Source: Desulfobulbus propionicus DSM 2032
GTDB lineage: Bacteria; Desulfobacterota; Desulfobulbia; Desulfobulbales; Desulfobulbaceae
DNA length: 32,000 nt
Reading direction: 5' to 3'
Assembly (NCBI RefSeq): GCF_000186885.1
Contig: NC_014972.1
Location: forward strand, 1,530,001 to 1,562,000
Shown: piece after piece, positions 1 through 32,000 of the stretch
How positions within the stretch are numbered: position 1 is the stretch's first letter
Layout of the letters: every line of letters begins with the position of its first letter
Notes under the pieces: generated by a model
Told to the model about the DNA's origin: nothing
Seen by the model: the letters and a program-made list of their open reading frames with translations, nothing else
Database searches by the model: none
Program-made: the position numbers and the translations under genes

Positions 1-134
1 AGAGGTTGGCGGACGATGAACAACTGGAAAAAGGCGATGACCGCGACGATGGGCGCCAGATCGACACAAGCGGACCAGTTTTTCTTCGCGACATAGTGCA
101 GGTGTCTGACAAACGGATGATGAAAGCCTGGCAT
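1..134 (-). CDS. Hypothetical integral membrane protein, N-terminal fragment (gene runs off the left edge)
   Basis: The minus-strand frame from ATG (132..134) reads MPGFHHPFVRHLHYVAKKNWSACVDLAPIVAVIAFFQLFIVRQPL. It has GC-rich third positions and a hydrophobic helix. A GGAG lies 7 nt upstream of the ATG. It is absent from the ORF track because it is truncated. From memory it resembles DUF1538-type membrane protein N-termini, which I cannot verify. Confidence 0.35.
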   Translation of the reverse strand, partial: MPGFHHPFVRHLHYVAKKNWSACVDLAPIVAVIAFFQLFIVRQP

Positions 135-201
135 TCATGTGCTCCGTTGCGAGTGTCCGCCTGAAAAAGGCCGGCAGGGCGCAGGCGATGGGGAAACTTA
201 T

Positions 202-221
202 AATTTATGCTATCATAAATT
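202..221. promoter_or_regulatory. Perfect 8-4-8 palindrome AATTTATG-ctat-CATAAATT in an AT-rich island; candidate operator
   Basis: Read directly: 202..209 is AATTTATG and 214..221 is CATAAATT, its exact reverse complement. It lies about 70 bp upstream of the minus-strand ATG at 134 and is the only AT-rich patch in an otherwise GC-rich spacer. Confidence 0.3.
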
Positions 222-277
222 CGATTGTTTCTCCACCGTTGAAACAGTGGCCGGGGGTGCAACACCGACTGTGCAAC

Positions 278-312
278 AAAAAAAAGCCGGGTCATTGACC
301 CGGCTTTTTTTT
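278..312. terminator. Bidirectional rho-independent terminator ending the kor-hdr operon
   Basis: The sequence is aaaaaaaa-GCCGGGTC-attg-GACCCGGC-tttttttt. An 8-bp GC-rich stem is flanked by an A-run and a T-run, so either strand reads as hairpin plus U-tract. It sits 21 nt beyond the hdrA stop (333). Confidence 0.75.
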
Positions 313-332
313 GTTCATGGATGGGGCTGTTC

Positions 333-2756
333 TTACAGTTTGCTGAGAATGTTCTGGGTTTCGGCGATTTCCTCGGCGGTCACGCTTTGCCGGATCTGTT
401 CCATTCGTTTCATGGTTTCGGCAAAACGGATGCCCTCGGCGGCGCTGATCCACTCCAGTTGCAACCGTTCCGGACGGATGCCGATCTTTTCCATCTTCTT
501 GTGGATGCGGGCCACCCGCTTCTCGGTCCAGTGGTTGGCGTCGATGTAATGGCAGTCGCCGATATGGCAGCCGCTGACCAGCACCACCGGCGCACCTTTG
601 CGGAAGCCTTCCCAGATGAACTTCTCATCCACCCGGCCCGAACACATCACCCGTACCAGGTGCACGTTGGCCGGATACTGCAACCGCGAGACACCGGCAT
701 AATCGGCGCCGGCATACGAGCACCAGTTGCAGGCAAAGGCGAGGATCTTCGACTCCGGCGCCGTATCGAGCATGGTGTCCACCTGACCAAGAATCTGGGT
801 GTCGGTGAAGTGGTTCATGCTGATAGCGTCGAACCGGCATTCGGCCGAGCAGGTGCCGCAGCCGGCGCAGGCCGCCGAATTGACCACCGCCGGCTTCTTG
901 TTCTTCACATCCACGGTGATCGCGCCATACGGACAGACCTCGGCGCACTTGCCGCAGGCCTTACACTTTTCGGCGATGATCGTCGAGGTGATTGGCTCGG
1001 TGGTGATCTCCCCTCTATGCATCACCCGAATCGCCCGCATGGCCGCAGCCGAGGCCTGGGTGACGCTGTCCTTAATGTCCTTGGGGCCCTCAGCGCAGCC
1101 GGCAAAGAAGATGCCACGGGTGGCGGCATCCACCGGCTGCAATTTGGGATGGGCTTCAAGGTAGAAACCGTCCGAGGTCAGCTGCAACCCCATGATCTCC
1201 TGCAAGCGCTGGGTCGAGGGCGCGGGTTTTATTCCCTGGGCCAGCACCAGCATGTCGAGGTCGTGAAATTCGAGTTTGCTAGTGGCAGCATTTTCCACCG
1301 CCACCCGCAGGCTGCCGTTATCAAGCTCCTCGACAGAGCCGGGCAGGCCGCGGATGTACTGGGCACCCATGCGGCGACTGCGGGTATAGAGATCTTCAAA
1401 CCCCTTGCCAAAGGCCCGGATGTCAATATAGAACACCTTGACCTCGACATCGGGATAATGCTCCTTGATGATGAAGGTCGATTTGATGGTGTTCATGCAG
1501 CAGATGTTGGAGCAGTAGTGGCCGCCCTTCTTGGCCGAGCGCGAGCCCACACACTGGATGAACCCAACCGATTTCGGGTGGTTTCTGTCCGAAGGCCGCA
1601 CCAGGGACCCTTTGGTCGGACCGCTGGCGTTGACCAACCGCTCGAATTCCAGGCTGGTCAGCACGTTGTCAAACCGGGTGTAACCGTACTCGTCCATTTC
1701 GGTCGGGTCGTAGGGCTGCAGGCCGGTGGCGACGATGATCGTGCCCACCTCCTCGATGATCTCCTCGTCCGACATGTGGAAATTGATGCAGCCCTTGGCG
1801 CAGACCTCGACGCATTTGGAGCACACCGCCGGGTTGTGGCCCAGGCACTCCTTGGCGTTGATCAGGTACGAGGAGGGCACCGCCTGAGGAAAGGGCGAGT
1901 AAATGGCCTTGCGCGATCCCAGCCCCATGTTGAACTCATCGGGCCGCACCACCGGGCAGACCTTGGCGCACTCACCGCAGGCCGTGCAGCTCGTCTCATC
2001 AACATAACGCGCCTTCTTAATGATTTTTACTTTGAAGTTACCGACGTATCCTTTTACATCGACCACTTCGCTCAACGTCAACAGCTTTATCCGTGGATGT
2101 CGACCGACATCCGTCATCTTAGGACCTAAGATTCAAATGGAGCAGTCCATCGTCGGGAAAGTCTTGTCGATCTGGGCCATGATGCCGCCGATGGAGGGGC
2201 TCTTCTCCACCAGGGTAACGTCATAGCCGCTGTCAGCCAGGTCGAGCGCCGCCTGGATCCCGGCCACGCCGCCGCCGATGACCAGGGTCTTCGGGGTCAG
2301 GGGGAGGGTGTCCTCGTGCAGCGGCTCCAGGTGGCGTACCCGGCTGATGGCCATGTTGACCAGGGTCTCGGCCTTGAGGGTCGCCCCCTCCTTGTCGTTC
2401 ATGTGCACCCAGGAGCATTGTTCGCGCAGGTTGGCCATATCGAGCATGTAGGGGTTGAGGCCCACCGCGTCGATCATCTTCTTGAAGGTCGCCTCATGGA
2501 GGCGCGGCGAGCAGGAGGCGATCACCACCCGGTCGAGGCCATTGTCGATGATGTCCTGCTTGATCTGCTGCTGCCCCGGCTCGGAACAGGCGTAGACGAT
2601 ATCCTTGGACACCACGACGCCGTCCTCGTTCTCCACGGTCTGGGCGACACGATGGCAGTCGACGGATTGGGCGATGTTGAGGCCGCAGTGGCAGACATAG
2701 ACGCCGATGCGGGGTTCCTGGTCGCCGGCGGGTTTGGCAGAAGTAGGTTTTGACAT
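333..2756 (-). CDS. hdrA: Heterodisulfide reductase subunit A fused to a C-terminal MvhD domain; predicted selenoprotein (807 aa, Sec at residue 208 encoded by TGA 2133..2135)
   Basis: Track ORFs 2133..2756 and 333..2117 share one frame and are separated only by a TGA plus 15 nt. Read-through gives ...IDKTFPTMDCSI-U-ILGPKMTDVGRHPRIKLLT..., the conserved HdrA segment.
- N-terminal part: Cys cluster (VYVCHCGLNI) and Rossmann motif VIGGGVAGIQAAL.
- Middle: ferredoxin motifs CTACGECAKVCP and CKACGKCAEVCP.
- C-terminus: MvhD-type ILAFACNWCSYAGAD...MCSGR...SGCHIGDCHY.
- GGAGAA RBS 6 nt upstream of the ATG at 2756. Confidence 0.85.
2096..2132 (-). promoter_or_regulatory. Candidate bacterial SECIS element downstream of the hdrA UGA
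   Basis: The mRNA after the UGA reads AUCUUAG-GUC-CUAAGAU (nt +1..+17, 7-bp stem), then AUGACG..., then GAUGUC-GGUC-GACAUC (nt +22..+37, 6-bp stem with a GGUC apical loop). The GGUC loop resembles the E. coli fdhF SECIS apex as I recall it. Folding was done by eye only. Confidence 0.45.
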
Positions 2757-2871
2757 GGTTGTTCTCCGAAAAAGCGTATGAGCTTGTTGGTCTATTCGTC
2801 TGTAGGATTTTGGTCGGGAGGGGTTCGTTGTTTGCCTCGCGGACCGGTCCCGCTACAGGTGATCGATCTTC

Positions 2872-4479
2872 TTATTCCCAGCGGATGGTCTGGGCGATAA
2901 CGCTGGTCAAATCCATCAGTTCGATGCTGAGCTGTTCGCGGCGGAAGGGGTCTTCCATGGCGCATTTGAGATGGATCTGGCATTTGGGGCAGGCGGTGAC
3001 CACCAGGTCGCTGCCGGTGGCGTGCGCCTGCTGAAGCCGTTTGACCTGCATGGCCTTGCTGTAGCTGTCGCAGCCGGTCCAGGCACAGTTGCCGCAGCAG
3101 ATCGAGGCACCGCCGGATTCCTTCATTTCCACGAATTGTTTGGGTTTGAGCCGTTTGAGCAGTTTGCGCGGCAAATCGACCCTCCCCTCCAGGCGGCCCA
3201 GGCGGCAGGAATCCTGGAAGGTGATCGCATGGTCAAACGGTTCGAAGCCGACGGCTCCCTTGTCAATCTGTTCTTCAAGGAAATCATAGAGATGGACCAC
3301 CTTGAATTTTGGTTCCAGCCCCTGCTCGGCATAGGTGGTGCGCAGGGTCATGAAACACTCGGGACAGGTGGTGATCACCGTCTCGATGCCCAGTTGATTG
3401 AGCTGGTCGACATTGAGCCGGGCCAGCCGTAGAAAGTTTTCCCGGTCGCCGGACCAGAGCAGGTCGTGGCCGCAGCAGCGCTCGTCGCTCAGCAGGCGGG
3501 GGGCGACGTCGAAAAAGTTCAGCAACCGCAGGCTGTCGATCAGAATCCGGTTGGTTTCCACTTCCATGCGCTTGCCGAAAAAAACATCGTAATAGGGAGC
3601 GCAACCGCCGAAAAACAGGGTGGTACTGTGCGGATCGACGCGAATGTCCTCGGGCAGCTCGGTCCATCGCTTGGGAGTGATCGAGGGCGAGCTCATGGAG
3701 CGCATCAACGAATGGAAAAAGCCGCCGTGCACCTCCTGGCCAGGGAGTTCGGTTTGCCGGTAAAGGTGGCGCAATTCCTTGATGAAGGCTGGAAAGTTGA
3801 CCGCCGAGGGGCAGCGCTCATAGCAGAGACCGCAGGTCAGGCAGGACCAGGCGTTTTCGCGCACGCCGGGCGCGTGGATGCCGCCGGTGATCACCGCCGA
3901 GGCAATGGCACGCGGCGAGAAGGATTTGCCGATCAGAGCCAGGGGGCAGGCCGAGGTGCATTTGCCGCAATCCTGGCAGGCGTGGATATCGTAGGTAGCG
4001 ACCAGCTGCTGCAGTTCCTGCTTGCAGGCGGCCACATCCGGGACCGGAACCACCGGCACGGGATCGATGCCGGCCGGCCCAAGGGCGCGAATATCGGAGC
4101 TGAACTCCTGGAGAAAGGCGAGCAGCTGCTCCGACTCTTCCGGGAGAAAGGCGGCGAAGCGCAACCGGTCACCGCCCAGGCCCATGATATCGAGCACCTT
4201 CTGCACGTCCTGGGTGTTGCGCTGGGAGGTGGCGGTGCCGCTGCCGTAGCGGCAGGTGCCTGGTTCGCAACCCACCAGGGCGACGCCGTCTGCGCCCTTG
4301 GCAAAAGCCTTGAGCATCATTGCCCGGTCGATGCGGCCGGTGCATGGAGTGCGAACCATGCGGATCTCGTCGGGAATGGGCCGGCGCTGATCCTGCAGGG
4401 TGAGGAAGGCGGCATGGGCCCCCCAGTTACAGAGAAAAAGAAGGATATTCAACTTGTTGTGACTGGCTTGATTATTCAT
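2872..4479 (-). CDS. MvhD-HdrC-HdrB fusion protein (535 aa): MvhD-like domain, 2x[4Fe-4S] ferredoxin domain and two CCG domains
   Basis: - The chosen start, MNNQASHNKLNILLFLCNWGAH..., overlaps the upstream stop within ATGAATAA. The track ORF extends to 4608, but that extension is an Ala/Pro/Arg-rich stretch overlapping the upstream gene.
- MvhD-like segment: LCNW...PCTGR...VGCEPGTCRY.
- HdrC-like motifs: CQDCGKCTSACP and CLTCGLCYERCP.
- HdrB-like CCG motifs: ERCCGHD...TTCPEC and SICCGNC...TACPKC. Confidence 0.8.
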   Translation of the reverse strand: MNNQASHNKLNILLFLCNWGAHAAFLTLQDQRRPIPDEIRMVRTPCTGRIDRAMMLKAFAKGADGVALVGCEPGTCRYGSGTATSQRNTQDVQKVLDIMGLGGDRLRFAAFLPEESEQLLAFLQEFSSDIRALGPAGIDPVPVVPVPDVAACKQELQQLVATYDIHACQDCGKCTSACPLALIGKSFSPRAIASAVITGGIHAPGVRENAWSCLTCGLCYERCPSAVNFPAFIKELRHLYRQTELPGQEVHGGFFHSLMRSMSSPSITPKRWTELPEDIRVDPHSTTLFFGGCAPYYDVFFGKRMEVETNRILIDSLRLLNFFDVAPRLLSDERCCGHDLLWSGDRENFLRLARLNVDQLNQLGIETVITTCPECFMTLRTTYAEQGLEPKFKVVHLYDFLEEQIDKGAVGFEPFDHAITFQDSCRLGRLEGRVDLPRKLLKRLKPKQFVEMKESGGASICCGNCAWTGCDSYSKAMQVKRLQQAHATGSDLVVTACPKCQIHLKCAMEDPFRREQLSIELMDLTSVIAQTIRWE

Positions 4480-7400
4480 GGACGCTGTCCTTGGAGAGCA
4501 ACTCCTCAAGGGCCTGTTCGAGAAAGGCCCGATTGCGGTAGGGACTGTCGGCGGCGCCGGTGGGGCAGACCGAGAGGCAGTTGCCGCAGCCCTTGCACAG
4601 GGCTTCATCGATGTGGGCGTGCCAGCCCCCCACGGTGTTGGCTTGCAGGGTCACCGCGTGATAGAGACAGACATTGGCGCAACGGCCGCAGCCGCGGCAC
4701 AGCTGGTCGTCGATGGCCGCGGTGAATCCCTTGGACTGGCGGGGGCCACGCGGCATGGCCGCCGCCACCATCACCGCCGCCGCCGTTCCCTTTTTTAGCT
4801 TGGAAACGTTGATGTCCGGCGGTTCGGCCAAATACAGGCCGGGCACCGAGGTGGCGCAGGGATAGGCAAAGGGGATGCCGGTGATCCCGCGCTCCTGCAT
4901 CAGCGGCTCGACCGGGGCGCTCGGCAGTCCTTCCTGGTGACTGTAGGCGATGCGCCGCCGGGCCTTTTCCCCGAGGATGACCGTGCCGGCCCGCAGGATC
5001 TGACTGTGGCCGTCGGATTCGATCAATATCTGAAAGTCACCCAAGGTGCCGCTGATGCCCTTGACGTTCCAGTCCGGGAAGTTGTGGATATTGGCATGAT
5101 CAACCAGATCGGTGAGCGGCTGCTCGGCGGTCCCGAAACGGAAGACCTCGTGATCGCTGTCCGCCAGCGTCAGGGCGCTGGTGATGGTCGCCTGGGAGTT
5201 GCCGATGACCGCGGCGGCAAAGTTGTAGTTGCGGTCCACCGTCGGCAGCGGCTTGAGGGTCAGGGTCCGCTTGATCGAGCGTTGCAGCAATCCCTTGAAC
5301 CGGTCCAGGGCCAATGCTGGATTGGATTCGACCAGCCGGAGAATCTCGCCGCGCAGGTTGCAGGTCTCGACCATGGAACGGCTGATGCCGGTACCGTGGA
5401 ACAGGTTGTTTTTCAACCGGCTGCGTTGATCGGTACAGGCGCTGCACACAAAATTGAGCGGGCAGCAGACGCAGGAGGCGAGCACCAGGCGGGTGATCCC
5501 CTTTTCCCGCACCGCATGGATGATGGCCTGGGAGCCTTCCTCCACGCAGGCCGAGGCGAGCATCTCGGTGTGGACGATGTCCGGGTCGGTGGCGGCCAGT
5601 TGTTCGAGGTAGTCGTTCATGCCTTCCAGCCAGCCCAGGCTGTCGTTGCAGCGGCAGACAAAAACACCGATGCGGATCTCCGGCGACAGGCCGGAGTCTG
5701 GCACCGAGACCGTGCGGCCGTGTCCCTTGGTCTTGTTGGAGGCGCCGCCCAGCAGCAGCATGGCACGGGCGGCGGCGTCAAAACCCCGCACGATCATGTC
5801 GTTGACATTGGGCCGCGCCGCCTTGGGCCCATAGGCGCGGATGATGTCGTCGCCCTTGATGTTGGGGGCGATGTTCGGATCGGCGACGATCACCGCGCCG
5901 CACTGTTCGACGACCTCGTCTTTTTCCTGGAAATGGTCGATGGCCTTGAGCGCGCCGCAGGCGGCGACGCACTGCAGGCATTCCGAGCACACGCCGCATT
6001 GCAGGCAACGGCTGGCCTCGGCCGCCATCTGGGATTGGGTGAAGCCCGTGGCCACTTCCTGAAAACTGTGCATTCGCGTGGCTGCCTGGAGTTCGGGCAC
6101 ACGGGTGCGCGGTTGCTTGGGCAGATCCTCGGGAATACAACGGAAATCCTTGGCGTTCGGCCGGGACACCGCACTCTCCTCGCGGATGCCGCTGAGGTCC
6201 GCGTGGATGGCACGCGCCGCCTTGCGCCCGGTGGCCATGGCCTTGACCACCGAGGAAGGACCGGAAACCGTGTCGCCGGCGGCGTAGACCCGGGCCATGG
6301 TGGTGTGCAACTCCTGATCGGTTTCGATGAAACCGCGTTCGCTGACCGCGATCCGGCCGCCGAAGCTCTTGGCGGTATAGCCGCCCACCTGGCCGATGGC
6401 CACGAAGGCGCGGTCAAAGGCACGTTGAACAGGTTGCTGCCCCTCGGCCACCACCGGCCAGGCGATGCCGCGGCTGTCCGGTTTACCCGGTTGGGTGCGC
6501 ATGCATTCCAGGTGACTGAAGCGGCCGTTTTCGCCCCGGAAGGCGACCACCTGGGTGGCGTCGATGATCGTCACCCCCTCCTCGACCGCCTCGCGGACCT
6601 CGTCCGGATCGGCCGGGATGTGTTCGGCATCGAACCAGGAAACGATGCTCACCTGGGCGCCCATGCGGGCCAGGGTACGGGCCAGGTCAAAGGCCGAGTT
6701 GCCGTCGCCGATCACCGCCACCTTTTCCGGTAGACTGGTCAGTGCCTCCCATTCCTTGCGCGCCAGGAACGCCAGGCATCCTTCCACTCCCGGCAGATCC
6801 TCGCCCTCGACACCCATCCGCCGGTCCTGCCAGGTGCCGGTGGAGAGGATCAGGGCATCGTGTTCCCGGGACAGACGATCAAGGTCGGCGGCCAGATCAA
6901 TGGGGTGATTGGCGACAAAGTTGACTCCCATCTGTTCGATCAGGTGGATCTCGCGGTCGAGAATGGCACGCGGCAGACGATGGGCGCCGATGCCGTAGCG
7001 GAGCAGTCCGCCGACCTCGGGCTCCTTTTCAAAGACCGTGACCCCGTAGCCCTTGCGCGCCAGGTCGGCCGCGGCGGCGATCCCCGCCGGACCGGAACCG
7101 ATCACCGCGATGTTCTCGGGCCGTTTCGCCACGGTTTGCTCCGCCGTGATCTGAGCGGCGGCCTCGGTGCTTTCGTAGTCGGCGAGAAAACGCTTGATCG
7201 CCCGAATCGACACCGGATCGTCGACTCCGCCGCGACGACAGGCTTCCTCGCAGGGATGGGTGCAGACCCGGCCGCAAATGCCGGGCAGGACATTGTCCCG
7301 GCGGATCAGGGCCAGGGCCTCGGCATATCTGCCTTGGGCGGCCAGGGCGATGTAGCCTTGGGCATTGACCCCCAGCGGACAGTTTTCCTGGCAGAGCGGC

Positions 7401-7852
7401 TGGCGACGCTTGTCGATCCAAGGTCGGCCAGGCAGGCTGGTGCGGGCGTTGTAGCGCAATGCCCGGCCGCCATCCGGATGGTTCACGGGGCAGGCGGCCA
7501 CGCATTTGCCGCACAGGGTGCAGCGGTCGGTGTCGATAAAGGTCTGCTCCTGATCGATGCGGACACTGAATCCCTGAGAGGTGTGTTTGATAGAGCTAAT
7601 TCGTGCCGGCAGCAGGGTGCGGATCGAGGTGTTGCGGATGATTCGGATCAGGCCCGGTCGATGGGCAAAATTGAAGGTCAAGCCGGAGGGCAGGCGGTAT
7701 TCTTCGGCCGCCAGTTTGCGGTCCAGGTCGGGATCGCCATCGATCAGGGTTACTGGAATACCCAGTTCACCCAGCTTGTTGGTGGCGGCGATGCCCTCCG
7801 GGGTGGCGCCGGCGACGATCACCCGATACAATCGTTCTTTCTGTCGTTTCAT
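4472..7852 (-). CDS. Large HdrA-like/GltD(NfnB)-like multidomain flavo-iron-sulfur oxidoreductase (HdrL-like, 1126 aa)
   Basis: - N-terminal degenerate Rossmann motif: YRVIVAGATPEG.
- Ferredoxin motif: CTLCGKCVAACP.
- Glutamate-synthase-small-subunit-type module: RYAEALALIRRDNVLPGICGRVCTHPCEEACRRG, IAVIGSGPAGIAAAADLARKGYGVTVFEKEPEVGGLLRYGI, VAVIGDGNSAFDLA, VYAAGD.
- HdrA-type Cys-rich modules: CLQCGVCSECLQCVAACGA, IGVFVCRCNDSLGW, LVLASCVCCPLNFVCSAC.
- C-terminal 2x[4Fe-4S] motifs: CRGCGRCANVC and CKGCGNCLSVCP.
- The start ATG overlaps the korC stop (ATGA). Confidence 0.8.
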   Translation of the reverse strand: MKRQKERLYRVIVAGATPEGIAATNKLGELGIPVTLIDGDPDLDRKLAAEEYRLPSGLTFNFAHRPGLIRIIRNTSIRTLLPARISSIKHTSQGFSVRIDQEQTFIDTDRCTLCGKCVAACPVNHPDGGRALRYNARTSLPGRPWIDKRRQPLCQENCPLGVNAQGYIALAAQGRYAEALALIRRDNVLPGICGRVCTHPCEEACRRGGVDDPVSIRAIKRFLADYESTEAAAQITAEQTVAKRPENIAVIGSGPAGIAAAADLARKGYGVTVFEKEPEVGGLLRYGIGAHRLPRAILDREIHLIEQMGVNFVANHPIDLAADLDRLSREHDALILSTGTWQDRRMGVEGEDLPGVEGCLAFLARKEWEALTSLPEKVAVIGDGNSAFDLARTLARMGAQVSIVSWFDAEHIPADPDEVREAVEEGVTIIDATQVVAFRGENGRFSHLECMRTQPGKPDSRGIAWPVVAEGQQPVQRAFDRAFVAIGQVGGYTAKSFGGRIAVSERGFIETDQELHTTMARVYAAGDTVSGPSSVVKAMATGRKAARAIHADLSGIREESAVSRPNAKDFRCIPEDLPKQPRTRVPELQAATRMHSFQEVATGFTQSQMAAEASRCLQCGVCSECLQCVAACGALKAIDHFQEKDEVVEQCGAVIVADPNIAPNIKGDDIIRAYGPKAARPNVNDMIVRGFDAAARAMLLLGGASNKTKGHGRTVSVPDSGLSPEIRIGVFVCRCNDSLGWLEGMNDYLEQLAATDPDIVHTEMLASACVEEGSQAIIHAVREKGITRLVLASCVCCPLNFVCSACTDQRSRLKNNLFHGTGISRSMVETCNLRGEILRLVESNPALALDRFKGLLQRSIKRTLTLKPLPTVDRNYNFAAAVIGNSQATITSALTLADSDHEVFRFGTAEQPLTDLVDHANIHNFPDWNVKGISGTLGDFQILIESDGHSQILRAGTVILGEKARRRIAYSHQEGLPSAPVEPLMQERGITGIPFAYPCATSVPGLYLAEPPDINVSKLKKGTAAAVMVAAAMPRGPRQSKGFTAAIDDQLCRGCGRCANVCLYHAVTLQANTVGGWHAHIDEALCKGCGNCLSVCPTGAADSPYRNRAFLEQALEELLSKDSVHE

Positions 7853-8451
7853 TGCGCCTTGGCTCCTGTCTGGCCGGCGGCCCGTTTTTCCCGACCCTTG
7901 AGGGTGGACAGACCGTAATCAAATCCCTTGGTGAAGGCCTCGATGTTGCGTTCCTCGGTGCCCTTGGGCACTGACTGGCGGATGGTGGCCTGGGCGGCCT
8001 CGCTGGAAACCGCCTTGGTGATGGCGGTACAGAAACCGAGCATGATGATGTTGGCCATCATCTTGTTGCCCAGATTCTCGGCCATGCGGGTGGCCGCGAT
8101 GGCGAAATGGTCGCAGGGCGCGTTTTCCGGGTTGACCAGGTCTTGGTCGACCAGGAGTACCGACTCGGGCACCAGGGCTGGCGCGAATTTGTCGTAGCCG
8201 GCCTGGGACATGGCCACCAGGATCTTGGGGGTGTTGACGTAGGGGTAATGGATCGGGACGTCGGAGATGATAACCTGGGCATTGCAGGCGCCGCCGCGCG
8301 ATTCCGGGCCATAGGCCTGGACCAGGGTGGATTCCTTCTTGTCGCCGAGCGAGGCCGCCATGCCGAGGATCCGACCGGCCAGAATGATGCCCTGGCCGCC
8401 GAAACCGGTGACGATGATCTCGGTCTGGCTGGATGGTGCGTTTTTGCTCAT
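7849..8451 (-). CDS. korC: 2-oxoacid:ferredoxin oxidoreductase gamma subunit (probably 2-oxoglutarate-type)
   Basis: The sequence IIVTGFGGQGIILAGRILGMAA...YGPESRGG is the characteristic gamma-subunit motif. Size is 200 aa. It is the last gene of a delta-alpha-beta-gamma order like OorDABC/KorDABC. Substrate specificity is not provable from sequence alone. Confidence 0.8.
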   Translation of the reverse strand: MSKNAPSSQTEIIVTGFGGQGIILAGRILGMAASLGDKKESTLVQAYGPESRGGACNAQVIISDVPIHYPYVNTPKILVAMSQAGYDKFAPALVPESVLLVDQDLVNPENAPCDHFAIAATRMAENLGNKMMANIIMLGFCTAITKAVSSEAAQATIRQSVPKGTEERNIEAFTKGFDYGLSTLKGREKRAAGQTGAKAQ

Positions 8452-8482
8452 GGTGTTTCCCGGAATGGAGAAGAGAAAAGGA

Positions 8483-9331
8483 TCAATCGTCGTTGCATGG
8501 ACGGCAGATTTGATTGTACCGATCGTCGCAGGTGGTGCGATCGATGTCGATGAACGTGCCGATCACCACCCCCTTGGCGAAATCGATGTCCGCCTGGGCC
8601 GGATCGGCACCGTTCTTGATGATCGTCCGATCCTGGTAGAGTTTGAGGGTATCGAGGGGCTTTTCCTTGTTGCGCCGGCCGTAATTGATGGGGCAGGGCG
8701 AGAGCACCTCGATGAAGGAAAATCCCTTGCGGCTGATGGCTTCGTTGATTGCCGTGGTTAGGTCCCGGGTCTGGAGAATGGTCCAGCGAGCCACATAGGA
8801 GGCGCCGGCGGCATAGGCCAGCAGCGGCAGGTTGAACGGCGCGTCCGGGTTGCCCAGCGGCGTGGTGGTCGATTTGGCCATGCTCGGCGTGGTGGCCGCC
8901 ACCTGGCCGCCGGTCATGCCGTAGGTCAGGTTGTTGACGCAGATCACGGTCAGGTCCATGTTGCGCCGCGCCGCATGGATGAAGTGATTGCCGCCTATGG
9001 CGAACAGGTCGCCGTCACCGGAAAAGACGATCACCTTGAGCTCCGGGTTGGCCATCTTGATGCCGGTGGCAAAGGGAATGGCCCGGCCGTGGGTGGTGTG
9101 AAAGGAGTCGAGCTTGATGTACCCGGCTCCACGCGCCGAGCAGCCAATGCCCGAAACCATGGTGAACTTGTTGTAGGGGATGCCGGTGGCCTTGATGGCG
9201 CTCAGGCACGAAGAAAACACCGTGCCGATGCCGCAACCCGGACACCAGATATGGGGGATGCGGTCGGTGCGGATCAGGTCGTCCAGCGGATGTTCGGGCT
9301 GCTTGGCCAATTTTTTCGGATTGGTGGTCAT
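8483..9331 (-). CDS. korB: 2-oxoacid:ferredoxin oxidoreductase beta subunit (TPP-binding)
   Basis: The start MTTNPKKLAKQPEHPL...IWCPGCGIG carries the beta-subunit Cys motif. The TPP motif is VFSGDGDLFAIGGNHFIHAARRN. The ATG lies 4 nt after the korA stop. The track ORF's extra 34 N-terminal residues overlap korA and were rejected. Confidence 0.85.
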   Translation of the reverse strand: MTTNPKKLAKQPEHPLDDLIRTDRIPHIWCPGCGIGTVFSSCLSAIKATGIPYNKFTMVSGIGCSARGAGYIKLDSFHTTHGRAIPFATGIKMANPELKVIVFSGDGDLFAIGGNHFIHAARRNMDLTVICVNNLTYGMTGGQVAATTPSMAKSTTTPLGNPDAPFNLPLLAYAAGASYVARWTILQTRDLTTAINEAISRKGFSFIEVLSPCPINYGRRNKEKPLDTLKLYQDRTIIKNGADPAQADIDFAKGVVIGTFIDIDRTTCDDRYNQICRPCNDD

Positions 9332-9335
9332 AAGC

Positions 9336-10481
9336 TTAAAATTTCTCCTGAATGCACTCCAGCACCTTGTCCGGGTGAATGATTTTGCCGCCGGCACTGC
9401 CGACCAGATAGGCTTGGGCTTGGCCGCCGGCACAACGCTCGACCTCGTAGTGGACCTGACCGAGGTTGATTTCCACGGTGATGAAGCCCTTGACCCGGGC
9501 CGCGATCTCGCGGATCAGCTTTTCGGGAAAGGGCCAGACCGTGACCAACCGCAACAGTCCGGCCTTGTAGCCCATGGCCCGGGCCTGGTCGACCGCGCTC
9601 AGGCCGGTGCGCACCGAGATGCCGTAGCTGACGATGACGATGTCGGCATCCTCCATCCGGTAACTCTCGGTCTCGATGATGTCGTCGAGGTTATTGCGGA
9701 TTTTGCCCTTGATCCGCGCCATCATCTCTTCCTGGGCCTCGACGGTCATCGAAGGGTAGCCGCGCTCGTCGTGGGTCAGGCCGGTCACGTGGATGTTGTA
9801 GCCGTCACCAATGGCTGGCATGGGGGCCACGCCGTTGGCTCCCGGTTCGTACAGCCTGAACCGGTCCTTGCGGCCGGTGGGTTTGGGCCGGTCGATCAGG
9901 CGGATCTTGCTGGCTTCGGGGATGACCACCTTCTCGCTCATGTGGCCGACAATTTCATCGGCCATGAGCAGCACCGGCACCCGGTATTTCTCGCTCAGGT
10001 TGAAGGCGCGGATGGTCTGGTAAAAACAATCCTGGGGCGAGGAGGGGGCCAGGGCAATCAGTTCGTAGTCGCCGTGCGAGCCCCAGCGGGCCTGCATCAT
10101 GTCGCCTTGGCCGGTCTGGGTGGGCAGGCCGGTGGACGGGCCGGTGCGCTGCACATTGACGATCACGCAGGGGGTTTCGGTGCACACGGCCAGGCCCAGG
10201 TTCTCCATCATCAAGCTGAATCCGGGGCCCGAGGTGGCGGTCATTGACTTGACCCCGGTCCAGGCCGCGCCGAGAATCGAGGCGATGGCCGCGATCTCGT
10301 CTTCCATCTGGATAAAGGTGCCGCCGATGTCGGGCAGGCGTTCGGCCATGTGTTCGGCGATCTCGGTGGCCGGGGTGATCGGATAGGCGCCGAAGAATTT
10401 GCATCCGGCCGCGATGGCCCCCTCGGCGCAGGCCACGTCGCCGGTGATGTAATGTTCGCCGGTAAGCACGGCAGGTTTCAT
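9336..10481 (-). CDS. korA: 2-oxoacid:ferredoxin oxidoreductase alpha subunit
   Basis: Supporting motifs are ITGDVACAEGAIAAGCKFFGAYPITPATEI, TATSGPGFSLMMENLG and PCVIVNVQRTGPSTGLPT, the typical alpha-subunit signature. Size is 381 aa. Confidence 0.9.
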   Translation of the reverse strand: MKPAVLTGEHYITGDVACAEGAIAAGCKFFGAYPITPATEIAEHMAERLPDIGGTFIQMEDEIAAIASILGAAWTGVKSMTATSGPGFSLMMENLGLAVCTETPCVIVNVQRTGPSTGLPTQTGQGDMMQARWGSHGDYELIALAPSSPQDCFYQTIRAFNLSEKYRVPVLLMADEIVGHMSEKVVIPEASKIRLIDRPKPTGRKDRFRLYEPGANGVAPMPAIGDGYNIHVTGLTHDERGYPSMTVEAQEEMMARIKGKIRNNLDDIIETESYRMEDADIVIVSYGISVRTGLSAVDQARAMGYKAGLLRLVTVWPFPEKLIREIAARVKGFITVEINLGQVHYEVERCAGGQAQAYLVGSAGGKIIHPDKVLECIQEKF

Positions 10482-10502
10482 ATCAGGTCTCTCGCGGAAA
10501 AA

Positions 10503-10778
10503 TTATTTGGAAACGGCTGCTGGCTCGGTCTCCACCGAATAGATGGCGAACTCGGGGCAGATGATCTCACAGTAGTGGCAGTTGACGCATTCGCCGGGCT
10601 TGGTGACCACCGGCGGGTGGTACCCCTTGCGGTTGAACTTGTCGGAAAACTGGAGGATGTCCTTGGGGCAGAACTCGATGCAGTAGCCGCAGCCCTTGCA
10701 TCGGTCGTCGATGATGTACACCGTGCCCCGGGTGACTTGGATGTCCTGGGCGTCAAGAGGTACTCGCCAAAATGCCAT
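10503..10778 (-). CDS. korD: 2-oxoacid:ferredoxin oxidoreductase delta subunit (2x[4Fe-4S] ferredoxin)
   Basis: A 91-aa protein with CKGCGYCIEFCP and CVNCHYCEIICP. It is the first gene of the operon, 21 nt upstream of korA. Confidence 0.8.
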   Translation of the reverse strand: MAFWRVPLDAQDIQVTRGTVYIIDDRCKGCGYCIEFCPKDILQFSDKFNRKGYHPPVVTKPGECVNCHYCEIICPEFAIYSVETEPAAVSK

Positions 10779-10892
10779 GTTGCCTGCCTGTGTGTGGTAA
10801 GGGTTGCCTTCGTGCCGTTGTCACGGCGGGAGAAAGGATTGCCGCGAAGGAAAAACAGGAGACTGGATGGCCTCCGCACTCCCAAGCCTGCA

Positions 10893-10921
10893 ACTAAACT
10901 GGAAATAGATGTAGATGTCAA
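10893..10921 (-). promoter_or_regulatory. Candidate sigma70-type promoter for the kor-hdr operon
   Basis: The minus strand reads TTGACA (10916..10921), a 17-nt spacer, then TTTAGT (10893..10898). This would give a leader of about 105 nt before the korD ATG. Pattern match only. Confidence 0.35.
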
Positions 10922-11182
10922 GGGCGGAAACGAAAGAGGCGGGGGAAAGTTGAGACACGGTCGGATTTTTGTCGACGGTGTCTCTGATTTTTCTCCTGTG
11001 CTCTGTTTTGGTGGCCATGGGCTTCCAGCGGACCGGCACGCGGCGAGGACGGGTATTGACCGTCCGTATCGCGACAGACGGGAAACAACCGGTTGTGGCC
11101 TGTCCGTTTGGCTGGGGTGTGCTCCTTGTGGGTGCCGAAGTTTTCACGGCGCATAAAAAGGACCGGGTTGTCTTGTTGCGGG

Positions 11183-11210
11183 TTGCTGTTTTTTTCAGAC
11201 CTGGTATATT
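11183..11210 (+). promoter_or_regulatory. Candidate sigma70-type promoter for the TSUP permease gene
   Basis: TTGCTG (11183..11188), a 16-nt spacer, then TATATT (11205..11210), about 65 nt upstream of the ATG at 11274. Pattern match only. Confidence 0.4.
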
Positions 11211-11273
11211 GACACGAAAATAAAATCTATCGTGTTTGTGTTGCCCACCCCCTCACCTTTCAAGGAGACGCCC

Positions 11274-12188
11274 ATGCTGTTTCCCCTCTCCGGCATCACC
11301 GTCGATCCGTGGCTCCCGCCCCTCGTTGCCTTTGTCATTTCCTTTTTCACCTCCATGGGCGGCATTTCCGGGGCCTTTCTCCTCTTACCCTTCCAGCTGT
11401 CGGTGCTTGGCTACACCCACCCATCGGTCAGTTCCACCAACCAGTTGTACAATATCGTCGCCATCCCTTCGGGTGTATACCGCTACTGCAAGGAGGGGCG
11501 GATGGTCTGGCCCCTGGCTTGGGCGGTGGTGATCGGTACTCTGCCCGGGGTGCTGATCGGCGCCGTGGTGCGGGTGACCGGCTTGCGCGACCCACGACAT
11601 TTCAAGCTGTTCGCCGCCGTGGTCATTCTCTATATCGCCCTCAAGATGATCAAGGATCTGCGCCGACGACCTGCCGAGGCGGCAGCCGCCTCCAAGGGCG
11701 GTCCATTGGCCGCCACCTACGGCAACCCAGGGACCACGGTGACCATTACCCATCGCAACCTGAAGCGGATCGGCTATACTTTTCAGGGAGAATCCTACGA
11801 TGTGTCGGTCATGGGAATAGGCGTCCTCTGCTTCATCGTCGGTATCATCGGCGGCATCTACGGTATTGGCGGCGGCGCGATCATCGCTCCCTTTCTCGTT
11901 ACCTTTTTCGGCCTGCCGGTCTACACCGTGGCCGGGGCGGCTCTGATGGGCACCTTCGTCACCTCGGTGGCCGGCGTGGTCTTCTACACGGCCATCGCGC
12001 CGCTTTATCCGCAGCTCTCGGTGGCCCCGGACTGGCTGCTCGGCATTCTCTTTGGCCTGGGCGGCATGGCCGGCATGTATCTGGGGGCCCGCTGCCAGAA
12101 ATTCGTTCCCGCACGGGCGATCAAAGGGATGCTGGTGGTCATCATGCTGGGCACGGCCCTCAAGTACATCCTCGAATTCCTCAAATAA
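11274..12188 (+). CDS. TSUP (TauE/SafE) family anion permease, 304 aa
   Basis: A polytopic membrane protein with the internally duplicated 4+4 helix pattern and Gly-rich helices (FFTSMGGISGAFLLLPF..., IIGGIYGIGGGAIIAPFLV) typical of TauE/SafE-like transporters. The ATG at 11274 is preceded by AGGAG at 7 nt. The track's GTG at 11232 has no RBS. Confidence 0.8.
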   Translation: MLFPLSGITVDPWLPPLVAFVISFFTSMGGISGAFLLLPFQLSVLGYTHPSVSSTNQLYNIVAIPSGVYRYCKEGRMVWPLAWAVVIGTLPGVLIGAVVRVTGLRDPRHFKLFAAVVILYIALKMIKDLRRRPAEAAAASKGGPLAATYGNPGTTVTITHRNLKRIGYTFQGESYDVSVMGIGVLCFIVGIIGGIYGIGGGAIIAPFLVTFFGLPVYTVAGAALMGTFVTSVAGVVFYTAIAPLYPQLSVAPDWLLGILFGLGGMAGMYLGARCQKFVPARAIKGMLVVIMLGTALKYILEFLK

Positions 12189-12191
12189 CAA

Positions 12192-12234
12192 CAGGCGGCT
12201 CTGGACCGATGTCCAAGGCCGCCTGCCTGTTTTC
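12192..12234. terminator. Bidirectional hairpin terminator between the convergent TSUP and glycosidase-like genes
   Basis: CAGGCGGC-tc-TGGAC-cgat-GTCCA-ag-GCCGCCTG forms 8+5 bp of stem, followed by cctgtttt on the plus strand and ttgttattt on the minus strand. Confidence 0.6.
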
Positions 12235-12250
12235 CGCTGCTCGATGCTGT

Positions 12251-13510
12251 TCAGGGTTGGGCGAACAGCTGGCCCACGGTCGCCGGAATGGCGCCCTTGG
12301 GAACCAGACCGTGATCCTTGCCCACGCTGTAGACTCCGAACCACTGTTCCGGATCGTCCGCATCCTGGCGCAGGGACTCCTCCGGTCCCTTGGCGCTCTT
12401 CCACCACTCGTCCTGCAGTTCAAAGAAAACCAGACCGCTGAAGCGCTCCTTGCCTGCGGCGGTGCGGATATCCCGCCAGACCGAAGTAAAGGTCGCGGGC
12501 ACGTCCTCGATCTTGTGGCCGCCAAATCCCGGCACCCAGGGTTTGGGTTCGAAGGGGGAGGTCGACAGGCCCACCTGGGTGATGAGGATCGGCTGTTTCG
12601 ATTCCCTGGCCAACTGTTCCAGATAGCCCTGGTAGGTTGTCCCGGTCACTGAACCGGGCGGGGAGGTGCGCACGCCGTTGGCATAGGTGTAGACGTTGAG
12701 GCAGATCAGATCCCCCATGTCCGGCACGAGGATGTCCTTGCGGCTGACCTCCAGGTCTGGTCGGTCGGCGATCGGACCGATGTGGGTCCAGCTGGTATGG
12801 CAGTAGAGATGGCGTTGGCCGTAGCGCGTCAGCTCATAGTCCATGGCCTCGTCCACCAGCTTGGCCATGGCCACCTCGGTGGGCGTGCGGTTGGTGACGT
12901 GCAGGTGTTTGCCTTTGTACTCGCGTACCTCGGGGTGGCGTTGATTGGTTGATTTGACGCACTTGGCCTGGAGTTCGTCGCCAATGGAAAACAGCACCAG
13001 CCGATCCGGGCGGCCCACCTTGTAGGTGTGATCGATCACCTCCTTGATGTCGTTGAGGGTCTTGGCCTGGAAGGCCGGGGCGAGGAAATCCTCCTCATAG
13101 GCCCAGATCCATACATCCTGGCCGTAGACCAGGTCGGTCTTGTCCAGGGCGGCGAAGAAATTGGGCGGCATCAGCCGGGGAAACACATGGAGATAATTGA
13201 CATTCATCGCCTTGATCAGGGTCAGATGATCGTTGTAGCGGTTGTCGTTGCCGGGTTGGGCGCCGCGTACCGGCGTTTCGCCGGGAAGAAAGGGCGAGTA
13301 GCCCATGCCACGGAAAAAAATCGGGGTGTCCGGGGCGCGAGCGTCAACCAGTGTGTGCCCCCGGACCACGAAGCGGCTGGGCGTGGGGGTGGCCGGGTTG
13401 AGGGTCATGGTCCTGTCGGCTTGGGCGGCATGGCTTGCGGTGTACAGGGACAGGAACAGGGCGAGCAGGGGAATGGCAGCAAAAAGGCGGGGTGGTGTGT
13501 TCATGGGCAT
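12251..13510 (-). CDS. Secreted TIM-barrel glycoside-hydrolase-like protein (family not assignable by eye)
   Basis: The N-terminal signal peptide is MPMNTPPRLFAAIPLLALFLSLYTASHAAQA. The body shows a GH-A clan-like beta/alpha pattern (IFFRGMGYSP, IKAMNVNYLHVF, LFSIGDEL, ILITQVGLSTSP, VFFELQDEWW). The start could be 13510 or 13504. Confidence 0.55.
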   Translation of the reverse strand: MPMNTPPRLFAAIPLLALFLSLYTASHAAQADRTMTLNPATPTPSRFVVRGHTLVDARAPDTPIFFRGMGYSPFLPGETPVRGAQPGNDNRYNDHLTLIKAMNVNYLHVFPRLMPPNFFAALDKTDLVYGQDVWIWAYEEDFLAPAFQAKTLNDIKEVIDHTYKVGRPDRLVLFSIGDELQAKCVKSTNQRHPEVREYKGKHLHVTNRTPTEVAMAKLVDEAMDYELTRYGQRHLYCHTSWTHIGPIADRPDLEVSRKDILVPDMGDLICLNVYTYANGVRTSPPGSVTGTTYQGYLEQLARESKQPILITQVGLSTSPFEPKPWVPGFGGHKIEDVPATFTSVWRDIRTAAGKERFSGLVFFELQDEWWKSAKGPEESLRQDADDPEQWFGVYSVGKDHGLVPKGAIPATVGQLFAQP

Positions 13511-13724
13511 GGCAAGGAAAAGAGGGTTGTCGGGATGACCGGAGCTGGCCGAGCTGTCGGGGTTCGGCTACCGGCGTGATCGGTGTTTACTGTAAAGGAA
13601 GAGGCGGGGAAGATAAAGCACTTGTTGGCGTCGATCCGGGAACAGGAGGCAAAGTACCGTAATCGACGGCCGCTGCCGGATGGACCGGCATCCGGCCAGG
13701 GGCGGGGAGAGGCACAACCTTGTT

Positions 13725-13753
13725 TTGACATTCTTCTTTTCCGGTCCTATTGT
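13725..13753 (+). promoter_or_regulatory. Candidate sigma70-type promoter for the flavoprotein disulfide reductase gene
   Basis: TTGACA (13725..13730), a 17-nt spacer, then TATTGT (13748..13753). The leader carries a GC hairpin, GCGGGCCG (13767..13774) paired with CGGCCCGC (13783..13790), ahead of the GAAGGAGG RBS. Confidence 0.45.
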
Positions 13754-13815
13754 GACCAGCAAGCATGCGGGCCGGTCGGCATCGGCCCGCGGACCCCCAA
13801 CCGAAGGAGGACAAG

Positions 13816-15162
13816 ATGCGATTTGTGATCATCGGCGGTGATGCCGCCGGCATGAGCGCGGCCAGTCGGGCCAGGCGCAACGACCCCGGCATGGAAATCA
13901 TCGTGCTGGAGCAGGGGCGGGACGTGTCCTACAGCGCGTGCAACATTCCGTACAACATCGCCGATCCGCGTCGGGAAATGGAGGATCTGGTGGTCCGCAG
14001 CGCGCGCGCCTTCCGCGAAAAGCAGGGCATTGACCTGCGGACCGGCCATCGGGTGGAGCACATCGATCGGGCCGGCAAGACGGTTGCCGGCCGGACCGCC
14101 GGGGGGGAGCCGTTCACGGTCGCCTATGATCGGCTGCTGATCGCCACCGGCGCCGATCCGATCAAGCCGCCGATCGAGGGCATGGACCTGTCCGGCGTGT
14201 TCGTGGTCAAGAATTTGGAGCATGGCCGGCGGATCAAGACCTTTCTCCGCGACCGGCAGGCGAAACGGGCGGTGATCGTCGGCATGGGCTACATCGCCCT
14301 GGAAATGGCCGAGGCCCTGAGCGAACGAGGATTGGCGGTGGATCTGATCAAACCGAGGGCCGGTCTGCTGCCCTGGCTCGATCCCGCCTTGTCCCAACCG
14401 GTGCGGGAACTGCTGGTCGCTCGGGGCGTGGGGGTGCATGACGGCTACCCGATCGAGCGCATCATTGCCGAGGGTGAACAGCTGCGGGTGATAGCCGGGG
14501 AACTGCGGCTGGAGGCCGATGTGGTGATCGCGGCCATCGGCGTGACCCCCAACGCGTCCCTGGCCCGTGAAGCCGGACTTGACGTGAGTGTCGGAGGCTC
14601 GATCGCGGTGGACCGGGGGCTACGCACCTCTGATTCGGCCATCTATGCCGCCGGCGACTGCGCCGACAGCTACCACATCGTTACCGGTGAGAAAACCTGG
14701 ATTCCGCTGGCCCTGCGCGCCAATCGGGCCGGCTGGGCCGTGGCCGACAATGTCTGCGGCCAGCAGGTGGAGTTGCCGGGCGTGGCCGGCACCGCGGTGT
14801 TCAAGGTCTTTGCCATGCAGGTGGCGCGCACGGGCCTCAACGAGGCCGAGGCGAGGGGGGCCGGGTTTGATCCGGTCCGGGTGCAGATCAGGTCCAAATC
14901 CCGGGCCGGCATCTATCCCGGGGCCCAGCCGGTGTATGTGTCCATGGTTGGCGACCGGGCTAGCGGCCGTCTGCTCGGCGCGCAGATGACCGGCATTGAT
15001 CAGGTGGCCCACCGGATCAATGCCGTGGCCGTGGCCCTGCTGGCCGGGATGGGGGTGGCCGAGTTCAGTCAGAGCGACCTCGCCTATGCCCCGCCTTTCG
15101 GCCCCACCTGGGACCCGCTGCTGACCGCAGCCAATCAGCTCGTCAAGCAGTTGAAGGGATGA
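13816..15162 (+). CDS. Pyridine nucleotide-disulfide oxidoreductase of the CoA-disulfide reductase / NADH oxidase family (448 aa)
   Basis: - MRFVIIGGDAAGMSAASRARR is the FAD Rossmann motif.
- The single redox Cys sits in VSYSACNIPY.
- The second Rossmann motif is AVIVGMGYIALEMAEAL.
- IYAAGDCA is also present.
- The ATG at 13816 follows GAAGGAGG. The track's upstream extension was rejected. Confidence 0.8.
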   Translation: MRFVIIGGDAAGMSAASRARRNDPGMEIIVLEQGRDVSYSACNIPYNIADPRREMEDLVVRSARAFREKQGIDLRTGHRVEHIDRAGKTVAGRTAGGEPFTVAYDRLLIATGADPIKPPIEGMDLSGVFVVKNLEHGRRIKTFLRDRQAKRAVIVGMGYIALEMAEALSERGLAVDLIKPRAGLLPWLDPALSQPVRELLVARGVGVHDGYPIERIIAEGEQLRVIAGELRLEADVVIAAIGVTPNASLAREAGLDVSVGGSIAVDRGLRTSDSAIYAAGDCADSYHIVTGEKTWIPLALRANRAGWAVADNVCGQQVELPGVAGTAVFKVFAMQVARTGLNEAEARGAGFDPVRVQIRSKSRAGIYPGAQPVYVSMVGDRASGRLLGAQMTGIDQVAHRINAVAVALLAGMGVAEFSQSDLAYAPPFGPTWDPLLTAANQLVKQLKG

Positions 15163-15193
15163 GCCTGTTTCGTTTCGGAAGGGCTCGTCGGAT

Positions 15194-16477
15194 TCAGAGG
15201 CAGCCGTCGACCGCCTCCGGGGGCAGGGTGCTCTTGACGTCGTAGATTACCGCCGCGGGTTTGCACAGGGCCCGCAGCTGTTCGGCGGAGAGGGTGGCGA
15301 ATTCCCGGTGGGCCACGGCCAGGATCACCGCGTCGTAGCGGCCCTGGGACGGGGGGTCGATCATGGTGACCCCGTACAGGCGCCGGGCTTCGTCCTGATC
15401 CACCCAGGGATCGTGGACCTCGACCCTGGCACCGAAGGTTCCCAGTTCGTCAATGATGTCGATCACCCGGGTGTTGCGCAGGTCGGGGCAGTTCTCCTTG
15501 AAGGTCAGGCCAAGAACGAGGATGTGGGCGTCGGCTACGTGGATGCGGCGCTTGAGCATCAGCTTGACCGTTTCCGAGGCGATGTAGCGGCCCATGTCGT
15601 CGTTGAGCCGGCGGCCGGCCAGGATCATCTCCGGATGGTAGCCGACCTCCTGGGCCTTGTGGGTCAGATAGTAGGGATCGACGCCGATACAGTGACCGCC
15701 GACCAGGCCGGGGCGGAAGGGCAGGAAGTTCCACTTGGTGCCGGCCGCCTTGAGCACTTCATGGGTGTTGATGCCCAGACGGTTGAAAATCAGGGCCAGC
15801 TCGTTGATCAGGGCGATGTTGACGTCGCGCTGGGTGTTCTCGATCACCTTGGCCGCCTCGGCCACCCGGATGGAACTGGCCTTGAAGGTGCCGGCGGTGA
15901 TCACCAGGCCGTAGAGGGCGTCGACAAAGTCGGCGATTTCCGGAGTCGAGCCGGAAGTGACCTTCATGATCGTCGGCAGCCGGTGCTCGTGGTCGCCGGG
16001 GTTGATCCGCTCCGGGCTGTAGCCGGCAAAAAAGTCGCGGTTGAACGCCAGGCCGCTGTCCCGTTCCAGGATCGGCACGCAGACTTCCTCGGTGGCCCCC
16101 GGATAGACGGTGGACTCGTAAATAACCACGTCGCCCTTGTTCAGCACCTTGGCCACGGTTTCCGAGGCCCGGATCAGGGGGGTGAAATCGGGCCGCTTGT
16201 TGGTGTCGATCGGGGTCGGTACGGCGACGATAAACACGTTGCAGGGCCGCAATTCCTCGATATCGCAGGTATAGTGCAGTTCCCCCGCCTGCCTGAGCTC
16301 TTCGCTGGAAACCTCGCGGGTGACATCGATGTGGCGCCGCAACTCATCGATTCGCTGCGCCTTGAGATCAAAGCCCACGGTCGGGACTTTCTTGCTGAAT
16401 TCCACGGCCAGGGGCAGGCCGACATAACCAAGACCAATGATGCCGATACGGCTATTTTCCAGAACGGGCATGGGCAT
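15194..16477 (-). CDS. Nucleotide-sugar 6-dehydrogenase (UDP-GlcNAc/GalNAc dehydrogenase, WbpO/TviB/CapL-like)
   Basis: [19 protein letters not shown] is the NAD Rossmann motif. The catalytic region is [18 protein letters not shown], and the C-terminal UDP-binding domain is present. The start is chosen at MPMPVLEN (16477). Alternatives are 16471, or 16582, which would overlap the queE stop by 8 nt. Confidence 0.85.
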
Positions 16478-16574
16478 TTCCTTAGAGGGGGTGAAGAAGA
16501 GCGGGGCTAGCTGCTTGATTTGTTTCAAGGAGTATAGGCCGAACCGGGGTGTTCGCAAAGGCCTTTTTCGTTCT

Positions 16575-17246
16575 TCAGACACCGCGGGCGCGATCGGGCC
16601 AGAGCAGGGCGTGCAGTTGCAGCTGCAGGCGAACGTTGAGCCGGTGGTCGAGCAGCAGCTGGGCGAGCAGGGCCGGGTCCAGCAGAGGGCGCACCGGCGA
16701 GAACAGGACCGGCAGCAGCCGGTCGAGCCGTTCGCGCGTCACCACCTGCCGGGCCCAGTGGAAATCATCGACCGAGCTGAGCACGAACTTGATCTCGTCG
16801 CGGCACTGCCGCCGGGCCCGTTCCCGCAGCAGGTCGAGGTTGTCGGCCAGGTTGTGAGCCGCCATGCCCGAATCCGGGCATTTGATGTCCATGACGATCC
16901 CCACTTCCTCCGGCACGCCGCACAGCGGCAGGCTGCCATTGGTTTCCAGCAGGACCGTGAGGCCGGCGGCAAGCAGGTTCCGCATGAGCGGATAGACGCC
17001 GTTCTGGCGCAGCGGCTCGCCGCCGGTGACTTCCACCATGACGCCGGGATACTGCTCGGCCCAGGCGAGAATTTCGTCCACGGTCATGGTTTCGCCGGTT
17101 TCCTCCCAGGTGTAGCGGGCATCGCAATAGCTGCAACGGAGATTGCAGCCGGCCAGCCGCACGAACAGGCAGGGCAGACCGGCCCGGGTCGATTCGCCCT
17201 GGATGGAATAAAAGCGTTCGCAAACCAGCAGGGGCTCAGTCACCAT
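16575..17246 (-). CDS. queE: 7-carboxy-7-deazaguanine synthase (radical SAM)
   Basis: The motifs are [34 protein letters not shown] (CX3CX2C) and VEVTGGEPL. Size is 223 aa. It overlaps the queD stop by 11 nt. Confidence 0.85.
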
Positions 17247-17604
17247 AATAGATCACGCCGGTGGAATCCGTTTCCCGCACTTCGACGCTGTACAGGCGGT
17301 AGCGTTCGGTCGTGAGCCGCGGCCTGAGACTGTCGAACAGGAACATGGCGATGTGTTCGGAAGAAGGGTTGATCTCTCGGAAGGCCGGGTGCTCGTTCAG
17401 GTCGCGGTGGTCGAGTTCGTCAACCACGGCATTGACCGTTTGTTTCAGCTGCTTGAAGTCGATGCCCATGCCGAGCTGATCGAGCTGGGAGGCCCGGACC
17501 GTGACTTTGACCTTCCAGTTGTGGCCATGGGGATTCTCGCAGTTGCCCGGGTAGGCGCGGAGGTGGTGGCCCCCGGAAAAATGGGTCTTGATGAACACAT
17601 CCAT
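17236..17604 (-). CDS. queD: 6-carboxy-5,6,7,8-tetrahydropterin synthase
   Basis: A 122-aa protein, MDVFIKTHFSGGHHLRAYPGNCENPHGHNWKVKV..., with Zn/His and catalytic Cys motifs of the PTPS/QueD family. An AAGGAG RBS is present. The track ORF's 134 upstream residues have no homology-like features and were rejected. Confidence 0.85.
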   Translation of the reverse strand: MDVFIKTHFSGGHHLRAYPGNCENPHGHNWKVKVTVRASQLDQLGMGIDFKQLKQTVNAVVDELDHRDLNEHPAFREINPSSEHIAMFLFDSLRPRLTTERYRLYSVEVRETDSTGVIYYGD

Positions 17605-17799
17605 GGTGTACTCCTTGGATATTGAGGGAAAAAGCGAAGAGGACCAGAAAAAAACCGGCTTGCGCGGCATCCTGGTGAAATGGTAAACAGAATCGCTGAT
17701 CTGTCCACCCCCCTTTGCCGCAGGCGGCGGAGTGTAGCAGGAAAGCGCCTGCTTGACCAGCCGGAAGGCGGGCTTGTGTCCATTTCCAGGGAGTTTCTC

Positions 17800-18561
17800 G
17801 TGCCGCGATCCCAGGCCTGCCCCAGCAGCAACGATACCCTCTTTGACGGCCGGCTGATCTGCCGTCAGAGCGTGGATGGTTACCGTTTTTCCGTGGACGC
17901 GGTGCTCGCCGCCCATTTTGCCGCGCCCCGGGCCGGGGAGCGGCTGCTCGATCTGGGGTGTGGCTGCGGGGTGATAGGCCTGATCCTCGCCCACCGTCAT
18001 GCGCACATTGCGGTTGTCAGCCTGGAACTACAGGAGGAGCTCGCCGCCCTAACAGAAGAAAACAGCCGGCTCAACGGCTTTGGCGACCGGTTGCGGGTGG
18101 TCCGCGGCGACGTGCGCACCGTGGGGGAGGTCCTGCCGCCGGAAAGTGTTGATTGGGTGGTGTGCAATCCGCCTTATGGCAGGCCGGACAGCGGCCGCGT
18201 CAACCAGGATCGGCAGGCTGCCCGGGCACGGCATGAAGTGAGCGGCACCCTGGCGGATTTTGTCCGCGCCGCCGCCTTCTGCGTGCGCAATCGGGGGCGG
18301 GTGGTGTTTGTCTATCCAGCCCGGCGCTGCAACACCCTGTTGCAGGCCCTGCACACCCACCGGCTGACGCCCAAACGGCTGCAACCCGTCTATTCCTACC
18401 CTGGCACGGACAATGCCCGGCTGGTGTTGGTCGAGGCGATGAAGAACGGCGGCGAACAGATCGATATCCTGTCCCCTTTTTATCTCTACGAGCGGAAGAA
18501 CGGCGAATATACGCCGGCCATGCTGGCCCTGTACCGGGAGGACCCATGCTGGCCAAGGTGA
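17800..18561 (+). CDS. SAM-dependent N6-adenine methyltransferase, tRNA1(Val) m6A37 TrmN6/YfiC-like
   Basis: YRFSVDAVLAA...LLDLGCGCGVIGLILA is the SAM motif I and VVCNPPY is the NPPY catalytic motif. The architecture is collinear with E. coli YfiC. GTG at 17800, preceded by GGGAG at 7 nt, is preferred over the ATG at 17680. The start is uncertain. Confidence 0.7.
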   Translation: MPRSQACPSSNDTLFDGRLICRQSVDGYRFSVDAVLAAHFAAPRAGERLLDLGCGCGVIGLILAHRHAHIAVVSLELQEELAALTEENSRLNGFGDRLRVVRGDVRTVGEVLPPESVDWVVCNPPYGRPDSGRVNQDRQAARARHEVSGTLADFVRAAAFCVRNRGRVVFVYPARRCNTLLQALHTHRLTPKRLQPVYSYPGTDNARLVLVEAMKNGGEQIDILSPFYLYERKNGEYTPAMLALYREDPCWPR

Positions 18562-20075
18562 TCAGCTGCGCGGTGGCCGGGGTCGACGGTCTGGCGGTGC
18601 GGGTGGAGGTCGATCTGGCCCAGGGACTGCCGTCGTTCTCCACCGTCGGCCTGGCCGAGGGGGCGGTGCGCGAGGCCAAGGACCGGGTGCGGGCGGCAAT
18701 CAAGAACACGGGGTACGAGTTCCCGCAGCGGCGGATCACCGTTAATCTTGCGCCAGCCTCGGTCAAGAAGGAGGGCACGGGCTACGATCTGCCGATCGCC
18801 CTGGGCATTCTCGCCGCCGGCGGGTTGCTGCCCCCTGATCCGCTTGAACAAACCGCCATTGCCGGCGAACTGTCGCTCGACGGTTCGGTCCGGCCGGTGC
18901 CCGGCGTGCTGCCCATGGCCTTGGCCGCCCGCCAGGAGGGGATTCGCCGTTTTCTCGTGCCCGCGGCCAATGCGGCCGAGGCGGCCATTGTCCAGGGGTT
19001 GGCGGTTTACGCCATCGAGCGGTTGGACCAGGCGGTGGACTTTCTTGCCGGCCGGACCGCGCTTGCACCCCTGGCCATCGATCCGGCCGAACTCTTTGCC
19101 CGCCACGAGGGCTACGCGGTCGATTTCGCCGATGTCAAGGGCCAGGAATATGCCAAGCGGGCCATGGAAATCGCCGCGGCTGGCGGACATAACATCCTGC
19201 TGACCGGCATTCCCGGGACCGGCAAAACCATGATGGCCCGGCGGCTGCCGACCATCCTTCCCGATCTGACCCTGGAAGAGGCCATCGAGACCACCAAGAT
19301 CTTTTCCACCGCCGGCCTGTTGCCGGAAAAGACGCCGCTGCTCACCACCCGGCCGTTCCGCGCGCCGCATCACACCGTGTCCGATGCCGGTCTGATCGGC
19401 GGCGGCCAGATTCCCCGCCCCGGCGAGGTTTCCCTGGCCCACAACGGGGTGCTTTTTCTCGACGAACTGCCGGAGTTCAAGAAACATGTGCTCGAGGTGC
19501 TGCGCCAGCCGCTGGAAGACGGCACGGTGACCATTGCCCGGGCCGCCACCAGCCTCAGCTTTCCGGCCCGGTTCACCCTGGTGGGGGCCATGAATCCCTG
19601 CCCGTGCGGTTATCTCGGCGACCGTATCCGGGCCTGCACCTGCACCCCGCTCCAGGTGCAGCGCTACCGCAGCCGGCTTTCCGGGCCATTGCTGGACCGG
19701 ATCGACATGCACATCGAGGTGCCGGCGGTGCAGGTCAAGGAGCTCATCGACCAGCCGAGCGGCGAACCCTCACACGCCATCCGCGCGCGGGTCAACCGGG
19801 CGCGAACGCGCCAGCGCCGGCGTTTTGCCGGTGCGGCGCGGCTCTACTGCAACGCCCAGATGAGCGCCAAGGAGGTGAAGAAGTTCTGCCGTCTCGATGG
19901 GGCCTCGGCCGAGCTGCTCAACCGGTCGATCACCAGCCTGGGATTGTCCGCCCGGGCCTACCATCGCATCCTCAAGATCGCCCTCACCATTGCCGATCTG
20001 GCCGGCGTCGACACGCCGACCACGGCCCATATTGCCGAAGCTATCCAGTACCGCCGGGTCCAGTACGATTTGTGA
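18546..20075 (+). CDS. comM: YifB/ComM family Mg-chelatase-like AAA+ ATPase
   Basis: The N-terminal Lon-protease-like domain is MLAKVISCAVAGVDGLAVRVEVDL...YDLPIALGILAA. Walker A is LLTGIPGTGKTM and Walker B is VLFLDELPEF. The C-terminal helical domain is present. It overlaps the upstream methyltransferase gene by 16 nt. Confidence 0.9.
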   Translation: MLAKVISCAVAGVDGLAVRVEVDLAQGLPSFSTVGLAEGAVREAKDRVRAAIKNTGYEFPQRRITVNLAPASVKKEGTGYDLPIALGILAAGGLLPPDPLEQTAIAGELSLDGSVRPVPGVLPMALAARQEGIRRFLVPAANAAEAAIVQGLAVYAIERLDQAVDFLAGRTALAPLAIDPAELFARHEGYAVDFADVKGQEYAKRAMEIAAAGGHNILLTGIPGTGKTMMARRLPTILPDLTLEEAIETTKIFSTAGLLPEKTPLLTTRPFRAPHHTVSDAGLIGGGQIPRPGEVSLAHNGVLFLDELPEFKKHVLEVLRQPLEDGTVTIARAATSLSFPARFTLVGAMNPCPCGYLGDRIRACTCTPLQVQRYRSRLSGPLLDRIDMHIEVPAVQVKELIDQPSGEPSHAIRARVNRARTRQRRRFAGAARLYCNAQMSAKEVKKFCRLDGASAELLNRSITSLGLSARAYHRILKIALTIADLAGVDTPTTAHIAEAIQYRRVQYDL

Positions 20076-20093
20076 AGTCGTGCAGGGCAGGGT

Positions 20094-22586
20094 TCAAGGT
20101 GTCTCCCCGTCCAGCACCCTTCTGATGATTCGGGACAATTCCTCGAACCGGAAGGGCTTTTGCAGAAAATCGACCTCCTGATCAAGCATCCCGCGCTGGG
20201 CGATTGCCTCGGCGGTATAGCCGGACATGTAGAGCAGCTTCATGCCGGGTCGCATGGCGGTGAGCTGCCGGGCCAATTCCCTGCCATTCATTTCCGGCAT
20301 GATCACGTCGGTGAGCAGTAGATCGATTTTGCCTTCATGCCGCGCGGCCAGCCGCAGCGCCTCGCCCGGGGATTGAGCGCTCAGGACTCCATACCCCAGG
20401 GCGTCAAGCATGGTGCGGGCCACGTCGAGGATTCCCTGGTCATCCTCGACCAGCAGAAGGGTCTCGCCGTTTCCCGGCAGGACCGGTTCTGGCTGTTCCC
20501 GCCGTCCCGGCGCCTGTTCCCCCGCATGCACGGGCAGGTAAACGGAAAAGGTCGTGCCCCTGCCCGGTTCGCTGTCCGTGGCGATCAATGCCTGGTTCTG
20601 TTGGACAATGCCGTACACCGTGGCCAGGCCGAGCCCGGTGCCCAGTGCGCCCTTGGTGGTGAAAAACGGCTCGAACACCTTGCCGAGCAGCTCCGGTTCC
20701 ATGCCGCAGCCATCGTCGGCGACCGAGAGCACCACGTAATCCCGCTCCATGGCCTCGGGATGCGCGGCGCGGAACGCCGCGTCCGCCACGATGGTTGCCG
20801 TGCGCAGGGTGATGGTTCCCGTCCCCCTGATGGCGTCGCGGGCATTGACGCAGAGGTTGGCCAGGATCTGGTCGATTTGGGCCGGGTCGATGTTGATCGG
20901 CGGCAGCCCGGCCTGGGGCGACCAGATCAGTTCGATATCCTCGCCGATCAGCCGGCGCAGCATGGGCAGCATGCCCTCGACCACCTCGTTGAGGTCAAGG
21001 ATTTTGGGATCGATGGGCTGCTTGCGGGAGAAGGCCAGCAGTTGGCGGACGATATCGGCGGAGCGGTTGGCCGCCAGGTGGATGTTGCGCAGATCCTCAT
21101 GCACGGCGTGCCGGTCAGCGGTTTTTTGCAGGGCCATTTCGCAGTAGCCGATGATCACCGCCAGCAGGTTGTTGAAATCGTGCGCCACGCCGCCGGTCAG
21201 CCGACCGACGGATTCCATTTTCTGCGCTTGCAGATACTGTTCCTCCAGTTTGAGCTGGGCGGTGATGTCCCGCTTGATGGCCACGAAGTTGACAATGGCG
21301 CCGTGGTCATCGAAAACCGGGGAAATGGTGGCCTCCTCGGTATACAGGGTGCCGTCCTTGCGTTTGTTGATCAGCTGGCCGCTCCAGGTGCGCCCGCCGA
21401 CGATGGTTTCCCACAGGGTCTTGTAGAAGGCCTGGTCATGGGCGTCGCTTTTGAGGATGCGCGGATTCTGGCCGACCACCTCCGACACCGCGTAGCCGGT
21501 CACCCGGACAAAGGCTGGATTGGCGTACTGGATGGCGCCCTCGACATCGGTGATCACCACCACCTCGCCGGCCTGCTCGATCGCCACCCTGAGCCGCTCC
21601 AGATCGGCTTCGGCCTGCTTTCTCTGGCTGATGTCGCGGTAGATTGACTGGTAGGTGCCATTGGGCATCATCTTGGTGCGCATTTCCACGAACAGTTGCC
21701 TGCCGTCCGGCCGCACCAGGACCCGCTCGCTGAGCACCACTTGTCCCTGTCGCAGCAGATCGAAGCGAAACGGGCTTTCGGCCAGGCTTGCCTCGGTGAA
21801 GGGCAGCTCGCTGACATGCCGGCCGATCAGCGCCTCGCGCTCCATGCCAAGCATGGCGCACATCTGATTGTTGCTGTCGATGATCACCCCTTCCCGGGTG
21901 CCCAGGAGAATGCCGTCCACCGCCAGGTCGATCAGGGTGCGGTAGTAGTGTTCATTTTCCCGCAGCGATCGTTCCGTCTGCTTGAGGGCGGTGATGTCCA
22001 GGGCGGTGAAGGTCACTCCCTCCGCCAGACGATCGGCGAGGATGGGGGACGAGCTGAGAAGGATATCGAGCAGGGTGCCGTTCTTTCGCCGCCAGCGGGT
22101 TTCCACCGTGCCGATACCGGTTTGGCTGATCTGCTCGTATTTTTCGCTGCCCACGGCCTGGTACTCGGCGTCGCTGGGGTAGAAGATGCGGGTTGAGCGA
22201 CCGATCAGCTCTTCCCGGCTGTAGCCGGTCATGGCGCACAGCCGGTCATTGACGGTCAGGATGACCCGATTGCTGACCACGCCGATACCGGTGGGCGAGG
22301 CGCGGAAAATGCTGTCGAGATAGCGGCCGTTGTCCGCGCGGGGTCTGCGGGACGTGGCCAGCCGCCGGATCGTTTTGCGGGAAACGAACAAGAGCAGCAC
22401 GCCGGTGGCGCCGACCAGCGCCCACCAGCCCGAGGTCTGGCGGATCAGGGGCGACGGTTCCTCCCTGAAGAGAAAGGCCGTGGCCTGGTCGGCAAACAAG
22501 AACCACAGCAGGACCAGGCCGAGCGACAGTAGGATCGTCTTGACGCTTTCCGACAGCGGTTGGGATCGAATGCGGCGGAATTTCAT
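20094..22586 (-). CDS. Hybrid sensor histidine kinase: 2 TM helices, three PAS domains, HisKA, HATPase_c, C-terminal receiver
   Basis: - The start MKFRRIRSQ is preceded by GGGAGG.
- TM helices: ILLSLGLVLLWFLF and WWALVGATGVLLLFV.
- PAS cores: NDRLCAMTGYSREELIG, NNQMCAMLGMEREALIG, ANPAFVRVTGYAVSEVVG.
- H-box: VAHDFNNLL.
- G-boxes: DDGCGM and GTGLGLATV.
- REC: LLLVEDD...LLLTDVIMPEMNG.
- The track's 71-residue N-terminal extension was rejected. Confidence 0.85.
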   Translation of the reverse strand: MKFRRIRSQPLSESVKTILLSLGLVLLWFLFADQATAFLFREEPSPLIRQTSGWWALVGATGVLLLFVSRKTIRRLATSRRPRADNGRYLDSIFRASPTGIGVVSNRVILTVNDRLCAMTGYSREELIGRSTRIFYPSDAEYQAVGSEKYEQISQTGIGTVETRWRRKNGTLLDILLSSSPILADRLAEGVTFTALDITALKQTERSLRENEHYYRTLIDLAVDGILLGTREGVIIDSNNQMCAMLGMEREALIGRHVSELPFTEASLAESPFRFDLLRQGQVVLSERVLVRPDGRQLFVEMRTKMMPNGTYQSIYRDISQRKQAEADLERLRVAIEQAGEVVVITDVEGAIQYANPAFVRVTGYAVSEVVGQNPRILKSDAHDQAFYKTLWETIVGGRTWSGQLINKRKDGTLYTEEATISPVFDDHGAIVNFVAIKRDITAQLKLEEQYLQAQKMESVGRLTGGVAHDFNNLLAVIIGYCEMALQKTADRHAVHEDLRNIHLAANRSADIVRQLLAFSRKQPIDPKILDLNEVVEGMLPMLRRLIGEDIELIWSPQAGLPPINIDPAQIDQILANLCVNARDAIRGTGTITLRTATIVADAAFRAAHPEAMERDYVVLSVADDGCGMEPELLGKVFEPFFTTKGALGTGLGLATVYGIVQQNQALIATDSEPGRGTTFSVYLPVHAGEQAPGRREQPEPVLPGNGETLLLVEDDQGILDVARTMLDALGYGVLSAQSPGEALRLAARHEGKIDLLLTDVIMPEMNGRELARQLTAMRPGMKLLYMSGYTAEAIAQRGMLDQEVDFLQKPFRFEELSRIIRRVLDGETP

Positions 22587-22947
22587 CTGCTGCCTCCCGG
22601 CGGGAGGCGATGGTCCACGGAAACATCCAGGGCGACCGGTGTGGAGCGGACGACGGCACGACCCGCGGCCGGATGACCCGCGTGTTCGGGCCGCGGCGGG
22701 TCGTGATGCCTGACGGGCCGGAGAAAAAACGATGCGATCACTATCCTCTGGCGCATGGCGGTTGATCAATGTTGAGGGGGGCGACGGCGAGGACACCAAT
22801 ATACCGGCTCCATCCTACCCGAGGACAAACGAAAAGTATAGGCTTTCCAAGGGCTCCACGGGAGGCTACACTGGTGGCGGGTCAGTGATGCGCGGCTGTT
22901 CGGTGGTTTGGGACAGGTCGCTTCGCGTGGATCGGGGAGGAGGGGAT

Positions 22948-23247
22948 ATGGAGGCGAACAAGGCGGCGGGCAGTATCCGCCGGCAGCTGATCGAGTTGCT
23001 TGGCGAGGGACCCCAGGGGGTGCGGGAGCTTTCCCAGGAGCTGCACCAGAGCGAACGCGAGATCTACGAGCATTTGGTTCATGTCGAACGCACCCTCAGG
23101 GCCGAGGGGCGGCGGCTGGTGATCGAACCGCCGGTCTGTCTGAGCTGCGGCTTCGTGTTCGAGAAACGCGCCCGGCCCCAACCGCCCGGCCGCTGCCCCC
23201 GCTGCAAAAAGACCCATATCCGCCGCCCGCGTTACGGTATCGGGTGA
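22948..23247 (+). CDS. Small transcriptional regulator: winged-HTH fused to a C-terminal Zn-ribbon (99 aa)
   Basis: MEANKAAGSIRRQLIELLGEGPQGVRELSQELHQSEREIYEHLVHV has an ArsR-like HTH pattern. CLSCG...CPRCKK is a CxxC...CxxC ribbon. A strong GGAGGAGGGG RBS precedes the ATG at 22948. It resembles the HTH plus Zn-ribbon regulator family (COG3357, from memory). Confidence 0.6.
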   Translation: MEANKAAGSIRRQLIELLGEGPQGVRELSQELHQSEREIYEHLVHVERTLRAEGRRLVIEPPVCLSCGFVFEKRARPQPPGRCPRCKKTHIRRPRYGIG

Positions 23248-23490
23248 AAGAACGCCGCCGCTTTTCAGCCGTTGCCCTTGGTTGGCCGATTCGCACGCGC
23301 CATGTGTGCGCGCTGCCCGGTTTTCTCGAACAATCTCTTGAAATACAAGCCTTTGTTGAGTATCACTTGGCGATTGCCGCCCCAGTGGCCGCCTTTTTTA
23401 ACCCGTCGCCGCCAGCCCTGCGCGTCCCCCGGCAGGCTTGATGGCGTCCGGGCCTGCATTGTTGTCCAACGGACAAAGGAAACGATCGTC

Positions 23491-25080
23491 ATGCCTGAGT
23501 TGATGTGGAAAGGGAAGGAACAGGTGATCAACCATCACCTCGAAGTGCCGGTACGGGTGCTGAAGCGGCATTTTGCCTTCAACGGCGACGCGGACGGCGT
23601 CAATTCCACCGGCAACACCATCATCCACGGCGACAACCTGGAAGCGCTCAAGGCGCTGCTGCCCGAGTACGAGGGCCGCATCCGCTGCATCTACATCGAT
23701 CCACCCTACAACACCGGCAACGAGTCGTGGGTGTACAACGACAACGTCAATGAGCCGCAGATCGTCAAGTGGCTCGGCCAGGTGGTGGGCAAGGACGGCG
23801 AGGATCTGTGCCGCCACGACAAGTGGCTGTGCATGATGTATCCGCGGTTGCAGCTGCTCCGGCGGCTGCTGGCCGAGGACGGCAGCATCTGGATTTCCAT
23901 CGACGACAACGAGCAGGCCCATCTGCGGGCGGTCATGGACGAGATTTTCGGCCAGCGGAACTTCATCACCACCGTTATCTGGCAAAAGGTCTATTCTCCG
24001 AAAAATTCGGCCCGTCATTTTTCCGAAGACCATGACTTCATCATGGTGTACGCGAAAAATGCCAGCCAATGGGTGCCCAACCCCATGCCGCGCACCGAGG
24101 CGCAGAACAAGGCCTACAAGAACTACGACCACGACCCGCGCGGTCCCTGGAAGGCGAGCGACCTTTCCGCCCGGAATTATTACGGCGAGGGCACCTATGC
24201 CATCACCTGTCCCTCGGGCCGGGTCATCGACGGCCCGCCCACAGGAATGTATTGGCGAGTATCACAGCAAAAATTCCTGGAAATGGACCGGGATAAGCGT
24301 ATCTGGTGGGGCAGGACCGGTGACAATGTACCGGCGATCAAGCGATTTCTCACCGATGTCAAACAGGGCGTGGTGCCGCAAACCCTATGGCCGTACCAGG
24401 AAGTCGGCCACACCCAGGACGCCAAGAAGGAACTGCTGGCGGTACTCGATTTCGCCACCTCGGCCGACGTGTTTGTCACCCCCAAGCCGACCCGGCTGAT
24501 CGACCGCATTCTCCACATCGCCACCGACAAAGATGCCATTATCCTCGATTCCTTTGCCGGTTCGGGCACCACCGGTCACGCGGTGCTCAACCTCAACCGC
24601 CAGGACGGCGGCAACCGCACCTTCATCCTCATCGAGATGATGGACTATGCCGAGACCATCACGGCCGAGCGGATCAAGCGGGTGATCAATGGGTATGGCG
24701 AGGGCAGCAAGGCCGTGGCCGGCACCGGCGGCGGCTTCACCTACTGCACCCTGGGCGAGCGGGTCTTTGACGACGAAGGCTTTCTCAACCCAAACCTCGA
24801 TCGGGCGGCCCTCCGCGACTATGTGGCCCGCTCCGAAGGGCTGCCGGGTGCGGAGGCGGGCGAGCATCCCCATTGGCTGGGCGAACGCGACCGCACCGGC
24901 TACTATTTCTATGACGACCCGGAGCGGCCCACGGTGCTTAACCTGGAATTCCTCGCCACCCTCACCCGCAGAAACGAGAGCTATCTCATCTATGCCGACT
25001 CGTGTCTGCTCGACGAGGCGTTCATGCAGCACCATCACATCCTGTTCAAAAAAATTCCCCGGGACATCTCCCGCTTCTAA
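23491..25080 (+). CDS. mod: Type III restriction-modification system, Mod (N6-adenine DNA methyltransferase, beta class)
   Basis: The catalytic motif IV, IYIDPPYNTG, precedes a variable central region, and SAM motif I, DSFAGSGTTGHAV, is near the C-terminus. This is the beta-class order typical of Type III Mod. Other motifs are HGDNLEALK and WISIDDNE. It lies directly upstream (9 nt) of res. Confidence 0.85.
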   Translation: MPELMWKGKEQVINHHLEVPVRVLKRHFAFNGDADGVNSTGNTIIHGDNLEALKALLPEYEGRIRCIYIDPPYNTGNESWVYNDNVNEPQIVKWLGQVVGKDGEDLCRHDKWLCMMYPRLQLLRRLLAEDGSIWISIDDNEQAHLRAVMDEIFGQRNFITTVIWQKVYSPKNSARHFSEDHDFIMVYAKNASQWVPNPMPRTEAQNKAYKNYDHDPRGPWKASDLSARNYYGEGTYAITCPSGRVIDGPPTGMYWRVSQQKFLEMDRDKRIWWGRTGDNVPAIKRFLTDVKQGVVPQTLWPYQEVGHTQDAKKELLAVLDFATSADVFVTPKPTRLIDRILHIATDKDAIILDSFAGSGTTGHAVLNLNRQDGGNRTFILIEMMDYAETITAERIKRVINGYGEGSKAVAGTGGGFTYCTLGERVFDDEGFLNPNLDRAALRDYVARSEGLPGAEAGEHPHWLGERDRTGYYFYDDPERPTVLNLEFLATLTRRNESYLIYADSCLLDEAFMQHHHILFKKIPRDISRF

Positions 25081-25089
25081 AGGTACCGC

Positions 25090-27738
25090 ATGGAACTGCT
25101 GCCCTATCAACAACAGGTAATCCGCGACCTCGCCGATTTCTTGGCGGAGGTGGAACGACTGGGCGACCTGCGCCAGGCCTTTGCCCGGTACTGGCAGGAG
25201 CGCGGTATTGCCCGGCCGGAGGCCTATCGCGACACCATCAAGGGCGTGCCGCATCTGTGCATCAAGGTACCCACCGGCGGCGGCAAAACCTTCATCGCCG
25301 CCAATGCGATCAAAACCATCTTTGACGCCTTGAGCGTCTATGCCCGGCCGGTGCCCCGGGCCGTGGTCTGGCTGGTGCCGTCCAACGCCATCCTCGAACA
25401 GACCGAGCGGAGCCTGGGCAGCCCGCGCCACCCCTACCGCCGCAAGCTCGACACCCTGTTCAACGGCCGGGTGCGGGTGTACACCAAGGACGAGCTGTTG
25501 CAGGGCGCCGGGTTCAACCCCGCCAGCGTGCATGAACATCTCAATATTTTCGTGCTCAGTTACGCCTCGTTCCGCACCAGCAACAAGGAGGGCCGCAAAG
25601 CCTACCAGGAAAATACGTTCCTTGCTTCCTTCACCCATCGGATGCAGGCCGAAGAATGCCTGACCGGCGTCGATGAATCGGCCCTGATCAATGTCATCCG
25701 CGCCATGAACCCGGTCTGTATTGTCGACGAAAGCCACAATGCCGGTTCGATCTTGAGCAAGGAGATGCTCGCCAATTTCAACCCCAGCCTGATTCTCGAC
25801 CTCACCGCCACCCCGAGGACGGACAGCAATATCATCAGCTACGTCGATGCGGCGCAGCTCAAGACCTGTCACATGGTCAAGCTGCCGGTGATTGTCTACA
25901 ACCACCGCTCCAGCAAGGAGGTGATCGGCAACGCCATCCAGTTGCGCAACAGTTTGGAACAGCAGGCACGGACGGAACAACAGGCGGGCGGCGACTACAT
26001 CCGGCCGATTGTCCTCTTTCAGGCCGAATCGAATACCGGCGACGAAGACCGGACCACCTTTGACGACATCAGGAAACGGCTGATCCATCTGGGCATCAGC
26101 GAAGAAGAGATTGCGATAAAAACGGCAAATATCGACGAGCTCAAAGATATCAGCCTTCTTTCGCCCGAATGTTCCATCCGCTACATCATCACCGTCAATG
26201 CGCTCAAGGAAGGCTGGGACTGCCCCTTTGCCTATATTCTGGCCACCATCGCCAACCGCCATTCCCGAGTGGACGTGGAGCAGATTGTCGGCCGGGTCTT
26301 GCGGCAACCCTATGCCCGGCGTCAGCACAACAACCTGCTCAACAATTCGTACGTTCTGGCCTCTTCCGCTGATTTCATCACCACCCTGGACAGGATTGTC
26401 GCCGGACTCAATCAAGCCGGTTTTTCCAAAAAGGATATGCGGGCCACGGATATGGCAACCGTGGAAGCCGAACCACAGGGACATGCCCCCGCGCCCCGGC
26501 AGCAGGGCTTGTTCGATCCGCCGGTTGCCGATGGACAGCAGCCGGAGGTGAACAGTGCGGAGAGGGAAGCCGTCGAATGGCCGGACAGCCTGACAGGGTC
26601 CTCGGATTCCACTGTTGGGCTGGGCGAGGCGTCCGCCCCGGATACCGCTGTTCAGGCGATACTGGCCCAGGCGGACAAGGAAAGCAGGGCATACGAACAA
26701 CAGGCCGCGCAAAGCGCCGCTGAGACGGTTCCGCTGGAGGTGAGGGAAAAAATGAATATATTCGGCATGGTCGCCCAATTTGCCCCGCTTGCCGTCACTC
26801 TCCGTTTACCGCAGTTTTTCATCCGGGTTCCGGGGATGAGCCTGTTTGGCGACGGCGCGACTCTCCTCAACAAAGAAGAGCTGTTACAAGGGTATCGCCT
26901 TAGCCAGGCCGATAGCCGGATCGATTTTCAGGCAATCGAAGGGGAGGCGTACCGGATCGACTTGGAGGAAGTGGGCGAGCATGATTACAAACCCCGTTTC
27001 TGGAAACTCCAGCATGCAAGCCGGGAACGGCTGGCCGAGTATTTGGTGGCGTTGCCTCCCGAACCGCAAAAACGGGAAATTGTTCAACGGCTGTGTGGGT
27101 TGATCGGTAATATGCGGCCCTTTGGCGATCAGGAGATAAAAAAATACGTGCAACGAATTGTGGATGATATGCACCCGGACCACATCCATGAATGCCTGAA
27201 CCGCATACGTGAATATAGCTACCGCGACAAAATCAAGGAGAAGATAACGGCCCTGGCCACAGATCACGCGGAGACTGTTTTTTATCAGTGGCTGGCGGCG
27301 GACAGAATTGAGATGCAGGCAAGCTATGCCCTGCCCGAGTCGATTGCCCCAGTGGCCGTTGCCCCGGCTATTCCGGCAAGCCTGTATTCGTCCGAGGGGC
27401 AGCTCAATTCCTGGGAGGCAAAGGTGATCAACGAGGTCGCCAATCTGGACAACATCCTGTTTTGGCACAAGATCATCGAGCGCAAGGGGTTTTGTATCAA
27501 CGGCTGTATCAACCATTATCCCGATTTTCTGGTGCGCACCAAAAACGGCAAGACCCTGTTGATCGAGGCCAAGGGCGACGACCGGGACAACTCCGATTCC
27601 AGCCGTAAACTCAAACTCGGTCAGGCTTGGGCGAACAAGGCGGGCAACGATTTTCGCTACTTCATGGTGTTTGACACCAATCCCGTCGAGGGGGCCTACC
27701 GGCTCGATGCCCTGGTGCCGGTGATCGCCAACCTTTGA
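25090..27738 (+). CDS. res: Type III restriction enzyme, Res subunit (SF2 helicase plus C-terminal PD-(D/E)xK nuclease)
   Basis: - Helicase motif I: KVPTGGGKT.
- Motif II: IVDESHN.
- Motif III: LTATP.
- Motifs V/VI: NALKEGWDCPFAYIL and QIVGRVLRQP.
- C-terminal nuclease core: YPDFLV...LLIEAKG. Confidence 0.85.
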   Translation: MELLPYQQQVIRDLADFLAEVERLGDLRQAFARYWQERGIARPEAYRDTIKGVPHLCIKVPTGGGKTFIAANAIKTIFDALSVYARPVPRAVVWLVPSNAILEQTERSLGSPRHPYRRKLDTLFNGRVRVYTKDELLQGAGFNPASVHEHLNIFVLSYASFRTSNKEGRKAYQENTFLASFTHRMQAEECLTGVDESALINVIRAMNPVCIVDESHNAGSILSKEMLANFNPSLILDLTATPRTDSNIISYVDAAQLKTCHMVKLPVIVYNHRSSKEVIGNAIQLRNSLEQQARTEQQAGGDYIRPIVLFQAESNTGDEDRTTFDDIRKRLIHLGISEEEIAIKTANIDELKDISLLSPECSIRYIITVNALKEGWDCPFAYILATIANRHSRVDVEQIVGRVLRQPYARRQHNNLLNNSYVLASSADFITTLDRIVAGLNQAGFSKKDMRATDMATVEAEPQGHAPAPRQQGLFDPPVADGQQPEVNSAEREAVEWPDSLTGSSDSTVGLGEASAPDTAVQAILAQADKESRAYEQQAAQSAAETVPLEVREKMNIFGMVAQFAPLAVTLRLPQFFIRVPGMSLFGDGATLLNKEELLQGYRLSQADSRIDFQAIEGEAYRIDLEEVGEHDYKPRFWKLQHASRERLAEYLVALPPEPQKREIVQRLCGLIGNMRPFGDQEIKKYVQRIVDDMHPDHIHECLNRIREYSYRDKIKEKITALATDHAETVFYQWLAADRIEMQASYALPESIAPVAVAPAIPASLYSSEGQLNSWEAKVINEVANLDNILFWHKIIERKGFCINGCINHYPDFLVRTKNGKTLLIEAKGDDRDNSDSSRKLKLGQAWANKAGNDFRYFMVFDTNPVEGAYRLDALVPVIANL

Positions 27739-27859
27739 GCCTAGGTTTGCGGGTCGGGCGGGGTGTGCGCGGCACGCATACGGCTGATCACCCGGATCGT
27801 GCCTGAATCAATGCGTGAACTGGAGCTGCGGGAGGAGGGGGCAAAGGGGCGCACCGCCG

Positions 27860-28915
27860 TCAATCGGCGTGCAGGGTGACGGCAAAGCAGCTGAACAGGG
27901 CCCAAACGCGGTCGCCGATGGCCAGATCGAGCACCGCGCCGCCACTGGTGGACACCACGGCGCACAGCTCCGTGCCGTCCGCAAGGCGGAGCAGATATTC
28001 CGAGCTGACGGTTCCCCGGTTGATCCGCGCCACTTCGCCCTGAAAACAATTGTCGGCGCTGCATGCCGGCAGGTCCGTGCCGCCCTGGAGCACCACCCAG
28101 GGGGCCTTGACCTCGGCCGTGATCAGTTTGCCCGGCCGCAGACCTAACCGCTCCAGGCTTTCGAGGGTGATCAGGGTAGTCACCTGATAGCCGCCAAGGT
28201 TGACCAAAGTCACCCGCGCCTGGATATCGCCGCGTTGCACGTCGGTGATCTTGCCAAAGAAGGCATTTCTGGCGCTGGTTTTGCGGGTCGATTCCCGCTC
28301 CATGAACAGCTTGGTCACCCGTTGCAGTTCCTCGTCGGAAAACGAGACATGGGCCGTGGTCAGGTTGGGAGTTGAGTGGCCAAGCAGCTTCTGCACCGCC
28401 GGCAGGGGCATGTTGCCGCGCACCAGCTCCACCGCCCGCGCCCGGCGGATCATCTCCGGGCCGCCCAAGCGCTTGTCAAAGCCGCAGGCCTCGGCGCGCT
28501 CGTAGAATTTGCGGCGGACAAAGGCGGGGTCCACGCAAAAAAGTTTGTCCAAGGAACTGCGGAAATCCGGGTCCGCCAGGGTCTCCCTGATTTCCCGGCT
28601 CAACTGTGCGGAGATGGTGACGGAGCGTTGGCAGGGTTCCGCTCCATCGAGATCGCGGATGCACACGGTCTGTGCCTCGATGTCGGCAAACGGATCCAGG
28701 GCGAGGACCTCGCTCAGCTTGGCGCCGGTATAGCGGATGAGCAGGAACACCAGCAGGATCCGGCGGCGGGCGAGGCGGACGTCGCACCGCGGCGTCTCCT
28801 CGACCCAGCGGCGAAAGGACTGTTCCAGTTGGGCCAGCTGGACCGTGTCCAGGCAAGGCGATTGGTCGATGGGCACGGCACGCATGTCCTGCCCGGAGAG
28901 GGGTTGCTGCTTCAT
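27860..28915 (-). CDS. TunR-like molybdate/tungstate-responsive regulator: catalytically inactive tyrosine-recombinase-fold DNA-binding domain fused to tandem Mop (TOBE) domains
   Basis: - Recombinase-like box I: IRYTGAKLSEVLAL, with Lys where the catalytic Arg should be.
- Box II: EMIRRARAVELV...VQKLLGHSTPNLTTAHVSF, with no nucleophile Tyr.
- Mop domain 1: SARNAFFGKITDVQRGDIQARVTLVNLGG...ITAEVKAPWVVL.
- Mop domain 2: SADNCFQGEVARINRGTVSSEYLLRLADG...VWALFSCFAVTL.
- Start taken at MKQQPLSG (28915). An alternative ATG is at 28885. Confidence 0.7.
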   Translation of the reverse strand: MKQQPLSGQDMRAVPIDQSPCLDTVQLAQLEQSFRRWVEETPRCDVRLARRRILLVFLLIRYTGAKLSEVLALDPFADIEAQTVCIRDLDGAEPCQRSVTISAQLSREIRETLADPDFRSSLDKLFCVDPAFVRRKFYERAEACGFDKRLGGPEMIRRARAVELVRGNMPLPAVQKLLGHSTPNLTTAHVSFSDEELQRVTKLFMERESTRKTSARNAFFGKITDVQRGDIQARVTLVNLGGYQVTTLITLESLERLGLRPGKLITAEVKAPWVVLQGGTDLPACSADNCFQGEVARINRGTVSSEYLLRLADGTELCAVVSTSGGAVLDLAIGDRVWALFSCFAVTLHAD

Positions 28916-29072
28916 CTGGTTTGTTTCATGCGCTTGGTGCTGGCCGCCACGTTGCGGGAGCAGGGCGGATTGGCCAGACCGGAGCCGCGCCTGCCGCTGT
29001 CGGGGGGCTGGAGGCGAACCGTGGCCGGTGAGGAGGCCGTGGCGGTAAAAAAATGGGGATGCAAAATATCGC

Positions 29073-29453
29073 TCACAGATGTTCCTGATCAACCCAGTGT
29101 TGGAAGCGGTCCACCAACCGCCAAAAGTCACGGATCGCCTGTTTGCCCGCCTCGGTCAGCCAGGCCCCGCCACCCTGCCTGCCGCCGGCCTGCTTTTCCA
29201 CCAGGGGCTCGGGCGCGAGCGCGTTCATGTTCTCCACCAGGTGCCAGGCATGGCTGAAACTCATCTGCATCGATTTGGCGGCGGCGGACACCGAGCCGTA
29301 TTCATCGATCCGCTCAAGAAGAACGATCCGCCCCCAGGAGAGGTAGGTCTCGCCGTTGTTCTCGATCCATAGGCGGCCCTTGATCTGGACGCCGCTGCGC
29401 ATTCGGCCGGCGGCCATGGCGTTTTCTTCCTGGGATTTTTTTGCTTTGGGCAT
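29073..29453 (-). CDS. ModE N-terminal-domain-only winged-HTH protein (no Mop domains)
   Basis: LWIENNGETYLSWGRIVLLERIDEYGSVSAAAKSMQMSFSHAWHLVENMNALAPEPLVEKQAGGRQGGGAWLTEAGKQ aligns position-for-position with the E. coli ModE DNA-binding domain (RISLLKHIALSGSISQGAKDAGISYKSAWDAINEMN...ATGGKGGGGAVLT). The protein ends soon after this region. The start is uncertain (29453, 29417 or 29402). Confidence 0.7.
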   Translation of the reverse strand: MPKAKKSQEENAMAAGRMRSGVQIKGRLWIENNGETYLSWGRIVLLERIDEYGSVSAAAKSMQMSFSHAWHLVENMNALAPEPLVEKQAGGRQGGGAWLTEAGKQAIRDFWRLVDRFQHWVDQEHL

Positions 29454-29624
29454 GAATGATTGTGAAGGTAATGGAAAAGGTGGCCAGCCATCGTCACTGG
29501 TGTGCGCCCATAGTAGCGAGGCGACCGGAACCCCCGCAAGACCTAATACGATCGGCACATGCTTTCGTGGGAAATATTGACCATTATCATCATTTTCGTT
29601 GATCATTCTCATGAATTTTTTTTC

Positions 29625-29653
29625 TTGACTTTCCTTGGTTTGCCTTATAAATA
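29625..29653 (+). promoter_or_regulatory. Strong candidate sigma70 promoter for sat
   Basis: TTGACT (29625..29630) is followed by TATAAATA (29646..29653), which gives TATAAA at a 15-nt spacing or TAAATA at 17 nt. It is preceded by a T-run/AT-rich UP-like stretch. The implied leader is about 110 nt before the sat ATG. Confidence 0.5.
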
Positions 29654-29769
29654 TCCCGCATGACTGAATGCTGGTTCAGTTTTCCGTGTAGGACCAGATC
29701 CGGCAATCCTGTCCGGAATTTACGTAGGTTGAATGTTCTCACAAGAATAAAACCAGAGAGGAAAAAATT

Positions 29770-31050
29770 ATGAGTTCAAAATTGGTAGCGCCCCATGGCG
29801 GAAAAGGTCTTGTTTGTGCCCTGCTTGAAGGTGCCGCACGTGAAGCAGAGTTGAAGAAAGCCGCTGGATTGAAGCAGGTACAAGTCTCCGATCGCGCCAA
29901 GGGCGACCTGATCATGATGGGTATCGGCGGTTTCTCTCCGCTGAGCGGTTTCATGACCAAAGCTGACTGGAAAGGCGTTTGTGAGAATTTCCAGATGGCT
30001 GACGGCACCTTCTGGCCGGTACCGATCACCTTGGACGTTTCCGCTGCGGACGCTGCCGGCATCAACGTTGGCGACGAGATCGCTCTGGTTAACAAAGGCG
30101 AGACCTACGCAACCATGAAGGTCACCGAGAAATACGAGATGACCGAAGCCGACAAGCGTTGGGAGTGCGAGAAAGTATTCAAGGGCGAAGGCGAAGAGTC
30201 TGCTGACGATAAATTCTGGGAAGTCGCCCCCAAAGATCATCCCGGCGTTATCATGGTTCTGGCTCAGAAAGAGTTCAACCTGGCCGGTCCGGTTAAAGTA
30301 CTCTCCGAGGGTGAGTATCCGAAAGAGTATCCGGGTGTATACCTGAAACCTGCCGAGACCCGCGCTATGTTTGAAGAGCGTGGATGGGCCAACGTTGCCG
30401 CTCTCCAGCTGCGTAACCCGATGCATCGTTCCCACGAGTTCCTGGCCAAGATCGCCATCGAGGTTTGTGACGGCGTTCTGATCCACAGCTTGGTCGGTAA
30501 CCTGAAGCCCGGCGACATTCCTGCCGACGTGCGCGTTGAAGCCATCAAGATCCTGATCGACAACTATTTCGTCAAAGAGAACGTCATCAACGCTGGGTAT
30601 CCGCTTGACATGCGTTATGCCGGTCCTCGCGAAGGCCTGCTCCACGCCACCTTCCGTCAGAACTATGGTGTCAACAACATGCTGATCGGTCGTGACCACG
30701 CTGGCGTTGGTGACTTCTACGGCCTGTTCGAGGCACAGCAGATTTTTGATCGCATCCCCTACACCGGCGATCCTTCCAAAGACCTGCTCTGCAAGCCGAT
30801 GAAGATCGACTGGACCTTCTACTGCCACAAATGCGATGGTATGGCTTCTCTGCGTACCTGCCCGCATACCAAAGAGGATCGCGTCATCCTGTCCGGTACC
30901 AAACTGCGTAAGGCTCTCTCCGAGGGTCAGCCGGTTGTTGACCACTTCGGTCGCGAGGAAGTTCTGGTTCGCCTCCGCAAGTACTATGCCGGCCTGACCG
31001 AGAAGGTTGAGGTCAAGATGCAGGGTGCCGCTTCCGGCGCTGCCATGTAA
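29770..31050 (+). CDS. sat: Sulfate adenylyltransferase (ATP sulfurylase), homo-oligomeric dissimilatory/assimilatory type
   Basis: Diagnostic motifs are [13 protein letters not shown] and IGRDHAGVG, and the N-terminal PUA-like domain is present. Size is 426 aa. The RBS is GAGAGGA. Codon usage is visibly different from neighbouring genes, with T-ending ggt/cgt/gtt/gct codons. Confidence 0.95.
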
Positions 31051-31083
31051 GACCGTCTCAGTTCTCTGAGGCTCTGCATACGA

Positions 31084-31122
31084 AAGGAGATGTCGCCTTG
31101 GGCGGCATCTCCTTTTTTTATT
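31084..31122 (+). terminator. Rho-independent terminator of sat
   Basis: AAGGAGATGTCGCC-ttg-GGCGGCATCTCCTT forms about 13 bp with one G-U pair and is followed by TTTTTTTATT. It lies 34 nt after the sat stop. Confidence 0.8.
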
Positions 31123-31167
31123 GAAAAGAAGAGCGGGGCGCGGTACGGACGTCAAACGATTTTTCCT

Positions 31168-32000
31168 ATGAATTGCACAGGAAGCGAGGGCGGAGTGGAA
31201 GAGACGATTCAGGTAGGACTAGGCGAGAGGAGCTATCCCATTACCGTCGGCACGGGGGTGATGGAGCGGGTCGGGCCGATGCTGCGGGCAGGCAGATTTG
31301 CCAAACGTTACGGCATCATCAGTGACGATCGGGTGGCTGCTCTCTACGGTGCGCAGGTACAGGAATCCCTGCGGCAAGCGGGCATCGATAGTGAACTGAT
31401 CGTTTTTCCCCACGGCGAGGCGAGCAAGCATCTGGCGACCATCGGCACCCTGGCCAGCACGCTCGCCGAGCACGGGTTTGACCGTGGCGATGGCCTGTTG
31501 GCCCTGGGCGGGGGGGTGACCGGCGATATCACCGGATTTTTGGCCTCGATCTACATGCGCGGCATCCCGTTTGTCCAGGTGCCGACCTCCCTGTTGGCTC
31601 AGGTAGACAGTTCGGTGGGCGGGAAGACCGGTGTGGACATCCCTCAAGGAAAAAATCTGCTCGGCACCTTCTACCAGCCGCGGGCGGTGATCATCGACAC
31701 CCAGGTGCTGCACACCTTACCGCAGGAAGAATTTCGTGGCGGCATGGCTGAGGTGATCAAATACGGCGTTTCGATGGATGCCGATTTTTTCCACTGGCTT
31801 GATCGGCATCATTCAGCCATTCTCGCCCTAGAACCGGAGGTAATAGTGTCGATGATCCGCCGCTGTTGCGAGATGAAGGCCTCGGTGGTGGAACAGGACG
31901 AACGGGAAGGGGGGCTGCGCCGGATCCTCAATTTTGGCCATACCATTGGTCACGCGGTGGAAGCGGCCTCCGGCTATCGGCTGATTCATGGCTATGCGGT
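31168..32000 (+). CDS. aroB: 3-dehydroquinate synthase, 5' part (runs off the right edge)
   Basis: The translation gives ...IQVGLGERSYPITVG...LLALGGGVTGDITGFLASIYMRGIPFVQVPTSLLAQVDSSVGGKTGVD...GGMAEVIKYG...LNFGHTIGHAVE, the classic AroB motifs. It is absent from the track because no stop falls inside the window. The start is either ATG 31168 or in-frame GTG 31195, which has a GAGGG RBS. Confidence 0.85.
   Translation, partial: MNCTGSEGGVEETIQVGLGERSYPITVGTGVMERVGPMLRAGRFAKRYGIISDDRVAALYGAQVQESLRQAGIDSELIVFPHGEASKHLATIGTLASTLAEHGFDRGDGLLALGGGVTGDITGFLASIYMRGIPFVQVPTSLLAQVDSSVGGKTGVDIPQGKNLLGTFYQPRAVIIDTQVLHTLPQEEFRGGMAEVIKYGVSMDADFFHWLDRHHSAILALEPEVIVSMIRRCCEMKASVVEQDEREGGLRRILNFGHTIGHAVEAASGYRLIHGYA

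Follow-up and report, generated by a model that had tools for sequence, protein, structure and literature searches.

An in-frame UGA, predicted to encode selenocysteine, in an HdrA2-type (HdrA-MvhD) gene of a Desulfobulbus-type host

Described relatives of the locus

HdrA was listed as a selenoprotein of Deltaproteobacteria by Zhang et al. 2006 (PMC1794560), and a selenoproteome review of 2026 treats NF040770 as the HdrA selenoprotein family, with the motif CxxU and one Sec residue. In D. multivorans, the Sec-HdrA (HdrA1, dmul_C02770/80) adjoins mvhD1 and a pyridine-nucleotide-disulfide oxidoreductase gene (PMC5109826). The gene analyzed here, located in a 32-kb stretch of DNA (below, the window), is of the same family and shares with the Sec-HdrA of Deltaproteobacteria the CxxU site, a predicted bacterial-type SECIS directly downstream of the UGA, and the split annotation. 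Compared by description, D. multivorans HdrA1 has the same neighbours (mvhD and the pyridine-nucleotide-disulfide oxidoreductase) and nothing essential is different, while the host here is Desulfobulbus-type and the cluster is documented over 80 loci with 2-oxoacid:ferredoxin oxidoreductase (OFOR) genes. The original prediction, made from the same DNA, had described HdrA as a known selenoprotein family of methanococci and some Deltaproteobacteria, in agreement with the literature.

The HdrA2 family (NF040770) is named after the methanogen HdrA2B2C2-type enzyme, and its members have the same order of parts as the present gene, HdrA followed by a C-terminal MvhD. Many of them, including bacterial ones (e.g. 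Desulfogranum japonicum, locus L081), carry Cys where Sec is predicted here, and in place of separate HdrB2 and HdrC2 the partners here are two fusion proteins, MvhD-HdrCB and an NfnB-like one. As sulfate reducers do not have coenzymes M and B, CoM-S-S-CoB cannot serve as the substrate in them. In archaeal HdrA, the counterpart of residue 208 is residue 197, which is Cys in M. thermolithotrophicus (5ODC) and Sec in M. maripaludis (9SFI), where Sec197 has been published (PMC13518236). The motif DKTFPTxDCxxU/CIL.PKM is common to archaeal HdrA and the 807-aa product. However, the SECIS of these archaeal genes lies in the 3' UTR, while here it is predicted inside the coding sequence, and the archaeal HdrA compared here has no MvhD/VhuD fusion, its partner being Mvh/Vhu hydrogenase or Fdh.

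The SECIS of E. coli fdhF has the apical loop GGUC, with its G and U contacting SelB, and the loop is situated about 18 nt after the UGA. The hairpin considered below resembles it in being a stem-loop immediately 3' of the UGA within the ORF, in the GGUC loop and in the fit to the bSECIS consensus. It differs in the distance of the loop from the UGA (27 nt), in its stem, a perfect helix of 7 bp that lacks the bulged U, and in having no conserved lower helix that takes in the UGA.

Features of the predicted HdrA2-type selenoprotein gene and its neighbourhood (window coordinates)
Feature	Position	Strand	Remarks
Predicted HdrA2-type selenoprotein CDS	333..2756	-	807 aa; single frame, one internal TGA
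MvhD/FlpD domain, C-terminal, fused to HdrA	393..746	-	aa 671-788; Pfam PF02662, E 1.6e-47
UGA, predicted Sec208, U of C205-S-I-U208 (CxxU)	2133..2135	-	column of Cys197 in 5odc_A
Five codons I L G P K, from UGA to next ATG	2118..2132	-	variation pattern of translated sequence
Hairpin 1, AUCUUAG-GUC-CUAAGAU	2116..2132	-	specific to Desulfobulbus clade; folds in window
Hairpin 2, predicted SECIS core	2095..2112	-	7-bp stem GGAUGUC/GACAUCC; apical loop GGUC 2105..2102
MvhD-HdrC-HdrB fusion, operon partner	2872..4479	-	FlpD, 4Fe-4S dicluster, two CCG domains (Pfam)
NfnB/GltD-like NAD(P)-binding flavoprotein fusion, operon partner	4472..7852	-	1126 aa; Fer4_20 + Pyr_redox_2 (Pfam)
OFOR αβγ	7849..10481	-	upstream, same conserved cluster; POR_N/PFOR_II, TPP_enzyme_C, POR (Pfam)
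OFOR alpha	10481..9336	-	
OFOR beta	9433..8483	-	
OFOR gamma	8451..7849	-	

The frame, its product and the UGA column

Translation of the minus strand from 2756 to 333 gives one frame with the TGA at 2135..2133 as its sole internal stop. As originally claimed, ORFs 2133..2756 and 333..2117 lie in this common frame and are separated by the TGA and five sense codons (ATC TTA GGT CCT AAG, 2132..2118), the next codon being ATG at 2117. The read-through peptide around the UGA is KTFPTMDCSI-U-ILGPKMTDVGRHPRIKLL, and the 807-aa frame contains no further stops or frameshifts. Judging from sequence comparisons, we consider it highly probable that this TGA is a selenocysteine codon within one 807-aa HdrA2-type (HdrA + MvhD) flavoprotein gene.

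The domain composition of the 807-aa product is that of HdrA2: the HdrA N-terminal Fe-S domain, the FAD (thioredoxin-reductase-like) domain, inserted and C-terminal ferredoxin domains (Fer4, Pfam) and the fused MvhD/FlpD domain at the C-terminus. With Cys put in place of Sec in the query, the product scores 1197.4 bits against NCBIfam model NF040770 (cutoff 1100), aa 16-796 covering model positions 1-775 of 777. Its aa 13-663 align with residues 2-650 of HdrA from PDB 5odc_A (E 8e-233), and the MvhD domain matches MvhD/VhuD chains from PDB with E from 1e-37 to 1e-42. Hence the FlpD match and the family score bear out the claim that the two ORFs make up one HdrA-MvhD protein. The same holds for the position of the break inside the FAD domain, since the Pfam Pyr_redox_2 match (aa 156-252) straddles the UGA.

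The UGA had been assigned to the second Cys of the DCSxC pair, and the alignment to Cys- and Sec-type HdrA places it there. In particular, the UGA column corresponds to Cys197 in 5odc_A, to the homologous Cys in 8rvu, 8rvv and 7bkb, and to the non-standard residue X197 in 9sfi_A, so that the gene has an in-frame UGA at the Cys/Sec column of the HdrA selenoprotein family, with C205-S-I-U208 fitting CxxU. TGA occupies this column in all 80 related loci, which come from independent genomes and MAGs of many lineages and are 62-94 % identical (81/81 counting the present gene), and coding is conserved on both flanks, as expected for the HdrA selenoprotein family. Full-length Cys-type homologues with 60-74 % identity were also found. 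In a scan for TGA codons with long open frames on both sides, 2135..2133 was the only site of the window with real flanking coding sequence.

It had been expected that automatic annotation would report either two genes or a pseudogene; the split is borne out by the public collections, where the 594-aa and 207-aa halves are separate entries, both named 'heterodisulfide reductase subunit A'. Taken literally, such entries describe two separate subunits, a 207-aa Fe-S protein and a 594-aa protein translated from the ATG at 2117, with the UGA as a true stop. Exactly these two proteins are predicted by gene callers, some other organisms have HdrA genes that are split or arranged in tandem (PMC1794560, PMC9012536), and in the Desulfobulbus clade AGG is found about 8 nt upstream of the ATG. 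However, this AGG is missing from most lineages, the break would fall inside a Rossmann/FAD domain, and neither UAA nor UAG ever takes the place of UGA in this column (81/81), which has the GGUC hairpin after it in every case. Moreover, all 81 sequences encode the same amino acids at codons +1 to +5, while the synonymous entropy there is 0.97-1.88 bits. Fixed amino acids combined with free synonymous change point to protein-level selection on 2118..2132, a stretch that would be untranslated if the UGA were a stop and translation restarted at the ATG. Hence two separate subunits seem very improbable.

The hairpins downstream of the UGA

Two hairpins had been reported to follow the UGA. Both are present in the window, but only the second is conserved in the family and is a predicted SECIS, while the first is restricted to the Desulfobulbus clade and lies outside the conserved signal.

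Hairpin 2 starts at nt 24-25 (taking U of the UGA as 1), and its stem comprises 6-7 bp across the family. The GGUC loop is invariant in all 81 sequences, as is the distance of 27 nt between the UGA and the loop (nt 4-30). Pairing is retained in 97.8 % of stem cells across 78 distinct sequences, compared to 24-58 % in slid controls, and the RNAalifold consensus consists of the hairpin 2 helix and nothing else. The covariation is confined to pair 29-36, as the other six stem pairs do not vary. This pair is U-A in 37, C-G in 34 and U·G in 7 of the distinct sequences and unpaired in none; it switches within several lineages. In terms of codons, Val (GUC) or Ala (GCC) is coupled with CGA or CGG, the latter being a silent change of an Arg codon.

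The synonymous sites are consistent with constraint on the RNA. The synonymous entropy is close to zero only at codons +7 to +12, where GAT (80/81), GGT (81/81) and CAT (81/81) are frozen; GAC and GGC prevail at other Asp and Gly codons. Where Cys-type genes encode this peptide, TDVGRHP, unchanged, the codons differ and the hairpin is lost: its energy is -2.9 kcal/mol in L081 and -3.8 kcal/mol in L087, both Cys-type, as compared to -7.1 to -11.5 kcal/mol in the 81 Sec-type sequences (18 nt, mean -9.9; -8.6 to -13.9 kcal/mol for nt 21-45).

Published bSECIS criteria are a loop of 3-9 nt, an upper stem of 4-16 bp, a spacing of 16-37 nt and a minimum free energy (MFE) of at most -7.5 kcal/mol, with a G at loop positions 1-2, after which G or U is usual (PMC13188914). 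The 4-nt GGUC loop, the stem length and the spacing all agree with these criteria, as had been claimed for the loop and the distance, and the 18-nt hairpin of the window has an MFE of -9.4 kcal/mol. The 61-nt fold (-17.7 kcal/mol) yields z = -1.6, with 12 of 200 shuffled sequences being equally stable. As the single-sequence energy is weak, the argument for function was built on the comparative data, which are decisive, and leaves energy aside.

No SECIS model from Rfam matched the window at the gathering threshold, nor the region 1980..2260 at E ≤ 10, where the sole match was an irrelevant plus-strand SAM-SAH (E 5.4). This weakens the claim to membership in an Rfam family only, not that to SECIS function, and on the comparative evidence hairpin 2 with its GGUC loop is the predicted SECIS of the gene.

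Hairpin 1 was considered as a part of the SECIS and rejected, since the family does not preserve its full stem: of the seven pairs, 6-18 is broken in 33 and 7-17 in 66 of the 78 distinct sequences. It is missing from the RNAalifold consensus fold, and its invariant pairs are forced by the invariant Ile, Gly, Pro, Lys and Met codons. Hairpin 1 is at most a local spacer structure.

Decoding, gene neighbourhood and possible role

During translation, the mRNA hairpin GGAUGUC-GGUC-GACAUCC would be located 20 nt downstream of the UGA. By the established bacterial mechanism, SelB carrying Sec-tRNA(Sec) would bind it via G and U in its apical loop, and Sec would be delivered to the ribosome in competition with RF2. 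Neither selA, selB, selD nor tRNA-Sec was detected in the 32-kb window by tblastn, ARAGORN and a Pfam survey of the remaining ORFs; tblastn with SelB from locus L083 and ARAGORN searches for tRNA-Sec had L083 itself as the only match and came up empty for both the window and the 80 genome-scan loci (L001-L080). Therefore, the decoding capacity of this genome is deduced from its relatives. All Sec-biosynthesis genes are present in 'Ca. Desulfobulbus rimicarensis' (PMC7117923), HdrA is among the 12 selenoproteins of Desulfotalea psychrophila, and D. multivorans has selA, selB and selD together with Sec-HdrA (PMC5109826).

The inserted amino acid is not identifiable from sequence alone, and together with the lack of Sec machinery within the window this would be compatible with read-through without Sec, the UGA being either reassigned (to Trp or Gly) or decoded by a near-cognate tRNA inserting Cys or Trp, and the hairpin doing no more than stimulating read-through in general. 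However, UGA terminates several ordinary genes of the window (e.g. at 20094, 17236, 8483 and 20073), so recoding is specific to this site and not a consequence of genome-wide reassignment. Moreover, Cys-type homologues have Cys in this column without exception and M. maripaludis has Sec, a classic Cys/Sec pair, the hairpin has a SelB-type GGU loop at a bacterial SECIS spacing, and related Desulfobacterota possess selABD along with Sec-HdrA. To decoding without Sec we assign only a slight chance. Even weaker, and effectively refuted, is the explanation by a pseudogene or by a sequencing or assembly error: a single base change would convert TGT or TGC to TGA, and full-length Cys-type homologues do exist, but TGA is retained in all 80 independent loci, both halves show strong amino-acid conservation, the frame has no other stops or frameshifts, and the conserved hairpin follows the UGA only in TGA-bearing genes.

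Given Sec as the probable residue 208, it would be situated in C205-x-x-U208 of the FAD (thioredoxin-reductase-like) domain. As suggested by solved homologues, it may ligate, in trans, the partner protomer's N-terminal [4Fe-4S] cluster; alternatively, it may pair with the neighbouring Cys in a redox-active selenylsulfide located between that cluster and the bifurcating FAD. The gene cluster presumably encodes a cytoplasmic flavin-based electron-bifurcating or confurcating complex that would connect ferredoxin, NAD(P)H and a disulfide acceptor.

The order of genes in the cluster is OFOR αβγ, the NfnB/HdrA-like flavoprotein, MvhD-HdrCB and, the last, HdrA2. In about 70 of the 80 loci, the Sec gene directly follows the MvhD-HdrCB gene. 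The reading frame of the latter stays open up to 4608 in the window, although it probably starts at the ATG at 4479, and alignments begin at residues 27-54. The 1126-aa fusion, syntenic in 61 loci, matches NCBIfam PRK12771 (E 4e-125) and also contains a cluster domain like that at the N-terminus of HdrA (aa 727-903, matching HdrA2 positions 1-165) and a C-terminal ferredoxin; a BLASTP comparison with the HdrA2 product gave no alignment for any Cys197-equivalent region of the fusion. OFOR αβγ is syntenic in 54-57 loci. All 81 members of the OFOR-linked orthologous group are Sec-type, while the six distinct Cys-type HdrA2 genes examined have other gene contexts. A scan of 1..11500 for promoters and terminators gave counts at or below shuffle expectation, and nothing specific on the six-gene cluster as a unit was found in the literature beyond the description of D. 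multivorans.

It is conceivable, though rather unlikely, that the six-gene module forms an uncharacterised bifurcating or confurcating complex of Desulfobacterota in which Sec208 acts in trans on the 1126-aa partner, at its HdrA-type N-terminal [4Fe-4S] domain. If so, the complex would be an asymmetric heterodimer, and selenium would be mechanistically required in it, not optional.

Overall, the selenoprotein reading is a sound correction of annotation in an already catalogued family and not a discovery: Sec at this position of HdrA in Deltaproteobacteria has been catalogued since about 2005-2006, and no new biology is implied. The 81-sequence alignment makes the SECIS constraint within a coding region readable from the frozen synonymous sites and the Val/Ala-Arg coupling, and could be used to train or test predictors of SECIS elements and selenoproteins. 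As the 207-aa and 594-aa 'HdrA' fragments of the public collections are very probably one 807-aa selenoprotein, metabolic reconstructions and proteomic databases built on the fragments would miss both the intact enzyme and the selenium dependence of the organism.

Reading frame and the UGA column

On the minus strand, 2756..333 forms one 808-codon frame whose sole internal stop is a TGA. The two pieces reported for it in the mechanical ORF list (see the table) are in the same frame, separated by this TGA and the sense codons ATC TTA GGT CCT AAG; read-through gives the local peptide KTFPTMDCSI-U-ILGPKMTDVGRHPRIKLL. The original prediction had described the two ORFs, the UGA, the peptide and two downstream hairpins, all correctly to the base. 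Its expectation that automatic annotation would split the gene is also borne out: the 594-aa and 207-aa halves are separate 'heterodisulfide reductase subunit A' entries in the protein database, which for the closest relatives (80-94 % identity) lists nothing but C-terminal fragments (574-604 aa).

Coordinates of the features discussed
Feature	Position	Strand	Remarks
OFOR α, β, γ	10481..7849	-	2-oxoacid:ferredoxin oxidoreductase; cluster start
NfnB/GltD-like flavoprotein fused to HdrA-like module	7852..4472	-	1126 aa; HdrA-like C-terminal half
MvhD-HdrC-HdrB fusion	4479..2872	-	probable start ATG 4479; mechanical ORF 2872..4608
HdrA2(Sec)-MvhD	2756..333	-	807 aa, Sec208
N-terminal ORF piece	2133..2756	-	207 aa, mechanical ORF list
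TGA (Sec208)	2135..2133	-
C-terminal ORF piece	333..2117	-	594 aa, mechanical ORF list
First hairpin	2132..2116	-	AUCUUAG-GUC-CUAAGAU
Second hairpin (SECIS)	2112..2095	-	GGAUGUC-GGUC-GACAUCC; nt 24-41
Type III restriction-modification pair	23272..27738	+	N6/N4 DNA methylase, 602 aa; ResIII helicase-nuclease, 882 aa
ORF with phage-integrase-like and two TOBE domains	27860..29131	-	adjoins restriction-modification pair
sat, queD-like, queE-like, UDP-glucose dehydrogenase, kinase/receiver genes (jointly listed)	29770..31050; 15194..18006; 20094..22799	+; -; -

The read-through product belongs to the NCBIfam family NF040770 'CoB-CoM heterodisulfide reductase HdrA2', scoring 1197 bits over the whole model (curated cutoff 1100 bits). 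Among PDB sequences, residues 13-663 match HdrA of Methanothermococcus thermolithotrophicus (5odc_A) end to end (E 8e-233), and residues 668-789 match MvhD/VhuD chains. Pfam identifies ferredoxin-type 4Fe-4S domains, an MvhD/FlpD domain at the C-terminus (aa 671-788, E 1.6e-47) and a Pyr_redox_2 (FAD/Rossmann) match at aa 156-252 that bridges the UGA. Since the break sits inside the nucleotide-binding domain, neither half could be a functional flavoprotein alone, as had been proposed.

In alignments with solved structures, the check suggested for the UGA column, position 208 corresponds to Cys197 of 5odc_A (DKTFPTNDCSICILAPKM), to the homologous Cys of 8rvu, 8rvv and 7bkb, and to X197, the deposited non-standard residue of 9sfi_A (KTFPTDDCAMXILAPKM). 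HdrA of the Methanococcus maripaludis Hdr-Vhu-Fwd assembly, studied by cryo-EM in 2026, has Sec197 (U197) (PMC13518236). The CxxU motif with one Sec, given for NF040770 in a 2026 review of prokaryotic selenoproteomes (PMC13188914), is C205-S-I-U208 in the window protein.

One genome per GTDB species was scanned with a query carrying Cys at the UGA column, so that the search was not biased toward TGA. This yielded 80 loci at identities of 62-94 %, the nearest from Desulfobulbus (uncultured Desulfobulbus, 94 %; D. elongatus DSM 2908, 92 %) and the others mostly from Desulfobacterota lineages, with a few MAGs labelled otherwise. All 80 have TGA at the homologous column. Termination at the UGA with restart at the next ATG is argued against by the five intervening codons, whose amino acids are kept in 81/81 sequences (the window copy included) while their synonymous sites vary freely (0.97-1.88 bits), a pattern indicating in-frame translation. 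As UGA ends other genes of the window normally, its reading here is site-specific recoding and not an altered genetic code.

A SECIS hairpin in the coding region

With the U of UGA as position 1, the second hairpin coincides with codons +7 to +12, the only ones with synonymous-site entropy near zero in the 81 aligned sequences. The frozen codons are ACG (58/64 Thr), GAT (80/81), GUC or GCC, GGU (81/81), CGA or CGG, and CAU (81/81), while elsewhere in these sequences Asp and Gly codons favour GAC and GGC, and neighbouring codons with equally conserved amino acids show 0.6-2.4 bits of synonymous variation on both sides. Among 78 distinct sequences, 97.8 % of the cells of this helix are paired, compared to 24-58 % in controls with the 3' arm shifted 1-3 columns. 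Pair 29-36 covaries and is never unpaired (U-A in 37, C-G in 34, U·G in 7 sequences), so that the Val/Ala replacement is linked to a synonymous switch of the Arg codon that preserves the pair; both states occur inside the Desulfobulbus-type, Syntrophobacteraceae and Desulfobacteraceae groups.

The bacterial SECIS consensus requires a loop of 3-9 nt with G in its first two positions, a stem of 4-16 bp, a UGA-to-loop distance of 16-37 nt and a minimum free energy of at most -7.5 kcal/mol (PMC13188914). The window hairpin fits this model, in agreement with its proposed role as the SECIS: its GGUC loop has 4 nt and its stem 7 bp, the spacing is 27 nt and the energy -9.4 kcal/mol. Rfam contains no model matching it, and the folding energy computed from the single sequence does not reach significance (z = -1.6); the case is thus a comparative one, built on aligned sequences.

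The helix at nt 24-41 alone is recovered in the RNAalifold consensus. The first hairpin is missing there. Full complementarity of its arms is limited to the window and the nearest Desulfobulbus-type relatives (L001-L003, L005, L014, L015), and of its seven pairs one is broken in 33/78 sequences and another in 66/78. It was therefore rejected as part of the conserved signal: both predicted hairpins are present, but only the second is conserved, which is the exception in a prediction right in nearly every detail.

In the Cys-type HdrA2 of Desulfogranum japonicum (locus L081) and of locus L087 the identical peptide TDVGRHP is encoded by other codons, and the hairpin is absent (-2.9 and -3.8 kcal/mol). 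Other Cys-type genes keep degraded remnants of it, as described for Cys forms by Zhang et al. (2006). One such gene (TGT), from a seawater metagenome (L083), has intact arms GAUGUC/GACAUC with the loop changed from GGUC to AAUC, which looks like a fossil SECIS left by Sec-to-Cys conversion; a selB gene lies about 200 nt 3' of its end (L083:6628-6690 and 8644-10554 for the two observations together).

Gene cluster and genomic context

HdrA2(Sec)-MvhD is the last gene of its minus-strand cluster. The OFOR and NfnB-like genes precede the Sec gene in the same order in 54-61 loci, and MvhD-HdrCB does so in about 70. The order of the six-gene cluster 10481..333 is kept in most of the 80 loci. In this OFOR-linked orthologous group 81/81 members are Sec-type; the Cys-type genes examined (L081, L083-L087) have other contexts, e.g. 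beside FdhA-like genes, beside MetF/MvhD, or alone.

The mechanical MvhD-HdrCB ORF, with its start at 4608, shares 137 nt with the gene upstream. As homologues align only from residues 27-54, the true start is probably ATG 4479, and the resulting 8-nt overlap with the upstream stop (4474..4472) suggests translational coupling. Since the known selenoprotein families include MvhD and GlpC-like proteins, the in-frame stops in tblastn alignments of MvhD-HdrCB, two each in L012, L057, L067 and L080, one each in L004, L034, L051, L055 and L062, and none in the window copy, could be further Sec codons, or else result from alignments that continue into the gene upstream.

The Sec-HdrA of Desulfococcus multivorans resembles the window gene, being annotated as two locus tags and adjoining mvhD1 and a pyridine-nucleotide-disulfide oxidoreductase; that organism has selA, selB and selD, and its HdrA1 was seen by proteomics (PMC5109826). 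None of selA, selB, selD and tRNA-Sec lies inside the 32-kb window; the Sec trait is present in genus- and order-level relatives.

The window also contains sat (ATP sulfurylase), in keeping with a sulfate reducer, together with queD-like (PTPS) and radical-SAM queE-like genes, UDP-glucose dehydrogenase and a PAS histidine-kinase/receiver hybrid. The integrase-like ORF next to the restriction-modification pair possibly marks a mobile island.

Proposed role of Sec208

By the established bacterial pathway, SelB with GTP and Sec-tRNA(Sec) would bind the GGUC hairpin, and UGA would be decoded as selenocysteine in competition with RF2. In the HdrABC-MvhAGD crystal complex, Cys197 is an in-trans ligand to the N-terminal [4Fe-4S] cluster of the partner protomer (summarised in PMC9012536), while the M. 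maripaludis structure places Sec197, together with a Cys, between this cluster and FAD, the density being considered a possible selenylsulfide relay by authors who leave its role open (PMC13518236). Under either structural reading, Sec208 should do the same job as residue 197.

In its C-terminal half (4472..5800, minus strand) the 1126-aa protein carries an HdrA-type N-terminal cluster domain (RIGVFVCRC...), a C-terminal ferredoxin and a degenerate Rossmann motif (VIGNSQAT vs VIGGGVAG), and no Cys197-equivalent (CxxC/U) region aligned between this half and HdrA2. As this matches the pattern of 'N-terminal domain / Cys197 complementarity' suggested for HdrA heterodimers of ANME archaea, one may speculate that Sec208 might serve this half in trans.

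HdrA had been named as a known selenoprotein family, and indeed a 2006 listing gives it as a bacterial one with 16 members, seven of them in Syntrophobacter fumaroxidans; the family is also listed in the 2026 review (NF040770, CxxU). The window HdrA2 is a textbook member of this catalogued family, and the finding is of value as an annotation correction and as an exceptionally clear comparative case for a SECIS within coding sequence.

What the first reader, a model, noticed from the sequence alone, without database searches (positions are those of the whole stretch)
333..10921. Seven-gene operon translationally couples a 2-oxoacid:ferredoxin oxidoreductase to an Hdr-like electron-bifurcation module
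All seven genes are on the minus strand with short or overlapping junctions:
- korD to korA: 21-nt gap.
- korA to korB: 4-nt gap.
- korB to korC: 31-nt gap.
- korC stop and HdrL-like start: overlap as ATGA (7849..7852).
- HdrL-like stop and MvhD-HdrCB start: overlap as ATGAATAA (4472..4479).
- MvhD-HdrCB to hdrA: 115-nt gap.

There is one candidate promoter upstream of korD and one strong terminator after hdrA (278..312).

A ferredoxin-reducing enzyme (KOR) is therefore co-translated with proteins carrying an NAD(P)H/GltD-like module, two HdrA-type flavin sites, two MvhD domains and the HdrB CCG disulfide-reducing site. This is the component list expected for a flavin-based bifurcating or confurcating complex linking 2-oxoglutarate/ferredoxin, NAD(P)H and a still unknown disulfide or sulfur substrate. 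I do not know of a characterised Kor-Hdr complex. The physiological acceptor is not deducible from this window.
Basis: inference. Interest (0 to 1): 0.7.

Follow-up and report, generated by a model that had tools for sequence, protein, structure and literature searches.

The report
Oxoacid oxidoreductase operon wired to Hdr
A sulfate-reducing bacterium (Desulfobulbus-like) carries a seven-gene operon, conserved gene-for-gene across several orders of its phylum, that joins a CO2-releasing/fixing 2-oxoacid:ferredoxin oxidoreductase to a selenium-containing electron-splitting (Hdr/Nfn-type) module; the gene cluster has been noticed before but the enzyme has never been studied.

Summary

Two corrections:
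- hdrA (333-2756) is one gene only if the in-frame TGA at 2133-2135 is read as selenocysteine. That TGA and a downstream SECIS hairpin occur in 62 of 62 orthologues.
- HdrL does not carry a second HdrA-type flavin site. It is an NfnB-like flavin and nucleotide module set inside two degenerate HdrA-like copies.

The arrangement is not chance. The gene order was collinear in 80 of 80 related loci from Desulfobulbales, Desulfobacterales, Syntrophobacterales, Syntrophales and Desulfatiglandales. The korC-hdrL junction is the tightest in the cluster, at most 10 nt in 76 of 77 loci. No flanking gene is conserved. A promoter with an invariant TTGACA lies upstream of korD.

"KOR" is not established. 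The enzyme belongs to the Kor/Oor clade but misses every 2-oxoglutarate-specific cut-off.

The cluster was already named "HdrAL/POR (Sfum_0012-0018)" in Syntrophobacter fumaroxidans, and I found no biochemical study of it.

The most likely function is a hard-wired electron-bifurcating complex. It would link a pyridine nucleotide, a high-potential acceptor at the HdrB site, and the oxoacid/acyl-CoA+CO2 couple.

It is a new variant of a known kind. Interest is moderate to high.

The parts
10916..10921 (-). -35 promoter hexamer TTGACA upstream of korD
   Evidence: Read. The TTGAC core is present in 17 of 17 aligned upstream regions of related Desulfobulbaceae loci, as TTGACA in 11 and TTGACT in 6. 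It lies about 127-165 nt before the korD ATG in most of them.
10893..10898 (-). -10-like hexamer TTTAGT, 17 nt after the -35 hexamer
   Evidence: TTTAnT is conserved at the same spacing in most orthologous regions. The consensus scan did not list it because position 2 is not A.
10952..10984 (-). Conserved inverted repeat GAGACAC-N19-GTGTCTC, flanked by an A-run and a T-run, about 30 nt upstream of the -35 hexamer. It is a candidate operator or an insulating terminator.
   Evidence: The ends of the repeat are conserved in most of the 17 aligned loci, while the interior varies and pairs only in part. Its function is unresolved.
10779..10892 (-). 5' leader of about 105 nt, with a hairpin followed by a U-run at 10848-10875
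   Evidence: The terminator-like site was listed. The leaders of orthologues fold into hairpins near the 5' end. This was not tested further.
10503..10778 (-). korD: delta subunit of the 2-oxoacid:ferredoxin oxidoreductase, with two [4Fe-4S] motifs
   Evidence: Fer4 and Fer4_7 hits. The motifs CKGCGYCIEFCP and CVNCHYCEIICP are in the translation. The best NCBIfam hits, OGOR_delta and OorD, fall below their cut-offs.
9336..10481 (-). korA: alpha subunit
   Evidence: POR_N and PFOR_II hits. It passes NF006412, the generic 2-oxoacid:acceptor oxidoreductase alpha model, at 570 bits against a cut-off of 411. The best solved relative is 1yd7_A, at 405 bits. The YPITP motif is present.
8483..9331 (-). 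korB: beta subunit binding TPP and a [4Fe-4S] cluster
   Evidence: TPP_enzyme_C hit. The CPGCG and GDGD...N motifs are in the translation.
7849..8451 (-). korC: gamma subunit. Its stop codon overlaps the hdrL start as ATGA (7849-7852).
   Evidence: POR domain hit. The junction with hdrL is at most 10 nt in 76 of 77 orthologous loci, with a median of -4.
4472..7852 (-). HdrL-like protein. An NfnB-like module (FAD, nucleotide site, two [4Fe-4S]) spans residues about 150-560. It sits inside two degenerate HdrA-like copies that carry about 5-6 further [4Fe-4S] motifs.
   Evidence: Pfam hits. Matches to solved structures and Foldseek hits to StnC, NfnABC and NfnB at 33-35% identity. BLASTP against hdrA. 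Invariant Cys columns and invariantly degenerate Rossmann motifs. AF2 model with pLDDT 72.7.
2872..4479 (-). MvhD-HdrC-HdrB fusion, with a [2Fe-2S] site, two [4Fe-4S] sites and two CCG non-cubane cluster sites. Its start overlaps the hdrL stop as ATGAATAA (4472-4479).
   Evidence: FlpD, Fer4_8 and 2x CCG hits. The 4 MvhD and 8 HdrC cysteines are invariant in 118 orthologues, and 9 of the 10 CCG-motif cysteines are invariant, the tenth being Cys in 117 of 118.
333..2756 (-). hdrA-mvhD fusion of the HdrA2 type. It is a selenoprotein and the only subunit with a canonical HdrA flavin site.
   Evidence: It passes NF040770 (HdrA2) at 1197 bits against a cut-off of 1100. It scores 782 bits against the solved HdrA 5odc_A. 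The GGGVAG motif is present.
2133..2135 (-). In-frame TGA read as selenocysteine, in the motif MDCSI-U-ILGPKM
   Evidence: It aligns to Cys197 of 5odc_A. TGA is at this codon in 62 of 62 orthologues.
2095..2112 (-). SECIS-type hairpin GGATGTCGGTCGACATCC, starting 20 nt after the TGA
   Evidence: The hairpin folds. It is almost invariant at the nucleotide level in 62 loci, and where the stem does vary the T-A pair is mostly replaced by C-G or by a G-U wobble. No Rfam family matches it.
278..313 (-). Intrinsic terminator, starting 19 nt after the hdrA stop codon
   Evidence: Sequence read. Folding energy -29.3 kcal/mol, z = -7.3.

Best explanation
**What it is.** One transcription unit runs from the promoter at about 10893-10921 to the terminator at about 278-313. 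It encodes the subunits of a single soluble iron-sulfur flavoprotein complex.

**What the sequence shows**
- A catalytically complete four-subunit 2-oxoacid:ferredoxin oxidoreductase (delta-alpha-beta-gamma) of the Kor/Oor clade.
- HdrL, an NfnB-type flavin and nucleotide module embedded in a flavin-less, cluster-rich pseudo-HdrA scaffold.
- An MvhD-HdrC-HdrB fusion in which the cofactor cysteines are conserved across 118 orthologues (all but one strictly invariant).
- A genuine HdrA-MvhD selenoprotein.

**Inferred wiring**
- The low-potential end of the HdrA flavin is not released to free ferredoxin. It is connected through the iron-sulfur chains of HdrL and KorD to the TPP site of the oxidoreductase.
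- The mid-potential branch is the pyridine-nucleotide site of HdrL.
- The high-potential branch is the HdrB-type CCG site. Its partner is most likely a DsrC-type disulfide or trisulfide, or another high-potential carrier.

**Inferred reaction**
- The overall reaction is reversible: 2 NAD(P)H + acceptor(ox) + acyl-CoA + CO2 <-> 2 NAD(P)+ + acceptor(red) + 2-oxoacid + CoA.
- I favour the bifurcating, carboxylating direction as the physiological one. In that case the complex would be a 2-oxoacid synthase driven by NAD(P)H together with an exergonic acceptor reduction.
- This is the bacterial counterpart of the methanogen supercomplexes in which Hdr feeds formylmethanofuran dehydrogenase directly.

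**How likely each step is**
- One functional unit: about 0.85.
- A physical complex with direct wiring: about 0.55.
- The carboxylating direction: about 0.5 of that.
For: **Synteny and coupling**
- Gene order is identical in 80 of 80 loci. HdrL identity ranges from 85% down to 56%, and the record titles span at least five orders. 49 loci are complete.
- The korC-hdrL gap is at most 10 nt in 76 of 77 loci, with a median of -4. That is tighter than korD-korA, korA-korB or korB-korC.
- The hdrL-hdrCB junction has a median of -4.
- No flanking gene is shared across orders, and no ferredoxin or dsrC gene lies in or next to the cluster.

**Transcription signals**
- A conserved promoter is found only upstream of korD.
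- The hdrCB-hdrA spacer conserves only a GGAGAA ribosome-binding site.
- A strong terminator follows hdrA.

**Cofactor sites intact**
- Oxidoreductase motifs.
- HdrC, HdrB and MvhD cysteines conserved in 118 orthologues: 21 of 22 invariant, the other Cys in 117 of 118.
- hdrA scores 782 bits against the solved bifurcating HdrA and passes the HdrA2 model.
- The selenocysteine is kept in 62 of 62 orthologues.
- The core of HdrL matches the bifurcating subunits of Nfn, NfnABC and Stn.

**Precedents**
- HdrA2B2C2 couples ferredoxin, a two-electron carrier and a disulfide. Its authors predicted bacterial homologues that use NADH and DsrC (PMC5296606).
- Hdr complexes wired directly to a CO2-fixing enzyme are listed (PMC13518236, PMC13580544).
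- Two bifurcation modules are coupled in one complex in class II benzoyl-CoA reductase.
Against: - There are no transcript, protein or activity data for this locus.
- The only proteomic statement found says the orthologous S. fumaroxidans complex "was not detected" on propionate, whether grown with sulfate, with fumarate or in syntrophy. It is therefore not a constitutive catabolic enzyme in that organism.
- Physical association cannot be tested with the tools available, because no multimer prediction was possible.
- Substrate specificity of the oxidoreductase is unresolved.
- The nucleotide site lacks the NADPH-type YRR motif.
- The CCG site need not reduce a disulfide.
- The direction of the reaction rests on thermodynamic reasoning alone.
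- The 115-nt hdrCB-hdrA spacer, which ranges from 2 to about 400 nt in orthologues, could hide a non-consensus promoter or a processing site.
- The HdrL model is only of moderate confidence, with pLDDT 72.7 and pTM 0.50.
Confidence: 0.5

Rival explanations
1. The complex is the same, but it runs physiologically in the oxidative direction and does not conserve energy by bifurcation. The oxidoreductase acts as an electron-input module. Oxidation of the 2-oxoacid would deliver electrons at about -500 mV through KorD and HdrL to HdrA, and on to the HdrB site for DsrC reduction. The NfnB-like site would serve as a second outlet to NAD(P)+. This would be a ferredoxin-independent 2-oxoacid:DsrC/NAD(P)+ oxidoreductase that feeds carbon-oxidation electrons straight into sulfite reduction.
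For: - HdrA2B2C2, whose NCBIfam model hdrA passes, catalyses plain ferredoxin-dependent heterodisulfide reduction as well as bifurcation.
- The host organisms are sulfate reducers. The window itself carries sat.
- Desulfobulbus and Syntrophobacter oxidise pyruvate in propionate catabolism (established knowledge).
- The synteny evidence fits this reading equally well.
Against: - The S. fumaroxidans orthologue was not detected during propionate oxidation with sulfate, which is when such a route would be useful.
- An all-downhill reaction does not explain why two bifurcation-type flavin modules and a selenocysteine are conserved.
- The enzyme is of the Kor/Oor clade rather than the Por clade.
Confidence: 0.3
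2. The genes are co-regulated but form two separate enzymes. An ordinary oxidoreductase would reduce a soluble ferredoxin. A separate HdrL-HdrCB-HdrA complex, analogous to FlxABCD-HdrABC, would then use that ferredoxin pool together with NAD(P)(H) and DsrC. In this reading the operon reflects stoichiometric co-expression only.
For: - Operon membership alone does not prove a complex.
- KorD is a standard delta subunit that normally docks free ferredoxin.
- HdrL-type proteins occur in other contexts without an oxidoreductase, for example next to dsrABC or fdh in Desulfobacterium autotrophicum.
- L009 carries a second, stand-alone kor-like gene set.
Against: - The korC-hdrL stop-start overlap is the best conserved junction in the cluster. 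That is hard to explain for two independent enzymes.
- No ferredoxin gene travels with the cluster in any of the 80 loci.
- This HdrL subfamily was never seen without kor.
Confidence: 0.15
3. The adjacency is fortuitous, and the kor and hdr genes serve unrelated pathways.
For: None beyond the general fact that neighbouring genes can be unrelated.
Against: - Gene order is collinear in 80 of 80 loci across several orders, while the flanks differ.
- The coding overlaps are conserved.
Confidence: 0.02

Closest known systems
"HdrAL/POR" gene cluster of Syntrophobacter fumaroxidans (Sfum_0012-0018; Sedano-Nunez et al. 2018, PMC5947623)
   Same: [quoted passage not shown]
- Syntrophobacterales loci (L059, L073, and Desulforhabdus amnigena L081) carry exactly the window's gene order.
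- It is almost certainly the orthologous cluster.
   Different: - It is mentioned in a single sentence and was not detected in the proteome, so nothing is known of its function.
- I could not compare the Sfum sequences directly.
- The paper labels the enzyme POR, whereas family scores place the window's enzyme in the Kor/Oor clade.
HdrA2B2C2 of Methanosarcina acetivorans (Yan et al. 2017, PMC5296606)
   Same: - It has the same HdrA-MvhD fusion, and the window's hdrA passes the HdrA2 NCBIfam model.
- It has the HdrB and HdrC cluster sites.
- It couples ferredoxin, a two-electron hydride carrier and a disulfide.
   Different: - It uses F420H2 and CoM-S-S-CoB.
- It has no NfnB-like subunit and no oxidoreductase partner.
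- HdrB and HdrC are separate proteins with no MvhD fused to them.
- Its HdrA2 is not a selenoprotein, as far as I know.
MvhAGD-HdrABC and the Hdr-Fmd/Fwd supercomplexes of methanogens (PDB 5ODC; PMC13518236, PMC13580544)
   Same: - hdrA scores 782 bits against 5odc_A over residues 13-663, and all motifs are kept.
- The concept is the same: the low-potential electrons of HdrA are channelled directly into a CO2-fixing enzyme rather than to free ferredoxin.
   Different: - The input there is a hydrogenase or formate dehydrogenase, where here it is an NfnB-like nucleotide module.
- The CO2-fixing partner there is formylmethanofuran dehydrogenase joined through a polyferredoxin. Here it is a TPP-dependent oxidoreductase.
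- Direct wiring is inferred here, not shown.
NfnAB, NfnABC and StnABC electron-bifurcating transhydrogenases (PDB 5JCA, 9BOV, 9N5U, 8OH5)
   Same: - HdrL residues about 150-560 align end to end with the NfnB-type subunit, at 33-35% identity and Foldseek E-values down to 1e-39.
- The Fer4_20 cluster cysteines and the FAD GxGxxG motif are included in the match.
   Different: - In HdrL the module is inserted into the ferredoxin domain of a degenerate HdrA-like fold.
- The YRR residues are replaced by an invariant SWF.
- The partners are Hdr-type proteins rather than NfnA or HydB-like subunits.
Class II benzoyl-CoA reductase BamBCDEFGHI (bioRxiv 10.64898/2026.04.10.717634)
   Same: - It is also a Desulfobacterota complex.
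- It couples an HdrA-type module to a second bifurcation-type module and to a catalytic enzyme that works at very low potential.
- BamE is a fused HdrA dimer in which only one flavin bifurcates, which is comparable to HdrL's two HdrA-like copies.
- It uses selenocysteine.
   Different: - The catalytic module is a tungsten AOR-type enzyme, the second module is HydBC-like, and the high-potential acceptor is ETF.
- Both HdrA-like halves of BamE still bind FAD. HdrL's motifs suggest that neither of its halves does.
FlxABCD-HdrABC of Desulfovibrio vulgaris (Ramos et al. 2015; cited)
   Same: It is proposed to carry out NADH-dependent bifurcation to ferredoxin and DsrC in a sulfate reducer. The logic is the same: an NAD(P)H input, an HdrA flavin and an HdrBC output.
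   Different: - The NADH module is of a different type (FlxA).
- The ferredoxin is free, there is no oxidoreductase, and the subunits are separate.

Membership tests
Four-subunit 2-oxoacid:ferredoxin oxidoreductase (delta-alpha-beta-gamma) | Alpha subunit with POR_N and PFOR_II domains and the YPITP motif | tested here: met
   Pfam E-values of 5.9e-73 and 5.7e-21. It passes NF006412 at 570 bits against 411. AYPITPATE is in the translation.
Four-subunit 2-oxoacid:ferredoxin oxidoreductase (delta-alpha-beta-gamma) | Beta subunit with a TPP-binding domain (GDG...N) and the Cys ligands of a [4Fe-4S] cluster | tested here: met
   TPP_enzyme_C at 4.2e-35. CPGCG and FSGDGDLFAIGGNHFIHAARRN are in the translation.
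Four-subunit 2-oxoacid:ferredoxin oxidoreductase (delta-alpha-beta-gamma) | Gamma (POR) domain, and a delta subunit with two CxxCxxCxxxCP motifs | tested here: met
   POR at 1.8e-31 and Fer4_7 at 1.1e-10. Both motifs were read.
2-oxoglutarate:ferredoxin oxidoreductase (KOR/OGOR/Oor) in the strict sense | Scores above the curated cut-offs of the 2-oxoglutarate-specific models for the alpha, beta, gamma and delta subunits | tested here: not met
   - alpha, NF007206: 386 bits against 579.
- beta, NF007207: 247 against 364.
- gamma, NF006275: 82 against 216.
- delta, NF042987: 65 against 125 (all).

The enzyme is still clearly closer to Kor/Oor types than to Por. It scores 280 bits against 8ys5 and 230 against 6n2n, compared with 69 against PorA 9bt4.
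2-oxoglutarate:ferredoxin oxidoreductase (KOR/OGOR/Oor) in the strict sense | Measured preference for 2-oxoglutarate/succinyl-CoA | not testable with these tools
   This needs an enzyme assay.
HdrA, the bifurcating flavoprotein of heterodisulfide reductase (HdrA2 subclass with fused MvhD) | Full-length match above the curated cut-off, with a C-terminal MvhD (FlpD) domain | tested here: met
   For hdrA (333-2756):
- NF040770 at 1197 bits against a cut-off of 1100.
- FlpD at 1.6e-47 over residues 671-788.
- 782 bits against 5odc_A.
HdrA, the bifurcating flavoprotein of heterodisulfide reductase (HdrA2 subclass with fused MvhD) | GxGxxG FAD motif together with the CSxC(U) motif (Cys194 and Cys197 of 5ODC) | tested here: met
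   hdrA has VIGGGVAG and MDCSI-U, aligned to 5odc_A.
   - The aligned positions read VAGATPEG and GLTFNF in copy 1, and VIGNSQAT in copy 2.
- G15, A16, P18, G20, G884 and S886 are invariant across 61 orthologues, so the degeneracy is itself conserved.
- Actual flavin content was not measured.
HdrB/HdrC (CCG-domain disulfide reductase module) | Two CCG domains (CXnCCGXmCXXC) and two HdrC-type [4Fe-4S] motifs | tested here: met
   - CCG Pfam hit at 6.9e-25 with two stretches.
- The relevant cysteines are C293, 335, 336, 372 and 375; C425, 461, 462, 497 and 500; and C168-178 and C213-223.
- All are invariant in 118 orthologues, with a single exception at C375.
HdrB/HdrC (CCG-domain disulfide reductase module) | Reduction of a disulfide (CoM-S-S-CoB, DsrC or another) | not testable with these tools
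   There is no assay. A counter-example exists: BamD passes its electrons to ETF.
NfnB/GltD-type flavin and nucleotide module | Fer4_20 two-cluster domain plus an FAD and NAD(P)H double Rossmann fold | tested here: met
   - Fer4_20 at 4.4e-25 and Pyr_redox_2 at 7e-33.
- 276 bits against NfnABC 9n5u_A.
- Foldseek E-value of 8.6e-39 against StnC.
NfnB/GltD-type flavin and nucleotide module | The YRR...R residues after beta-2 of the nucleotide domain. That these contact the 2'-phosphate of NADPH is my own recollection of the NfnB/GltD structures. | tested here: not met
   All five solved relatives have YRR at this position, while HdrL has SWF. S405, W406 and F407 are invariant in 61 orthologues.
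HdrL (Strittmatter et al. 2009: an HdrA/glutamate-synthase-like fusion with a nucleotide site) | A large soluble protein that combines HdrA-like regions with a GltD-like NAD(P)H domain, and is encoded next to an MvhD | tested here: met
   The definition is quoted. An MvhD domain is encoded in the next gene.
Bacterial selenoprotein gene | An in-frame TGA at a position occupied by Cys in homologues, conserved across orthologues | tested here: met
   The codon aligns to Cys197 of 5odc_A. TGA is present in 62 of 62 loci. NCBI annotates the D. amnigena gene as a single product of 811 aa.
Bacterial selenoprotein gene | A SECIS stem-loop shortly downstream of the UGA | tested here: met
   - The hairpin at 2095-2112 starts 20 nt after the TGA.
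- Its synonymous sites are frozen in 62 loci, and most stem variants keep the pair as C-G or as a G-U wobble.
- No Rfam model matches it.
- The single-sequence folding z-score is not significant, at -1.27.
Bacterial selenoprotein gene | selA, selB, selD and tRNA-Sec present in the genome | not testable with these tools
   None of these lies in the window, and no tRNA was found there. The rest of the genome is not available.
Operon (single transcription unit) | Same strand, short or overlapping junctions, one promoter and one terminator | tested here: met
   
Operon (single transcription unit) | A single primary transcript covering korD to hdrA | not testable with these tools
   No transcript data are available.

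The most novel reading that the evidence does not exclude
The seven proteins form a bacterial "electron-bifurcating CO2-fixing supercomplex". Two different bifurcation-type flavins, NfnB-type in HdrL and HdrA-type with selenocysteine, would work in series. Together they would push electrons from a pyridine nucleotide below the ferredoxin potential and straight into a TPP enzyme. The result would be 2-oxoglutarate or pyruvate made from acyl-CoA and CO2 without any free ferredoxin, paid for by reduction of DsrC or another high-potential carrier. This would be a previously unrecognised way of driving reductive carboxylation in sulfate reducers and syntrophs.
Probability: 0.25. Interest if true: 0.85.

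Novelty: new variant of a known kind. Interest (0 to 1): 0.55.

Why it matters
2-oxoacid:ferredoxin oxidoreductases sit at the entry and exit of central carbon metabolism in anaerobes. Their carboxylating direction needs electrons at about -500 mV. How sulfate reducers and syntrophs living at the thermodynamic limit supply or dispose of such electrons is only partly understood.

A complex that hard-wires such an enzyme to an Hdr/Nfn-type bifurcation module would:
- add a new class of output or input to the HdrA family;
- link carbon fixation or oxidation directly to the DsrC and NAD(P)H pools;
- extend the "bifurcase plugged into a CO2-fixing enzyme" principle from methanogens to bacteria.

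The system is easy to approach experimentally. The cluster is strictly conserved and self-contained, it depends on selenium, and it occurs in cultured strains:
- Desulfobulbus rhabdoformis and Desulfobulbus alkaliphilus;
- Desulfogranum species;
- Desulfoprunum benzoelyticum;
- Desulforhabdus amnigena;
- Syntrophobacter fumaroxidans.

There is also a practical point. Gene callers that ignore selenocysteine split hdrA into two genes.

Tried and rejected
- **Consensus promoter and terminator scan.**
  - It listed neither the real terminator nor the conserved promoter.
  - Its overall hit counts were no higher than in shuffled sequence.
  - I replaced it with direct folding and phylogenetic footprinting.
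- **Rfam.**
  - The whole window at gathering threshold gave nothing.
  - The SECIS region at E <= 10 gave only a chance SAM-SAH hit on the wrong strand.
- **Single-sequence folding of the SECIS region.** It was not significant, with z = -1.27. The case for the SECIS rests on conservation.
- **Literature.**
  - Pereira et al. 2011 (Front Microbiol 2:69) is the paper I expected to describe this cluster, but it is not held. My recollection of it is therefore unverified.
  - The Joule 2019 OGOR structure paper is not held either, so I could not check substrate-determining residues.
  - A whole-word search for "HdrL" returned mostly machine-learning papers.
- **Eighth conserved gene.** I looked for a ferredoxin, dsrC or CoA ligase travelling with the cluster and found none.
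- **AlphaFold2 model of HdrL and Foldseek against the PDB.**
  - The model was of moderate confidence.
  - The search only re-found the NfnB-like core and added little beyond the sequence analysis.
  - I did not use the inter-domain arrangement.
- **Fused KorC-HdrL proteins.** I considered whether any exist and found none. A stop codon separates the two genes in every locus where the junction could be measured (77 loci).
- **Rest of the window.** I checked whether it gives metabolic context. Only sat marks a sulfate reducer, and nothing there is functionally tied to the cluster.

Full report
**1. Observation**

| Gene | Coordinates |
|---|---|
| korD | 10503-10778 |
| korA | 9336-10481 |
| korB | 8483-9331 |
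| korC | 7849-8451 |
| HdrL-like | 4472-7852 |
| MvhD-HdrC-HdrB fusion | 2872-4479 |
| hdrA-mvhD | 333-2756 |

The junctions recompute exactly:
- gaps of 21, 4 and 31 nt within the kor genes;
- an ATGA overlap at 7849-7852;
- an ATGAATAA overlap at 4472-4479;
- a 115-nt gap before hdrA.

Pfam gives the expected domains for every protein.

The terminator after hdrA folds at -29.3 kcal/mol. Its z-score is -7.3, and none of 200 shuffles folds as well.

One thing was missing from the finding. hdrA is interrupted by an in-frame TGA at 2133-2135, so it is a single gene only if that codon is read as selenocysteine.

**2. Selenocysteine**

- The TGA lies in the motif MDCSI-U-ILGPKM and aligns to Cys197 of the solved Methanothermococcus HdrA, 5odc_A.
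- All 62 orthologous hdrA genes that I could read carry TGA at this codon.
- The hairpin GGATGTCGGTCGACATCC (window 2095-2112) starts 20 nt after the TGA.
  - It is almost invariant at the nucleotide level.
  - Where the stem does vary, the T-A pair is mostly replaced by C-G or by a G-U wobble.
  - That is the signature of a bacterial SECIS element.
- Rfam has no matching family.
- NCBI annotates the Desulforhabdus amnigena orthologue as one protein of 811 aa. JGI and Logan gene calls split it into 206 and 599 aa.

**3. Is the arrangement conserved?**

An alignment of HdrL homologues was used to scan one genome per GTDB species. The 80 best loci come from:
- Desulfobulbus and other Desulfobulbaceae (64-85% HdrL identity);
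- Desulfobacteraceae and other Desulfobacterales, Syntrophobacterales, Syntrophales and Desulfatiglandales;
- Ca. Desulfatibia and Eth-SRB1 (56-60% for these and the preceding group).

tblastn with the seven window proteins gave these results:
- Order and strand are identical in 80 of 80 loci.
- 49 loci hold all seven genes. The rest are incomplete, and in those I inspected the missing genes lie beyond the end of a short contig. No other gene intervenes in any locus.
- The korC-hdrL junction is at most 10 nt in 76 of 77 loci, with a median of -4. That is tighter than any junction inside the kor genes.
- The hdrL-hdrCB junction has a median of -4.
- The hdrCB-hdrA spacer is variable, with a median of 76 nt.
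- Clustering of the flanking ORFs found no gene shared across orders. In particular there is no ferredoxin and no dsrC.

The seven genes are therefore a self-contained module that moves, or is retained, as a block.

**4. Transcription signals**

Upstream of korD lies a 498-bp divergent intergenic region. The neighbouring gene is a plus-strand TauE/SafE-family membrane protein at 11277-12188.

I aligned 17 Desulfobulbaceae upstream regions.
- The TTGAC core of the -35 element (window TTGACA, 10916-10921) is present in all 17, as TTGACA in 11 and TTGACT in 6.
- In most of them a TTTAnT element follows 17-18 nt later (window TTTAGT, 10893-10898). This gives a 5' leader of about 105 nt.
- About 30 nt further upstream there is a conserved inverted repeat, GAGACAC-N19-GTGTCTC, flanked by A and T runs. 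It could be an operator or an insulating terminator, and I could not decide between the two.

In contrast, the hdrCB-hdrA spacer conserves only a GGAGAA ribosome-binding site. This pattern fits one promoter and one terminator. No transcript data exist to confirm it.

**5. What the proteins are**

*Oxidoreductase*
- All hallmark motifs are present: YPITP, CPGCG, GDG...N and two CxxCxxCxxxCP.
- KorA passes the generic NCBIfam model for 2-oxoacid:acceptor oxidoreductase alpha.
- All four subunits fall below the 2-oxoglutarate-specific cut-offs.
- Solved relatives rank as follows:

| Solved structure | Bits |
|---|---|
| P. furiosus "2-keto acid" alpha subunit, 1yd7 | 405 |
| 2-oxoglutarate synthase, 8ys5 | 280 |
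| Magnetococcus OGOR, 6n2n | 230 |
| Sulfolobus OFOR | 153 |
| PorA | 69 |

- So the enzyme belongs to the Kor/Oor clade, but its substrate is unproven.

*hdrA*
- It is a textbook HdrA with a fused MvhD.
- It scores 782 bits against 5odc_A and passes the HdrA2 model at 1197 bits against 1100.

*The fusion protein*
- It has four MvhD cysteines, eight HdrC cysteines and two complete CCG motifs.
- All of these are invariant in 118 orthologues, apart from one position that is Cys in 117 of 118.

*HdrL*
- It is the unusual subunit.
- Residues about 150-560 are an NfnB-type module. It matches StnC (8oh5), NfnABC (9bov, 9n5u) and NfnB (5jca, 4ylf) at 33-35% identity.
- That module is inserted between the two cluster motifs of the "inserted ferredoxin domain" of a first HdrA-like copy. 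HdrL residues 10-127 correspond to HdrA 156-273, and residues 621-657 correspond to HdrA 311-343.
- A second HdrA-like copy follows. Its N-terminal domain is residues 725-903, and its C-terminal ferredoxin domain is residues 994-1096.
- In both copies the FAD fingerprint is degenerate, reading GATPEG and GNSQAT where hdrA has GGGVAG. The CSxC motif is absent. This degeneracy is itself invariant across 61 orthologues.
- The cluster therefore most likely carries one HdrA-type flavin and one NfnB-type flavin, not two HdrA-type flavins.
- The nucleotide site keeps GxGxxA but replaces the YRR of all five solved relatives by an invariant SWF. NADPH specificity should therefore not be assumed.

**6. 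Mechanism**

*Shown*
- The sequences contain intact binding motifs for every cofactor needed to carry electrons between four sites: a TPP site, a pyridine-nucleotide flavin, an HdrA flavin and an HdrB-type non-cubane cluster site.
- The genes are conserved as a translationally coupled block.

*Inferred*
- The proteins form one complex.
- The low-potential arm of HdrA is wired through the HdrL and KorD clusters to the oxidoreductase.
- The nucleotide site forms the mid-potential branch, and the CCG site forms the high-potential branch.

*Direction*
- I favour the bifurcating, carboxylating direction: NAD(P)H, together with reduction of DsrC or another high-potential acceptor, drives acyl-CoA + CO2 to the 2-oxoacid. 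There are three reasons.
  - A confurcating oxidation would have to consume reduced thiols, which makes little sense in a sulfate reducer.
  - An all-downhill oxidation would not explain two conserved bifurcation-type modules.
  - The S. fumaroxidans orthologue was not detected during propionate catabolism.
- This choice is reasoning, not evidence. The oxidative reading is a serious rival, since HdrA2B2C2 also catalyses plain ferredoxin-dependent disulfide reduction.
- A looser model, with two co-expressed enzymes that communicate through free ferredoxin, is possible. It explains the conserved korC-hdrL overlap poorly.

**7. Comparison with what is known**

- The adjacency itself is in the literature. 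Sedano-Nunez et al. [quoted passage not shown]
- HdrL was defined by Strittmatter et al. 2009.
- I recall that Pereira et al. 2011 also tabulated such clusters, but that paper is not held, so this remains unverified.
- None of the searches found a biochemical or structural study of an oxidoreductase-Hdr complex.
- The closest characterised systems are:
  - HdrA2B2C2;
  - the methanogen Hdr-Fmd/Fwd supercomplexes;
  - Nfn, NfnABC and Stn;
  - class II benzoyl-CoA reductase. There, two bifurcation modules are coupled, a fused HdrA dimer has only one bifurcating flavin, and the HdrB-like subunit reduces ETF rather than a disulfide.

**8. Verdict**

The details need correcting: the KOR label, the number of HdrA-type flavins, the nucleotide and disulfide assumptions, and the missed selenocysteine.
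- The gene cluster is already noted in the literature but has not been characterised. Relative to characterised systems it is a new variant of the Hdr-type bifurcating complexes.
- Interest is 0.55.
  - A specialist would not be astonished that the cluster exists.
  - Several features make it an attractive and tractable target: the strict conservation, the selenium dependence, the unusual HdrL architecture, and the possibility of a bacterial bifurcase plugged directly into a CO2-fixing TPP enzyme.

Noticed in passing
window 2133-2135 and 2095-2112 (minus strand): hdrA contains an in-frame TGA (selenocysteine, aligned to Cys197 of 5odc_A) followed by a SECIS-type hairpin. Both are conserved in 62 of 62 orthologues. 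Gene callers that ignore selenocysteine split the gene into 206 and 599 aa (L082, L083).
   Followed up: yes
window 10952-10984 (minus strand): An inverted repeat, GAGACAC-N19-GTGTCTC, is flanked by an A-run and a T-run about 30 nt upstream of the -35 hexamer. Its ends are conserved in most of the 17 Desulfobulbaceae loci, and its interior pairs only in part. It could be a regulator binding site or a bidirectional insulating terminator.
   Followed up: partly
window 10848-10875 (minus strand): The 5' leader of korD has a hairpin followed by a U-run (GGAGGCCATCCAGTCTCC TGTTTTTCC). Leaders of orthologues also fold into 5'-proximal hairpins. It may be an attenuator or a stabiliser. There is no Rfam match.
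   Followed up: partly
window 11277-12188 (+) and 11212-11235: A divergently transcribed TauE/SafE-family membrane protein gene (Pfam 1.6e-37) has its own palindrome, ACACGAT...TCGTGT, just upstream. The palindrome is conserved in six related loci (window, L004, L005, L008, L029, L030).
   Followed up: partly
HdrL residues 405-407 (window about 6632-6640, minus strand): The YRR motif that follows beta-2 of the nucleotide domain in all five solved NfnB-type relatives is replaced by SWF. SWF is invariant in 61 orthologues, so the nucleotide specificity, or even the ligand, may differ from NADPH.
   Followed up: partly
window 12200-13700: About 1.5 kb has long ORFs on both strands (for example 12251-13510 on the minus strand, 419 aa) but no Pfam match at E <= 0.01. 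The coding status is unclear.
   Followed up: no
window 13765-15162 (+): A class I pyridine-nucleotide-disulfide oxidoreductase (Pyr_redox_2 plus a dimerisation domain) lies 3 kb from the cluster on the opposite strand. It is probably unrelated, but it is a disulfide-handling flavoenzyme.
   Followed up: no
window 15194-31050: Other genes in the window:
- UDP-glucose dehydrogenase-like, 15194-16582 (-).
- Radical-SAM and PTPS pair (queE/queD-like), 16575-18006 (-).
- ComM/YifB-like Mg-chelatase ATPase, 18546-20075 (+).
- PAS histidine kinase with a receiver domain, 20094-22799 (-).
- Type III restriction-modification pair, 23272-27738 (+).
- TOBE/HTH (ModE-like) genes, 27860-29612 (-).
- ATP sulfurylase (sat), 29770-31050 (+).
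   Followed up: no
L009: 21410-23393: A Desulfobulbus MAG carries a second, stand-alone kor-like gene set (korD, korA and korB at 39-49% identity) about 4 kb downstream of hdrA. The Hdr-linked oxidoreductase is therefore a specialised paralogue.
   Followed up: no
L025 and L026: One Desulfobulbaceae MAG (CAXXDG01) holds the whole cluster on two different contigs, with identical coordinates and identities. This is either a recent duplication or an assembly artefact.
   Followed up: no
L001, L014, L019 and others: hdrCB-hdrA spacer: The variable spacer before hdrA often contains long inverted repeats without T-runs, for example AATCTTGAATAATTGAATTATTCAAGATT in L014. These may be RNA processing or stability elements that tune the HdrA dosage.
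   Followed up: no

Follow-up and report, generated by a model that had tools for sequence, protein, structure and literature searches.

Two adjacent genes on the minus strand of a 32,000-nt stretch of the Desulfobulbus propionicus DSM 2032 genome, the whole of which we call the window, encode a ModE-type winged helix and a pair of Mop domains, respectively. The question raised by this locus is whether the two genes constitute one molybdenum/tungsten (Mo/W) sensor split into two parts, as a sequence-only reading of the DNA had proposed, or two transcription factors that are neighbours by chance. The latter is the reading we favour, with a probability of about 0.68: the ModE-N and TunR-like proteins would be two separate Mo/W-related transcription factors and not a split sensor, and this reading includes a palindrome predicted to control a permease gene in another part of the window. 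The features used in the argument are the following.

27860 to 28915, minus strand: TunR-like regulator gene (351 aa), predicted non-catalytic tyrosine-recombinase fold plus di-Mop
28301 to 28858, minus strand: integrase-like DNA-binding domain of that protein, residues about 20-205, from the XerH/XerA/XerD alignment and family conservation
27869 to 28285, minus strand: two Mop/TOBE domains of that protein, residues about 211-349, from alignment to 1o7l/1h9s
28916 to 29072, minus strand: 157-nt spacer between the ModE-N and TunR-like genes, no terminator-like site
29073 to 29453, minus strand: stand-alone ModE N-terminal winged-helix gene (ModE-N), 126 aa, no Mop domain, matched by TIGR00637 and PF00126 only
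29583 to 29612, minus strand: weak match to a sigma-70-like promoter (ATGAGA-18-GATAAT, 9 of 12 consensus positions) before the ModE-N gene
11207 to 11240 (core 11211-11236), no strand assigned: predicted TunR-like operator tattGACACGAAAATAAAATCTATCGTGTTtgtg, one mismatch to GACACGA-N12-TCGTGTC
11274 to 12188, plus strand: TauE/SafE-family permease gene (PF01925, E 1.6e-37), predicted TunR-like target

Domain content of the two proteins

The coordinates of the two genes and the gap between them had been given correctly in the sequence-only reading. The longest open reading frames of both genes extend further upstream, to 29131 and 29612, and the start codons of that reading are favoured on account of the lengths of the homologues (126–128 aa and about 350–365 aa). 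Profile searches for Phage_integrase, TOBE/Mop and HTH_1/ModE_N domains gave matches to all of them in the genes where they were expected. The 126-aa protein is matched by HTH_1 (PF00126) and by the N-domain model of ModE_repress (TIGR00637, E 4.6e-22), and no Mop domain is found in it by the Pfam/NCBIfam profile search; the description of this gene as encoding the ModE-type winged helix alone is therefore upheld. Its best solved relative is 2ijl, a stand-alone chain of 135 aa (E 2.8e-14, residues 37-117). Across named Desulfobulbus species there are more than 100 ModE-N clusters of 126–128 aa with 69–83% identity.

In the 351-aa protein the profile search finds Phage_integrase (PF00589) at residues 52-187 with 28.8 bits (cut-off 27.1), the XerA, XerD and XerC models and two TOBE/Mop domains (TIGR00638, E 1.1e-29), and no ModE-type winged helix. 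The di-Mop part matches ModE/ModG sequences in the PDB with E values of 1e-16 to 1e-20, and when the AlphaFold2 model (pLDDT 71.7) was searched with Foldseek, the di-Mop structures of ModE and ModG were retrieved at E about 1e-11 and the catalytic domains of XerH, XerA and integrases at E about 4e-6 (TMq 0.40). The earlier assignment of two Mop domains and a phage-integrase-like domain to this gene is thus supported by Pfam/NCBIfam, by the PDB matches and by AlphaFold2/Foldseek, and the suggested likeness to the TunR family holds at the level of architecture, that is, an XerC/D-like DNA-binding domain joined to a ModE-like di-Mop sensor. The match enters the catalytic-domain profile at position 23, near residue 50 of the protein, and the N-terminal core-binding domain is missing. 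Residues S214, R216, T250, S253, K270 and A271 align with S126, R128, T163, S166, K183 and A184 of E. coli ModE, which we take to be its molybdate ligands. These six positions are invariant in 81 members of the subfamily and are kept in at least 80 of 88 representatives of the wider family, which was sampled as 87 representatives of clusters at 50% identity.

At least 2313 TunR-like homologues were found, with matches in 398 GTDB species genomes and labels including Desulfobulbus, Desulfobacterales and Desulfobacteraceae. An exact-sequence look-up of the window's TunR-like protein and of P0219 returned no record.

A predicted operator upstream of a TauE-like permease gene

A palindrome with half-sites at fixed spacing, GACACGA-N12-TCGTGTC, recurs near TunR-like genes. 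The consensus was derived from 80 loci (the homologue scan itself matched 398 species genomes), and in 50 loci a copy with at most 2 mismatches is found within the 600 nt that precede the TunR-like gene. In 54 of 82 loci the TunR-like gene is flanked by a divergent open reading frame from the same BLAST cluster as the window's TauE-like permease, and ACACGAA is found in 42 of the 51 intergenic regions between TauE and TunR genes. A MOT1-family gene (PF16983) is present in 11 loci, all of which carry the palindrome; in 10 it stands directly before the MOT1-family gene, in either orientation of that gene, and in the remaining one (L076) upstream of the regulator gene instead. The window contains a single copy with 1 mismatch, whose flanks within 11207-11240 also fit the consensus, and none of 100 shuffled sequences gave a match at that stringency. 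This copy lies 38 nt before the TauE-like permease gene, the ATG of which (at 11274) is preceded by an AAGGAGA ribosome-binding site, and about 16.6 kb from the regulator gene, where no copy is found.

The operator-bearing loci lack a ModE-N gene, and consequently the palindrome is assigned to the TunR-like protein; we infer from this co-localisation that GACACGA-N12-TCGTGTC is its operator. Of the 51 regions, 33 have CTTGACA adjoining the palindrome, inside which TATAAT-like spacers occur; this suggests an overlap with the promoter, while the promoter hexamers near the window's copy are poor. In the mechanism that we propose, the di-Mop part of the TunR-like protein presumably binds molybdate or tungstate at the dimer interface, as in ModE, and the affinity for DNA would change as a result, the recombinase fold, which has lost catalysis, serving for DNA binding only. 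In most relatives the palindrome lies in the promoter region common to the regulator and the divergent TauE-family gene, or before a MOT1-family gene. Since the only site in the window lies upstream of the permease gene, the regulator most likely switches this permease according to Mo/W supply. The overlap with the promoter region makes repression the likely direction, although the direction is a guess. As its candidate substrates we name the tetrahedral oxyanions molybdate, tungstate and sulfate; a more speculative and less probable reading makes the permease a so far overlooked carrier of molybdate/tungstate that stands in for modABC. Sulfate import by a TauE-family protein has been reported (PMC11535334).

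The operator assignment would fail if a different regulator of the TauE and MOT1 permease genes used the palindrome, the TunR-like protein having its binding site in another sequence. In favour of this alternative, the assignment was made by co-localisation, and close Desulfobulbus relatives (L001–L003, L005, L006, L008–L012) possess the regulator gene and have no palindrome within 10 kb of it, so that any link between regulator and target would there, as in the window, be a distant one. However, the site tracks the TunR-like gene through Desulfobacterales, Desulfobulbales, Syntrophobacterales and Nitrospiraceae-labelled MAGs and stays constant whichever transporter, TauE-like or MOT1-like, is the partner, and in the clustering of neighbouring genes only two other regulator-type families recur, a PAS histidine kinase in 11 loci and a sigma-54-type response regulator in 10, compared to 50 loci with the site. 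We consider the alternative unlikely.

Other elements were also looked for. The E. coli-type ModE box (TATAT-N5-11-ATATA) is absent from the window, as is a counterpart of the ModE-box-like palindrome that stands upstream of cytochrome c3 in one relative (L082), and no clear shared motif was found upstream of modA among the relatives. Neither a Moco riboswitch nor any other RNA gave an Rfam match in the operator-regulator leader of about 200 nt or in the window, save for one tRNA in one locus (L013). The window itself carries sat and Hdr/Flox-type genes. As a regulated target sat was rejected and its position attributed to coincidence: no operator-like site is present in the intergenic region 29454-29769, which holds only a weak 11-nt palindrome, and sat adjoins the regulator in 0 of 80 loci.

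Adjacency of the ModE-N and TunR-like genes

The survey of co-occurrence compared 82 loci from the TunR-like side, with flanks of 6–10 kb. In only 3 of them do the ModE-N and TunR-like genes adjoin, namely the window and two other Desulfobulbales loci (L002 and L003) with the same gene order. In all further contexts compared (L082/83, L084/85, L086, L087 and L088) ModE-N stands without a TunR-like neighbour, in most cases next to modCBA or tup-like ABC genes. A truncated upstream gene in another locus (L081) was tried as a close ModE-N homologue and rejected, there being no match at E < 1e-20. Compared with local full-length ModE, the window's ModE-N shows 44–45% identity in the N-domain and the TunR-like protein 32–34% identity in the di-Mop; at these identities the two are not recent fission products of one ModE. 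Within these flanks the genes are therefore not an obligate pair, and the proposal of a ModE split over two cooperating genes is not sustained by the survey that its own author had named as a check.

Rearrangement of the locus offers an account of how the two genes came to lie together. L003 contains ModE-N, the TunR-like gene, cytochrome c3, modCBA and a PAS kinase gene. Synteny with the window is seen in another locus (L086; Fer4 91%, hyp419 75%, Pyr_redox 76%), which has ModE-N, modCBA, modE, PF0610 and PAS kinase genes without the TunR-like and TauE-like genes. Where the relatives have the block of cytochrome c3 and modCBA (and modE), the window has a type III restriction-modification system, and replacement of that block would have left the ModE-N and TunR-like genes side by side.

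A single system, with the di-Mop sensor of the TunR-like protein either required by the Mop-less ModE-N or in competition with it, and one sensor shared by two DNA-binding domains, nevertheless has several points on its side. The genes lie on the same strand, a terminator scan of 28916-29072 found 0 sites, so that they are possibly co-transcribed, which is compatible with a functional link; their order recurs in L002 and L003; and ModE-N itself lacks a sensor. Against this stand the rarity of the adjacency, the ModE-N-only homologues without a TunR-like neighbour in L082, L084, L086, L087 and L088, the 50 loci that have the TunR-like operator and no ModE-N, the absence of a recent fission of one ModE into the two parts, and a spacer that cannot be aligned by eye with those of L002 and L003. 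We judge a single system to be distinctly unlikely. The narrower version, in which a ModE-N dimer borrows the TunR-like di-Mop in trans, either by forming a hetero-complex or by competing at overlapping operators, only in the few Desulfobulbales where the genes are adjacent, seems to us improbable; if it were true, one oxyanion sensor would drive two unrelated DNA-binding folds.

If the two proteins are separate regulators, ModE-N would act as a stand-alone ModE DNA-binding and dimerisation domain, probably regulating modABC or tup-like genes without sensing oxyanions itself. Removal of the C-terminal Mop domain leaves E. coli ModE able to bind DNA irrespective of molybdate (McNicholas 1998, cited in PMC12327845). 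The lack of a sensor domain, and the location of the window's copy beside a region from which modE-modABC seems to have been lost, could also be taken as signs that ModE-N is a functionless, decaying leftover of a full-length modE. This is very improbable in view of the constant length and the conservation of its more than 100 clusters, the presence of an intact full-length modE alongside ModE-N in L082 and L086, the divergence of ModE-N from that paralogue and the existence of a solved stand-alone homologue, 2ijl.

Active-site residues and relation to known regulators

The catalytic positions of the 351-aa protein were read by residue-by-residue alignment to XerH, XerA and XerD. The position of Arg I is occupied by Lys66 (TGAKLSE), that of the hairpin Lys by Cys95, that of His II by Glu154 (PEMIRR) and that of the Tyr nucleophile by His189 (TTAHVSF), with Arg II (Arg157) and His III (His180) retained. 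All of the changes that the sequence-only reading had described (box I Arg to Lys, box II His to Glu, no Tyr) are present in this alignment, and no intact RHRY tetrad is found. Position 66 is Lys in 78 of 81 subfamily members and position 154 is Glu or Asp in all 81; the nucleophile position is Y in 58, H in 13, F in 7, L in 2 and Q in 1. Across the wider family this position varies among Y, F, L, W and H, and Tyr accounts for only 29 of 88; no member has a His at the His II position, and the full R-H-R-H/W-Y signature occurs in none of the 87 representatives. Judged by these residues, the integrase-like domain is non-catalytic. That the protein is still an active site-specific recombinase gated by molybdate is hardly credible: the fold, Arg II, His III and the Tyr of 58 subfamily members speak for it, but four active-site residues are replaced here, no family member has the full signature, the nucleophile position drifts, the core-binding domain is absent and TunR-like genes show no association with the ends of mobile elements.

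The TunR family, with DVU0179 of Desulfovibrio vulgaris Hildenborough as type member, was reportedly described as a family of tungstate-responsive regulators by Kazakov et al. in 2013 (J Bacteriol 195:4466). Its members are said to combine an XerC/XerD-like DNA-binding domain with a ModE-like di-Mop effector and, reportedly, to have a palindromic operator at their own gene and at Mo/W transporter genes. The 351-aa protein resembles them in its XerC/XerD-like domain and di-Mop, a likeness at the level of architecture, in its occurrence in sulfate-reducing Thermodesulfobacteriota, and in the predicted palindrome of its subfamily, located at the regulator gene (50 loci) and at transporter genes. 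It differs in that its subfamily has a TauE/SafE-family permease or a MOT1-family transporter as main predicted target, in place of modABC/tupABC, and in that the regulator gene of the window is 16.6 kb from the predicted site.

In comparison with E. coli ModE (1b9m, 1o7l), the 126-aa protein corresponds to the N-terminal winged-helix/dimerisation domain and the TunR-like C-terminus to the di-Mop, with the six ligand positions kept. However, neither window protein has winged helix and di-Mop in one chain, and the two halves are not each other's recent partners. With 2ijl, annotated as a 'molybdenum-binding transcriptional repressor', ModE-N shares the single-domain architecture and the length, whereas the Desulfobulbus ModE-N clade adjoins modCBA or tup-like operons. 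To our knowledge, the function of stand-alone ModE-N proteins has not been established. The XerC, XerD, XerH and XerA recombinases share the catalytic-domain fold with the 351-aa protein, which differs from them in its replaced active-site residues, the missing core-binding N-domain and the fused small-molecule sensor. TaoR (Rajeev et al. 2019), a regulator of aldehyde oxidoreductase, is likewise tungstate-responsive and from Desulfovibrio-type bacteria, but it consists of a helix-turn-helix and a periplasmic-binding-protein-like domain and is unrelated to the 351-aa protein.

Because a family of dead-recombinase-plus-Mop regulators has already been described, the finding adds a member and not a concept. 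What it contributes is a sharp predicted operator consensus for a large TunR-like subfamily. The link of this operator to TauE/SafE permeases and MOT1 transporters nominates the TauE-like permease as an Mo/W-controlled oxyanion carrier in sulfate reducers, for which the entry of molybdate is toxic. Moreover, with a Mop-less ModE domain present beside modABC throughout the Desulfobulbus lineage, one has to ask how these organisms sense molybdate.

Domain content and catalytic residues of the two proteins

The two minus-strand genes described in the sequence-only reading are present as it had them:

27860-28915, minus strand, TunR-like gene (351 aa)
29073-29453, minus strand, ModE-N gene (126 aa)
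Spacer between the two genes, 157 nt, with the starts placed at 28915 and 29453

The longest ORFs extend further (27860-29131 and 29073-29612, both minus strand), and the shorter starts are likely correct because they fit the lengths of homologues, namely ~350-365 aa for the TunR-like protein (one 351-aa cluster is 99% identical) and 126-128 aa for ModE-N. The 126-aa product is matched only by TIGR00637 (ModE N-terminal repressor domain, E 4.6e-22) and PF00126, with no Mop domain found by domain-model search, and the closest solved structure is 2ijl, a 135-aa stand-alone chain. In the 351-aa product, residues 52-187 match Phage_integrase barely over the Pfam threshold; XerA, XerD and XerC models and two Mop/TOBE domains match as well. 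When an AlphaFold2 model built from 26 homologues (pLDDT 71.7) is compared with known structures, the predicted fold resembles the di-Mop of ModE and ModG (E ~1e-11) and the catalytic domains of XerH, XerA and integrases (E ~4e-6, TMq 0.40).

The active-site positions were read from a residue-level alignment to XerH, XerA and XerD, which bears out the loss of catalytic residues that had been proposed for the integrase-like domain. The Arg I position is Lys66 (TGAKLSE), the hairpin Lys position is Cys95, the His II position is Glu154 (PEMIRR) and the nucleophilic Tyr position is His189 (TTAHVSF), while R157 (Arg II) and H180 (His III) are retained. Among 81 subfamily members, 78 have Lys at position 66, all have Glu or Asp at position 154, and the nucleophile position is variable (Tyr in 58, His in 13, Phe in 7, Leu in 2, Gln in 1). 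When the first 210 residues were searched against the whole library, 401 clusters (50% identity) matched at E up to 0.001, mostly of proteins of 330-400 aa. The complete R-H-R-H/W-Y signature, which would have marked a real recombinase, was found in 0 of 87 full-length representatives of this wider family, none of which has His at the His II position; the Tyr position holds Y in 29, F in 23, L in 19 and W in 6. The Mop positions that align with S126, R128, T163, S166, K183 and A184 of E. coli ModE, which we take from ModE structures to be molybdate ligands, are invariant in the subfamily and kept in at least 80 of 88 wider representatives. Sensor positions that are kept while catalytic residues drift indicate selection on the sensor and the fold and not on catalysis, and the recombinase-like domain is, as judged from these alignments, a predicted DNA-binding module.

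By its predicted architecture, an XerC/XerD-like domain joined to a ModE-like di-Mop, the 351-aa protein belongs to TunR, as had been suggested. TunR was reportedly described by Kazakov and colleagues in 2013 in sulfate-reducing Deltaproteobacteria, and is said to combine DNA-binding domains resembling XerC/XerD with effector domains resembling ModE. TaoR was considered as a possible relative and rejected, having a different architecture. Relatives of the window protein number at least 2313 proteins and occur in 398 GTDB species genomes; their labels are mostly Desulfobulbus, Desulfobacterales or Desulfobacteraceae.

A predicted operator and a TauE-like permease

Partners of the TunR-like gene were sought by clustering neighbouring ORFs across 82 loci (80 genome loci with 10-kb flanks, one further locus, L081, and the window). 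A divergently transcribed TauE/SafE-family permease (PF01925) occurs in 54 of the 82, a MOT1-family molybdate transporter (PF16983) in 11 and modA/modB in 7. The heptamer ACACGAA is found in 42 of 51 intergenic regions, always as part of the palindrome GACACGA-N12-TCGTGTC. In 50 loci a copy with up to 2 mismatches precedes the regulator gene by less than 600 nt. Such a copy is present in all 11 MOT1-containing loci; in 10 it immediately precedes the MOT1-like gene, whichever way that gene is oriented, and in the remaining one (L076) it stands upstream of the regulator gene instead. No ModE-N was found in these loci, for which reason we assign the palindrome to the TunR-like protein as its predicted site. 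A TTGACA box adjoins the palindrome in 33 of the 51 regions and the AT-rich spacer within it often reads TATAAT, an arrangement suggesting that the TunR-like protein would occlude promoters and autoregulate.

The window contains exactly one such palindrome at one mismatch or fewer, compared with 0 of 100 shuffles at the same stringency:

11211-11236 (extended, 11207-11240), predicted operator, near-perfect 26-bp palindrome GACACGA-N12-TCGTGTT
11274-12188, TauE/SafE-family permease gene, its ATG at 11274, 38 nt past the palindrome end

The flanks of the site agree with the extended consensus, and the rest of the window holds only two 3-mismatch matches, neither near the regulator genes nor near the sulfate adenylyltransferase gene sat. 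The TauE-like permease gene is thus most likely what the TunR-like protein would control. Since a TauE-family protein imports sulfate (PMC11535334), a tetrahedral oxyanion is a plausible substrate, and the same palindrome in front of MOT1-family genes elsewhere suggests molybdate or tungstate. A Mo/W (or sulfate) carrier that has gone unrecognised is a possible identity of the permease.

A proposed pairing of ModE-N with the TunR-like gene

The sequence-only reading described a split Mo/W sensor and raised the possibility that the two proteins act together or compete for operators. A split or paired sensor is not borne out by co-occurrence: a ModE-N-only gene lies directly 5' of the TunR-like gene in only 3 of the 82 loci (the window and the relatives' loci L002 and L003). 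A full-length modE lies some kilobases from the TunR-like gene in a few others. The 126-aa ModE-N protein is conserved in D. propionicus, D. elongatus, D. oligotrophicus and D. rhabdoformis, and no TunR-like gene was found near it at the following loci.

ModE-N contexts at loci of relatives
L082/83: tup-like ABC genes, ModE-N, cytochrome c3, modCBA, modE
L086: ModE-N, modCBA, modE
L087: ModE-N, modCBA
L088: ModE-N, divergent from a tup-like ABC operon
L084/85: unrelated genes

These contexts, mostly Mo/W ABC genes, indicate that the usual partner of ModE-N is a Mo/W ABC transporter. Compared with the local full-length ModE, identity is 44-45% between ModE-N and the ModE N-domain and 32-34% between the two di-Mop modules (TunR-like and ModE), values that speak against a recent fission of one ModE. 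A paired sensor could still operate in the three genomes with adjacent genes. The 157-nt spacer has no terminator-like site and a weak promoter match precedes ModE-N, so that co-transcription is possible; by eye, the spacer has no obvious similarity to that of L002/L003.

At L082 (7379-7531, a D. elongatus-type contig), a ModE-box-like palindrome (CACTATAT-N8-ATATAACG) overlaps a TTGACA box in the gap between ModE-N and cytochrome c3. It is a candidate operator of ModE or ModE-N, and no counterpart was found in the window.

Local history of the locus

The genes needed for comparison with the relatives are:

12251-13510, minus strand, 419-aa ORF, GC3 of coding type, unmatched in Pfam
23272-27738, plus strand, type III restriction-modification pair (N6_N4_Mtase, 602 aa; ResIII, 882 aa)
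29770-31050, plus strand, sat, divergent from ModE-N

Synteny between L086 and the window extends to both flanks (Fer4 91%, 419-aa protein 75% at the same position, Pyr_redox 76%, PF0610-like 71%). L086 carries ModE-N, modCBA, modE, PF0610 and a PAS kinase, and neither a TunR-like nor a TauE-like gene is present there. The gene order of L003 runs ModE-N, TunR-like, cytochrome c3, modCBA, PAS kinase. The restriction-modification pair occupies the position of modE-modABC and cytochrome c3 in L003/L086, and the segment from ModE-N to the PAS kinase is inverted relative to L086, which looks like replacement by the pair accompanied by inversion of that segment. The TauE-like gene and its predicted operator have the Fer4 gene on one side and the 419-aa gene on the other. 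In the close Desulfobulbus relatives L001 and L005 the TunR-like gene is followed by FapA-domain and CBS-domain proteins and not by cytochrome c3/modCBA; the neighbourhood is therefore variable within the genus.

Molybdate is a substrate analogue of Sat. Among the loci compared, sat adjoins ModE-N only in the window, and its regulation by the TunR-like protein was rejected, as the sat/ModE-N intergenic region contains no operator-like site and sat neighbours the TunR-like gene in 0 of 80 loci. The redox gene run at 333-10778 (minus strand) encodes two Hdr/Flox-like proteins that combine FlpD/MvhD with Fer4 and CCG domains, a fusion of Pyr_redox_2 and Fer4 (1126 aa) and the four subunits of a 2-oxoacid:ferredoxin oxidoreductase (POR gamma, TPP, POR_N, Fer4); it is typical sulfate-reducer energy metabolism, unrelated to the regulator genes.

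The TunR-type architecture was already known; to it we add a predicted operator consensus, a link to TauE- and MOT1-family transporters, and a Mop-less ModE lineage.
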